Assembly (NCBI GenBank): GCA_964016885.1 | Contig: OZ024746.1 | Span: forward strand, 46,810,001-46,874,000 | Reading direction: 5' to 3' | DNA length: 64,000 bases | DNA from: Eledone cirrhosa | Lineage: Eukaryota | Shown: in pieces, positions 1-64,000 of the stretch | Position numbering within the stretch: the first letter of the stretch is position 1 | Layout: each line of letters starts with the position of its first letter | The notes under the pieces: generated by a model | Told to the model about the DNA's origin: nothing | Database searches by the model: none | The model's input: the letters and a program-made list of their open reading frames with translations, nothing else | Position numbers and translations under genes: made by a program

Positions 1-272
1 AGAGATTTTCTTTTCAAATATATATATATAGAGAGAGAGATTTTTTTTTTTTTTCTTTGATAATGTTGGAATCCCAAATACAGAAAATAAAGATATCAAC
101 AGTCGATCGCTATAAATAATGGCTCAGAAAATCGGGTCAAGTTCAGCTAGAGACGGACAAACGTGGCAAGTAGCCGCTACGGAGAATCGAACTCAAATAT
201 CGTACGAGTGTAAGAGATATAAAGAGTACCATACTCCGTAGTAACTGCCGACACTCTTTTCTGTCTCTCAGG

Positions 273-407
273 ATATTTCAACCAATTTTCTAAGCTATTA
301 TTTATAGTGATATCCTGCGTTTGGGATTCTCACATTTTCAAATTTTACATTCACCCAGCGCTACAATAATTTATTATATATATATATGCGTGTGTGTGTA
401 TGTGTAT

Positions 408-443
<36 letters not shown>

Positions 444-570
444 ATACACATACACACACGCATATATATATATAATAAGTTATTGTAGCGCTGGGTGAAT
501 GTAAAATTTGAAAATGTGAGAATCCCAAACGCAGGATATCACTATAAATAATAGCTTAGAAAATTGGTTG

Positions 571-575
<5 letters not shown>
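273..575. repeat. Inverted repeat (foldback) centred on a (TA)n tract
   Basis: 273-420 (atttcaaccaattttctaagc...cagcgctacaataa...) is the near-perfect reverse complement of 421-575. A diverged third copy lies at about 60-140. Confidence 0.9.
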
Positions 576-613
<38 letters not shown>

Positions 614-919
614 TATATAAAAATATAAACTCCATTCCAGTTTGACGGCTGATGGGCGAAGATATGTTAATATGTGTTAATACCCTGTCGTATTTGTCCG
701 CGTCACCGCTTTTGTGCCGATATTTAGGCAACGTTCAATATTTGAAAGCACGTGTGAATAAGAGTACAGTGACGATTGAAAGTTTTGAAAATAGAATTAG
801 AAGCTTTCACCAAAGACATAACAGCGAAGTTGTTTTCTCCCATGGGTAGGACAATTAATATCCTTCAAAATAACAATAAAATATCAAGAGGAAGCAAAAG
901 AATACTATAACCACACACA

Positions 920-1290
920 GTTTAGCAAATGGGTCAGTTATGGAGATGGGTCCCATTGAAGTATTGGAGAGGTGTGGGGAACTAGTTCGTCTTTTCAAAA
1001 TAACAATAGAAACATTAGTTCCGGATTACAATTTTTTTTTTTATATTTGATACTCAGCTAATGAAATGCTATTCGAAGAAGGCTTTCTATTTACTGAGCG
1101 TTTGTCGCCCCTAGAATTGTTTCAATCAAGAAAAACGGGTTGGGTTAGAAATATTGAGAGTGTTCTGCTAAAAATAGATATTTATTTACCAGAAAATAAA
1201 CAAGTTACATTGATTTGGTTTTGTTTACCAGACTAAACAGATATTAGGGGAAACAGGAAAGCAGATGACTTAGTAAAAGAAGGAGCACAC
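920..1290 (+). pseudogene. Decayed RNase H domain of a non-LTR retrotransposon
   Basis: Manual translation gives FTERLSPLELF ... VTLIWFCLPD*TDIRGNRKADDLVKEGA, resembling the RNase H motifs FTDSLSAL and WIPGHxGIxGNExADxLAKEG. It contains an in-frame stop. Confidence 0.55.
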
Positions 1291-1651
1291 AATGAAATAA
1301 TAGATACATTCCTAATTTATAAAAATCAATTCATGCATCAAAAACATAATTTGTCAAGGTACTACTATGTGTTCAGTTGCAGAAGCTCTCTGTCTGAGAA
1401 AGAGAACATTTTATATGTTTTTTGGGGTTTTTTTAACAAAACATGCTCAGATAGGAAGTGCAAAATATTGTCAAGGTCTCCCATTCATTACCTGGTGACT
1501 ACGAAAAGCTTCAACAATAGAAACATTTAGTTGCTTTATAGCTGGCCATATTTTCAGTTTTCATATTTTTGTCTTTTTTGTCTTTTTCGCCTTTTGTTTT
1601 CTCCCTGTCCATCTCTTGTTTTTGTTTCCCATTTATATGGGGCTTTAAACA

Positions 1652-1692
<41 letters not shown>

Positions 1693-3997
1693 TAAAGTTA
1701 GTCCTTCATCAGTGATCTTCCAACCATCATTGGTATTTCATCGCTTTAAAGACCATATACCTCCGGTTGGTGCGAGAAACGGCTAAAAAAAGTCGTTGAG
1801 ACACGTAAATAAAGGGGACACAAGAGTGTAAACAAACAAAGATGGTGAAGCAACGAAAAGTGAGGAAGAAGTAGTCAAGTCCCAAATTTCCATGAATATA
1901 AGTTCGGTGAAATCGTGAACGAGAGAGAATAAAGACCATCAAACCTGGTTGGAATGTGAGCAAGGAAGGAATTCCGTACAGGTCTAACGGGAGGAAGAAG
2001 GGATCTAGTCTGTGAATTCGGTGAACGTAAGTTCTGTGAAATCGTAGACGAGAATACACATATTATATATTATTTATATATATATACATATATATAAATA
2101 AATATATGTGTGTGTGTGTGTGCCCTGTTTTACCAGAAGGATTGAAGTCAACATCTACCTGCGTCTTATTAACTAAATAGCAATAGTTTCTTATTTAAAC
2201 AAAAGGTCAACAATTTTGAGAGGAGGTATAAGTTGATTATACCGACCACACTGCTTGACAAATATTAGTTATTAACGACTCCGAAAAGATGAAAGGCTAG
2301 GCCGATTTAAACTGTAGTTATTCAAATAGGCCATAAGAAAATAAAAGCCCCTAAATGTTGACACGTCCCTATTGAGTTTTGGCTTCATCGTCTTTTCAAC
2401 ATATTCTGCAGTCTCATATATACGGCAATTTACTGTATATTTATTAAGAAGCATACACTTAACAATATATTATGCATCTCTCTTCATAACTGCCATGCTT
2501 TTATTTACAGCTGATATATTATTTTCTCCAATTGTATATAGAACTCTTTTCTTTGTTATGTTAAAGATTATATTATTTCCCCTTTAAATATGCGATGGTG
2601 ACGTAAGAAATGACATTATGGTTAGGGGTTCTTCAAACATTGAAAGCAATGTCCTAAGGAACTGAAAATATCTGTTTTACTTATCTGAATGCATTCTCTT
2701 GGGGAAGACTTGCGTCAACGAAGGCCTCATTGTAACATTTTCAAATTCCTTTTCCTATAGTAATCACAGATGTATTGTCATATCAGCGATTGAAGAAATA
2801 AAACCAAATTTAGAATATTTCTGTGAATACTGCTGACAATTCTCGGTATTTTGTTGGCTTTCTGCTGAGGCTAGATTTGACTTTCATCTTTCTGAAGCTC
2901 GATAAAATGACAATATTTGTTCAGTCTTTGCGATTTGAGAACAAATAATGCTGTGGACTATTTGGTTGGTAAATTTAAACCATTACCCTGTGTAACCGCC
3001 CCAGCTAGAATTGGATGCACTTAGTTTGAATAATGTGTTGCAAGCAATTGTATCATGTTTCCAATTTGTGGATAATTAAAGGTCCTTCCCCAACTTTCGA
3101 AGGTTCTGAAAAGCATCATGGTTACTTCTCTTCACTACCGATAAAATGGTAAAAGAAAAAAAAATTCAAGTTAAATACGAAATATGTCTTCAATAATATT
3201 TCCACATTCACTTAATTGTAAACTATGAATTGGCTAAAATATGGATAACAGTTACACAAAGTCATACAGTTTCTATGCTTCTGGGAAAAGAAATTAAGAA
3301 TATCTTAAAGTATCTGACGTTAGGCTTTTATCAGGTAAAGCAAAGTTAAGAAGGAGAGGAACTTGGAAGAGAAAGAAATGATGGATGCGTTTATGTGTGT
3401 ACGAATGTATTTTTTAATAGAATGTCTGAAAAATAGATGAGGGTGTTTACTGCTAGAACACTTTGCTTTTGATCATATATGTCCTCGATTAGAGCTGACA
3501 TGGACATAAATATCTATACCCTGATCTAAAATATGAAATTATCATTATTATTGTGTTTTGTTTTATAGTACATACACACCATAAAAACCATCTCGTGATG
3601 TTAAGCTACGCTTCTTTACGTCCAGAATTCCAGGCCTATCTGAATTCAGTATGGCGTTTTATTTCTCCGGTGTCTATAAAATACAAATCATGTCAAGAGC
3701 TGGAATGGATTTCTTGACTATACTGTCACCCCAAATTCGTTGTCTTGTGCGTCTGACAGAAATCACTGTTATTATTGTTGTTTTCTTTTAATTTTGTTGT
3801 TGTCGTTTAACCCATTTCAGCCGTGGTCGTAAGTATCCATGATTTATTTCCTTCGAAATAAGTTTATCTTATGTTTGGTTTCAACTATACAATACAAAAC
3901 TATATTTTCTAATATGCCTTTCTTCTATTTAAAGGAACGATAAGTTGAAATTAGCCAAAAACCTGGTTTGTGGATACATTTGTTGCACTTTAATAAC

Positions 3998-4175
3998 GAT
4001 AATTGTTTCTACTTTTGGCACAAGGCCAGTAATTACCCAGTGCATTACTGGTACTTTATTTTATCGACCCCGTAAGGCAAAGTTAACCTCGGCGGGATTT
4101 GAACTCAGAATAGCAAGGGCCGTAACTATGCGTCAAAGCATGGCGTCCGACTCTCTACCGATACTGCCAATCCCT
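3998..4175 (-). mobile_element. tRNA-derived SINE
   Basis: The minus strand carries an A-box-like TGGCAGTATCGG, a B-box GAGTTCAAATCC and the tail GTAGAAACAATT. Same family as the copies at 14237, 22827, 30181, 40987 and 53973. Confidence 0.85.
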
Positions 4176-4949
4176 CCTTTAATAACGATAATATCTATTA
4201 ATTCGTCTCTAGTTATTCATCTTGCTGCAATATTGTGACAGAAAAAATTGACATTTTTATTCTCCTTATAACAAGACAAGGGCGTTACGAGAATGAAAGA
4301 TATCAACCGTATCATTTGACTAATCAATCATTTGACTTATATAAAGATCACACACGCGTATATGCATACATTAACATACATACAATCATCTCTCTCTATA
4401 TATATATATACAGAGAGAGAGATAGATAGATAGAGAGAGAGAGAGACAGAGGAAAGAGACAGACAGAGACAGATCCATCGCTTGTAAGATATGAAAAGTA
4501 TTGTCACGCAAAACTATGGAATATATGACTCAGAAATGCAGAAATACACATTTATTTGTTCATATATGTTTCCATATATATTGATAAATATATTCATACT
4601 AAGAAACTAATAGAAAGGGGGGAGTTTCTCCTCTGAAGACCTTCTGCTGTCCAGCTCTCCTGAGAGTTTCTTACACTTTACACATATAAAATCGTATATC
4701 TAGCGATATTTCGAAAAGCAGCCGGGCCCCGTCATCTTGAACCCTAAGCTGATCAATATCGAAACAATTGTAATATGCCAATAAAGTTTGTACATATGGT
4801 GCAACACTAACTTCGATTCTTCTTAATCAATTTACACTCTGCGCAATAAGGCCGCCTTAACTCTGGGATACAACCCAAACGAGACGAACTTCGTAACAGC
4901 ATTGAGTGCTTCAAACGGATCGCCACCTGTAACTGTAGCTACACACCTA

Positions 4950-5300
<351 letters not shown>

Positions 5301-5431
5301 ATACAGATACACACACAGACACACACACATATATATATATATAACAAAGGAATTGTGGTAAGGAACCAGATGGACCATAACGCACTAGAGTACTCAATAC
5401 TTAGGGTAGTTGAGTGGGAAATAGGAAAAAG

Positions 5432-5613
5432 GTATGACCCCGACGGCAGAGCTCAAGCCGTTTCGACGGCTATTTCTGGACTAAATTATAATTTTTAGAC
5501 TGGTTAGGGAATGAATGGCATTTTTAGAATGGTTAGGGAATAAAAGGCTAAAAATTCTAATTTAGTCCAGAAATAGCCGTCGAAACGGTTTGAGCTCTGC
5601 CGTCGGGGTCATA
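5432..5613. repeat. Inverted repeat whose arms carry a hammerhead-like 3' half
   Basis: 5432-5498 is the near-perfect reverse complement of 5547-5613. The right arm reads CAGA-aatagccgtc-GAAAC-GG..CC-GTC-GGGG. Confidence 0.8.
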
Positions 5614-6230
5614 GTTTTTCATATATATATATATATATATATATACGTATGCGAGTGTGAAAGTATTAAGTATGAATGTATGTACGTATTTATGAATGTA
5701 TCTCTGCTTGTAGATATGCGTGTTTATCCTGCTTTTAGTCACGTGTAACTGCATTGTCTTTTTCCTTCAGGTTTTCTTCTTTTTTCTTTCGATCTAGTCC
5801 TCTCTATCTATTTTCCCTGCCCCTCTCCCTCACCTCGCTCTCCTTGTTTAGACAGTTTCACCAATTAGATTTAGGGAATCCATAGAAAATGTCAGGATTA
5901 CAATTGTTACAGGGATAACTACAATGAAAAGAATATCAATAACGATATCAACAACTGGAAAAGTTGCAATGTGATTGACAGCAACAGCGACAACAGTAGT
6001 GCAGGTAATCAAGGTGGGTTAACATTGGGTTATAATGACACTAACGTACAAATGAAAGGGTTGAGAATGATTTCTTTTACACAACCCCAGGGTGAAAAAT
6101 ATACAGTGGTGTGTGTTGGAGACACACACACACAAATTGAAACACAAATAATTGTTTCTACTATTAATTAGCACAAGGCCAGCAATTTAAAGTAAAGGTG
6201 AAAGTTTATTAAATCGACCCCAGTGCGTCA

Positions 6231-6308
<78 letters not shown>

Positions 6309-6337
6309 CGAATCAAAGCTATGTTCAAAGCTTCATT

Positions 6338-7432
6338 CACTTACAATTGTTTCATTCAAACCTAGGCTTGGAATCTTCGGACCATTTTTCATGATGTTAT
6401 TACATTGAGCTATTTATCTTACTGGTACTAAGGTAGTAATAAATTACTGACCTTCACTGTTTAGGGTTTAAAATATACATAACTATAAAAAGTTTTAGTA
6501 TATACATAACCATAAATAGTATCCTTAATATTATATATATATATATATGTATGTATGTATATATGTATGTATATATGTATATATATATAAATATGTATAT
6601 ATATATATATATATAATGTATAATAAACAATACAATATAATTACCTCATTACCAGAGGTTTCCCGAATAAGACGAATACAAGAAACGTCCTCATTCGTTC
6701 GTCAAACAAGGCAATTTAAAACATATACTGATATGCTTGCCCTCATGTATGTACTTACGCACACATTTTTTCACTATACACATACATTTGTACATACACA
6801 CATATGTACATTTGTAGGTGTATATACAAACATTTATACACATACCTTTACTATATTTCCTCATTTTATTTTTATATATCTCTTGCATTACTTTTATTTA
6901 TATATTTTTTTTGCCCGTTAAACTTTTGCCTTTCTTGAGGAGATTTTTCAAATATTTCACTATGTTTAAAATTGCCTTTTCTGACGAACGAATGAGGACG
7001 TTTCTTGCATTCGGGATACCTCTGCTAATGAGGTAATTATATTGTATTGTTTATTATACATTAAATTTAGCTCTGTAAATTACATAGAGCACTCTTCACT
7101 CCTATGACTTTTCAATTTTCAACGGAAACTTCAATACTTATATATATATGTACATATATATATATGTATATAGTATTAAGGATACTATTTATGGTTATGT
7201 ATATAATAAAACCTTTTATGGTTATACGTGTATATATTTAAACTCTAAATAGTGAAAGACAGTAATTCATTACTATCTTATTACCAGTAAGATAAATAGC
7301 TCAATGTAATAACATCAGTTGTTTTACAGAGCAGTTATATAGTGTTGATAAGGAGGTCAAGTATGTGAAAAATCACTAAATAGTTGCTCCGAAGAAACCA
7401 AACCTCGGTGTGGAGGAAACAATTGTAAGCAA
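6338..7432. repeat. Nested inverted repeats of two PLE pLTR-like families
   Basis: The outer arms are about 6392-6530 and 7172-7317. The inner arms are about 6615-6730 and 6958-7062. The inner arms contain hammerhead-like motifs, and related motifs lie just outside the outer arms (6338-6380, 7384-7432). Confidence 0.8.
7384..7432 (+). ncRNA. Type I hammerhead ribozyme, U4C core variant
   Basis: TTGCT-CCGAAGA-(stem II)-GAAAC-AATT-GTA-AGCAA. Stem I TTGCT/AGCAA is perfect, stem III is palindromic, and AATAAA follows. Confidence 0.7.
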
Positions 7433-7472
7433 ATAAATGATTTAAACTGAACTTTGATTCATGTAATTTCTA

Positions 7473-7503
<31 letters not shown>

Positions 7504-7570
7504 GTACATATATATATATGTATATATGTATATATGTACATATATATATGTATATATATATATATATATG

Positions 7571-7613
<43 letters not shown>

Positions 7614-7634
7614 ATATGTATGTATATATATATA

Positions 7635-7665
<31 letters not shown>

Positions 7666-7926
7666 GTACATATATATACATGTACATATATAAATATCTC
7701 TCTCTCTCTATATATATATATATATAAATATAAATATATATATGTACATATATATACATGTACATATATAAATATATATATGTACATATATATACATGTA
7801 CATATATAAATATCTATCTGTCTCTCTCTCTATATATATATATAAATATATATATATCTATGTACATATATATACATATACATATATAAATATCTATCTA
7901 CATATATATACATATAGATATATAAA

Positions 7927-7983
<57 letters not shown>

Positions 7984-8198
7984 CTGGGATGGACACACGC
8001 GTATAACTTGCTGAGTAAGTTCTGTTTAAATTTCTATAGAAATTCTTGTCTGATAACTTTAATTTTTGTACCATTTTGTAGAGGGACTGCCAGGTCAAAC
8101 TTTGATCTGGTCAGTCTCTCAAAATATTCTACGCCTTTAGGCGAAATAGTTAAACAAAAAAAAAGTTTTTTCTTGTTGAAAAGTCAATATTTTTTTAA

Positions 8199-9977
8199 AT
8201 GGCCGAAGCTTCTTCACCAAAATTCGAAGGAGGAAAGGGGAAGATGAACTTACAGCTTCCCCCTGCCACTGTCACAGTAGCAGAGGTCAAGAAGAAAGGT
8301 CAGCCAGAGGAAGAATTCTCTCCACCTGTTAACCGACAACTTGACGTTGCCATGGCAACAACTCAAAGAACCAGCGGCAACAGCAACAACAACAATGCGA
8401 CGGACGAAAACAACACCAATAACAATAACAACAACAAGACCAATAACGGTGACAACAACAACAATGATAACAACAACACCACCAACGACAACAACAACAC
8501 AAACAAACAAAATTTCTCCTTCGCCGAGACGACAAGGAAAACCCTCGACTATCTGCCAGTAGATATAACAAAAGCGAAGGAGCTACTGGCGGATGCGAAA
8601 AAATATATAGTGTACGGGGAAAATGGTTCATTCACAATCCATTCCCCCCCGGAACTAAAAAGCCAGAGACTCCTAAACACGGTCATGTTTAGGACAATCT
8701 CGAACAAAAGTAAAAAACCAGCTCAACCATCACAGAGCGAGATAGAGCTGGTTTTAAAAGACGTCATGAAGGACATCACCTTCATTCAGAAGGATAGACT
8801 CTACGGGAGTCTATCCATTCTCATGAAGGACAGGGACACAGCAGTGAAACTGTCCATCAAACCAATCACATCCACCGCATACACCTTCTACCCTACGTAC
8901 ATGGGTAGAAGAACACAAAAAATAAAAATCCACACCATCCTGCCGATTATGGACATATGGTGGGTTTTGACAGGTTTTCTGGACCTGGAGGATGACATGC
9001 TGGTGTCCATGGGAAAGGCATCGGGTGACGCGTTCAGTGGAACGAGCCTCGAACTTGTAGTTCAAATGAGGCCCGAAAGGATCGCCCAGATCCCTGAACG
9101 CGTCATACTGGATGATCTAACCTTCATCAACATTACCGTTGAGGGTAGACGGCCCTCGTGTTACCTCTGCGGAACCAGAGGTCACCTGAGGGCTGTCTGT
9201 CCCCAACTTAATAAGAAAACCCCAATCCTGCCTACACCACCAACAGCTGCACAACCAACACAATCACCACAACTACCACTACAAAAACAACCACCACAGC
9301 TCAAACCAAAACAAAACAATGTCCAACCCATCCCCTCCACTCAAAAAACAAAAACAATTTCCAAAACACCCGTACCGCAAACACAACCCGAAAATATACC
9401 CCTCCCCTCCAACGCGGAAGATGACCCTAGTTCGTCGTCAGACGAGGAGGAGCACTTCCACACAATCAAAAGAAAAAAAAGAAAACACACCTCAGACACA
9501 CAAATGAAAAAAAACCCTCCCCAAAACATAACACTGACACCAACACAAAAGAGCTCACAACAGCAAACAAAAAACACCACACAAAAACAAAAACATGCAT
9601 ACACATACATAAATACAAGAAACAAAAAACTGTTAAACATTGTGTACAACAACAATCTAATAAAAACACAAGGGCCTAACTTCACCCAGGCAGGGGATTT
9701 CCCCCACCTCAAAATGATTAAGGCCCCACAGGACACCTATAAAACTTTAAAAAACAATTTTAAAGAGGACGTGGGTCCCCCCTGCGTCGGGCCCATTAAC
9801 CGCGTCCTCCTAAAAAACTATCCCACCCCCTCCCCAAACACCCTCACAACTCCAAGCTCCCCAACCACACAACACACTGATGCCCCCACACTTCCACAAA
9901 CCACCACCCCACCCAACAACCCATCCCCCACCCTAATGGAAATTGTGCAGCCCGATACCCGGGACGCAGAGAGGTAA
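8199..9977 (+). CDS. Tx1-like ORF1 (gag-like, zinc knuckle)
   Basis: 592 aa with a CCHC knuckle CYLCGTRGHLRAVC, an Asn-rich N-terminal tract and a Pro/Thr/Gln-rich tail. Confidence 0.88.
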   Translation: MAEASSPKFEGGKGKMNLQLPPATVTVAEVKKKGQPEEEFSPPVNRQLDVAMATTQRTSGNSNNNNATDENNTNNNNNNKTNNGDNNNNDNNNTTNDNNNTNKQNFSFAETTRKTLDYLPVDITKAKELLADAKKYIVYGENGSFTIHSPPELKSQRLLNTVMFRTISNKSKKPAQPSQSEIELVLKDVMKDITFIQKDRLYGSLSILMKDRDTAVKLSIKPITSTAYTFYPTYMGRRTQKIKIHTILPIMDIWWVLTGFLDLEDDMLVSMGKASGDAFSGTSLELVVQMRPERIAQIPERVILDDLTFINITVEGRRPSCYLCGTRGHLRAVCPQLNKKTPILPTPPTAAQPTQSPQLPLQKQPPQLKPKQNNVQPIPSTQKTKTISKTPVPQTQPENIPLPSNAEDDPSSSSDEEEHFHTIKRKKRKHTSDTQMKKNPPQNITLTPTQKSSQQQTKNTTQKQKHAYTYINTRNKKLLNIVYNNNLIKTQGPNFTQAGDFPHLKMIKAPQDTYKTLKNNFKEDVGPPCVGPINRVLLKNYPTPSPNTLTTPSSPTTQHTDAPTLPQTTTPPNNPSPTLMEIVQPDTRDAER

Positions 9978-10001
9978 GTGCCTTTTCTCTTCACCACCAA
10001 C

Positions 10002-13000
10002 ATGGCTATGCTAAGAGTAGGCTGTTTAAATGCGCGTGGCCTGGGCTCAACTTGGAAGCAAGCAATGCTTCTAAATGACCTCAGGTCACAACGTATAGAT
10101 GTGATGGTTATTTGCGAGGCCCGGATCAGCAACGTGCGACAGCTGGCCCCCACCTTTGATGACTTTGAGATGCACGCATCTCTCTGTCAGCCTGGAGGTG
10201 GGGGTGGAGTTGTCGTTCTGCTGCAAAAACATCTGGGTCTCGCAACACAGATGGTACATTTGGACCCGGAGGGTCGACTAGTGGTTCTGGACCTTGGCAG
10301 TGGTAAAGGCGGAGCGTTTAGGTTGGTAGCCGCCTACGGCCCTTTCGGGTCAATGCGGCCGGACTTCTTCCATCGTCTGGAGACTTTTCTAGGGACGTCC
10401 CGCTCCTTGCTATTAGTGGGGGACTGGAATGGTATCCTAGATGCACGCTGGGACTACGTAGGGGCCTGCCCCGATAGAGAGGGGTGTAATAGCCTCAAAG
10501 GGTTAATCGGTCGATTTGACCTGGCCGATAGATATCGACTAGATTTTCCGACTGCGCCAACCTGGACTTGGGCAAATCGTAGCGGATCATCTAGGTCGTA
10601 CCTAGATAGGTTCTTAGTTAGAATTAAGGATAAGGACTTTTTAAGTTGTCCAAAAATGCGCATTGTTGGCTATTCAGACCACAAATTAGTGACCTGCATG
10701 GTCAACCTTGACAGAACTCATAGACAGGGCCCCGGTTACTGGAAGCTCAACTTGTCCTTGCCGGCAAGTAGAGCCTACAGGAATCGGATTAGTACGTTAG
10801 TTAAGGAACGGTTGACTGGAGCGATCGTCAACAGCAGGTGGTGGGTATCTCTAAAGAGAGAGATTAGAGTAGTCTCGATAGAATTTAGTAAGGTTCTAGC
10901 TGCGGATGGGAATAGGAAGGAAAGGGAGCTAATAGATAGAGTAGAAGAGGCAATTAGAAGCGGCGACGTGGCCAGAGTGCTAGCGTCGAGAACGGCTTTG
11001 AGCCAGTTTTTCGACGCGAAGCACGAAGGCTGCGTTGTCCGAAGTAAAATACGTGCTCTAGGGAACGAGGGGACCAAAGCTGTTAGCTGGGCCCGCGTGA
11101 CAGAGGCCAACAGTGGAACTAAATCCACCATCCGGTCTTTGCGAGACCTGGATGGACGGGCGATTCTTGAGCCTAAGCAGATGTGTGAGGCCTTTCAAAG
11201 GCACTTTGCCCGACTGTTCGGGAGGGGCGGGGAGCCGGTTGGGAACGTGGACTTCGGTCCATACCTCGACGGCCTGCCGCGCCTCTCGGACAGGGAGGCG
11301 AAGTCCTGCGAGGAGCCGATTTCGGCCGCTGAGATAGAGGACGTGCTGAGCCAATGCGGCAAACGCAAATCCCCGGGTCTCGATGGTCTTCCTTACGAAT
11401 TATATCTAGCTATGCCGGACTTGTTCCCCGATCTCCTCGAGGCGGTCTACTGCAACTGGCAACAGAACGGGAGAATTCCCTGTACTGTGACCAAGGGCGT
11501 AGTCACGCTAGTGAGGAAGGACGAGAACAAGGGGGACGAAATAAGTAACTTCAGGCCCATAACACTGCTAAATACAGAGTTACAGATTTTGGCCAAGGTG
11601 CTAGCAAAGAGGTTGGCGCTTGTCGTGGGCAACCTGGTGGGAGATGCGCAGACATGCGCTATCCCGTCCAGGTCCATCCATGACAACCTCCACCTCATGC
11701 GATACATCATAGAGAGGGTTGGGAACGAACCCGGCTTTGGTGGGGCTCTGATCAACTTGGATCAATCTAAGGCGTTCGATAGGGTCGACCATGGTTACCT
11801 GGATGCGGTGCTAGCGGCGGCAGGCTTCGGACCCGTTTTCAGGGGCTGGATCACTGCTATGCACAGCAGCCGCATCTGCTCTAGGGTCAAGGTGAACGGC
11901 TACCTCTCGGAGCCGTTCAAAATCGCGCGGTCCATCCGACAAGGGTGCCCTCTCTCCTCCCTTCTGTATGTATTGACTCTCGAGCCACTACTGCGGAAGT
12001 TGGAGTTGTTGCAGGGCATCCCTTTGGAACCGGGATTGCGGAAAGCGGTGTCGGCCTACGCCGATGACGTGACAGTAATGGTGTCGACGGCCTCCGAAAT
12101 CGAGGCGGTCGGCACCTTACTGGAGGAGTACGAAAAGTTCACAGGGGCTAAGCTGAACCGGGACAAGTCGATCGGTTTGCAACTCGGCACGTGGAGGGGC
12201 AGACCGATGCCCTCCGATGGCGTCGTCGGACGCTGGACGGAAGGACCGGTAAAGCTGCTCGGGGTCTGGTTTGGTCCGGACCTCCAGGTGGAGAAGAACT
12301 GGAACGAAGTGACGGCCAAGGTGTTTGCACTCACCCAGAAGTGGGCCGAGTGCAAACTATCCTTGAAAGGTCGAGCGGAGGTGGCGAACACTTTTATAGC
12401 GTCCGCCATCTACTACCGCTTGACCGTCGTGCCTTGTCCAGCCAAAACGCTCGCCAAAATGGAGCGCGCCCTCTTCCGATTCCTTTGGAAGAGGCGGGCT
12501 CCTTTGGTAAGAAGATCCATCTGCTGCCAACACCCTTCTAACGGAGGGCTGGGGATGCCGTGGTTGACGATGCGCAAACACGCGCTCAGGCTGCGGCATC
12601 TCTACGTATTCCTCACCGGACAACCGGTGTGGGCCCCGTTCGTGAGGCGAGCCTTCCCACGACTCGTCTCGCTGACCGAGCTGCAGTCCTGGGTCAAGCA
12701 GAGACCGAGGAAAATGGGCGACTGGCACATCGAATGTGCTCAGGCGCTCACAGCCCTCTGGCAGGCGGACCCGGCGATCAGTGGAGACTCCACTTCGTCA
12801 TTCTATAGAGGGTTGGTCCGCAGCAAGTGCGACGACGCGCTCGGTGAAACTCTAGGCGTGGAGGAAGATGAACTGGCCAGTCTGTTCGGTAGGACCTTCC
12901 GCCCGGGACCGATGGACAACTTCCAAAAGTCCCTGGCCTGGCAGTGCTACCGAGGAGCTCTACCAGTTCGAGACAAGCTCTACAGACATGGGCGCCCGGG

Positions 13001-13439
13001 CAGGGACCCTGCAAAAAAGATCTGTCCGAGGTGCGTGCGAGACGAAGAAACCGTCGCGCACGCATTCATACACTGCCCGGGCGTCACTGACCTGTGGGGC
13101 TATGTGGAACGACTATTGTCGCGGGTGGGACCAATCCAGTTGACCACCGAGTCCATTGTCATGATCAAACCGCCACCCTCCTTCAAAAACGAAGGAGAGG
13201 CGGTTTTCCTTTGTGTGATAGCTATGGCGAAAGAGGTTGTATGGTGGACAAGGTTGAAAGGGCTGAGGTCAGACACCTTTCTCTCCGGCCAACAACTGAT
13301 TCTTTTTTTCAAATACCACTTTGGAAGAAGAATCAGGATGGAGAGAGAGGTGCTGTACCCCAGCAAGTTTTATGAAAGGTGGGTGAAAGTGGCGAGAATG
13401 GCCCGAGTGAATGGGCCTTCTCTCTATATCAGCCTGTAG
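10002..13439 (+). CDS. Tx1-like ORF2: APE endonuclease, reverse transcriptase and C-terminal zinc finger
   Basis: APE motifs LNARGL, GDWN, SYLDRF, SDH. RT motifs KSPGLDG, FRPITLLN, DQSKAFDRV, RQGCPLS, YADD. C-terminal CPRC..ETVAHAFIHC. The first ATG is at 10002; the frame is open from 9978. Confidence 0.95.
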   Translation: MAMLRVGCLNARGLGSTWKQAMLLNDLRSQRIDVMVICEARISNVRQLAPTFDDFEMHASLCQPGGGGGVVVLLQKHLGLATQMVHLDPEGRLVVLDLGSGKGGAFRLVAAYGPFGSMRPDFFHRLETFLGTSRSLLLVGDWNGILDARWDYVGACPDREGCNSLKGLIGRFDLADRYRLDFPTAPTWTWANRSGSSRSYLDRFLVRIKDKDFLSCPKMRIVGYSDHKLVTCMVNLDRTHRQGPGYWKLNLSLPASRAYRNRISTLVKERLTGAIVNSRWWVSLKREIRVVSIEFSKVLAADGNRKERELIDRVEEAIRSGDVARVLASRTALSQFFDAKHEGCVVRSKIRALGNEGTKAVSWARVTEANSGTKSTIRSLRDLDGRAILEPKQMCEAFQRHFARLFGRGGEPVGNVDFGPYLDGLPRLSDREAKSCEEPISAAEIEDVLSQCGKRKSPGLDGLPYELYLAMPDLFPDLLEAVYCNWQQNGRIPCTVTKGVVTLVRKDENKGDEISNFRPITLLNTELQILAKVLAKRLALVVGNLVGDAQTCAIPSRSIHDNLHLMRYIIERVGNEPGFGGALINLDQSKAFDRVDHGYLDAVLAAAGFGPVFRGWITAMHSSRICSRVKVNGYLSEPFKIARSIRQGCPLSSLLYVLTLEPLLRKLELLQGIPLEPGLRKAVSAYADDVTVMVSTASEIEAVGTLLEEYEKFTGAKLNRDKSIGLQLGTWRGRPMPSDGVVGRWTEGPVKLLGVWFGPDLQVEKNWNEVTAKVFALTQKWAECKLSLKGRAEVANTFIASAIYYRLTVVPCPAKTLAKMERALFRFLWKRRAPLVRRSICCQHPSNGGLGMPWLTMRKHALRLRHLYVFLTGQPVWAPFVRRAFPRLVSLTELQSWVKQRPRKMGDWHIECAQALTALWQADPAISGDSTSSFYRGLVRSKCDDALGETLGVEEDELASLFGRTFRPGPMDNFQKSLAWQCYRGALPVRDKLYRHGRPGRDPAKKICPRCVRDEETVAHAFIHCPGVTDLWGYVERLLSRVGPIQLTTESIVMIKPPPSFKNEGEAVFLCVIAMAKEVVWWTRLKGLRSDTFLSGQQLILFFKYHFGRRIRMEREVLYPSKFYERWVKVARMARVNGPSLYISL

Positions 13440-13678
13440 GTTGAGGAAAAGGAGGAGGAGAGGAAAGGAGTACAAGCTCTTCGTACTCCTGGAGATGAGG
13501 GTTGCACATTTTTTTCGGGGGTCTGTGTTACCCATATAAACTGTCTCCCTCTATTGGGGAAAATCGACTAACTTTTAAATTCCATCTGTGATAACATTTT
13601 ACACGTTTTTATTGTATGTAAACTTCCCCCTTTGTATTTGTCCCCTTCTTTTGTGCCCCTGTGGCTAATAAAGAAATA

Positions 13679-13828
<150 letters not shown>

Positions 13829-13884
13829 GATACATACATACATACATACATACCCACACATATATACATTTATATAGACTTAAA

Positions 13885-14110
13885 AGAGGAGGTGCATTGG
13901 CAGGTTCGGTAGAGCGTCGGACAGCATGCTTTATGGCATATAGGTGCGGCCCTTTACGTACTATGTTCAAATCCCACCGATGTTATCGTTGCCTTTCATC
14001 ATTACTTAGTCAATAAATTAACGTACCGTTGACGCACTGGGGTTGATTTAATCGACTTTCTCCTTTACTTTAAATTGCTGGCCTTGTGCTAAAAGTAGAA
14101 ACAATTATTG
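13885..14110 (+). mobile_element. Diverged tRNA-derived SINE
   Basis: TGGCAGGTTCGG A-box-like, GTTCAAATCC B-box and the family tail GCTGGCCTTGTGC..GTAGAAACAATT. Confidence 0.75.
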
Positions 14111-14236
14111 TGTCATAATTTGTGTGCGTGTGTCTCCAAAAGACACCACTTTATTTTTCTCTCTGGGGTTGTGTAACACAAATCATTCACAACCCCTTCC
14201 TTTGTAAGTTACTGTCATTATAAACCCATATGTGCG

Positions 14237-14418
14237 GTGAATTGGCAGTATCGGTAGAGGGTCGGACGCCATGCTTTGAAGCATAGGGTTACGGCCCTTG
14301 CCATTCCGAGTTCAAATCCCGCCGAGGATAACTTTGCCTTTCATCCTTACGGAGTCGATAAAATAAAGTACCAGTAATACACTGAGCAATTGCTGGCCTT
14401 GTGCCAAAAGTAGAAACA
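14237..14418 (+). mobile_element. tRNA-derived SINE with 20-bp target-site duplication
   Basis: A and B boxes present. ATTATAAACCCATATGTGCG occurs at 14217-14236 and 14419-14438. Confidence 0.9.
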
Positions 14419-15033
14419 ATTATAAACCCATATGTGCGACTTTACTATATATAGAGAGAGATATAGAGAGATAGATAGATATAGAAATATAGCAAAGTAG
14501 TATACGGGGAAAGAAATGAAATAGGTTGGACGAACGAATAAATGTATGTATGCATAGCCAAGCATGACTGTGTGATTAAGGATATGACTGCACTGCCATG
14601 TGGCTTTCAATACAGTCCCAGATCATGGAACATTCGGCAAGTGTCCAGGGGTTAACCAATACTTTTTCAGTGAAGTCTGACGTACCTCTGTGTGTTTACG
14701 TTTACTTTTCATTTATTCCCTAACAAAAAGATTGTTAAAATAACGTACAAGTCTTGAAACAAATAACTACTGGGTTCCCCTTATTATGTTCGACTAAATT
14801 CAGTCAAGGGGCTGCTCTCCAATAAAATGTGTACTCATGCGCACATAAACACACACACACACACTCTCTCTCGCCCTCTCTCTCCCTCTCCATCTCTCTC
14901 TCTTTATATATATATATATATTTGTGTGTGTGTCCCCAAAACTTTAAGATCCTCTTCCTGCTATTTCAAGCGTTAAACTAATATATTGCAGCCATATACT
15001 GTGCCATTTCTTTTCTTATTTCTGCTTACCTTT

Positions 15034-15100
<67 letters not shown>

Positions 15101-15237
15101 GTACATGTATGTATGTATATGTATATACGGATGTATAGGCTTATCCGTAGATAAAAGGCCAAGGAATACAATGTTCAACCTATCGCAAGAGGGCGTATTC
15201 AAAATAATTGAAATGTCATACAGTTAGAATGTATGCA

Positions 15238-15583
15238 CGACCTTAGGTTTCGGGGTCCACTTATGGCCACCACCGTATAATGGAGGAGCCATTTCAATTT
15301 TGGCCTCGACCTTAGGTTTCGGGGTCCACTTATGGCCACCACCGTATAATGGAGGAGCCAATTCAATTTTGGCCTCGACCTTAGGTTTCGGGGTCCACTT
15401 ATGGCCACCACCGTATAATGGAGGAGCCATTTCAATACTGGCCTCGACCTTAGGTTTCGGGGTCCACTTATGGCCACCACCGTATAATGGAGGAGCCATT
15501 TCAATACTGGCCTCGACCTTAGGTTTCGGGGTCCACTTATGGCCACCACCGTATAATGGAGGACCCATTTCAATACTGGCCTC
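15238..15583 (-). repeat. Five tandem copies of a 69-bp unit made of the 3' part of a hammerhead ribozyme
   Basis: Units start at 15238, 15307, 15376, 15445 and 15514. The minus-strand unit ends GAAA-CC-TAA-GG-TC and is preceded once by GGCTC-CCGATGA (15584-15595). Confidence 0.85.
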
Positions 15584-16391
15584 TCATCGGGAGCCAGAAC
15601 AAAATTACAAATAAAAACTTTTAGTCCACCAACTGGACCCGAAACCTAAGGTCGCACTTCAGTGTATGAATTTTAATTATACTACACACACAGACACACA
15701 CACATATATATATTTATATATATATATATATTTTTTTTCTTCTTAATAATCGTTTTTTTCTCCCTGTTTTCATATATATATACATATATATATATATACA
15801 AATATATACATATATATATATACATATATACAAATATATACATACATATATATTCAAATATATACATGTATATGTATATATATATATATATATATATACA
15901 AATATATACATACAAATATACATACAAATATATATACAAATACATACATATATATATACAAATATATATATACATATATATATATACAAACATATACGTA
16001 CATATATATACAAACATATACGTACATATATATATATATATATATATACACACACCTTCTTTGTTTTATGTATCATCTCTCTATCTTTTTCTTTTTCTCC
16101 TCTATTTAGCTCTCTCTCTCTCTCTCATTTGCTTCTTCTCTATTACCTATGTTTACATGTTTAATTATTTAATTTTTTAACTGTTATGTACTTATATCTT
16201 TATATATTTTACTTGTATTTATATATACTTATAGTATTATTTTATACACGTTTTCCTACGCACCCTCTCAATTATATGTAGTTTGTCATGTTACTACCCA
16301 TGGTATATAAATATTGAGTTTTGTCATAACTAATCACTGCCAAAACTGGAATCGAACCATCAGCACAGTTGAGGTATGTCAGACATCAATT

Positions 16392-16457
16392 TATTTTATC
16401 TGATGAGGACGTACTGATGAAATAGCTCAGTACCTCTGAAATATATATAATAAAATA
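16392..16457 (+). ncRNA. Minimal type I hammerhead ribozyme in a pLTR-like fragment
   Basis: TATTTTAT-CTGATGA-(GTACTGA..TCAGTAC hairpin)-GAAA-T-ATAT-A-TA-ATAAAATA, with an 8-bp perfect stem I. Confidence 0.8.
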
Positions 16458-16559
16458 TATTTGATCACATGAATGTCTATATTTATTAATATTTTGAAGT
16501 AATATATATATGTATATATATATTATATATATATATACATATATATGTATATAGATAGA

Positions 16560-16595
<36 letters not shown>

Positions 16596-16858
16596 TATAT
16601 ATATATATATATGTATATGAATGTATATATAGTGTATGTCTCACTTACTTTAAATTTTCAGCTGAAGTGAGACTGTCACTACTCTAAAACAATAGCATAA
16701 GGTCTTCGAAATGCTTTAAATTAAGCATAGCGTATTGCAAAATACACTGTATATACATTCATATATATATCGCTATTTCAGAGCACCAATTCTAATATAT
16801 GTATATATTTGTATATATATATAGACAAATATATACATATATTAGAATTGGTGCTCTG

Positions 16859-18385
<1,527 letters not shown>

Positions 18386-18460
18386 GAGGCGATGAATTAG
18401 TTTTGCGAGGTTTTTTATATGAAATCGTGTGTCGAAACAGATATTGTTATATTTGGGGAG

Positions 18461-20295
18461 CTAATATAGCTAGCAACTACAGGATCTCCTACTTCCTCTC
18501 AATGGTTATACGCCCCATAATCAAGATGTCCCCAGATGTATGTGAAAGTACAGAGGACCTCCTCAGCAGAATCAGTGAGTGCAACAAAAACAGGAGCCTA
18601 TCCAACTGCATAATAGGCAGCATGGATGTGGTGTCACTGTACCCATCCATTAACATTGATTTTGCTGTGAAAAGATGTGTGGAGATGATCATTGAGAGTG
18701 AGGTGGAGTTCTGCGACGTCGACACAGACGAACTGGGCCTCCTACTTAGACTTACCTACGACACTGACTACCTAGACAGCCATGACCTTAGATGTTTCTG
18801 CCCTAGTAGACCTATAAGAGGTAGACCCCCCACCATAACCTCAATGGCTAAAAAGACTCCCATAGGAAGGTGGATTGGGTGGACCAAAGCTATACGGACC
18901 CCCCAAAACACTGATCAGGTAAGAAAAATGGTCGCACATGCAATAGGGGCTAGTATCAAAACTACCCTAAAGGTCCACATATTTAAGTTCAATGAGAAAA
19001 TCTACACCCAAAATGAGGGAGCAGCCATCGGCGTCAGCATAGCTGGTGATGTTGCCAACCTTTTCATGGTATGGTGGGAAAGGAGACTTAAAGATCTCCT
19101 TAATGAAAGCTCCATAGACCTCATCATGTACTCTCGTTATGTAGACGATATCAATATAGTTATAAGAACACCCCCACTAGAGAGCACTAACAAGTTTGAT
19201 TTAGAACGTAGCACGATGGAAAGCATCCAGCAGATAGCTAATTCCATACACCAGAGTATAACTGTAACTATAGACTTCCCTTCCAAACACCCTAAGAATA
19301 GACTACCTGTATTAGACACAGAACTCTGGATTAACACTATAGACGAGAGAGCCCAAATTCTCCACTCACACTATGCTAAACCCATGGCCTCCAAATACCT
19401 GATACTCAAAAACTCAGCAATGTCCAGTAGTGCTAAGTTTAATATTCTGATCGCAGATTTGGTACGAGTGATGAAGAATGTGTCCAGCATGTGCGACCCA
19501 ACAGAAATGGAAGGACACATCCAACACTTCATCAACCGCATGCAGTTCTCTGGCTACAACCAAAGAGACAGAGTCAGAGTATACGAAGGAGCCATGGAAA
19601 AGTATAAGACCCTCATAGAACTGGACATGAAAGGAATTTGCCCACTATACAGGAGCAAATCATGGAATAGCTTAGATAGGGCTAGACATAAGATAGGGAA
19701 GGCCACATCATGGTACGACAACCAGAGATATCAGAGTGTCATGTTTGTGGACGCCACCCCTGGAGGGAAAATAGCTAACCAGTGTAGAAAGGCCCTGAGA
19801 AAGACCCACTTAAAAATAAAGGTGGTAGAAAAGCCAGGAACCACCATAAAATCCCTGATCAGCAAAACCTACCCTTTTAAGAAAACCCACTGTACCAATA
19901 GGAAATGTATCATATGTAAGGTGAACCCCCGGATAAACTGTAAAACTAGAAACGTAGTCTATAGCATAAGATGTACAGAGGGTACTTGCAGAAACACGAC
20001 AACAACATACATAGGTGAGACAGCTCGTAGCATAGGTGAAAGGATAGACCAACACTGGGGGGAACTAAAAGGACGAAAAAACGGGTCAGTACTATACGAA
20101 CATGCTAGACAACAACATGACGGTAACATAGACAACATAGAAATTAGAATAATATCTAAACATAGGAATGACCCAGCAGATAGGCAAATCAGAGAGGCCA
20201 GTGAAATAGAAATTAGAAGACCAAAGCTAAACAGAAAGAATGAGTGGAACAACAACAACACCCAAACAAACAACACTGACCTAAGAGAAGTATAA
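18461..20295 (+). CDS. Penelope-like reverse transcriptase and GIY-YIG endonuclease (N-terminally truncated)
   Basis: MDVVSLYPSI, GAAIGVSIAGDVANLFM, RYVDDI, LPVLD, a Cys-rich linker and NVVYSIRC..YIGETARS..ER..QH. The first ~20 codons of the ORF track entry come from the inverted pLTR. Confidence 0.92.
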
Positions 20296-20564
20296 ATAAA
20301 TAAGTAAATTAAATTAAATAAAATAAGATAAATAAATACATACACAAGCACATAAACACACACTAGTCACCCAGCAGACACAACACTATACACACTAGTC
20401 ACACATCACACATAACACTATACACACACGCAAACGCATGCGCAAAGAAGACAAAATAAAATAAGATAAACAAACAAGCAAATAAATAAATAAATATATA
20501 GACAGACTGAACAAAAAAAAATGGCGTAGACATACAACACAACAGGAGGAACAATGAATATAAC

Positions 20565-20605
20565 ACCACTGACGATGTTGCAGATGTGCAACGAAAGATT
20601 TATGT
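20565..20605 (+). ncRNA. Hammerhead motif in the PLE pLTR (weak stem I)
   Basis: CTGACGA-T-GTTGCA-GATG-TGCAAC-GAAA-G-AT-T-TA. It is positionally homologous to the better-paired copy at 25423. Confidence 0.6.
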
Positions 20606-20856
20606 AAATTATGTAAACTATATATATATGTGTTTGTCTATATTGTATCTGTATTATTTTTGACCGCCGGTCAGTCAATGGCAACATTGAGGACCGAGTA
20701 AGTTAGATCGCAGATATATATATATAAAAGACAGCGAGAAGCGAAAACCAACCAAACAGTGAGTGTGTTCTGTTATTAATTCTGGCAATATTACGCAAAT
20801 ATGACCCTCCCCAAATATAACAATATATATATAGATATATATAGATATATATATAT

Positions 20857-20899
<43 letters not shown>

Positions 20900-21070
20900 T
20901 ATATATATAGATATATATATATATATATATATATAGATATATATATATAGATATATATATGTATATATAGATATATACATAGATATATAGATATATACAT
21001 AGATATATATAGATATATATATAGATATATATAGATATATATATAGATATATAGATATATATATATATAT

Positions 21071-21113
<43 letters not shown>

Positions 21114-21236
21114 GGAGGTGAGTTTTATTGTAGTACAATAAAGCAATGCAGATATCGGATAAGAAGCACTCTACAGTTTGTGGGACTGGAGTATGCATAA
21201 TATAAGATCAAAAGATGGTTAAAGGAGTTCAATATA

Positions 21237-21303
21237 TTTTATTATGCGCATTTCAAAAACAAACATCATCAAACAATAATATTTGTGTTTTCATCAGATA
21301 AAA
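21237..21303 (-). ncRNA. Minimal type I hammerhead ribozyme (inverted pLTR copy)
   Basis: Reverse complement of the motif at 23890-23954. Confidence 0.8.
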
Positions 21304-21408
21304 CAGGAGAACATGATATGAAGGCTAAAAAAACACTTGTTGATAGTGCAGTTTTAAATCAACATATGAAAAGTGGTTTTAGATTGATGTGTGATATTGG
21401 GAAAAAAA

Positions 21409-22395
21409 GCCGGCTATCCAGATAAAATCAAATATAATAAAGAAACAAATTCTAGGAAAACTTACAGTAGAATATTTAATCATAACCATTCCAATAATTT
21501 TAATAAAAGACCTAGATACAAAAACATAATCTGGTATAATGCTCCTTTCTCCATCTCTATTAATAACAATATTCCTAAATTATTTTTTAGTGCCTTAAAT
21601 AAATGCTTCCCTCCCTTACATATCTATAGTAAAATATTTAACAAACACACCATCAAATTTTCGTATTCTACATCCTCCAATATTTCCAACATCATTTCTA
21701 AACACAACAACAAAATATTAAATACTAAATCTCTTCCTTCCAATATTGAATCTCATAATAACAATAATAGTACTCCTGACGTCATTGTAAACCCTAGGCT
21801 AACTTCTGTAAACCCAAATGCAACGTCAAACACAACTTCGCTAAATGTTCATAATCCAACTCTAAATCAAGAAACTATTATTCCTATTATTCCTATCACA
21901 AACAACTTCTCCAATCCAATTCCTTCTATAGATAACACTAGATCACTCATTAATAATCTCTCTAATTGCAACTGCCGCATTAAAAATAAATGTCCTCTCA
22001 ACAACCATTGCCTCGATAAAAACTTAATTTATGAATGTAAAATTATAACTAGCACCAATTCCTTCACCTATTTTGGCTCCACTTCCACCTCTTTTAAAGC
22101 TCGTCTCTATAATCATCATTCATCTTTCAAATACAAACTTAAAAGAACTAACACTGCTCTCTCAGAACTCATATGGTCCTTAAAAGACAAAAACATTAAA
22201 TATAACATCTTTTGGAAAAAGATTTCTTCTGCATCCTCGAACTTGAACAGTTCTCTATCTAAAATCTGTAATCTCTGCCTAAATGAAAAATTTACCATTA
22301 TCTCTAACCTAGAATCCATAATAAATAGACGCTCGGATTTGTTTTCCATCTGCCTGCATAAATTCCATAGAACTTTTCACAAAGTATACAGTTAA
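21409..22395 (+). CDS. C-terminal part of a PLE protein (linker and GIY-YIG endonuclease)
   Basis: IIWYNAPFS, IFNKHTIKFSYS, CNCR..CPL..CL, LIYEC..TYFGST..FKARLYNH, CNLCLNEK. The RT core is missing. Confidence 0.85.
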   Translation, partial: AGYPDKIKYNKETNSRKTYSRIFNHNHSNNFNKRPRYKNIIWYNAPFSISINNNIPKLFFSALNKCFPPLHIYSKIFNKHTIKFSYSTSSNISNIISKHNNKILNTKSLPSNIESHNNNNSTPDVIVNPRLTSVNPNATSNTTSLNVHNPTLNQETIIPIIPITNNFSNPIPSIDNTRSLINNLSNCNCRIKNKCPLNNHCLDKNLIYECKIITSTNSFTYFGSTSTSFKARLYNHHSSFKYKLKRTNTALSELIWSLKDKNIKYNIFWKKISSASSNLNSSLSKICNLCLNEKFTIISNLESIINRRSDLFSICLHKFHRTFHKVYS

Positions 22396-22826
22396 TATTC
22401 AATTCTTTATCAATTTAGAATCTTTTCTCAAAGGCACATATACATACACCTCTTTAAAATATACCCATCTACCTTACTTTAAAGGGCATTATACACTCTA
22501 TAATACTCGTTTACTCATCCTATCTTCTCGTAAAACAATAACATTTGTTTTTGACATTTTGAATATTCATCCGCAATCATTATTATTTTTTTCCCTCTAT
22601 CATAAATCTTTTTAATCTCAATTTCATCCTTAATTTATTATTATATATTTTTTTAATATATACTCATATATTCTTTAAAATATACCCATCTACCTTACTT
22701 TAAAGGGCATTATACACTCTATAATACCCGTTTACTCATCACCCTCATTATATCTCCTCGTAAAACAATAACATTTGTTTTTGACATTTTGAGTATTCAT
22801 CCGCAATCATTATTATTTTTTCTCTC

Positions 22827-23024
22827 GGTGGAGAGGGATTGGCGGTGGATTGGCACTATCAGTAGAGGGTCGGACGCCATGCTTTCCAGCATAGTTACGT
22901 CCCTTTACAATCTGAGTTCAAATCCCGCCGAGGTTGACTTTGCCTTTCATCCTTACGGGGTCGATAAAATAAAGTACCAGTAATACACTGGGTAATTGCT
23001 GGCCTTGTGCCTAAAGTAGAAATA
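22827..23024 (+). mobile_element. tRNA-derived SINE with 18-bp TSD, nested in the PLE 3' region
   Basis: ATTATTATTTTTTCTCTC occurs at 22809-22826 and 23025-23042. A and B boxes present. Confidence 0.9.
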
Positions 23025-23889
23025 ATTATTATTTTTTCTCTCTATCATAAATCTTTTTAATCTCAATTTCATCCTTAATTTATTATTATTTTTTTCTCCC
23101 CATCAACGAACTCATTATTAATACATATGAATTCAATATAAAAACTTTAACTTCACATTATTTTTCTCAAATCCTTCTACACAAACTTTTTCTCTTTGCT
23201 AATTTTAAAATTCCTACATTTCTCCTTTTGACGTTAGAATATTCACCCACAATTATTATTTTTTTCTCTCTATCTCCATACATAATCTCCCTTCGTTATT
23301 TTTTTCTCTCTATCTCCATACATAATTTCCCTTCGTTAATTTTCAAATTCCTTTAATTTATACATTATCTTCCAACGGTTCCCAACCTCTCTATTTTTCA
23401 AATTCCTTTAATTTATACATTATCTTCCAACGGTTCCCAACCTCTCTATATTAAAACATTATATCTTTTTCTCAGTTATAAAAACTATCTCTTTCTCTCT
23501 ATCACCCATCTCTCCCTTTCACCTTCACTCTCATCTCTCCCTTTTTTTCATCCTTTCCACCCCACCCCCTCCCTAAATATAATATATTTTTTCCTCGCAC
23601 ATATCCTCCTTCGTTAATTTTCAAAATTTTTAATTTATACAGTATCTTCCAACGGTTTTCAACCCCTCTATATAAAATATATCTCCTCTCTGTTATAAAA
23701 ACTATCTCTTTCTCTCTATCACCCATCTCTCCCTCTCATCTCCTTCCCTTTTCATCCTTTCTCTCCCCCCCTCTCTAAATAAAATATTTTTCCCAATATC
23801 ACACATCAATCTAAAACCACTTTTCATATGTTGATTTAAAACTGCACTATCAACAAGTGTTTTTTTAGCCTTCATATCATGTTCTCCTG

Positions 23890-23954
23890 TTTTATCTGAT
23901 GAAACACAAATATTATTGTTTGATGATGTTTGTTTTGAAATGCGCATAATAAAA
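23890..23954 (+). ncRNA. Minimal type I hammerhead ribozyme in the PLE pLTR
   Basis: TTTTAT-CTGATGA-(long stem II region)-GAAA-TGCGCA-TA-ATAAAA, with a palindromic stem III. Confidence 0.82.
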
Positions 23955-23986
23955 TATATTGAACTCCTTTAACCATCTTTTGATCT

Positions 23987-25297
<1,311 letters not shown>

Positions 25298-25680
25298 ATG
25301 AACACAAACACACACAGACACCCGGATGTGGCGCATGCGCAAACTGAGCACGCAACCCACACACAAACAAAATGGCGTAGGATAGAAGAAAGGAAAGGCA
25401 CAGAAACGAAGAAAGAAATCCCAGTCACTGAAGAGGTCACAGAGTGTGTGACGAAAGAACTATGACTATATATATATAAACAACTATCTGGTTGTGGAAC
25501 CAACCAACCAACCAGAAATTTATAAATTTGTAAATTTATAAATATATATTAAATTAAATTGAAGTGAAAGCAACTGGTGCGTGTGTTTCTTATTGGCAAC
25601 ATGACCCTCCCAAAGTATAACAATATCGGTTTCAACACACGATTTCAGATAAAGAATCTTGCTAAACAAATTCAGAAACG
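25298..25680 (+). mobile_element. Solo pLTR related to the PLE at 18385-20826
   Basis: Shares CGCATGCGCAAA, AAAATGGCGTAG, the hammerhead and ATGACCCTCCC..TATAACAATAT with 20420-20826. Flanked by (TA)n. Confidence 0.8.
25423..25467 (+). ncRNA. Minimal type I hammerhead ribozyme
   Basis: AGTCA-CTGAAGA-G-GTCAC-AGAGTGT-GTGAC-GAAAG-AA-CTA-TGACT. Stems I and II are perfect. Confidence 0.85.
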
Positions 25681-28239
<2,559 letters not shown>

Positions 28240-29029
28240 ATTTGAGCATGTGTATCATTAAAAACATATGAACCAATGTGTGAGTATGACTAGGATCTAA
28301 TTCTTAGTAGCCCTTGCTACTGTTGGTGTTGTTTTCAGTATTTTTCTCAAATGCCGCCCCCGCTACTTTGGTACATTCTCCCCCTCCCGCCTACGCTAAA
28401 CATAAATATATTTCAAGAAAAGTGAGGGTCACCCTGGGCGACAATGTTCGTTGTGTAAAAGCAGCAACAACAATTAAATACAAAAACAAAACTTCAATAA
28501 TAATATCAACTAATATAACTATAGTGTGTCAACCTGGTAGCATTTTTGTGGTACCTTGAAATGCTAAAAATAGCAGCTAATACACCTCAAAACCATATCG
28601 AACTACTCGGTAGTTAATATTATAGCTCTGGATTTAAACAAAGTCGAGCTGGTCACAGTTGGTTCGCCTTAGATCTTAAGTCTATTTCATCAATGCTGAC
28701 AGGGGGGGGGGGATAAGCAGCAACTGCCGCAGCAATGTCATCGTTCACAAAACAACATCAAGCACTACAACGACAACAACTGCAATTCATCAACAAATAC
28801 AACACCATCTTCTACAACAATACTAACTAGCCAACATAGGTTCCAATACGTAATGGCGGGACCTGCTAGACATAACAGCCAAAGGTCTCTCAAATCACGC
28901 CCTGCCGTCAGAATAAAAAAAAACAGGAAAATCAACGTAGAAAAATGAAGATATTGTCTAAAACAATGAAAGCATTGATATGGCTGCAGTGCCTGCCATC
29001 GCAGTTACTGGCGATCAGGTCTGACTTGC

Positions 29030-29945
29030 GACCGAATAACAAATATTACCACAATAACAGCAGCAACAATAACAGCAGCAACAGAAGTAGCTGCAGCAAC
29101 AGATACAACAGTACAAAGAACAGCAACAACACAAACATCACCTGTAATAATAGCAGCACCTGCAGCACCACAACCAGAAAGATCTAAAATAACAGTAATT
29201 ACTATGTCAGTAGCAACAAAGTATGACAGAAATAGCAGCAGCAGCAGTAACAGCCACACGAGCTACAACGAGAGCAACAGCAACATCAACAAAAGTAATA
29301 GCAGCAACAAAAACCGCTACAGCAACTCAGCAGCAGCAACAACCTCAGCAACAATAACCTCAGCAGCAATAATCCAGCAGCAACAATCCAGCAGCAACAA
29401 GAACCGCAACAGCAACAACATCAACAACAAGAACCGCAACAACAACAACCTCAACAGCAATAACCTCAGCAGCAGCAACCTCAGCAGTAACAACAACCTC
29501 AGCAGCAAGAAGAAACACTCAGCAACAACATCAACAACAAGAACCGCAGCAACAACAACCTCAACAACAACAACCTCAGCAGCAGCAAGAAGTGCAGCAA
29601 CAAGAACTGCAGCAACAACAACCGCAGCAACAACAACCGCAGCAACAACAACCGCAGCAACAACAACCTCAACAGCAACAACCTCAACAGCAACAACCTC
29701 AACAGCAACAACTGCAGCAGCAATAACCTCAACAACTGCAGCAGCAACAACAGATACAACAGAAGAAGCAACAACCGCAAATATAGCAGTAGTAGTAGAA
29801 ATTAAAATATCAGCAATTTTACGATCTGCAGCAACAGCAATAGCAGCAGCAACAGTAATAGGAGGAACAGAAATTGCGACATCAGCAGCCACAATAAACA
29901 AATCAACATATGCAACAGTTACAATACCAACAACAACAATAAAAC
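29030..29945. repeat. Degenerate CAG/CAA trinucleotide low-complexity tract
   Basis: Runs of (CAA/CAG) with local 15-bp and 12-bp periodicities. Confidence 0.9.
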
Positions 29946-30180
29946 AATTTCTATGTGGTCACTCAAACCGTACATCTAAAACTAAATGTGATGGTCATGT
30001 TTGGAATACATTTAAATATGAGTCTCTTCGATCAAGATCGAGTAGAGGCTAAGCAATAACATCAACAAAACAACAATACTAATAACTGTTGCCGCATTTT
30101 CACAGTTGTTCTTCAAGGAGAATTTATGCACTAACTTCAACATTTATTTATGAATGTAGATCATGTCAAATATATGATAT

Positions 30181-30365
30181 ATAATTGTTTCTACTTTTGG
30201 CACAAGGGCAGCAATTACCCAGTGAATTACTGGTACTTTATTTTATCGACCCCATAAGGATGAAAGGCAAAGTTAACCTCGGCGGGATTTGAACTCAGAA
30301 TGGAAAGGGCCGTAACTCTTTGCGTCAAAGCATGGGGTCCGACCCTCTAGCGATACTGCCAATCC
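30181..30365 (-). mobile_element. tRNA-derived SINE
   Basis: Reverse complement of the family at 22827, with A and B boxes. Confidence 0.85.
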
Positions 30366-30486
30366 TATAATGTAGCCGCATATACTCATGCATCCACCAC
30401 GTCCTTACCCACGAAAATGCTTCTTGTACTTACGAAACCTGAATTCAGAATGTGATACATTGTAAATATATGCAAAAAGAGGTGCG

Positions 30487-30611
<125 letters not shown>

Positions 30612-30634
30612 AAAATACACTCATACCCACTGAC

Positions 30635-30768
30635 ATAGTTTTCTGTAAATAGAAGGCTATGTAGAAGCACATACACACAAGCACACATACCAGACAACAT
30701 GATCACATACACATATAACATATATATATATATATATATATAAACGAAACTTCATCGTTTTTCTTCGC

Positions 30769-30831
<63 letters not shown>

Positions 30832-30875
30832 TCGTTTATCTTCGCATATATACATATATATAATATATACATATA

Positions 30876-30939
<64 letters not shown>

Positions 30940-31021
30940 ATATGTGTATGTGATCATGTTGTCTGGTATGTGTGCTTGTGTGTATGTGCTTCAACATAGC
31001 CTTCTATTTACAGAAAACTAT
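30635..31021. repeat. Inverted repeat around (TA)n
   Basis: 30635-30722 is the reverse complement of 30935-31021. A shorter third copy lies at 31278-31335. Confidence 0.85.
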
Positions 31022-31036
31022 ATATATATATATATA

Positions 31037-31111
31037 TTAATATAGATGAGATTCTACAGGACTAGAACTGTTTTATTCTTTAGAAATCATCAGGAATCTC
31101 ATCTATATTAA
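31037..31111 (-). ncRNA. Hammerhead motif (G12A mutated) closed by an 18-bp perfect stem
   Basis: Minus strand: TTAATATAGATGAGATTC-CTGATGA-TTTCT-AA-AGAAT-AAAAC-AG..CT-GTA-GAATCTCATCTATATTAA. The homologue at about 53730-53780 retains GAAAC. Confidence 0.75.
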
Positions 31112-31185
31112 AACTTTTATACTCAGCTATGTATTGCGTACCTTACTTACTGTGGTTACCTCCGATTCAACCCGGAATAACGTAC

Positions 31186-31244
<59 letters not shown>

Positions 31245-34200
31245 CGAAGAAAAACGATGGAGTTTCGTTTATATATATATGTTATATATGTCTGTGTGCT
31301 TGTGTTTCTACATAGCCTTATATTTGCAGAAAACCATTTGAGTATGAAATGCAAATAATTATAAAGACACATGACCATCATATTATAGAGGAAAGACGAG
31401 ATAGAGAGAGAAAGAGAGAGAGGAAGAGAGAGGGAGAGAGAGAGAAAAAGAGAGAGAAGGAGAAAGATAGAGAAAGGGGGAGAGGAATGAGAGAAAGAAA
31501 ATTAGAAAAATATCAAGTGAGAAAATAAGTAAGCATACACAGATAATGGAAAAGAGAAATAGAGAGATTGGATGATAATAATAGTGTGTGAGTGGACATT
31601 GAGATATAGAGAAAGAAAAAGATGCATAAGTGATCACATTTTCAAGACATTAACATTGCACTCTGCAGAAATATCAGCAAATTTGCATAAGTTAGTGTGC
31701 TGCGAGGGAGATGATATAACTGACATTATAACAAAGTCGTTTTGTCAGGAACACCACCGTTAGTTTCCCCGGTCTCTTGTTTTTATTATTCCTAGCAATG
31801 TTTTGTAACCTTTTCATAACACAAAGAACTCTTGCATCGGGCTCACTGGGAGAGTTTATTCATTTGCTTGACTTGCTAGTAATAGCAGCTAAATTCTTTC
31901 ATATCACAGCCTTCTGCCTTAAACAAATAAAGACAAGTGCACAATAATATAGTTCTACATATACAAATAACTGAGAGAGTCACGGCTGAAATACCTTTTC
32001 TATTAAAGAAAACTCGCATTACCAAAATGATATCTCTCACTCGCACAAAACCGTAAATTTGTAAGGATGGACATGATTAGTTGAATCTAATGAAACTCAA
32101 AATAGACACCAGGGAGAAGTCAGATGGTAAATATGCATAAAGTAAAACAGTGAGGGATTTTCTCCACTGACGCTCTACTTATCCAGAAAAGAAAGAAAAA
32201 AAAACAGGAAACAATGTTGATTTCTAATATTGATACTTGGTCAAACATTTGTCGGGTGAGGAGACTTATTTCAGTGGGTCAGCCTAAATTTTATGTGAGT
32301 TTCTTCTGCACCGGGAAGTGTTCCTTTAAGTTTTGAGGTGTGTGTAAATTTCGTTTTATAAACTACATTTATTCTGCTTGGTTGCGGATATTGTTTTGTT
32401 ATTATGTGTACTATTTACTGTTTCTTCTGGTTTATATTTTATAATGTACTAGATATTTTATATTATAGATCGTGTTCGTTTGAATGTTAAAATCAAACTT
32501 AGCTAGTAAAATTCGGGTTCAGTATATGGTGTGTCATGGCTAAAAATTGCAATATATGTAAAACGTTCCGTTATTCTTACTATATCGCAGACATACTTTC
32601 GTAATATACTTTTTCTAATAATGGCACGATATGGTACATTTGCAGAGCATTGTATAGTCGATTATAATGACCCCAGTATTTATCTATTATTATATTCTAA
32701 CAACTCAGAAAAGACAAACAGCAACTGTGAGCTTGACAGAATTTGAGCTCATTATCTAAAGGCCTCTAACTAAATACGTCACGTTGTCTTATCCAATGTT
32801 CTAATGATTCTGTCAATAAGGTCATAGTGACCTTTTAGCTAACAGAATCTATCAACCTCTAATTTCTTTGCCTATCATTATTTTTGGGTTGGAAATATAA
32901 CATAGCCATCATGTAATGTAGTCGATTTAATCGATGAAACCTCAATTTCAATGTTATTAGAAAGATTGTAATTGGCAAAATCGTTAGCGCATCCTATAAA
33001 ATGCCTTGTGATCTTTATTCCAGCCTTTTACATTCTGAGTTCAAATCCCGTTGTAGTCAACTTTGATATTTTTATTTCTACGGTCGATCGACAGAATCCA
33101 ATAAATTCTTCCTGTAAATTGCTGGTTTTATATCTAAGTTACTTTAATTTTTAAACCCCGATAATCTGATTTTATTGATCGAAAGTGTAGCAAAATATAA
33201 GGACTTAAATACTTCTAGTGTCTCTCTTTATTAAGGTAGGCATAGTTATATTCTTTTTGTGGTGTACAACAATGGAGTTAGTTTGTTTTTCGCAAATGTT
33301 GACCGATGTAATGTTGAAAGGAATCGAAGTGGTGGGAGGCAGTTACAACAGCTGTAGTGAAACAAACGCTAAGCATGTCGGTTGCTCGGAAAATATTTGT
33401 TTTGAATGAGCAAACAAGGCAAATGTTTTCAGTGACAGATTCCCATAAAACCCGTTGACCAACGCAACCATCACAACATCCAGCACTGTTCACATAATAT
33501 AAATAGTTCAGAAGTAAAGAAGGCTTTACAGCAACAACAATCCCACCACAGCAAAAAAAGAAAATGAGGATTAAGAAAAGTAACAAAAAAAAACAAAAAA
33601 ACATTAACAACTTGTTTAGCAATAATGATAACAACAAAAAATAGGGAACCAAGAGTAAAAACAGAAAGTGTTACATCATCACCATCGCATAAGTAAACAT
33701 TAACTCCCATGATCATTTCAAGTCAGATTGTAGAATAGCTTCTTTCGTAGATGGAACAAAACAAACAGAACGCTTAATATTAAAGAAGTAATCATTACGA
33801 GGGGATAGGAAGCTAGTGAGAAATGAAGGCAGAAAGATGTTCATATACGTGCCGCTAGATGTGATACACGGGACATACTAATGCATAGATGCACGGGACA
33901 TACTAATTCTTTTTTATAAAGACGTGGCATGGAGAAAGGCTAACTCGTGTACAAGAGGAAAAATGTCTGAAGACATTTTTTTCAATCGATGCAGACATAA
34001 TGAAACAGTAGCTGTAAGGTTTGCCTCTATAAGACCCTGTCTCAGCTGTAGAAAGATCAACATGAAATGTATCAATGAAGATTACTAACTACACAAGTAT
34101 GCACAACAAACGAGGTGGGTTTTGACGAATTCATGTACAAACATCACAACATAGACACTTATACAAACACTTAGATATATAGAACTGAAAATAAATTTTC

Positions 34201-36335
34201 CCTGAGATACATGCCTCTTTCGCAAGCCGTTCTAGAAGAAATCCTACTCTCTCTCTCTCTCTCAAACACACACACATACATATATGTATATATGTATATA
34301 ATTATATCTGTATATACACGGAGTGTATATCCTAATATGTATAAGAAGATTCACATTTTTAATATGCACACATGTAACGATGCCACAAAATACGAATTTC
34401 CCTTTAAATTGAAAAAATGATAAACACCATTAATCAATTTTCTGACTTAGCTTTGTCCTAGTCTGCAGGCACGTATATCATTTAAACTACTCCGAGGAAA
34501 CGCGTATTTGACGGGCTTATATGCTTATTTGCTCTGAAATGGACGTACTAATTTACATATACATACATATTAGTATGATGGGCCGTTTTTACTTATGAAA
34601 ACATATGTGCTTGTACTCGTGTTTTGTAATGAATTTACTAATATATCAGACCTGCCAACCTATAAAAACCCAAACAGGGAATACCATCAAAACATGTGCC
34701 CTAAAATGGAGAGAAATGAGGCAAAATGGGGAGTTTACATAATGAAAGCTATACCCATTTTCACAAGAGAAGACATCTCTCACCCACCCTAAAGTGGCTG
34801 GGAGATCTCCCCGTCGGACGGGGAGAGTTGACTGGTTTGATATATATATATGCGTAGGAAAAGGGAAAACTACGTTTTTGACAAGCATATTTTGTCTTCC
34901 AATTTATCTAATTTATTACAACAAGGGTTACCCCCCTTCAAAAAGGTTGACCCCCCCCCCCTCCAACTTAATTAAGCAAAAATGGGATAATAATTAGTAA
35001 TTGGCAGAGTAATGACTGAAACAGCGACGAGATTTTAACTCAAATCAATTTTCGAATAAAGCAGTACTTTTTAATCGATTCTCTGCTAATCCTTATTCCC
35101 GCAGCGTGCTGTGTAGCGAATTACTTATGATTAAAAGTCAAAATGTCATTCGTGACGGGAAAACGATACGAACTTGCAACAACATTTTTAATTGTGTGGT
35201 TTATGTACTTCAATGCTTAAGTACGATACTTATATATGTCGAAATAAAATGTTATGCACGCACAAGCAGAGATTATATGCTTTCCAGTAATTTTTGTTGA
35301 GAACATCCAGATTATTTATCGTCTCTATTCCTTGTTTAGTACAGGATATGTGATTTTTTGGTGACTCGGTTGTTATTTATTGTAATTCATTGTCTTCGTA
35401 GTTTCTTTACTTTCATATACAGCGTTTTTGCATTTACATCTCGACGAGGTCATCGTTGTTGGCGAAATCGACTTTGCATATCAGACCCACGATATTCTTC
35501 TTTTCTTACGCTGCGCAGTGTACTTTACATGTGTGTAAATTTACACGGAAACGCATGTAGAGGTTCAAGTGTCCGGAAGCCGTTTTGAGGGCTGATAGAA
35601 TACAAAAAGCTGAATTAGATGCAAAAATTGTTGGAGCTGATGTAACAAGGTGATAGATGAAGTGATAGATGGTAATGCCAAGCTCACTATTTTTAATTCA
35701 GCTTTTATGTTTACTTATTGGGTAATGACCCAAAAAACACGATCGTGAATAAGAGTGACTATTTGGAGTAATGCTACTCAATTGGGAGCGTAGCCGGGAG
35801 TTCAGAGAGGCGCTCGAGTCAGAGCTACTACTTCCCCAAGTAGAGCGATCACAGTTCCGTCTATCAAGTTGGTTTGATAAAATAACTACGATGAATACAT
35901 TATGTTCATTCAATCGACTATACTCACTTCGGCTCAAAATATTTGCTTTGTACCTTATCAAGATATTTCTTTATTGCAGTTGAAGAATATCTAGTTTCTT
36001 GCCAAAGGAATAATTACCGTTCTAAATCTTCCTATGTCATTCACTGCCATGATTTCCAGCCAGATCTGTGTTTTTTTTTTTTTTACTTCTTAAACTGTAT
36101 ATATTGTAGATTCTGATTGGTATTTCGATCGAGTTTATTCTCTGTCACATATCCAAATACCTGTAACCGGATATCGTTACATTCAGCTAATGATATATAG
36201 TTTATAGTATACCATTTTGTTTTTCATTTACAGATTTACAGATAAAAAGAATGTTGTTCTAACAAGAACACTAAATGAAACGCTCCTCTTCAGATGCCAA
36301 ATATACATACACACCCACCTATCACACGCACCTCT

Positions 36336-36392
<57 letters not shown>

Positions 36393-37170
36393 TATATATA
36401 CATATATACATTTGTGTGTTTGAACGAATATATACGTAGGCATATATGTGAGAGTGTATGAGTGCGTGAGAGTGTGTGTGTGTCTGCGTATCTATGTGAA
36501 TATAAAATGGAGGCGAAAACATATGTGGGGGAGCATTCTGAATGCGGTTATCAAAGTGTGAACCTTTCAGTTATGGAGCAGACTCAGAAGTCAGAAGAAG
36601 CTATATTTGAAGTTTAATGGAGTTAGCAAATGAAACCTTGAAACAACTGTGACGAAGGAGCCGAACGTTGTTAAGATTCAGATACCAGTTTTGCTAGGCA
36701 CACACATTCGGTTTCTTCCATTGAACTGCATAACACAAATGTCGGATCACTTCTTGTTAGCACTCCTTTGTAACTGTTTGTATTTGCGATGCGTAATCGG
36801 AGTGCAGAACCCCTCGGTAATCGAAGAAAACAGACTCACCTTGACTTTAGTCCGGTTGTGTCGTGATTCCTGGGCTTTGGCAATGTTGGATGCTTCAACA
36901 GTGATGACTGAAAATTGCTGGTTTTTAGGTTACATACGTACATCTACGATTCCTCAGCAATTATCACGGTATTCACAAACTCGGGTTCCTTATTGGCTGT
37001 GTCAGCCGGAATTAAAAGGAAAATAATAATTGGTACAGCACCTCACATACTTGCTGCCTAACAATAATGACTGATACATCTCCTCAGCAGATTTTCGTCA
37101 CCACAATATCATTACTCACATCAGTACAGGAAAATAATTATGTCGGACATTATATATATATATACGTATA

Positions 37171-37215
<45 letters not shown>

Positions 37216-37233
37216 GTAGAACATGTTTGGTAG

Positions 37234-37327
37234 AAGTAGTTCCACAACTGTTAATTCAACCGAGCTGAGGATTCGAATAAGGTGAAACTTTTGTTCTCAG
37301 TATGGTAAATTAACTGTTGTGGAACTA

Positions 37328-37330
<3 letters not shown>
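37234..37330 (+). ncRNA. Hammerhead motif inside a 23-bp inverted repeat
   Basis: GAG-CTGAGGA-ttcgaataaggt-GAAAC-TTTT-GTT-CTC (37262-37298). The arms 37234-37256 and 37308-37330 differ by one mismatch. Confidence 0.65.
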
Positions 37331-37384
<54 letters not shown>

Positions 37385-37764
37385 GTTTGATACAACTATA
37401 AATATGGAGGGTAGTACTAAGTACTAGCCGGTTACCGTTATGACAAAAGGCTCAATGCAAATTTTCAAGTGTTTTACAGAGCTGAGATACAAAGTGTTAA
37501 AACGATCAAATTTTAGTTTAGAACATTTATTTGCTGATAATTGTTTCTTCCAGAGGGAAGTCTGAAATATATACGTGTGTGTGTGTGATTAAATATTGGC
37601 GTTGGCATTGTCCCGTAATTACTGGAGGAGTCATAGGGGCATATCTAGGGCATTTTAAAATTTGGTGGAGCCCACTCCTCCCCAGGTCTGAATATAACAC
37701 ATTTCTTCGAGAGAAGAATACAGTGAGAGAATGGAAGTGAGAAATTGATATAGAGTAAGAATCG

Positions 37765-37880
37765 GTCCCATTATTTGTTTGGTACTTTTTTCATCAAACT
37801 GGAATGGATGAAAGGCAAAGTTGACCTCGGCGGTATTTGGACTCGGAGAGCAAAGAGCCGAACCGAATACCGCCAGGCAT
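37765..37880 (-). mobile_element. Partial diverged SINE
   Basis: ggatgaaaggcaaagttgacctcggcgg core shared with the other SINE copies. Confidence 0.7.
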
Positions 37881-37890
37881 TCTCATCGCG

Positions 37891-37946
<56 letters not shown>

Positions 37947-38775
37947 TCTATTTGTATGTTTTTGTCTGTGCTATGTATGTATATTTATATGTATCGCATT
38001 AATCCTTTAATGAATATAAATGTACTCAGTCTTCACATTTTAATCCGATTTTCCATTTCGTTAAGTGGAAAAATTATTCGTTAAGTTCGCAAAATTTCGT
38101 TAAGTTCGCAAAATTATTACACGCAACCTTTCCCTAAGCAGTGTATATTTGTTTGCTGGCTGATGAAACAAATCGAAACACTGACATGTTATTTTACTCA
38201 GGACATAATGTAATGTGATGTTCGTCGGCTGAACTATATGAGAGAACCCTCTACTTGGTTGGTGCAGTTGCTATAAATAACAGCCTTTTTTCTTAAATCA
38301 AACCTTTCCGAGAAAACACCACATGATTTATTCGTAGATAAATAAAATGTAATGATCAAAGCTGGAATGTTTCGACTTTATGTCTGATTCATCAGGGTTG
38401 ACCTACACTAACAGAAAAGGAATTTAAAAATCTTGAACTGTGAATAGTATATTTCATTTAATTGTAAGAAGCTGACAGTCCAAATCTTCAAATTTGTATA
38501 GAGTTTTACGTTTTACCAGAAAAATGAATTCCATTCAGCATTACAGTCTATGTATGTAATATGCTGCACCTAGATTTGGCTATTGAATAGTTTCCTATCT
38601 TGGCCACGAACACAATACTAAATATGAATCACATCTTCCAGCTTGTTTACCAAGTCATTAATCTATTTTCATTTTATGTCATTATTTACTAAGCATTTAA
38701 CTAAATAAACACTTATTAAATGAAATAATACAGAAATAATAAGCTAGTCACAGGAATCAAGAACTTTGCACTTAC

Positions 38776-38975
38776 AGCTGATATCTTAACTTCAACAAGT
38801 TTCATTCTTTCTTCTCCATAAAACACTTCTATTAAGAGTTGAGACGCCAAAGGTGAAATGACATGAACTTAATGATGGAATCAATGTGGTTCCACAAGTA
38901 CGAATGTAAATGTTTCCACTTGGGCTCGATAAATCTAAAGTACGATTACTTTCTTGGAGATAATTTGATAACATC
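38776..38975 (-). other. Candidate isolated exon (splice signals only)
   Basis: The minus strand has acceptor tttctctattcag and donor gtaagtg around 200 nt of non-repetitive sequence. No frame is fully open. Confidence 0.25.
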
Positions 38976-39127
38976 CTGAATAGAGAAACGTGTTTGTTGT
39001 ATTAATATATTCAGCTTTATATTTTATATCGACCCAAAAAGGCAAACACACAGGCACGCACACACGCACACCCACATACACACACACATACACACACTCA
39101 CACACACACATATATATGTGTATTTAC

Positions 39128-39161
<34 letters not shown>

Positions 39162-40089
39162 AAGTATATAACATGTATATATATGTGTGTGTGTGTGTGA
39201 GAGAGAGAGAATGTGTGTATGTAAATGTGCATGGTCTAACTAGTGGTTTGGAGTGTTGGACTTACGATTATAATGTAGTGGTTTCGATTCCTGGACAGAG
39301 TTTTGTGTTGTGTATCGACATACAGCGTTTCTATGGCACATTTTAGAGCCGGCATGCTGTTTCTAAGCTTCAATGAAGACATATACTGTTTTAAAAGACC
39401 ACCACCGATATTCGTATGAAAGGATTTTCTATTAACTTTAATATAGTGTCTAATAGGTTGGGAAGAGATACAGCTTTTGAATAATATATTACATAGTTTA
39501 TTTGTGCAAATATCATATAGCTAATATTTGCATATTAAATCAGGTCACAGGATTAAGTGAGCGTGAAAACAGTTTTATTTCATTTGAAGTTATATTATTT
39601 AATGTAATGTTTTATCTTTCATTTGTTTAAATACTTTAATTCATAAGGTAATTTCAAATATCAGTGGAAGGCAAAGTATCTTAGAGTAAACCAACCGTGG
39701 AAACAAAATATTTTTTGAAATGTGTGAGAAACCTATAAATATAAAAACTGACAAAAGATGCGATTATGTTGATTGGAGTTCCTCATAGAAACAACAACCC
39801 AACCAGGAACTGGGCATATCAGAGTATTTACAAAGTTAAACACCTCAACAATATGTGTGCTAGTCTCTACCACACTAATTCGGACTTCCTGAAGAGGTCA
39901 CAGCCAAAGATGGCTGTCACCGAAATATATATAGCAGTAATAAACGAAGCGAAATTTTAAATATTTGACTTATTTATTTTTATTTATTTTACATTACTCC
40001 GGAGTAACCAAAGCAAACTGCGCACTTCGGTAAATAACCAACATATACTCAAAATTTATATATATATATATATATATATACAAAAAATG

Positions 40090-40144
40090 TTTACACACTT
40101 TTATTAGAATGGTGTTGAAGTGTGTATACATTTTGTGGGGACAC

Positions 40145-40150
<6 letters not shown>
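40090..40150 (-). mobile_element. Possible Tc1/mariner terminal inverted repeat fragment
   Basis: The minus strand reads TA-CAGAGTGTCCCCACAAAATGTATACACAC, typical of Tc1/mariner ends. No partner end was found. Confidence 0.45.
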
Positions 40151-40181
<31 letters not shown>

Positions 40182-40986
40182 AGAGTCAGGACCCCCGACG
40201 ACTGAGCTCCGGCCGTTTCGACAGCTAGATCTGAACGGATCTTTGTTATATATATATATATATATTCGGGGCAATAGAATTGAATCCAACCACCAACAAC
40301 ATAGCTGGATGACCGATAATCACACCAAACCGGAGTACTGTGATCCTTGTGATTTCGAGATATACAACCACTGACACTGTTACGAAGACCAGAAAACCAT
40401 ACTCCATAATATTGAACCAAGTGATTGATTTGTGCAACCAAAATAACACCACACACATATTGAACTAGGAATATTGGATCCTCCGTCAATGTCCGGGTGA
40501 GCAAAAATAGATTTCTATCTGCATTGGAATTTACGAACTTGTGCATCTGCTGTGGTATCAAAAACAAACGCGCATGACCGCACAGATAAACAATGGACTA
40601 TGCCACGTGGCTTGAACCTGTAAGTGAATTGAAGGTTCTGTAACTCTGATACACAGATTATTTATTATTAAGATGTATAAACTTGACATAACTATAATCA
40701 TCTTATATTCTCTCAACTAATCACATTTGATCATACTTCTCTATCCCGTTTTCTCCCCCCATAATTATAATATTTTTATTTTTATTTGAAAAAATCGGTT
40801 TTTTTACATTGTGTTTTCCCCTCCAAGTACTCGCTTATATTTCTTTATATATTCTCTATATATTTTTTTACATATATATTTTTTATCTTTATTATTTCCA
40901 CTTTTATCCTCCTTTATATTTTACCTTATTCTTACTTTTATACCTTATTATAGTGTAATCTTCCCCATGCCTTATTATACATTATT

Positions 40987-41172
40987 GGTGGATTGGCAGT
41001 ATCGGTGCAGGGTGTTCGACGCCATGCTTTCCAGCATAGTTACGTCCCTTTACGATCTGAGTTCAAATCCCGCCGAGGTTGACTTTGCCTTTCATCCTTA
41101 CGGGGTCGATAAAATAAAGTACCAGTAATGAACTGGGTAATTGCTGGCCTTGTGCCTAAAGTAGAAACAATT
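40987..41172 (+). mobile_element. tRNA-derived SINE
   Basis: Close match to 22827-23024. Confidence 0.88.
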
Positions 41173-41505
41173 AATTATAGATTATTATTATTACTCTTTT
41201 TCCATTTCTAATTACCTCATGTACTTTCTCCTCCGTTATATATATATATTGTATGCCCTTTGTGTTTGTGTAGCCTCTGCACACCCTCTGCACCATACTA
41301 TCGACGCCACCCCATCTATGGTTCAGCTAACCACTCGACTCCCGGGAATGAATATGACCGCAGCTAGTAAACAAGGACCCACACCCCACCCTCCCGCACC
41401 AAAATTAGACTTATCGTCCCCTACTTTTGCTCTTTACTCTCTTTACTCTTTGTTCTTGAATGTTTGGTTGGTAGAGTCCATAACACCAATCAAACCCCTT
41501 TTATA

Positions 41506-41550
41506 GCTCTGACGAATCCTACGGTTACGTAAGGAAAAAACATTGTAAGC
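41506..41550 (+). ncRNA. Decayed hammerhead motif
   Basis: GCT-CTGACGA-ATCCT-ACG-gtta-CGT-AAGGA-AAAAAC-ATT-GTA-AGC, then AATAAA. The GAAA core appears mutated. Confidence 0.5.
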
Positions 41551-41610
41551 CAATAAAAATCTTTTGATGTTGTAGACGCTCTTGTGTTCTTTATCATATA
41601 TATATATGTG

Positions 41611-41668
<58 letters not shown>

Positions 41669-42097
41669 TAAGTGTGTGTGAGAGTGATTATGAATGTACA
41701 TAAATAAACATAAATTTAATTAACTGTTTTCATTATTTTGCCAGAAAGTCATACATAGCCCAGCCTATTAATTAACGAAAAGAAATGCTGAAAACTATCC
41801 AGACATCGTTATTTGATATTTACATTTCCTTTAGATATACAATCTATCCGTACGATTGAAAATTTAAAAATGGAAAGACACAATAAACAATATTGTATGA
41901 AGATCTCGCTTCCCAACATTAATATTGTCACGGAAAACATTTATAATCTTGTATTTTATTGGCAAAAGGTTACTGATTGTTCTGCCTGTTGGCATTTCAC
42001 AATCAACGGACAAGTGTTTTATTTTCTGTTCTTAGAATTTCTTTATATTAATCATTGTTGTTTTAAACTTCACGGGCAACCAACTGTGGGGGTTTAA

Positions 42098-42132
<35 letters not shown>

Positions 42133-42138
<6 letters not shown>

Positions 42139-42217
42139 ATACTTGGGGAGGGTCATATTTGCGTAACATTGCCAGAATTAATAACAGAACACACTCATTG
42201 TTTGGTTGGTTTTCGCT
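42133..42217 (-). mobile_element. pLTR tail fragment of the PLE family at 18385-20826
   Basis: Reverse complement of 20740-20826, flanked by (TA)n. Confidence 0.8.
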
Positions 42218-42218
42218 A

Positions 42219-42253
<35 letters not shown>

Positions 42254-42264
42254 CATATATATAT

Positions 42265-43031
42265 ATTAAGATAAGCAGAACAAGTAAAATTCAATCAATT
42301 TTTCAAAATACATTAAAAAATATAATATAAATATTTACCTCTTCTAGTGGCCCTTACTGATCAGTTTCGCTTTGTAAAACCTCATAAATCCGATGGATTT
42401 ATGATGGAAAACCAAAGCTCATCAGAGAAGCATTTTCCCTTCCTAGGGCTAAACGTCCCAGGAACGACAAAATATACAACCTCCTGCCAGCTAATAAAGG
42501 TCTGAAAGGTCAAAAAATTGACCCGTATGTAAACTGGACCGAAGTAAAAGCGAGAAAATCAAAGACTTGCTGTCTGCAATTACTACTAAAAAAATAGCAG
42601 CCAAGTAGAGCAACAGGGTTATTCTCAACGGACGGAGAAAAAGGTAGAAGTTAATATGTCCAGGGATACTAAGTACCCCTAGAAATACATAGGTTGTCTA
42701 TGATTCAAGGTTGTTCAATGGTGTTAATTTGATACACCAGAACTTTAATATTAAGATAAGCAGAACAAGTAAAATTCAATCAATTTTTCAAAATACATTA
42801 AAAAAACATTAAAAAATATAATATAAATATTTACCTCTTCTAGTGACCCTAGGTAAATATTTATATTATATTTTTTAATGTATTTTGAAAAATTGATTGA
42901 ATTTTACTTGTTCTGCTTATCTTAATATTAAAGTTCTGGTGTATCAAATTAACACCATTGAACAACCTTGAATCATAGACAACCTATGTATTTCTAGGGG
43001 TACCTAGTATCCCTGGACATATTAACTTCTA
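42265..43031 (-). mobile_element. Short non-coding PLE-like unit: partial tandem (485-bp period) plus inverted segment
   Basis: 42265-42350 is repeated at about 42750-42848. About 42645-42836 is inverted at 42852-43031, with internal deletions. Contains a hammerhead and is flanked by (TA)n. Confidence 0.8.
42351..42429 (-). ncRNA. Type I hammerhead ribozyme with long stem II
   Basis: Minus strand: TTCT-CTGATGA-GCTTTG...TCATAAATCC-ATC-GGATTTATGA...CAAAGC-GAA-ACTGATCAGT-A-AGGG. Confidence 0.82.
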
Positions 43032-43076
43032 CATATATATATATATATATGAATATATATGTATATATAGATATAT

Positions 43077-43166
<90 letters not shown>

Positions 43167-43167
<1 letters not shown>

Positions 43168-43640
43168 TTGTAATATAATGAAACGAAATTTCATTTCTCA
43201 CTCTTAGTACGGCACTTACTTAAATGTAAGTATGTATGTATACGTACATACATATATGTATACGTACATACATATATATACATACAGGTACACATATATA
43301 TATGTACGTATCAGTTTAGCAAACGTTTATTATAACGCCCGCTTTGTCCGTTTGTAAACAAGCGAACAGCCTGATTTATGCCATACGGTGTTAAGGCAAC
43401 ACGTCACCTTTTTGTTCAACACTGACACAGGAACGATGTACTAGTTTCAAGCTTGTTAGCTATCATCAGCACCGTATACCCTTCTGCCAGATAGTTGAAC
43501 GTTCGAAAGTATATACTTTCCTTATGAAAATAACGGCTGAGCAGCCTAATTTGCATATCGAGTGAGTTCAGTCCGCCAGGCGTACCGAAAACGATAAGTT
43601 GTAATATAATGAAACGAAATTTCATTTCTCACTCTTAGTA
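43167..43640 (-). mobile_element. Short non-coding unit with ~42-bp direct terminal repeat and a hammerhead
   Basis: gttgtaatataatgaaacgaaatttcatttctcactcttagta occurs at 43167 and 43598. Confidence 0.7.
43433..43475 (-). ncRNA. Minimal type I hammerhead ribozyme
   Basis: Minus strand: ACGGTG-CTGATGA-TAGC-TAACAA-GCTT-GAAAC-TA-GTA-CATCGT. Stem I is 6 bp and stem III is the palindrome ACTAGT. Confidence 0.85.
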
Positions 43641-43727
43641 TTGAGTACCTTACTTACTGTGGTTACCTCCGATTCAACTCGGAATAACGTATATATATAC
43701 ATACATACTATATATATATATATATAC

Positions 43728-46606
43728 AAATTGGGATAAATGCTCTGAAATAGCGATATATATGTGAATATAGACATAGAATATTCGAAAATATTCTGTA
43801 TGTTTATAATAAACATTTTGAAGACCTAATCGCTATAGAATAGAATACGTCACGTATTACAATTAGATTCTCGATAAAAGCAAGGGAAGTAATCTACGCG
43901 TTTCATTCTCGTTAGAAATCATCAGGACTACATATCCAGTGCTTTTATCGAGAATGACACAGCTAGAGACTTATAGAATACTTAGCTGTGTACAGGAACT
44001 GGTTTGAAAGAGCGGTTGCCGGTCCGGCAGAAATTAGAAATTGGGATAAATGCTCTGAAATAGCGATATATATGTGAATATAGACATAGAATATTCGAAA
44101 ATATTCTGTATGTTTATAATAAACATTTTGAAGACCTAATCGCTATAGAATAGAATACGTCACGTATTACAATTAGATTCTCGATAAAAGCAAGGGAAGT
44201 AATCTACGCGTTTCATTCTCGTTAGAAATCATCAGGACTACATATCCAGTGCTTTTATCGAGAATGACACAGCTAGAGACTTATAGAATACTTAGCTGTG
44301 TACAGGAACTGGTTTGAAAGAGCGGTTGCCGGTCCGGCAGAAATTAGAAATTGGGATAAATGCTCTGAAATAGCGATATATATGTGAATATAGACATAGA
44401 ATATTCGAAAATATTCTGTATGTTTATAATAAACATTTTGAAGACCTAATCGCTATAGAATAGAATACGTCACGTATTACAATTAGATTCTCGATAAAAG
44501 CAAGGGAAGTAATCTACGCGTTTCATTCTCGTTAGAAATCATCAGGACTACATATCCAGTGCTTTTATCGAGAATGACACAGCTAGAGACTTATAGAATA
44601 CTTAGCTGTGTACAGGAACTGGTTTGAAAGAGCGGTTGCCGGTCCGGCAGAAATTAGAAATTGGGATAAATGCTCTGAAATAGCGATATATATGTGAATA
44701 TAGACATAGAATATTCGAAAATATTCTGTATGTTTATAATAAACATTTTGAAGACCTAATCGCTATAGAATAGAATACGTCACGTATTACAATTAGATTC
44801 TCGATAAAAGCAAGGGAAGTAATCTACGCGTTTCATTCTCGTTAGAAATCATCAGGACTACATATCCAGTGCTTTTATCGAGAATGACACAGCTAGAGAC
44901 TTATAGAATACTTAGCTGTGTACAGGAACTGGTTTGAAAGAGCGGTTGCCGGTCCGGCAGAAATTAGAAATTGGGATAAATGCTCTGAAATAGCGATATA
45001 TATGTGAATATAGACATAGAATATTCGAAAATATTCTGTATGTTTATAATAAACATTTTGAAGACCTAATCGCTATAGAATAGAATACGTCACGTATTAC
45101 AATTAGATTCTCGATAAAAGCAAGGGAAGTAATCTACGCGTTTCATTCTCGTTAGAAATCATCAGGACTACATATCCAGTGCTTTTATCGAGAATGACAC
45201 AGCTAGAGACTTATAGAATACTTAGCTGTGTACAGGAACTGGTTTGAAAGAGCGGTTGCCGGTCCGGCAGAAATTAGAAATTGGGATAAATGCTCTGAAA
45301 TAGCGATATATATGTGAATATAGACATAGAATATTCGAAAATATTCTGTATGTTTATAATAAACATTTTGAAGACCTAATCGCTATAGAATAGAATACGT
45401 CACGTATTACAATTAGATTCTCGATAAAAGCAAGGGAAGTAATCTACGCGTTTCATTCTCGTTAGAAATCATCAGGACTACATATCCAGTGCTTTTATCG
45501 AGAATGACACAGCTAGAGACTTATAGAATACTTAGCTGTGTACAGGAACTGGTTTGAAAGAGCGGTTGCCGGTCCGGCAGAAATTAGAAATTGGGATAAA
45601 TGCTCTGAAATAGCGATATATATGTGAATATAGACATAGAATATTCGAAAATATTCTGTATGTTTATAATAAACATTTTGAAGACCTAATCGCTATAGAA
45701 TAGAATACGTCACGTATTACAATTAGATTCTCGATAAAAGCAAGGGAAGTAATCTACGCGTTTCATTCTCGTTAGAAATCATCAGGACTACATATCCAGT
45801 GCTTTTATCGAGAATGACACAGCTAGAGACTTATAGAATACTTAGCTGTGTACAGGAACTGGTTTGAAAGAGCGGTTGCCGGTCCGGCAGAAATTAGAAA
45901 TTGGGATAAATGCTCTGAAATAGCGATATATATGTGAATATAGACATAGAATATTCGAAAATATTCTGTATGTTTATAATAAACATTTTGAAGACCTAAT
46001 CGCTATAGAATAGAATACGTCACGTATTACAATTAGATTCTCGATAAAAGCAAGGGAAGTAATCTACGCGTTTCATTCTCGTTAGAAATCATCAGGACTA
46101 CATATCCAGTGCTTTTATCGAGAATGACACAGCTAGAGACTTATAGAATACTTAGCTGTGTACAGGAACTGGTTTGAAAGAGCGGTTGCCGGTCCGGCAG
46201 AAATTAGAAATTGGGATAAATGCTCTGAAATAGCAATATATATGTGAATATAGACATAGAATATTCGAAAATATTCTGTATGTTTATAATAAACATTTTG
46301 AAGACCTAATCGCTATAGAATAGAATACGTCACGTATTACAATTAGATTCTCGATAAAAGCAAGGGAAGTAATCTACGCGTTTCATTCTCGTTAGAAATC
46401 ATCAGGACTACATATCCAGTGCTTTTATCGAGAATGACACAGCTAGAGACTTATAGAATACTTAGCTGTGTACAGGAACTGGTTTGAAAGAGCGGTTGCC
46501 GGTCCGGCAGAAATTAGAAATTGGGATAAATGCTCTGAAATAGCGATATATATGTGAATATAGACATAGAATATTCGAAAATATTCTGTATGTTTATAAT
46601 AAACAT
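43728..46606 (-). mobile_element. 310-bp hammerhead tandem array, left block (9.3 units, 9 ribozymes on the minus strand)
   Basis: ttgggataaa recurs at 43731+310k (k=0-9). The first ribozyme is at 43889-43931. Confidence 0.93.
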
Positions 46607-49600
46607 AAGTATTCTATAAGTCTCTAGCTGTGTCATTCTCGATAAAAGCACTGGATATGTAGTCCTGATGATTTCTAACGAGAATGAAACGCGTAGATTA
46701 CTTCCCTTGCTTTTATCGAGAATCTAATTGTAATACGTGACGTATTCTATTCTATAGCGATTAGGTCTTCAAAATGTTTATTATAAACATACAGAATATT
46801 TTCGAATATTCTATGTCTATATTCACATATATATCGCTATTTCAGAGCATTTATCCCAATTTCTAATTTCTGCCGGACCGGCAACCGCTCTTTCAAACCA
46901 GTTCCTGTACACAGCTAAGTATTCTATAAGTCTCTAGCTGTGTCATTCTCGATAAAAGCACTGGATATGTAGTCCTGATGATTGCTAACGAGAATGAAAC
47001 GCGTAGATTACTTCCCTTGCTTTTATCGAGAATCTAATTGTAATACGTGACGTATTCTATTCTATAGCGATTAGGTCTTCAAAATGTTTATTATAAACAT
47101 ACAGAATATTTTCGAATATTCTATGTCTATATTCACATATATATCGCTATTTCAGAGCATTTATCCCAATTTCTAATTTCTGCCGGACCGGCAACCGCTC
47201 TTTCAAACCAGTTCCTGTACACAGCTAAGTATTCTATAAGTCTCTAGCTGTGTCATTCTCGATAAAAGCACTGGATATGTAGTCCTGATGATTTCTAACG
47301 AGAATGAAACGCGTAGATTACTTCCCTTGCTTTTATCGAGAATCTAATTGTAATACGTGACGTATTCTATTCTATAGCGATTAGGTCTTCAAAATGTTTA
47401 TTATAAACATACAGAATATTTTCGAATATTCTATGTCTATATTCACATATATATCGCTATTTCAGAGCATTTATCCCAATTTCTAATTTCTGCCGGACCG
47501 GCAACCGCTCTTTCAAACCAGTTCCTGTACACAGCTAAGTATTCTATAAGTCTCTAGCTGTGTCATTCTCGATAAAAGCACTGGATATGTAGTCCTGATG
47601 ATTTCTAACGAGAATGAAACGCGTAGATTACTTCCCTTGCTTTTATCGAGAATCTAATTGTAATACGTGACGTATTCTATTCTATAGCGATTAGGTCTTC
47701 AAAATGTTTATTATAAACATACAGAATATTTTCGAATATTCTATGTCTATATTCACATATATATCGCTATTTCAGAGCATTTATCCCAATTTCTAATTTC
47801 TGCCGGACCGGCAACCGCTCTTTCAAACCAGTTCCTGTACACAGCTAAGTATTCTATAAGTCTCTAGCTGTGTCATTCTCGATAAAAGCACTGGATATGT
47901 AGTCCTGATGATTTCTAACGAGAATGAAACGCGTAGATTACTTCCCTTGCTTTTATCGAGAATCTAATTGTAATACGTGACGTATTCTATTCTATAGCGA
48001 TTAGGTCTTCAAAATGTTTATTATAAACATACAGAATATTTTCGAATATTCTATGTCTATATTCACATATATATCGCTATTTCAGAGCATTTATCCCAAT
48101 TTCTAATTTCTGCCGGACCGGCAACCGCTCTTTCAAACCAGTTCCTGTACACAGCTAAGTATTCTATAAGTCTCTAGCTGTGTCATTCTCGATAAAAGCA
48201 CTGGATATGTAGTCCTGATGATTTCTAACGAGAATGAAACGCGTAGATTACTTCCCTTGCTTTTATCGAGAATCTAATTGTAATACGTGACGTATTCTAT
48301 TCTATAGCGATTAGGTCTTCAAAATGTTTATTATAAACATACAGAATATTTTCGAATATTCTATGTCTATATTCACATATATATCGCTATTTCAGAGCAT
48401 TTATCCCAATTTCTAATTTCTGCCGGACCGGCAACCGCTCTTTCAAACCAGTTCCTGTACACAGCTAAGTATTCTATAAGTCTCTAGCTGTGTCATTCTC
48501 GATAAAAGCACTGGATATGTAGTCCTGATGATTGCTAACGAGAATGAAACGCGTAGATTACTTCCCTTGCTTTTATCGAGAATCTAATTGTAATACGTGA
48601 CGTATTCTATTCTATAGCGATTAGGTCTTCAAAATGTTTATTATAAACATACAGAATATTTTCGAATATTCTATGTCTATATTCACATATATATCGCTAT
48701 TTCAGAGCATTTATCCCAATTTCTAATTTCTGCCGGACCGGCAACCGCTCTTTCAAACCAGTTCCTGTACACAGCTAAGTATTCTATAAGTCTCTAGCTG
48801 TGTCATTCTCGATAAAAGCACTGGATATGTAGTCCTGATGATTTCTAACGAGAATGAAACGCGTAGATTACTTCCCTTGCTTTTATCGAGAATCTAATTG
48901 TAATACGTGACGTATTCTATTCTATAGCGATTAGGTCTTCAAAATGTTTATTATAAACATACAGAATATTTTCGAATATTCTATGTCTATATTCACATAT
49001 ATATCGCTATTTCAGAGCATTTATCCCAATTTCTAATTTCTGCCGGACCGGCAACCGCTCTTTCAAACCAGTTCCTGTACACAGCTAAGTATTCTATAAG
49101 TCTCTAGCTGTGTCATTCTCGATAAAAGCACTGGATATGTAGTCCTGATGATTTCTAACGAGAATGAAACGCGTAGATTACTTCCCTTGCTTTTATCGAG
49201 AATCTAATTGTAATACGTGACGTATTCTATTCTATAGCGATTAGGTCTTCAAAATGTTTATTATAAACATACAGAATATTTTCGAATATTCTATGTCTAT
49301 ATTCACATATATATCGCTATTTCAGAGCATTTATCCCAATTTCTAATTTCTGCCGGACCGGCAACCGCTCTTTCAAACCAGTTCCTGTACACAGCTAAGT
49401 ATTCTATAAGTCTCTAGCTGTGTCATTCTCGATAAAAGCACTGGATATGTAGTCCTGATGATTTCTAACGAGAATGAAACGCGTAGATTACTTCCCTTGC
49501 TTTTATCGAGAATCTAATTGTAATACGTGACGTATTCTATTCTATAGCGATTAGGTCTTCAAAATGTTTATTATAAACATACAGAATATTTTCGAATATT

Positions 49601-52600
49601 CTATGTCTATATTCACATATATATCGCTATTTCAGAGCATTTATCCCAATTTCTAATTTCTGCCGGACCGGCAACCGCTCTTTCAAACCAGTTCCTGTAC
49701 ACAGCTAAGTATTCTATAAGTCTCTAGCTGTGTCATTCTCGATAAAAGCACTGGATATGTAGTCCTGATGATTTCTAACGAGAATGAAACGCGTAGATTA
49801 CTTCCCTTGCTTTTATCGAGAATCTAATTGTAATACGTGACGTATTCTATTCTATAGCGATTAGGTCTTCAAAATGTTTATTATAAACATACAGAATATT
49901 TTCGAATATTCTATGTCTATATTCACATATATATCGCTATTTCAGAGCATTTATCCCAATTTCTAATTTCTGCCGGACCGGCAACCGCTCTTTCAAACCA
50001 GTTCCTGTACACAGCTAAGTATTCTATAAGTCTCTAGCTGTGTCATTCTCGATAAAAGCACTGGATATGTAGTCCTGATGATTTCTAACGAGAATGAAAC
50101 GCGTAGATTACTTCCCTTGCTTTTATCGAGAATCTAATTGTAATACGTGACGTATTCTATTCTATAGCGATTAGGTCTTCAAAATGTTTATTATAAACAT
50201 ACAGAATATTTTCGAATATTCTATGTCTATATTCACATATATATCGCTATTTCAGAGCATTTATCCCAATTTCTAATTTCTGCCGGACCGGCAACCGCTC
50301 TTTCAAACCAGTTCCTGTACACAGCTAAGTATTCTATAAGTCTCTAGCTGTGTCATTCTCGATAAAAGCACTGGATATGTAGTCCTGATGATTTCTAACG
50401 AGAATGAAACGCGTAGATTACTTCCCTTGCTTTTATCGAGAATCTAATTGTAATACGTGACGTATTCTATTCTATAGCGATTAGGTCTTCAAAATGTTTA
50501 TTATAAACATACAGAATATTTTCGAATATTCTATGTCTATATTCACATATATATCGCTATTTCAGAGCATTTATCCCAATTTCTAATTTCTGCCGGACCG
50601 GCAACCGCTCTTTCAAACCAGTTCCTGTACACAGCTAAGTATTCTATAAGTCTCTAGCTGTTTCATTCTCGATAAAAGCACTGGATATGTAGTCCTGATG
50701 ATTTCTAACGAGAATGAAACGCGTAGATTACTTCCCTTGCTTTTATCGAGAATCTAATTGTAATACGTGACGTATTCTATTCTATAGCGATTAGGTCTTC
50801 AAAATGTTTATTATAAACATACAGAATATTTTCGAATATTCTATGTCTATATTCACATATATATCGCTATTTCAGAGCATTTATCCCAATTTCTAATTTC
50901 TGCCGGACCGGCAACCGCTCTTTCAAACCAGTTCCTGTACACAGCTAAGTATTCTATAAGTCTCTAGCTGTGTCATTCTCGATAAAAGCACTGGATATGT
51001 AGTCCTGATGATTTCTAACGAGAATGAAACGCGTAGATTACTTCCCTTGCTTTTATCGAGAATCTAATTGTAATACGTGACGTATTCTATTCTATAGCGA
51101 TTAGGTCTTCAAAATGTTTATTATAAACATACAGAATATTTTCGAATATTCTATGTCTATATTCACATATATATCGCTATTTCAGAGCATTTATCCCAAT
51201 TTCTAATTTCTGCCGGACCGGCAACCGCTCTTTCAAACCAGTTCCTGTACACAGCTAAGTATTCTATAAGTCTCTAGCTGTGTCATTCTCGATAAAAGCA
51301 CTGGATATGTAGTCCTGATGATTTCTAACGAGAATGAAACGCGTAGATTACTTCCCTTGCTTTTATCGAGAATCTAATTGTAATACGTGACGTATTCTAT
51401 TCTATAGCGATTAGGTCTTCAAAATGTTTATTATAAACATACAGAATATTTTCGAATATTCTATGTCTATATTCACATATATATCGCTATTTCAGAGCAT
51501 TTATCCCAATTTCTAATTTCTGCCGGACCGGCAACCGCTCTTTCAAACCAGTTCCTGTACACAGCTAAGTATTCTATAAGTCTCTAGCTGTGTCATTCTC
51601 GATAAAAGCACTGGATATGTAGTCCTGATGATTTCTAACGAGAATGAAACGCGTAGATTACTTCCCTTGCTTTTATCGAGAATCTAATTGTAATACGTGA
51701 CGTATTCTATTCTATAGCGATTAGGTCTTCAAAATGTTTATTATAAACATACAGAATATTTTCGAATATTCTATGTCTATATTCACATATATATCGCTAT
51801 TTCAGAGCATTTATCCCAATTTCTAATTTCTGCCGGACCGGCAACCGCTCTTTCAAACCAGTTCCTGTACACAGCTAAGTATTCTATAAGTCTCTAGCTG
51901 TGTCATTCTCGATAAAAGCACTGGATATGTAGTCCTGATGATTTCTAACGAGAATGAAACGCGTAGATTACTTCCCTTGCTTTTATCGAGAATCTAATTG
52001 TAATACGTGACGTATTCTATTCTATAGCGATTAGGTCTTCAAAATGTTTATTATAAACATACAGAATATTTTCGAATATTCTATGTCTATATTCACATAT
52101 ATATCGCTATTTCAGAGCATTTATCCCAATTTCTAATTTCTGCCGGACCGGCAACCGCTCTTTCAAACCAGTTCCTGTACACAGCTAAGTATTCTATAAG
52201 TCTCTAGCTGTGTCATTCTCGATAAAAGCACTGGATATGTAGTCCTGATGATTGCTAACGAGAATGAAACGCGTAGATTACTTCCCTTGCTTTTATCGAG
52301 AATCTAATTGTAATACGTGACGTATTCTATTCTATAGCGATTAGGTCTTCAAAATGTTTATTATAAACATACAGAATATTTTCGAATATTCTATGTCTAT
52401 ATTCACATATATATCGCTATTTCAGAGCATTTATCCCAATTTCTAATTTCTGCCGGACCGGCAACCGCTCTTTCAAACCAGTTCCTGTACACAGCTAAGT
52501 ATTCTATAAGTCTCTAGCTGTGTCATTCTCGATAAAAGCACTGGATATGTAGTCCTGATGATTTCTAACGAGAATGAAACGCGTAGATTACTTCCCTTGC

Positions 52601-53645
52601 TTTTATCGAGAATCTAATTGTAATACGTGACGTATTCTATTCTATAGCGATTAGGTCTTCAAAATGTTTATTATAAACATACAGAATATTTTCGAATATT
52701 CTATGTCTATATTCACATATATATCGCTATTTCAGAGCATTTATCCCAATTTCTAATTTCTGCCGGACCGGCAACCGCTCTTTCAAACCAGTTCCTGTAC
52801 ACAGCTAAGTATTCTATAAGTCTCTAGCTGTGTCATTCTCGATAAAAGCACTGGATATGTAGTCCTGATGATTTCTAACGAGAATGAAACGCGTAGATTA
52901 CTTCCCTTGCTTTTATCGAGAATCTAATTGTAATACGTGACGTATTCTATTCTATAGCGATTAGGTCTTCAAAATGTTTATTATAAACATACAGAATATT
53001 TTCGAATATTCTATGTCTATATTCACATATATATCGCTATTTCAGAGCATTTATCCCAATTTCTAATTTCTGCCGGACCGGCAACCGCTCTTTCAAACCA
53101 GTTCCTGTACACAGCTAAGTATTCTATAAGTCTCTAGCTGTGTCATTCTCGATAAAAGCACTGGATATGTAGTCCTGATGATTTCTAACGAGAATGAAAC
53201 GCGTAGATTACTTCCCTTGCTTTTATCGAGAATCTAATTGTAATACGTGACGTATTCTATTCTATAGCGATTAGGTCTTCAAAATGTTTATTATAAACAT
53301 ACAGAATATTTTCGAATATTCTATGTCTATATTCACATATATATCGCTATTTCAGAGCATTTATCCCAATTTCTAATTTCTGCCGGACCGGCAACCGCTC
53401 TTTCAAACCAGTTCCTGTACACAGCTAAGTATTCTATAAGTCTCTAGCTGTGTCATTCTCGATAAAAGCACTGGATATGTAGTCCTGATGATTTCTAACG
53501 AGAATGAAACGCGTAGATTACTTCCCTTGCTTTTATCGAGAATCTAATTGTAATACGTGACGTATTCTATTCTATAGCGATTAGGTCTTCAAAATGTTTA
53601 TTATAAACATACAGAATATTTTCGAATATTCTATGTCTATATTCA
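46606..53645 (+). mobile_element. 310-bp hammerhead tandem array, right block (22.7 units, 23 ribozymes on the plus strand)
   Basis: attctataag recurs at 46611+310k (k=0-22). The unit is the reverse complement of the left-block unit. Confidence 0.93.
46659..46701 (+). ncRNA. Minimal type I hammerhead ribozyme (representative of 32 copies)
   Basis: GTAGTC-CTGATGA-TTTCT-AACG-AGAAT-GAAAC-GC-GTA-GATTAC, with predicted cleavage after 46695. Stem I is extended by ATTCTCGATAAAAGCA/TGCTTTTATCGAGAAT. Confidence 0.9.
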
Positions 53646-53649
53646 TATA

Positions 53650-53780
53650 TATATACGTTATTCCGAGTTGAATCGGAGGTAACCACAGTATGTAAGGTAC
53701 TCAATACATTGCAGAGTATAAAAGTTTTAATATAGATGAGATTCTACAGTACTAGAACTGTTTCATTCTTTAGAAATCAT
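53650..53780 (-). mobile_element. pLTR-like fragment with 5'-truncated hammerhead
   Basis: Minus strand ATGA-TTTCT-AA-AGAAT-GAAAC-AGT..ACT-GTA-GAATCTC plus tail. Same family as 31037-31190 and 43638-43695. Confidence 0.75.
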
Positions 53781-53972
53781 ATGCATATATATATATATAT
53801 ATATATGCATATATACACACACATATACACATATATATTCACATATATATATATATATATATGAATATATATGTGTATATGTGTGTGTATATATGCATAT
53901 TTATATATATATATATATGAATATATATGTATATGTGTGTGTATATATGCATATATATATATAATAATATAA

Positions 53973-54162
53973 GTGTTTCTACTTTTGGCACAAGGCCAGC
54001 AATAAATACAGTGCATTACTGGTACTTTATTTTATCGACCCCTTAAGGAAGAAAGGCAAAGTTAACCTCGGCAGAATTTGAACTCAGAACGTAAAGGTCC
54101 GTAACTCTACACTGCATAGCAAGGCGTCCGACTCTCCACCGATACTGCCAATCCACCGCCCT
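53973..54162 (-). mobile_element. tRNA-derived SINE
   Basis: Family core with A and B boxes on the minus strand. Confidence 0.85.
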
Positions 54163-54255
54163 AATAATATAATAATACAAGGACAACTTGTTAAGGCTTT
54201 ATTACTTTTATTGATTGGTGACGCGCGTTTCGCTATTGATCAGCTCAAGGTTCGA

Positions 54256-54287
<32 letters not shown>

Positions 54288-54288
<1 letters not shown>

Positions 54289-57200
54289 GTATGTCTGGGT
54301 TTGACATTAAACTACATCCAGTGGCAAGGCTCCAGTTCGGGAGTTCAGATGTGGGGAATGTGGAGTTACCCCTTAGTTGTCATGACTCCCAGGTCTGCCC
54401 TGGCCCGGGGTGGTAGTACCTGTTAGGGCTCCATTTATGGGTTAAATAACTACCTTATTCAAGTGGCGCCGGTAAGGTATTGTCAGCCATTGAAAAGAAA
54501 TATGGAGAGTCGATCTAACAGCACTAGGGTTAGAGCCCCTAATTACACTGTCAAGGAGCAGCCTGGTCGTTATGACTCTGCTGGCTTAGAGCCACAGAGA
54601 GGGCCAGTGGATGATGGATCAGCTGTCTCTGAGACAAATATAAAGAATGCAGTTTTGTCCTGCAGGAGAGCCATCAAAATGGGCACTTTGAATGTGAGGA
54701 CTATTCGAACGCTGGAGAAGAGAGAGGAGTTGGGACATCTGTTCGAGGAGAGTGGTATACAGATACTTGCGATCCAAGAACACAGGATTCTACACGATGA
54801 GCCCGTGAGGAGTGTGATGATCGGGAGGAAGAGCCAGCTCATCATTACATCGACAGTGAAGAACACAACAAATGCTGCAGTGGGAGGAGTGGGTTTTGTG
54901 TTCAGTGCAAAAACCAATCTGTTGGTGAGGGAAATAATGCCTATCTCCCCGCGAGTGTTGAGGGTGACCTTCAATGGAAACCCAAGACTGACAGTCATCT
55001 CAGCCTATAGTCCAACCGAGGGGGACAGTGATGTGAATGCCGAGGAGTTCCATGAGGAGGTGTGTAGAGCTGTCAACACCACTCAGGCACACAATATCCT
55101 GCTTGCTTGTTTTGGGGGACTTCAATGCACATCTGAGTAAGGAGGGCAGTGAAGATCCTGGTACTTCCATAACAACACCAACTGAAATGGAAGACTACTG
55201 AGAGACACCCTGCTGGAGGCGAACTTGATGGCGACCAACCTAAGGTTTAGGAAGAATCTGGGGAAGATGTGGACCTACATCTCAGATATGCACCTGTCCA
55301 AGTCCCAGATTGATTTCATTCTGGTGAGGAAAAAGTGGCGGAATAGTGTTCTGAACACGGAACCATACAGCTATTTCAGTACACTGGGTAGTGACCACCG
55401 GCTTGTTATGAGTGAGGTCCGCGTGAGCTTAAGAAAGAGCAAGGCTCAGCCCCGGAGAACAATCTATGACTGGGGAGCTTTCAAGGAAGATGATAAGCTA
55501 CAGGAGAGGTTCACAGTGGAAGTGAGAAACAGGTTTAGTGCTCTGTGTGGAGAGTCAGAGGAGAGAGAGATTGGATGGACTGAGGAGAGTGTGACGAGGA
55601 GGTACGGGCACTTCACCAATGCAGTGGCGAAAGCAAGTGAAACCCTTGGTGCCGAGGAAAAAGAGCAAAGGGAAGCACCTCAGCTCTGCAAACCCAAAAG
55701 TGTGTGCAGCCAGAGAACACCTGAAAGCTGCCAGGGACCAATTCTATGCTGATCCTACGGAGGAGAGGATGGAGACTGTGGAGGTGATGAGGGAAGAGCT
55801 CTGTACCGCTTACACTGAGGTCAGAGAGGAGGCACTGATAGAGAAGATCAGAAGTCTGGAGAGAGCGGTTGACAGATCTGGATGTAAGGAGAGCTGGATG
55901 ATCATCAACGAGATCACAGGGAGGAAGAAAAGGTGTTCGAGTCAGATCCAGGGAACGGGACCCGAGGATAGGAAGAGGAAATGGCTAGACCATTTTAGGA
56001 CCCTACTAGGAGAGCCACCCTCCACAGCCCAGAGCACTGGGGAGATCAGGCGGCTGTTTGAGGAACTGGATGTTGAGACAGAGCCCTTCACCAGAGAGGA
56101 GCTTCAGAGAGCCAAGAAGAAGATCAAGGAGGGCAAGGCTCATGGAGAAGATGGAGTGGCATCAGAGGTGATGAAGAGGTGTGATTTTGATGATATCATC
56201 CTGGGGTTATGTAACGGGGCACTGGAGAAAGGAGTTGCCCCGAATCAGTGGAGGATCAGTAACATCGTCCCAGTGCCAAAGAAGGGAGATCTCTCTAACA
56301 CCAACAACTACCGGGGGATCTCACTGACGTCACTTGTGGCAAAGACCCTCAACAGGATGATTCTTAACAGGATCCAGCCTGAGATGGAGAAGAAGCTCAG
56401 GGACAACCAGAACGGCTTCAGAGAGGGTAGATCAACCACCAGTCACATCCTGATGCTGAGGAGGATATTAGAGGGAGCTAGAGCAAAGTGCCTTCCTGCG
56501 GTCATGGTTTTCATTGACTTTAGGAAGGCCTTTGATTCTGTGGACCGTTACTGCCTGATGAAGATCTTACAGGCTTATGGAATCCCCAAGAGGATAGTGG
56601 ACCTGATATCACTGCTCTACACCAACACCAAAGCCCAAGTCATTACACCTGATGGGATGACAGAGTTCTTTGAGATACTGGCTGGAGTGCTCCAGGGAGA
56701 TACATTGGCTCCCTACCTTTTTGTCATCGTAGTGGACTATTGTATGCGCCTTGCACTGGAGAAACACCAGGACTCTGGCTTTACTGTAGCACCGGCTCAG
56801 AGCAGGAGAGTTGGGGCGAAAAAGGTATCGGATGCTGAATTTGCCGACGACATAGTTTTGGTGACAAATACAGTGAAGGAGGCAGAGGATTTGATGCGGG
56901 AGGTTGAGACTGTGTCGATGAGTGTGGGGCTGAGAATGAATGAGACTAAAACAAAATATCTGGTAGAGAATGTTGAGAAGCCAGAGGGGATCACTAATGT
57001 AGGCGGGAAGCCGCTGGAATTGGTTGAGGACTTCCTGTATTTGGGAGCAAATATTGGGAATACGGAAGATGATGTGGTTGAGAGGAAGAGCAAGGCCTGG
57101 GCGGCGTGTCACAGCTTGAGATCGGTGTGGAAGTCGGACCTTCGTAGAGACCTGAAAATCCGCCTCTTCATTGCTGTAGTGGAGTCTGTGCTGCTGTATG

Positions 57201-57608
57201 GGTCTGAGACTTGGACACTGACCAAGAGACTCACTCAGATGGTGGATGGGTGCTACACGAGAATGCTGAGGATGGCTCTGAACATTAATCAGTATACACT
57301 GAGGATGAAAAACTCAGAGCTGTATGGGAGCATCCCAAAAGTCAGCTCAAAAGTGACACAGAGGAGACTGAGGTTGGCTGGACATGCTCACCGACATCCA
57401 GAGTTGACATTGCACTCAGTGCTCCTTTGGGAGCCCCTGCATGGACACACTAGAAGAGGAAGACCAAGGTTAACATATGTTGATGCCCTAAGGACAGACA
57501 CTGGTCTGTTGGAGATGCAGGATATGGCAGCGATAATGAGGGACAGAGACCGCTGGAGAGAACTCGTCCATGGATCTCGGGAATTTTACCCGCCTTAGAT
57601 AGATAGAT
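54288..57608 (+). mobile_element. Near full-length RTE-clade LINE with frameshifts and a (TAGA) tail
   Basis: A single APE-RT gene is split over 54463-55140, 55225-55752 and 55619-57598. The stop codon runs into TAGATAGATAGA. Confidence 0.9.
54463..57598 (+). pseudogene. Disrupted RTE APE endonuclease-reverse transcriptase
   Basis: GTLNVRT, ILAIQE, SAYSPT, QIDFIL, SDH, YRGISL, DFRKAFDSV, GVLQGDTLAP, FADD, LLYGSETW, RLAGH, RGRPRLTY. At least two frameshifts. Confidence 0.9.
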
Positions 57609-59019
57609 ATATAGGTGTGTGTGTTGTGTGTGTGTGTTTGTTTGTGTGTGTGCGTGTGTGTGTGTGCGTGCGTGTGTCTGCGTGTGTGTGTGCGTGTATG
57701 TGCGTCCGTATTTACATACACACATAGAGTAAACATAATTATTGGACAAGCATAATTAAAAGAGAACACAATGAAATAGAGCTGAAATATATATATTATT
57801 GCGGAAAAATACTTGTTAAAAACAACTACTCCTCAGAGTTTCTCCTAGTATATTTGTTCAGAATGTCTTTATATAATTTATATTCAAGAACTTGGTCGTT
57901 GTAAAACTCGTTTTATGGAACAGTGAGTAAAAAGAGATTATGATGTAAAGGATTTGGCTTTGGAAAACAGTTTTTCTATCAAGGTATGAACATTTCTTTT
58001 GGTCAAACTATAGTCACACAGCTGAAAATGTTGTTCGTAAATTCAGCTGTTTCTTACCATTGTAAGTATTTGTAGCACAGATTTCAGATCACCTACGATA
58101 AATTATGGGTTACATCGGTTTTTCATGGTGTTGTAGGCCTTATAAAATAACTAGTGAAATCCTGTTAAAGAAATGATAATGTATTTAGAGAGATAGTACA
58201 AGAAAACACATACATACTGTTCTCTCCTTGGAATATTCCTTTATAAAAAAAATTTCCTTTCGCCTTTTGTATAAGTATTAAAGTTTCCACCAAGTCCTTG
58301 TAAAATTTTCTATGGTAACAACAAGTGTAGATAGTTCTGTCATGTTGAGTAATTTTAGCAACTTTGAATGGGGAATAATATCGAATGCAATTCACTTAAC
58401 AATCCAAACTGACACAATGTTTCTGTAGTGTTTAATTATTCGAAATAGCACAGTTTTATCTAGCAAAGTTGTTCGGAGCTCTCACCACTTTCCCTTCTTT
58501 CCGTTTCGTCGGATTCACAATAAGTCCTGGGGGAATTGTTTAAGTCAGCTTCAGCATAATGTTTAGGTAAACAATGTGCTTATAGTGTCTGCCAAATCCT
58601 TGATTTTATTCTTGGCTACAATATTTGATTAAGCTACGGCAAGTCAATTTGGTATATCAATATGACCTTCCATAATTATTTAGCATATACATATTAGTGA
58701 TGTTTAGTAGAATATCAACATTTTGAATCAATTATCCAGCTATTACCTTCCTTCCTGAAGTCATCCCATAATGGAACTTACCCACAACTTCTTTGAAACT
58801 TTCAGAGTTTATATTATGAGTTTATTCTTTTGGTGTTTGTACAGACTTCTTCCTTCGTTGATTCTAAATATGATGCATTTTAATGTCAACTATTCCATAC
58901 TTTAGGATAAAATGATCGTATATATGCATACATGAACGTACGTGTATACATACGTATGTACATATGTACGTATATATGCATGTGCGTGTGTAAATATGTA
59001 TGTACATATGTCTGTATAT

Positions 59020-62000
59020 TCTTCTGGTTTTATAATTTCACAAAGTTTTACCAATAGAGAGAGAGTCGGTTTCTAACATAGACATAAGACTCTCTCATTG
59101 GAATTTACACAACATCAACTAGGTAGGTATGTATGTATGCATGTGTAGATATGGATGCTATTGTATGTGTGGATGTCTATGTTTTGAGTTGTATGTGTAC
59201 ATGTGTATATGCTTTGCATCAGTATATGTGTCTATGCAGTTATTAGATGCAACATTTTTGGAATGTTTTACATATTTTTACTGTTCCATTAATGGATTGT
59301 ACTTGTAATTTCCTAACTAGTTGTGTTCTTTCTGTTCCTGTGAAGCCTAGCTTCTCAAGATTTGTATTGAGGCAGTTACTAACATATCCCAGTGCCCCAA
59401 TAATCACAGGCATAAATCTGAAGGTGTAATCAGGGTGGATTATCTGCAGATTTCTCATCAGTATAATGTTCTCCTTTTCACTAATATATGATATTATATT
59501 GGCATCTGCTGGGCAGCTAATTTCCACTACTGTGCATGCTTTCTTCTCCCTGTCCCATATCATAATATCTGGTCTGTTATGCCTGCATTTTATTGGGGTT
59601 TTTACTGGAACATTCCACCAGTACTCTTTCATATTATGTACATGGATGTCTTCCACATTGCTGTAGCTTTTAATGTGTTTATTATCGGGGCTATCTTTTT
59701 TACGAACTGCATTGTACAGTGTTTTGGCCACTACATCGTGCCTCATCGGTAGATAGTACGCGATGACATCTTTGGACAGCTGCTGATGACATGGGTGATA
59801 TCCTCGATGTTAGTTTTGCAAAGTCTGCACTTGTTATCACATCTAGGTGTTTTGCCTGCATCCCTATCTCTTTTGTGAATCAGGTATTTCGTGCTAATCT
59901 CCTGTCCCTGGATTGCAAAAGCGTATCCTTCAAAGTGGGAGCCAATATAGTGGTTGTTGGTCCAAGATGGACTACTTTCCTTATCTATATTACTCTCACT
60001 TTTGAGCTTACTGGCAACATATCCATACATGATTTTATGCTGATAGGCATGCAGTTTTTCATCCATGGATTCACTGCGATACTGCTGAGCGACATCCCTG
60101 GGTGTGAGTTTTTGATTATCACACAGGGAATATCTCTCATGGAGTTCCTTCCCAACTCTCATGATATTATCTGTTTCATGCAGATAGACTTGCTCGAGAA
60201 GCGGGCTGCTACGCTTCGAGGTTCGTAGATGTTGTCGGAGAGATATGATGCGACATTCAAATGTTGTCTGGACTGATGTTAGGCCCTTGTCTCCCTGCTT
60301 ACGTTTCAAGTAAAGGCGGTCTATGTCACTGTTGATGTGGAAGTTTCCGGTGTTGTTCAGTATTTTTCGAGTTCCAACATCAACTGCTCGGATTTTGTCT
60401 ATCGTCCAATTGAGTATTCCAAACGTTGGTGTTAGGACAGGAACAGCAAACACATTGTGAGCCACTGTTTTGTTTTGCGCAGAGAGTTCCGATGACCAGA
60501 TCTTTCTTAATCGGGGTAGTAATCGGTTACGCGTTCTTTATTACAGATACCATTATAGGATATGTTCTCATCTATCCCCAGGTATCTGTAGCAGACCTCA
60601 TCAGATATCGGTGAAACAGTTAGACCATTGATGACAATGTTGCTAGATTGGGTTGTTGTTTTTCCCCGCTTTACAGTAATGTATGAGCATTTATCTTGGC
60701 CAAACTCCATTCCTATATCCTTTGAGAACGTTGTAACCAGGTCAAGATTTTTCTTCATCCCATCCATGTTCTTGGCATAGAATTTCAGATCGTCTACAAA
60801 GAAGTTATGGGTTAGGTTCGTACTTCTGTCCTCCTGTGAGCCAATGATGTATCCCTCACATTTCTTGAGCAGAAAGGACAAGGGGTTTAATGACAAGATG
60901 AACAATATCACAGAGAGACTGTCCCTCTCAAATATACCCCTGCAATATTTTATTTTATCAGTGAAAATAGAGTCCTCCCTCTCTGTCTTTAACCTTAGGA
61001 TAGTAGCCCAAGAAGAAGACAGCCTCTCTATGGCTCTGACAATAATGTCTGGGACTTTAGCAAGTTGGAGGGCCTCTATCATCCAAGAGTGGGGAACAGA
61101 ATCGAAAGCTTTCTTGTAGTCCAGCCAGAATGTAGTTATATTCCTCCTAAGTTGTCGCACCTCCGACATCGCAGTTTTGTTGATTAGGAGTTGTTCAGCA
61201 CATCCCCAAACCCTTTCTTTCCAGCTGCTTGTTCATCTGTGATGATGTTATTATTTTCACAGTGATCTTGGAGGAATAGGTTCAGGAAGGCTGTATACGT
61301 CTTATACATCAGGTTCTGGTATGCAATGCGTCGTTAGTTTTTTGCCAAGTGGGTGTCTTTGTTCTTGGGGACCAGTAACGTTTTTGCTAATGTCAACTTT
61401 TCTGGTATAAGTGTATCTCCCTTAAGAACTTGTTGGTAGAGGTCAGTAAGATACCTCCGATAGAATATTAGTTTTTTGTACCAGTAGCCGACAATCATGT
61501 CTCTTCCTGGTGTTTTCTTATCTTGGAGTTTTCCTATCACAGTCTCAAGGGTACCCTCACTTATTTCGTATGTTTTTGTTGTAGTGTAGGAGCAATAGTT
61601 CTTTCGGATTTCTCTTAGCCACACTGCATCTTGGTTGAAATTCTTCTTTTCACCCCATATTTTTCTCCAAAATGAATTTATGTCTTTCTGGGATGGGTCC
61701 TCAGTGACACTTATTATTTTGCCCTTCATATCTCTATAGACTGATGTTTGGTTTCGTCTGAATCTTTTATTAAGCATTTTTCTCTCATCTACCTTCTTCA
61801 GGTATCGGTATTTTTCGCTAACAGCTCTCAATTCTTGTTTGAGGGTGATTAGCTTATATTGGAGAGTTCTGGTTCTACTGTTACCAAACATCGTCTCTAT
61901 TTTATTTTTCACTCTTTGTTGGTGAGGAGTGAGGTTTTTTTGTGTTTGTTTGCATGTAAGGAGCATTGTAAATGTCCTATGTTTTTTCGTAGGTCAGCAC

Positions 62001-63050
62001 TCTTTTTTTCTATTTTAGTTATATATGATGGTATTTTTAGTGGTGTTTTGTTCTTGTTAATATCTCTGCTATCACCAAGATAATGCTTCACTGTCATTGC
62101 TAAGGCATATAAACAGGCGTTGATTTGCCAAAATGTTGGGCTTTTTATCCGTCGTAATTATTCATCCCCTATTTCGTCAATAACACGTATTATTTCATTA
62201 TTTGGTTTTTTATTCACCATTGTCATTTTAACACGTTCAGCCAGAGAGATATTTATACATGAGTTAATTTCTCTATGGAAGATTTCGTTGTGGGAAATTT
62301 TCAATTGTTTATACTTTTGATTATCATTATTGATAGTATTTTCCACAACAGTCGAGGTAGACTCGGATGGTATACGTGGTGTCACATTTATTCGATTATT
62401 ATTATTATTTCTTCGATTATTATTATTATCGATAGTGTTTTCCCCAGCATTCGAGGTAGACTTAGATGGTACAGTGTCAAGTTTCTTACAGGCATAGTTG
62501 TTTCAAGGTGCTGTTCGACCTGGCTGCTAGGAAGTCTAGTAGCATGGCGATGTGTAACACGTGTTGTTGATTCCATGTCTGTTGTGCAATTAATAATATT
62601 TATCTTATTTTTACGTTCAACAAACGTCGCTTGGCGTAATTATTTCGCTGTGAAATAATTTAGCTCTGGGTGCATTTCGTCCCAGTGTAGCTTCATTCTA
62701 TTCAAATAGCCAATGGAGGGATTGTTTTTTGCCATTTTATAACAATTAAATAAATCATTATTAAGTTCGCAACTCCAAGAGAAATGCTATTTATAATTTC
62801 GGTTTCTTCTGTAGCTACAACTAAATAAAGTTTGATTACCTTCTTTGTTATTTGTCTTCGATACTTCTTTAATTTTTTTGTTGATGTTGTGTTCAGCCAT
62901 GCTGTTTGTAGCAAATCCTTGTAAAATGAATTATGTATTTAGTCGGATATCTCTACGAATTGGGTGTCTTCAGAAGGGATAGTTAGAAGAACAACCAGTT
63001 ATTCAACCTGGCTGTAGTTGTGGCATTACTGTCGGAGATAGTATTCATCT
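59020..63050 (-). pseudogene. Decayed R4/Dong-like non-LTR element (RT plus restriction-like endonuclease)
   Basis: Fragments include KTPGRDMI, WLDYKKAFDSVPH, FVDD, YRYLGI, CRLC..EDITHVISSC, RHD and RPDIMIWD..VVEISCP. Many frameshifts. Both ends are approximate. Confidence 0.85.
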
Positions 63051-63110
63051 TAAATTTAATAAATAGTCTCCCACACCAAAATATGCGACTGATCGCTTTG
63101 ACTGATGGAT

Positions 63111-63187
63111 TATATGTGTATGTATGTATGTATGTATGTATGTATGTATGTATGTATGTATGTATGTATGTATGTATGTATGTATGT
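63111..63187. repeat. (TATG)n microsatellite
   Basis: Visible directly. Confidence 0.95.
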
Positions 63188-64000
63188 ACACCATGTTCCA
63201 ACAAAAGAACAAATTCAAAACCACATGGATGCATCCTGCATCTAAGGAATGGCATATTTTGGACTACGTCCTAGTCAGGATGCGTGACAGACAGGATGTG
63301 CAGTGTGTTCGTGCTCTTGGTGGAGCTGAGTGCTGGATGGACCACCGCCTGGTACGCGCAAAAGTGAAACTAATCACTAAACGTAAAATCCGGGCTCCTG
63401 GTGTTGTCCTGCCCAAAAGATTGAATGCTGCTCGTCTTAAGGATAAAAATGTGAAGAGGACATTGGAAGAAGAGATGCAGGCTGCAGATCTTGGTGAGGA
63501 TTGGCCGACCCTTAAAAAGTCGGTTTATGATGTAGGCAGGCGTGTTCTGGGATTGGTGCAGAGAAAACATCAGGACTTGTTTAATGAGAATGATGTACAT
63601 ATAGAAGACTTGTTGGCTGATAAGAGGCGTACTCTGTCACGCTACTTGACCGCAAAACCACAGGAGAGGAATACGTTGCATGAGGAACTCAAGGATGTAA
63701 AATCACGTGTTAGGCGGAGTCTTTCTCAGATGAAGGATCAGTGGTGGAGTGAGAAGGCTGGTGAGTTACAAACTGCGTCAGATTCCAATAACACAAAGCT
63801 GTTGTACAGTCTCTTGCGTGAGGTTTATGGAACGTCTTCTTCTCTGGTGACACCGCTTCGCAGCAAGATGGCAAAGAACTTCTTCGTGACTCACAAGGAA
63901 TTCTACGACGGTGGCGAGAGCACTTTGATGATCTTTTGAATCAGCCGTCTGTCGTCAGTGAAAATTTCCGCAATCTCATTCTAGAAAGTCCTGTGAAAGT
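63188..64000 (+). pseudogene. 5'-truncated RTE/BovB-like LINE fragment, running off the window edge
   Basis: KTTWMHPASKEWHILDYVLVR..DV..AECWMDHRLV is the typical RTE-BovB endonuclease C-terminus. There is a frameshift near 63865. Confidence 0.85.

Follow-up and report, generated by a model that had tools for sequence, protein, structure and literature searches.

A tandem array with inverted arms and its surroundings

The window, i.e. the whole 64-kb stretch of Eledone cirrhosa DNA analysed here, contains a tandem array of 310-bp units, which we call family A, together with pieces of two other hammerhead-bearing families and a truncated Penelope-like element (PLE; Table 1). TRF calls two 310-bp arrays with 99% matches, 43728-46606 and 46606-53662, the actual end of the right arm being 53645. 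Of the 32 hammerhead motifs, 23 are on the plus strand (46659...53479) and nine on the minus strand (43919...46399), so that the ribozymes sit in two arms joined by their 5' ends at 46606; since the 9.3 units to the left lie on the minus strand, both the period and the strand are broken at this position, which is used below as position 1 of the unit. This joint falls inside a (TA)n tract, and both arms terminate in (TA)n. The 22 complete plus-strand units differ pairwise by 0-1 base, no ORF of at least 150 aa was found in the array, and no tRNA gene was found in the 64-kb window, in which LINEs with long ORFs are also present. An earlier note on this DNA had reported the 32 hammerheads, the 310-bp period, the near-zero divergence and the lack of an ORF, all of which hold; it had also read the array as one uninterrupted concatemer, whereas 9.3 minus-strand and 22.7 plus-strand units in fact meet head to head. 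The most informative feature of the locus, the inverted arms with a one-ended PLE tail in a (TA)n target, had been overlooked.

Table 1. Coordinates of the features discussed, as positions in the window
Feature	Positions	Strand	Remarks
PLE1, 5'-truncated autonomous PLE	18387..20826		RT + GIY-YIG ORF 18355-20295; 74-bp inverted arm 18387-18460; same short/long end logic; (TA)n flanks
Family C, second retrozyme-like family	43163..43640	-	1.1 units; own hammerhead, CUGAUGA at 43469
Family B 3' tail piece	43638..43689	+	52 bp
Left (TA)n target tract	43690..43727		
Left arm, family A	43728..46606	-	9.3 units, 9 hammerheads; 3' 'long' end at unit 257 with tail; 5' end truncated at unit 169
Inversion junction, arms 5'-to-5'	46606..46606		1-nt overlap (0-6 nt at most other loci)
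Right arm, family A	46606..53645	+	22.7 units, 23 hammerheads; 5' end unit 1; 3' 'short' end unit ~220, into (TA)n
Outer stem	46635..46723	+	16 bp, perfect, prolongs stem I; unit 30-45 pairs with 103-118
First plus-strand type I hammerhead	46659..46701	+	stem I 46659-64/46696-701; CUGAUGA 46665-71; stem II 46673-76/46681-84, U.U at base; GAAAC 46686-90; GUA 46693-95; predicted cut after 46695
Putative RT start sites and intervening 33-37-nt tail, first plus unit	46823..46860	+	unit 218-255; AU-rich short end, CCAAT long end
Right (TA)n target tract	53646..53655		
Family B truncated 3' end, outside array	53656..53780	-	hammerhead-bearing; 1,001 first-look candidates

An inverted match of 52-62 bp in the two flanks was rejected as a part of family A, being the tail of the separate family B. 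Family B was in turn rejected as the autonomous partner, as six copies have no shared upstream ORF, and the match behind a possible origin of the 310-bp unit from an inverted insertion of family B (29 nt, 76%, E about 0.4) was not significant.

By sequence, each unit contains the core of a type I hammerhead (CUGANGA / GAAA / UH) with stems I-III, open at stem I, as the earlier note had held, and the GTA that it placed before the predicted cut at 46695 is found at that position. The ribozyme is not of a 'minimal' type; it has a stem I of 6 bp, a stem II of 4 bp closed by U.U, and a stem III of 2 bp within the palindrome ACGCGU. The U.U, which is A-U in one haplotype, replaces the G10.1-C11.1 pair at the base of stem II, described as highly conserved among hammerheads (PMC4209133). 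ACGCGU is self-complementary, with -7.5 kcal/mol as a duplex and no hairpin predicted, and such a palindromic stem III fits the dimer-active hammerhead type described in the same source (PMC4209133); as modelled, the tandem hammerheads of family A probably work as dimers through this palindrome. The very short helix III and palindromic loop are shared with the satellite hammerheads of newt and axolotl, which are reported to cleave as dimers (PMC4209133, PMC7229834), a behaviour that is a prediction for family A; in contrast to the G-C of those ribozymes, its stem II base is U.U. In a study of Xenopus, only one of nine dimers is reported to have cleaved (10.64898/2026.07.22.740005). The ribozyme region folds beyond chance (z=-5.7), as does the linear monomer (z=-4.4), and the circular monomer is predicted to be strongly self-paired (MFE z=-4.7, 60 shuffles). 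The Rfam check proposed in the earlier note returned no hammerhead model at either threshold used, that is, at gathering score across the window or at E<=10 in 46600-47300, where three weak unrelated matches appeared, and a metagenome scan with the ribozyme pattern gave 0 matches. On the other hand, families B and C retain the identical core and the U.U with different paired stems, which supports a real motif.

Genomic copies, insertion ends and PLE relatives

Exact patterns, for which control matches were 0 in the case of units, cores and long ends, were searched in the 3.0-Gb genome. We found 17,098 exact unit matches, 18,158 intact family A ribozyme cores and 1,015 exact long ends, a count that is also the minimum number of insertions; the 1,751 matches to the short-end pattern include some ends counted two or three times. 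The dispersal check named in the earlier note thus uncovered arrays of variable length scattered genome-wide, and its description of a very young, dispersed, PLE-linked non-LTR retrozyme is supported on each point by these copies and by the end patterns below. Taking non-LTR retrozymes to be dispersed, variable arrays of non-coding tandem 150-450-bp units with a GC below 45-50% and a type I hammerhead in each, we find in family A a dispersed 310-bp unit with 32 motifs in the window, a GC of ~0.35 and no ORF of at least 150 aa; on every sequence-level feature tested, it is a new family within this known class. As in the animal non-LTR retrozymes described by Cervera & de la Pena 2020 (PMC7229834) and Li et al. 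2026 (10.64898/2026.07.22.740005), the units are ~300-bp, low-GC and tandem, each with a type I hammerhead and no ORF; dispersed dimers to large multimers, co-occurring PLEs and a proposed circular intermediate are further points of likeness. Unlike those retrozymes as described in the two papers, family A has an inverted two-arm build, a tail on one end, a (TA)n target and a haplotype for each insertion. No cephalopod retrozyme was found in the literature searched, some supplements that may bear on novelty lying outside the search; the word 'ribozyme' is absent from the main text of the O. vulgaris repeat annotation (PMC13282606), and no paper on PLE tails at retrozyme ends was found in the literature searched.

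To describe the ends, 40 stretches were fetched on C1, 16 being the first consecutive loci of the unit-match list and 24 coming from end-pattern lists, which are biased to paired ends. Thirteen of the 16 consecutive loci are two-armed and three single-armed, one of the latter adjoining a gap, and all 13 two-armed loci have one short and one long end. The 40 stretches hold 38 two-arm insertions, two of which are one duplicated locus; 37 of the 38 combine a short with a long end, and the remaining one is cut by the fetch. The 13 stretches studied first, which include the window and were picked by identity to its unit, comprise eight with short and long ends, one with an atypical left arm and four of a single orientation. 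Short ends lie at unit 218-229, where the internal (AT)4 of the unit can pair with the target, and long ends mostly at exactly unit 255, leaving a one-ended tail of 33-37 nt that was seen in 13 of 13 unselected two-arm loci. The target is AT-rich or (TA)n, and the central junctions mostly show 0-6 nt of overlap. The 5' ends (n=76) are distributed uniformly around the unit (chi-square p=0.46), and none of them is within 5 nt of the ribozyme cut (expected 2.7); linear cleaved monomers are thus not the stopping point. Arm lengths fit an exponential distribution with a mean of 1.26 kb (n=77, KS p=0.86). Either arm may be the longer one (13 vs 24), which counts against fold-back copying, and a fold-back origin of the second arm was rejected on this ground. 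Chimeric arms that would name a partner were not found in eight single-arm or atypical loci.

PLEs are described as forming an inverted 5'-truncated copy at their 5' end, with a 30-40-bp tail on one end and a bias to (TA)n (Craig et al. 2021, 10.1101/2021.04.23.441226). In vitro, the PLE Poseidon PAc, whose protein is predicted to be dimeric, uses two internal RT start sites and extends both target strands, the tail corresponding to the distance between the sites and being called unique to PLEs (Frangieh et al. 2024, PMC11167929). Family A agrees with both accounts in the inverted 5'-truncated copy, the one-ended tail, the AT-rich/(TA)n target, the two putative internal RT starts and the hammerhead in the repeat. 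It differs from PLEs in the lack of an RT or GIY-YIG ORF, which makes it non-autonomous, in its many-unit concatemers of a 310-nt unit, and in putative priming sites 130-165 nt 3' of the predicted ribozyme cut. It also differs from Chlamys non-autonomous PLEs such as MRC1, a clade described as lacking hammerheads and as having 3' similarity to autonomous partners (10.1101/2021.04.23.441226), in that it has a hammerhead and no significant similarity to the one autonomous PLE terminus compared. The inverted arms, the tail on one end and the (TA)n target together tie the element to PLE enzymes. Help from PLEs and circular templates had been proposed for retrozymes from shared ribozymes, co-occurrence and terminal-repeat phylogeny (PMC7229834, 10.64898/2026.07.22.740005, PMC7761336), and 24 of 57 Xenopus retrozyme families are reported to be homologous to the pseudo-LTR of an autonomous PLE (10.64898/2026.07.22.740005).

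PLE1, the PLE in the window, is young: of the 135 copies scored, about 80 encode a protein that is 100% identical, and complete ORFs are up to 1,218 aa long. Among named relatives, the best match to the PLE protein of the window comes from Octopus vulgaris (69%); Pfam gave a weak RVT_1 match on the window's fragment and no family on full PLE1. PLE1 has a single short end site, beyond which its long sites lie at a distance of 45 or 60 nt. An inverted concatemer of ~62 kb, made of 4,146-bp units, extends on C28 from a short end at ~42.004 Mb to a long end at ~42.066 Mb, the ends having been read and the middle deduced from hit spacing and phase agreeing within 20 nt. PLE1 is thus an indication of what PLE enzymes do in the E. 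cirrhosa genome. One autonomous PLE terminus was compared with the 310-bp unit, and no significant similarity was found, by which PLE1 is ruled out as the parent of the unit; given that no sequence is held in common and that its tail is 45/60 and not 33-37 nt, PLE1 is a candidate helper and not a proven partner.

The template of an insertion

Arm pairs were compared where they shared 15 or more variable sites, which left 34 pairs after four shorter ones had been dropped. In 33 of these, which together show 18 haplotypes, the two arms have the same haplotype, against a mean of 4.6 and a maximum of 12 pairs in 10,000 shuffles, and private substitutions and indels are fixed throughout both arms of an insertion. 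We infer that one unit-length molecule, most simply a circle, was read repeatedly by two primers. The rolling-circle reverse transcription of a 310-nt circRNA put forward in the earlier note is the best, though indirect, account of this single-template pattern, and a probable one; the longest arms show signs of later exchange at the DNA level.

Inherited and sporadic variants were collected from 52 insertions with 484 units, two indel-rich unplaced contigs being excluded. The 484 units contain 88 sporadic substitutions; the spectrum test leaves aside the single 250C units of the 13 loci studied first, which reflect selection by the query. None of 24 inherited variants falls in the 14 core positions and nine of 24 fall in tolerant ribozyme positions; taken by itself, core avoidance is weak, with p=0.03 if only the ribozyme is considered and p=0.33 for the unit as a whole. 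Stem variants that retain or create a pair amount to 6/6 among the inherited and 2/12 among the sporadic ones (p=0.0015), and the ribozyme takes a larger share of the inherited variants (8/20) than of the sporadic ones (6/54, p=0.016). This pattern points to selection on the RNA and lends indirect support to the predicted self-cleavage. Sense-strand A>G changes are also in excess among inherited variants (7/20 vs 4/54 sporadic, p=0.007), and RNA editing is high in cephalopods. That A-to-I editing of the circle was written back to the genome is nevertheless doubtful: selection for G.U wobble is a confounding source of such changes, which leaves editing as a lead only.

Instead of a circle, the same PLE enzymes might have copied an uncleaved linear multimer transcript, the ribozyme being relevant only occasionally or later. 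This scenario is drawn from the in vitro work on Poseidon PAc, in which hammerhead cleavage is described as not required and unprocessed RNA as the main substrate (PMC11167929), and it would suit a ribozyme that appears weak. A homogeneous parent would also yield one haplotype in both arms, and at L144, one insertion of 37, the last unit of both arms has 294T and the next unit 294C, an in-register unit-specific variant of the kind expected from a multimer template or from conversion between the arms. Linear daughters, however, could only be shorter than their parents, and a new variant would be confined to one unit; with 18 haplotypes each fixed across whole insertions, a frequent one-unit bottleneck would be needed, and the inherited variants respect the ribozyme fold. 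We consider this reading unlikely.

It is quite improbable that PLE enzymes insert one or two units per arm and that the long arrays grow later as a DNA satellite via unequal exchange or slippage, a possibility akin to the local tandem amplification from a PLE terminus discussed in the literature (10.64898/2026.07.22.740005). Arm lengths follow a single smooth exponential from 0.2 to 27 units, multi-unit arms lie on both sides at most loci, the autonomous 4.1-kb unit is built likewise, and 88 sporadic substitutions in 484 units leave little time for later growth. What does speak for exchange between DNA copies is the repetition of sporadic variants in the longest arms: 69T>G occurs in three of the 23 plus units of the window and is absent from the other loci sampled, two variants recur seven units apart in another insertion (L135), and a third (L133) has one recombinant-like unit. 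From these repeats, the long arms were probably reshuffled later at the DNA level.

Other machinery, such as LINE twin priming or a DNA rolling circle (Helitron, or reinsertion of extrachromosomal circles), is very improbable. Twin priming also produces 5' inversions, and the window has LINEs with long ORFs; yet there is no poly(A) end, DNA routes leave selection on RNA pairing unexplained, and both ends are fixed and internal, differing by a constant tail of the kind called unique to PLEs (PMC11167929). That the arrays are an artefact of the assembly or the library, through fold-back chimeras or collapsed repeats, is hardly credible. Inverted repeats can arise as artefacts of long reads, and one locus (L138) is duplicated across a gap, but at dozens of loci the arms are asymmetric, end at two distinct fixed positions and have haplotypes specific to the locus, and short-read contigs of run X1, perhaps the source sample, contain the unit, the head-to-tail joint and a short end into (AT)n. 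A 340-nt closed contig with the unit in runs X3 and X4, whose type is unrecorded, was set aside as evidence of a circle, as tandem DNA yields the same contig. None of the sequencing runs found in the search for the unit is recorded as RNA, which has no bearing on expression.

A model of family A retrotransposition

Taken together, we think it probable that the family A monomer is copied by PLE enzymes in a two-primer, rolling-circle, target-primed reverse transcription, with some later DNA exchange in long arms. The arrays would be transcribed, tandem hammerheads, probably dimeric, would release 310-nt monomers, and a host ligase would circularise them. A PLE GIY-YIG/RT protein, as the end pattern observed suggests, would make a double-strand cut in a (TA)n tract, and the two DNA ends would prime internally on the same RNA, at sites 33-37 nt apart. 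Both cDNAs would then circle one monomer for a random distance, on average about four turns; the single-template pattern is observed, and a circle is its presumed source. The two 5'-truncated products would be joined head to head, leaving the observed junction with 0-6 nt of overlap, through some repair route. The longest arms, including those of the window, may finally have been reshuffled or lengthened by unequal exchange. Counting against the model are the U.U in stem II, the lack of recognition by Rfam, the low number of Xenopus dimers reported to cleave, the reported independence of Poseidon PAc from hammerhead cleavage, the L144 insertion, the recurrent variants of the long arms, the differences between PLE1 and the unit in sequence and tail length, and the weakness of core avoidance taken by itself.

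In the literature drawn on here, the enzyme that mobilises animal retrozymes and the circle as its template are left open. Family A bears on both, through the end signature specific to PLEs and through one haplotype per insertion; rolling-circle copying of one RNA by a PLE-type enzyme has been proposed previously, and family A gives an unusually clear record of it at the level of single insertions. The ~18,000 ribozyme copies (roughly 5-6 Mb) missed by Rfam are a natural mutational scan of a non-canonical hammerhead, and, with PLE1, the genome has a PLE that is both intact and very young and would be suited to the published assay. A more specific version, to which we give somewhat less than even chances, is that each insertion represents one RNA circle read simultaneously by both active sites of a PLE dimer, with primers 35 nt apart and mutual displacement of the cDNAs, and that the autonomous 4.1-kb PLE is copied likewise, with arms up to ~55 kb. 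If true, rolling-circle retrotransposition would have a general two-primer mode, with a natural record of more than 1,000 events.

Variants and unusual copies of the 310-bp unit

An older relative of the 310-bp hammerhead unit (family A), arranged in tandem and with 68-78% identity, was observed in fetched genomic loci (L033:1277-1691, L131:6437-6916 and L148:3418-3522), and its hammerhead is complete, yet differs from that of family A. A one-base insertion at unit position 92, located 2 nt past the predicted cut/ligation site of the family A unit, was found in L115, L124, L145, L151 and L149, where it is fixed across entire insertions, leading to a 311-bp period; this extra base could be a ligation or reverse transcription scar on the putative circular template. 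At L115:718-5451, moreover, the central junction between the inverted arms is doubled, with two extra short inverted pieces, which suggests repeated template switching during joining. In L138 one two-arm insertion is present twice, on either side of an assembly gap, and this pair is a local false duplication.

A concatemer of the candidate helper

An inverted concatemer (~62 kb) of PLE1, the young autonomous Penelope-like element, was also observed on another contig of the source assembly (G000:C28:42003900-42066300; L107-L110). Its 4,146-bp units are ~99.9% identical and retain intact ORFs of ~1,210 aa, and it terminates in the short end on one side and the long end on the opposite side.

Other elements in the window

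Elements of the window and their other loci
Element	Window positions	Other loci
Family B	53656-53780; 43638-43689	L041-L076
Family C, second retrozyme-like family	43163-43640	L163-L187
Hammerhead-like motifs of other PLE-type families	16400(+); 21297(-); 25428(+); 20569(+)
LINE with two long ORFs	8199-13439
Second PLE-like ORF, 3' fragment	21388-22395	L035, L036, L073, L155 (relatives)
Inverted repeat, 162 bp, 99% complementary, 65-nt spacer	42644-43032

The four hammerhead-like motifs, one of which (20569) was read by eye, gave no hit in Rfam, and several sit within (TA)n tracts. The LINE encodes ORFs of 592 aa and 1,153 aa, the latter with endonuclease, RT and zinc-finger domains. The PLE-like fragment carries a cysteine linker of a different kind. 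The inverted repeat, which has an overlapping direct copy of 58 bp at 42263, could represent either a further two-arm insertion or a MITE.

Families B and C

Family B has >1,000 candidates in the genome, and its ribozyme core region matches that of family A at 26 of 28 nt. Its hammerhead has a 4-bp stem III, its upstream part comprises ~500 bp of unique sequence plus a long TA/TG tract, and inverted builds are present, with a tail of ~65 nt; no ORF was found in this family. Family C (3,283 candidates) has a unit of ~430-545 bp with a microsatellite inside, and its stem III is the palindromic ACUAGU. In the window, a family C copy and a family B tail meet 5'-to-5', overlapping by 3 nt, and together they are possibly a two-template insertion.

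Follow-up and report, generated by a model that had tools for sequence, protein, structure and literature searches.

The non-LTR retrozymes of metazoans have been described, in portions of two reports, as low-GC, non-coding tandems of ~300 bp in which each unit holds one type I hammerhead with a short palindromic helix III, and are proposed there to be non-autonomous derivatives of Penelope-like elements (PLEs) (PMC7229834; bioRxiv 10.64898/2026.07.22.740005). The origin of their arrays is debated, local crossover being set against reverse transcription of circles. For PLEs that bear an endonuclease, sections of PMC8557442 and PMC3846280 record a head-to-head inverted, 5′-truncated copy and a tail of 30–40 bp, often at one end only, together with a bias towards (TA)n in the Neptune, Naiad and Hydra clades; there the tail is regarded as an optional feature that results from resolution by the endonuclease, and the inversion is put down to self-priming, for which a passage of PMC3846280 proposes an antisense template. 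How the tandem and inverted structures of PLEs and their tail arise is named an open question in part of PMC8557442. Ribozyme-made circles have been hypothesized as templates for more-than-unit cDNA in PLE tandems, head-to-tail only, in the portion of PMC4209133 that treats them, and passages of PMC9977147 contain nothing on inverted insertions. In vitro, the PAc Poseidon PLE cuts AT-rich DNA on both strands and extends both, reverse transcription starting at two adjacent internal sites whose interval equals the tail, and a dimer is predicted (PMC11167929); this was a bulk assay on linear templates, from which neither a strand difference nor a link to inverted copies or circles was reported.

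Organization of the array and its surroundings

The window, the whole stretch of 64,000 nucleotides from Eledone cirrhosa that was analysed, contains a hammerhead (retrozyme) array with a period of 310 bp and ~35 % GC, here called family A, which is laid out as two head-to-head arms (Table 1) and is the longest among 53. As the original prediction stated, the orientation flips in mid-unit at 46606 in the assembly, with a single shared T, the left arm ends there on a hairpin, and the two blocks point outwards and both end in TA, the run on the right being only ~(TA)5. The outward direction follows from the sense set by the type I hammerhead at unit positions 54–96. Each unit is 0–1 positions off the majority unit, with five minor variants overall, and no stop-to-stop frame of at least 100 aa is present between 43728 and 53654. 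At the 3′ end of the right arm, the TA stretch of the unit has T in place of its last C. The hairpin belongs to a three-hairpin domain that is conserved in A2, a relative with ~70 % identity.

Table 1. Positions of the array, its flanks and other elements in the window
Feature	Position	Strand	Remarks
PLE1, RT + GIY-YIG, Neptune-like linker	18383..20826	+	inverted 78-bp S2 arm (18383–18460, −) and 5′-truncated S1 arm (18454–20826, +)
PLE2, GIY-YIG, Hydra-like linker	21111..23990	+	inverted S2 arm (21111–21406, −) and 5′-truncated S1 arm
Family B two-armed insertion	31037..31183	.	S1 arm left, S2 arm right
Family C hammerhead element	43163..43640	-	~1.1 units; S2 end at (TA)n; head-to-head with B piece
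Family B hammerhead element	43638..43689	+	3′ end facing array
TA-rich target run, left end	43690..43727	.	~38 nt
Left arm, family A array	43728..46606	-	9.3 units; 5′ start unit 169; 3′ end unit 257 = site S2, tailed end
7-bp hairpin	46590..46606	-	unit 169–185; first of three-hairpin domain, unit 148–236
Head-to-head junction	46606..46606	.	1-nt overlap (T)
Right arm, family A array	46606..53654	+	22.7 units; 5′ start unit 1; 3′ end unit 220–229 = site S1, untailed end
Type I hammerhead motif, first right-arm unit	46659..46701	+	unit 54–96; read by script; predicted cut after 46695
Short (TA)5 run, right end	53645..53655	.	overlaps unit's own TA stretch
Family B element, single arm	53656..53779	-	S2 end; faces array from right

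The size and composition of the unit lie within the 150–450 bp and <50 % GC by which non-LTR retrozyme tandems are recognized, and the family is likewise non-coding and present in dispersed copies. By script reading, each unit has one type I motif, consisting of the core, helix I, helix II with a U–U base and a short, weak palindromic helix III; in an Rfam search of the window nothing reached the gathering score, the hammerhead included, and a riboswitch match (E 4.7) is attributed to chance. Family A thus shares repeat size class, hammerhead type and lack of coding capacity with the retrozymes in the published portions cited above, but no pLTR homology to a helper was found in the loci searched; most of its arrays are two-armed, whereas inverted arrays, fixed paired ends and (TA)n targets are not described in those portions of PMC7229834 and bioRxiv 10.64898/2026.07.22.740005.

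Both coding PLEs of the window do have, as had been claimed, an inverted 5′ piece in a (TA)n context. That of PLE2 is an inverted copy of the element's 3′ end (near 23787–23990) which extends ~85 nt further. A Neptune-like PLE is marked by an RT, a CX2-5CxxC linker, a C-terminal GIY-YIG and a hammerhead in the pLTR, and motifs of this kind were seen by eye in a 1217-aa PLE1 frame. Pfam scores for the domains of PLE1 and PLE2 are below cut-off or absent, RVT_1 being below cut-off in the window copy of PLE1 and no family being found for the full frame, and among PDB sequences PLE1 has two weak RT matches only. The family B piece to the left of the array is an earlier separate insertion and not a target duplication: the array flanks share a 62-bp inverted match, with a mismatch, which was ruled out as a duplication since it consists of two family B ends. 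This B arm and the neighbouring C arm are joined head-to-head, each ending at its own S2.

Pairing of ends in family A

Family A comprises ~15,000 units (15,043 exact matches of a hammerhead 21-mer), with more than 1,300 ends of each of two types (1,307 S1; 804 S2 on the forward strand), S1 lying at unit ~220–229 and S2 at 255–262. The 26–33 nt between them form the tail, which is found on one arm only and, at each canonical two-armed locus, on exactly one. The 5′ inversion is recurrent, as the original prediction required of other insertions: of 30 loci chosen without regard to their ends (14 by unit similarity, 16 by the hammerhead 21-mer), 22 are two-armed, and so are 14 in a held-out set of 16 consecutive S1 ends, all of them head-to-head, the other two being single. 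Among the 22, 19 pair S1 with S2, none pairs S1 with S1 or S2 with S2, and three have one odd end; if ends were drawn independently at 50:50, 19 mixed pairs in 19 would have P ~2e-6. The held-out two-armed loci gave 13 partners of type S2, one unclassified and none of type S1, and nine of ten S2 ends without a listed partner proved to be two-armed, all with S1. Opposite-strand neighbours are head-to-head in 56/57 cases. The coordinate listings include one divergent S1–S1 pair and one divergent S2–S2 pair, but in each case the two ends belong to separate loci, and 24 loci (L066–L089) that had been picked as S1–S2 pairs are left out of all the pairing counts. The remaining eight of the 30 loci have one arm only, two of these being interrupted by a contig end or gap. 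The window array is typical of its family.

The predicted (TA)n targets recur as well, a TA run being present within 16 nt of 100/104 3′ ends, compared with 20 % of random window positions. Flank-to-flank matches were found at 4/52 loci, all of them short or derived from other repeats, although a duplication would be hidden in the TA runs. At the last C of the S1 stretch, 22 arms have the target-type T and 14 have C.

The two arms of a locus carry the same haplotype in 45/47 cases, compared with 10 % of between-locus pairs, and the two exceptions differ by one base each. Variants fixed within an arm are common to both arms in 64 of 65 instances, and the rare ones in 14 of 14. Minor variants recur within arms (69G three times in the window array, a variant pair twice in another), which points to later unequal exchange, so that arm length does not purely reflect the processivity of reverse transcription. 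Arm lengths correlate weakly (rho 0.30, P 0.036). Junctions are scattered round the unit (chi-square P 0.10), with a median overlap of 2 nt. The hairpin at unit 169 was also considered as the cause of the junction; 4/68 other junction ends fall there, which gives P=0.004 for the named position and P=0.62 when the best position anywhere in the unit is taken, and as a stop site it is at most weakly indicated.

The same layout in other families

S1 and S2 ends are paired at 14/14 PLE1 loci, which were picked by divergent RT matches, at all three PLE2 loci compared, at 17/20 family B loci, which were picked by the S2 arm, and at 5/7 of family C. In 12 PLE1 loci that were compared, the arms overlap by 2.3–4.1 kb and differ at 0.48 positions per kb, compared with 2.77 per kb between loci; one PLE1 locus has arms of 1.65 and ~2.45 units. 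The S1–S2 spacing is 26–33 nt in family A, 43–59 in PLE1, ~55–60 in C, ~70 in B and ~85 in PLE2.

With a head-to-head inverted, 5′-truncated copy, a tail at one end and a microsatellite target, the array has the features of a PLE-type insertion, and we are confident that it is one. The original prediction of integration by PLE machinery is thus borne out by the recurrent head-to-head structure, the TA targets and the one-sided tail of 26–33 nt, and by the same layout in PLE1, PLE2 and the hammerhead families B and C. Compared with the endonuclease-bearing PLEs in the sections cited above, family A differs in having its tail on exactly one arm, in the multi-unit length of both arms and in being non-coding. 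The predicted link to a particular helper fared less well: when the family A unit was compared with PLE1, PLE2 and the 3′ regions of PLEs within ~0.8 Mb of retrieved loci, no common pLTR sequence emerged. A2 was rejected as the pLTR of the PLE fragment in L046: the two are separated by a different repeat, and A2 forms tandems of its own.

Mode of integration

We favour the interpretation, with a probability of about 0.68, that the array is the product of one two-ended retrotransposition event, in which a Penelope-like RT/GIY-YIG protein acted on a non-coding hammerhead RNA. A tandem transcript would cleave itself and circularize to a 310-nt RNA, as published retrozymes suggest, and the PLE protein would cut both strands of a (TA)n run, the target being indicated by the array ends and the two-strand cutting by the published work in vitro. 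Both DNA 3′ ends would then prime reverse transcription, one at S2 (255–262), with only 2–3 nt of pairing, and the other at S1 (~220–229), where the primer would pair with the RNA's own UA-rich stretch. The pairing rule and the single haplotype are observed at the loci, and both primers would have used the same template, presumably the same molecule. Each reverse transcriptase may have circled several times with strand displacement, as the multi-unit arms and the spread of 5′ ends suggest. The cDNA 3′ ends are seen to be joined by 0–5 nt of microhomology or by short templated inserts into a single head-to-head junction. The junction would be the meeting point of two cDNAs, and the PLE 'tail' the S1–S2 interval.

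It is likely that two primers acted on one haplotype. That both were placed on one circular molecule is probable to a lesser degree; a common haplotype fits a single circle, two monomers and a linear multimer from the same transcript alike. We lean only slightly towards the wider proposal that an asymmetric double rolling circle is how both PLEs and their retrozyme passengers are inserted. Two RT active sites would be set on one circular RNA at fixed, different start sites; each would use one end of a double-strand break in (TA)n as its primer and travel round the circle, and end-joining would leave the products head-to-head. Against the favoured interpretation count the eight one-armed loci and three odd ends among the 30, the S1–S2 spacing that differs between families, the lack of a pLTR match to any PLE searched, and the C/B joint in the window, which with its two S2 ends needs a later deletion or two templates.

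In L1 twin priming, reverse transcription also starts from the other DNA end, with the same RNA as template, and short microhomology marks the resulting head-to-head junction. The second site varies there, the first cDNA stops at the second primer and the two parts do not overlap. Family A has the short microhomology (at least 2 nt in 24/36 overlap or blunt junctions, compared with 18 % by chance), but its second site is fixed, 5′ ends of S2 arms do not accumulate near S1 (2/50, 3.4 expected), both arms exceed one unit at 42/50 loci and there is no poly(A). Since the same sequence is copied over and over in both arms, this is not twin priming of the L1 kind. The original prediction had offered a template switch or twin priming; two primers are favoured, and a template switch or fold-back is disfavoured.

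The closest competitor would keep two-ended PLE priming and place the primers on two sister RNAs from one precursor, held in an asymmetric complex, or on two units of a linear multimer, with no double rolling circle on one molecule. It accounts for the head-to-head arms, TA ends and common haplotype, it avoids two reverse transcriptases chasing each other 26–33 nt apart, and RNA dimers are plausible inasmuch as type I hammerheads with a weak helix III act as dimers (a section of PMC4209133). A symmetric dimer of identical RNAs, however, predicts S1+S1 or S2+S2 pairs, of which there are 0/19 and 0/13, and on a linear multimer the S2 arm should be cut short by the second primer or by an end left by ribozyme cleavage, yet 5′ ends are enriched at neither place (S2-arm 5′ ends near S1, 2/50 with 3.4 expected; 5′ ends at the ribozyme cut, 2/106 with 3.8 expected). 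A trans-acting protein that draws its RNAs from many source loci should moreover often mix haplotypes, which the 2/47 single-base differences do not suggest, and we regard this explanation as unlikely. If priming occurred once, and the product then folded back, primed itself or switched template to the new cDNA or to an antisense RNA, head-to-head orientation and one haplotype would also result. A few junctions do fall within self-complementary stems: one in a 16-nt stem is common to L054 and L064, and others are at the unit-169 hairpin. An arm made in this way could be no longer than the arm from which it was copied. Of 50 loci, 18 nevertheless have an S1 arm that exceeds the S2 arm by more than a unit (by 13 units in the window), and 17 have the reverse; since either may be longer, neither arm was made by folding back on the other. 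Nor are minor variants mirrored between arms (6/69, four of the six being one alignment artefact) and the junctions are spread round the unit, so that this explanation is very improbable and largely refuted.

We give almost no credence to an ordinary tandem satellite that expanded in place through unequal crossover, with recombination or repair inverting it afterwards. Part of bioRxiv 10.64898/2026.07.22.740005 does discuss how retrozyme tandems may amplify locally, and the recurrent minor variants do imply some later exchange, but this fails to explain why 22 of the 30 loci have exactly one junction, always head-to-head, or why fixed, paired TA ends are dispersed over many contigs. An assembly or chimeric-read artefact at the junction is only marginally more credible. 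No contig of sequencing runs X1, X2 or X4 spans 46606, the flanks contain the inverted match described above, and long near-perfect inverted arrays are hard to assemble; none of 12.8 million raw Hi-C reads of run X23 fell anywhere on the stretch, so that they bear on the junction in neither direction. Fold-back chimeras would, however, be mirror images, whereas the arms here begin at different unit positions, 169 and 1, and have different end sites; the inverted match between the flanks stems from two family B ends with a mismatch, any flank match being rare among the loci; every locus has its own junction and haplotype; and contigs of run X1 contain two other head-to-head joints, at depths of 22 and 40. 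The copy number could still be off.

Implications for retrozymes and PLEs

An inverted copy and a one-sided tail are already known for PLEs; strict S1+S2 pairing and the retrozyme case were not found in the literature searched. The integration proposed for family A has ribozyme-made circles in common with the circular-template hypothesis in the cited portion of PMC4209133, and adds two arms. Relative to the PAc Poseidon assay, the genomic data imply that the two sites are paired within one insertion, and S1 of family A also pairs with the target. More than 1,000 young, near-identical insertions yield a strict rule, of one short end, one tailed end, one haplotype and either arm the longer, and this rule disfavours the published idea of self-priming. 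It also adds structural evidence to that from co-occurrence and phylogeny for insertion of retrozymes in the manner of PLEs, and suggests that satellite-like arrays can arise whole. PLE1 and PLE2, young families in which many frames are open, are candidates for the enzymes. The asymmetric double rolling circle, if true, would account at once for three features of PLEs, namely tandem pLTRs, an inverted 5′ copy and a tail on one side only, and hammerhead satellite arrays of 30 units would be made in one step.

The array in the window

The orientation flip with one shared base that the original prediction placed at about 46606 is borne out, since the left block of the family A array (a hammerhead retrozyme of the non-LTR class, with a 310-bp unit) is the reverse complement of the right and a single T at 46606 is common to both; the hairpin at 46590-46606 is likewise present at the end of the left arm. 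A type I hammerhead, its helix III palindromic, occupies positions 54-96 of every unit (motif read by script), with a cut predicted after position 90; Rfam made no hammerhead call for the unit. The unit folds better than its shuffles (z -3.1) and the array has no frame of 100 aa. With sense taken from the ribozyme, the two arms lie head-to-head and run outwards. As had been claimed, both end in TA: the left at unit position 257, inside about 38 nt of TA-rich sequence, and the right at unit 220-229, where it meets only ~(TA)5. An inverted match of 62 bp between the array flanks consists of two ends of family B, another hammerhead family, both facing one TA run. The copy number of the array is the highest among 53 loci and may have been raised by later exchange or by assembly; the two-armed array is real and typical of its family, which is large and young.

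Features of the window
Feature	Position	Orientation and remarks	Source
Left block of 310-bp array	43728-46606	Reverse complement; 5′ start at unit position 169	Tandem Repeats Finder
Right block of 310-bp array	46606-53662	+; 5′ start at unit position 1	Tandem Repeats Finder
PLE1, coding Penelope-like element	18383-20826		
PLE2, coding Penelope-like element	21111-23990		
Repeat insertion in PLE2	22842-23032	190 bp	
Family B insertion	31037-31183	Tiny two-armed element	
Family C arm joined to B arm	43163-43699	C (-), B (+); head-to-head, 3-nt overlap, both S2-ended	
Small element	42263-42991	Nested direct and inverted repeats; hammerhead-like core ~42425 (-)	
69-bp repeat	15238-15583	Five copies, 98% identical	
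Hammerhead-like cores outside the studied families	16400, 38160, 38395, 41509		
Three more non-LTR retrotransposon-like frames	8199-13439, 54427-57598, 59243-62658	Presumably L1/Tx1-like, RTE-like and restriction-endonuclease type, from motifs	

Paired ends in family A

The hammerhead 21-mer has 15,043 exact matches in the 3.0-Gb genome, and arms almost always end at one of two unit sites: S1, untailed, at about 229 followed by TA (1,307 ends), and S2, tailed, at 255-262 followed by TA (804 ends on the forward strand; overlapping matches inflate the reverse count). Two sets of loci were drawn blind to the ends: the 14 that a similarity search gave at ≥96% identity, and the opening 16 of the 21-mer listing. 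Among these 30 loci 22 are two-armed, with S1 paired to S2 at 19, one odd end at three (L039, L043 and L050), and neither S1 with S1 nor S2 with S2; the other eight have one arm, two being interrupted by a contig end or gap. A held-out set of 16 consecutive S1 ends gave 14 two-armed and two single loci; 13 of the 14 have S2, one leaves the fetched region and none has S1. Inversion thus recurs in other insertions, as anticipated, and so does the TA target, a TA run lying within 16 nt of 100 of 104 3′ ends, against 20% of random window positions. Ten S2 ends lacking a listed partner proved two-armed in nine cases, all with S1, and all six unpartnered S1 ends belong to single-armed loci, at one of which an S2 stub of 7 nt is present. 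The pairing-rule count excludes 24 of the 69 loci, which had been selected as pairs; across all 69, opposite-strand neighbours are head-to-head in 56 of 57 cases, the exception falling within one complex locus. This family-wide S1/S2 rule is our main finding and supports PLE-type insertion of retrozyme arrays. In A2, a relative with a unit of ~350 bp and ~70% identity (L044-L049), S1 and S2 occupy the same positions.

Haplotypes and junctions

The majority haplotype is the same in both arms at 45 of 47 loci, loci having an arm <150 bp excluded, against 10% of between-locus pairs, and arm-fixed variants are shared between arms in 64 of 65 cases (rare ones, 14/14). Mid-arm haplotype changes (56G to 56A) or minor variants recurring across units, seen in the L093 left arm, the L073 right arm and the window right arm, point to later conversion or unequal exchange. 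At L080 a complete two-armed insertion, junction included, is present again ~3 kb off through local duplication.

The 5′ ends are dispersed round the unit (chi-square P 0.10), with no pile-up at the ribozyme cut (2/106, 3.8 expected) and no stopping of S2 arms at S1 (2/50, 3.4 expected). Of 53 junctions walked by exact match, 36 are overlapping or blunt, and 24 of these show microhomology of at least 2 nt (18% by chance, P 2e-10); the 17 gapped ones hold short templated inserts in part and in part are artefacts in which a nearby variant ended the walk. At S1, 22 arms read T for the last C of the UA-rich stretch and 14 keep the C, as expected if a (TA)n primer pairs across it, and 2-3 nt of pairing is available at S2. 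Among 68 other junction ends, four fall at the hairpin edge; P is 0.004 if the site is taken as named, and 0.62 if it is taken as the best among all sites. The hairpin belongs to a three-hairpin domain conserved in A2 (~70% identical; both partners differ in 2 of the 25 pairs), by inference a candidate protein-binding element. Two junctions, unit 257/36 (L068 and L095) and unit 30/103 in a 16-nt stem (L054 and L064), each occur on different haplotypes, which suggests favoured joins. At L074:1799-2070, 272 bp of unrelated sequence separates the arms at the junction.

Coding PLEs and hammerhead families B and C

Both coding PLEs have the inverted 5′ piece ascribed to them. In PLE1 it is a 78-bp arm containing the end of the terminal repeat (pLTR) plus tail; S1 and S2 are paired at 3/3 loci of the PLE2 sample and at all 14 loci of the PLE1 sample (the window copy, a multi-unit locus and 12 loci chosen through divergent RT hits). 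Over an overlap of 2.3-4.1 kb the two PLE1 arms diverge by 0.48 per kb, whereas the figure between loci is 2.77; at one locus the arms measure 1.65 and about 2.45 units. Arrays of several 4.1-kb PLE1 units, again head-to-head, lie at G000:C1:307332000-307349900 (L138, L139). Both families are young, and PLE1 is very young and large: it has 16,857 candidates, of which the 149 that were scored are 99-100% identical, and many show a 1217-aa frame, which includes an Asn-rich stretch, in a 4.1-kb tandem period. PLE2 has 60,391 candidates with 821-aa frames and a ~3.9-kb period. By the linker motifs defined in PMC8557442, PLE1 appears Neptune-like and PLE2 Hydra-like; for their domains, Pfam scores were under cut-off or absent. 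The proposed comparison with autonomous pLTRs turned up no helper, as family A matched none of the PLE1, PLE2, B and C pLTRs except in a hammerhead core common to C.

The S1 arm is present at 17 of 20 family B loci chosen via their S2 arm, and S1 plus S2 at 5 of 7 family C loci. The C/B join in the window violates the pairing rule, and reflects either a later deletion between adjacent insertions or a two-template event. In the tiny two-armed family B insertions (L106-L125) the junctions, in contrast to those of family A, cluster directly 5′ of the hammerhead core; helix II is similar to that of family A. At L109 and L118 the upstream sequence is longer and different, and may lead to a parent PLE.

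A model for insertion, and its rivals

Family A insertions show a TA target, two ends that are fixed and paired, a single haplotype, arms of several units of which either may be the longer, and microhomology joins. We infer a single circular RNA on which both DNA ends would prime, one at S2 and the other at S1, and round which the RTs from both ends would roll. Either strand might take either site, the (TA)n target being symmetric, which would fit the lack of strand difference in the bulk assay of PAc, a Poseidon PLE. The single-armed loci, the three loci with an odd end, the C/B join of two S2 ends, a weak arm-length correlation (rho 0.30) and the missing helper match count against this reading; the main rival, in which the template is a pair of sister RNAs or else a linear multimer, seems to us unlikely, if the one to take most seriously.

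Integration by PLE machinery through a template switch or twin priming, as originally predicted, stands as regards PLE-type insertion, on the family-wide rule, and is disfavoured where one arm would be copied from the other. Self-priming has been proposed for PLE inversion in PMC3846280, but fold-back or self-priming is highly improbable here: a copy cannot outgrow its template, yet of 50 loci 18 have the S1 arm longer by >1 unit and 17 the S2 arm, and 42 have both arms above one unit; mirrored minor variants number just 6 of 69 testable, four of them a single alignment artefact. Later rearrangement of the array has similarly little to recommend it. Junction 46606 is known from the assembly, with 0 raw reads on the stretch and 0 contigs spanning it, but an artefact there is most improbable, since junctions and haplotypes are specific to each locus and contigs of run X1, which may be related to the assembly source, hold two other head-to-head joints (5-nt overlaps, depth 22 and 40; one contig each, short sides 22 and 24 letters). 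Seven X1 contigs exit the unit at S1, first into T-rich sequence and from there into TA. Compared with window 46466-46770, runs X2 and X4, with differing organism codes, each have one 340-nt contig equal to a single unit with the family majority allele, which trace DNA, transfer or possession of the same family could each explain.

For PAc, two-strand cutting and extension from two start sites have been described and a dimer predicted (PMC11167929). Other published work has described an inverted 5′ copy, a tail often at one end and a (TA)n bias in PLEs (PMC8557442), proposed circles as tandem templates (PMC4209133), reported circular RNA in other retrozymes (PMC7229834) and argued from distribution and phylogeny for a retrozyme origin from PLEs (bioRxiv 10.64898/2026.07.22.740005). 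In the literature searched, mostly open papers outside the older Penelope reviews, we came upon no description of retrozyme arrays that are inverted; nor, in main texts, of two-ended rolling-circle insertion or of strict S1/S2 pairing, on which the supplementary figures of PMC11167929 may bear. The S1/S2 rule gives a specific, testable model for PLE integration.
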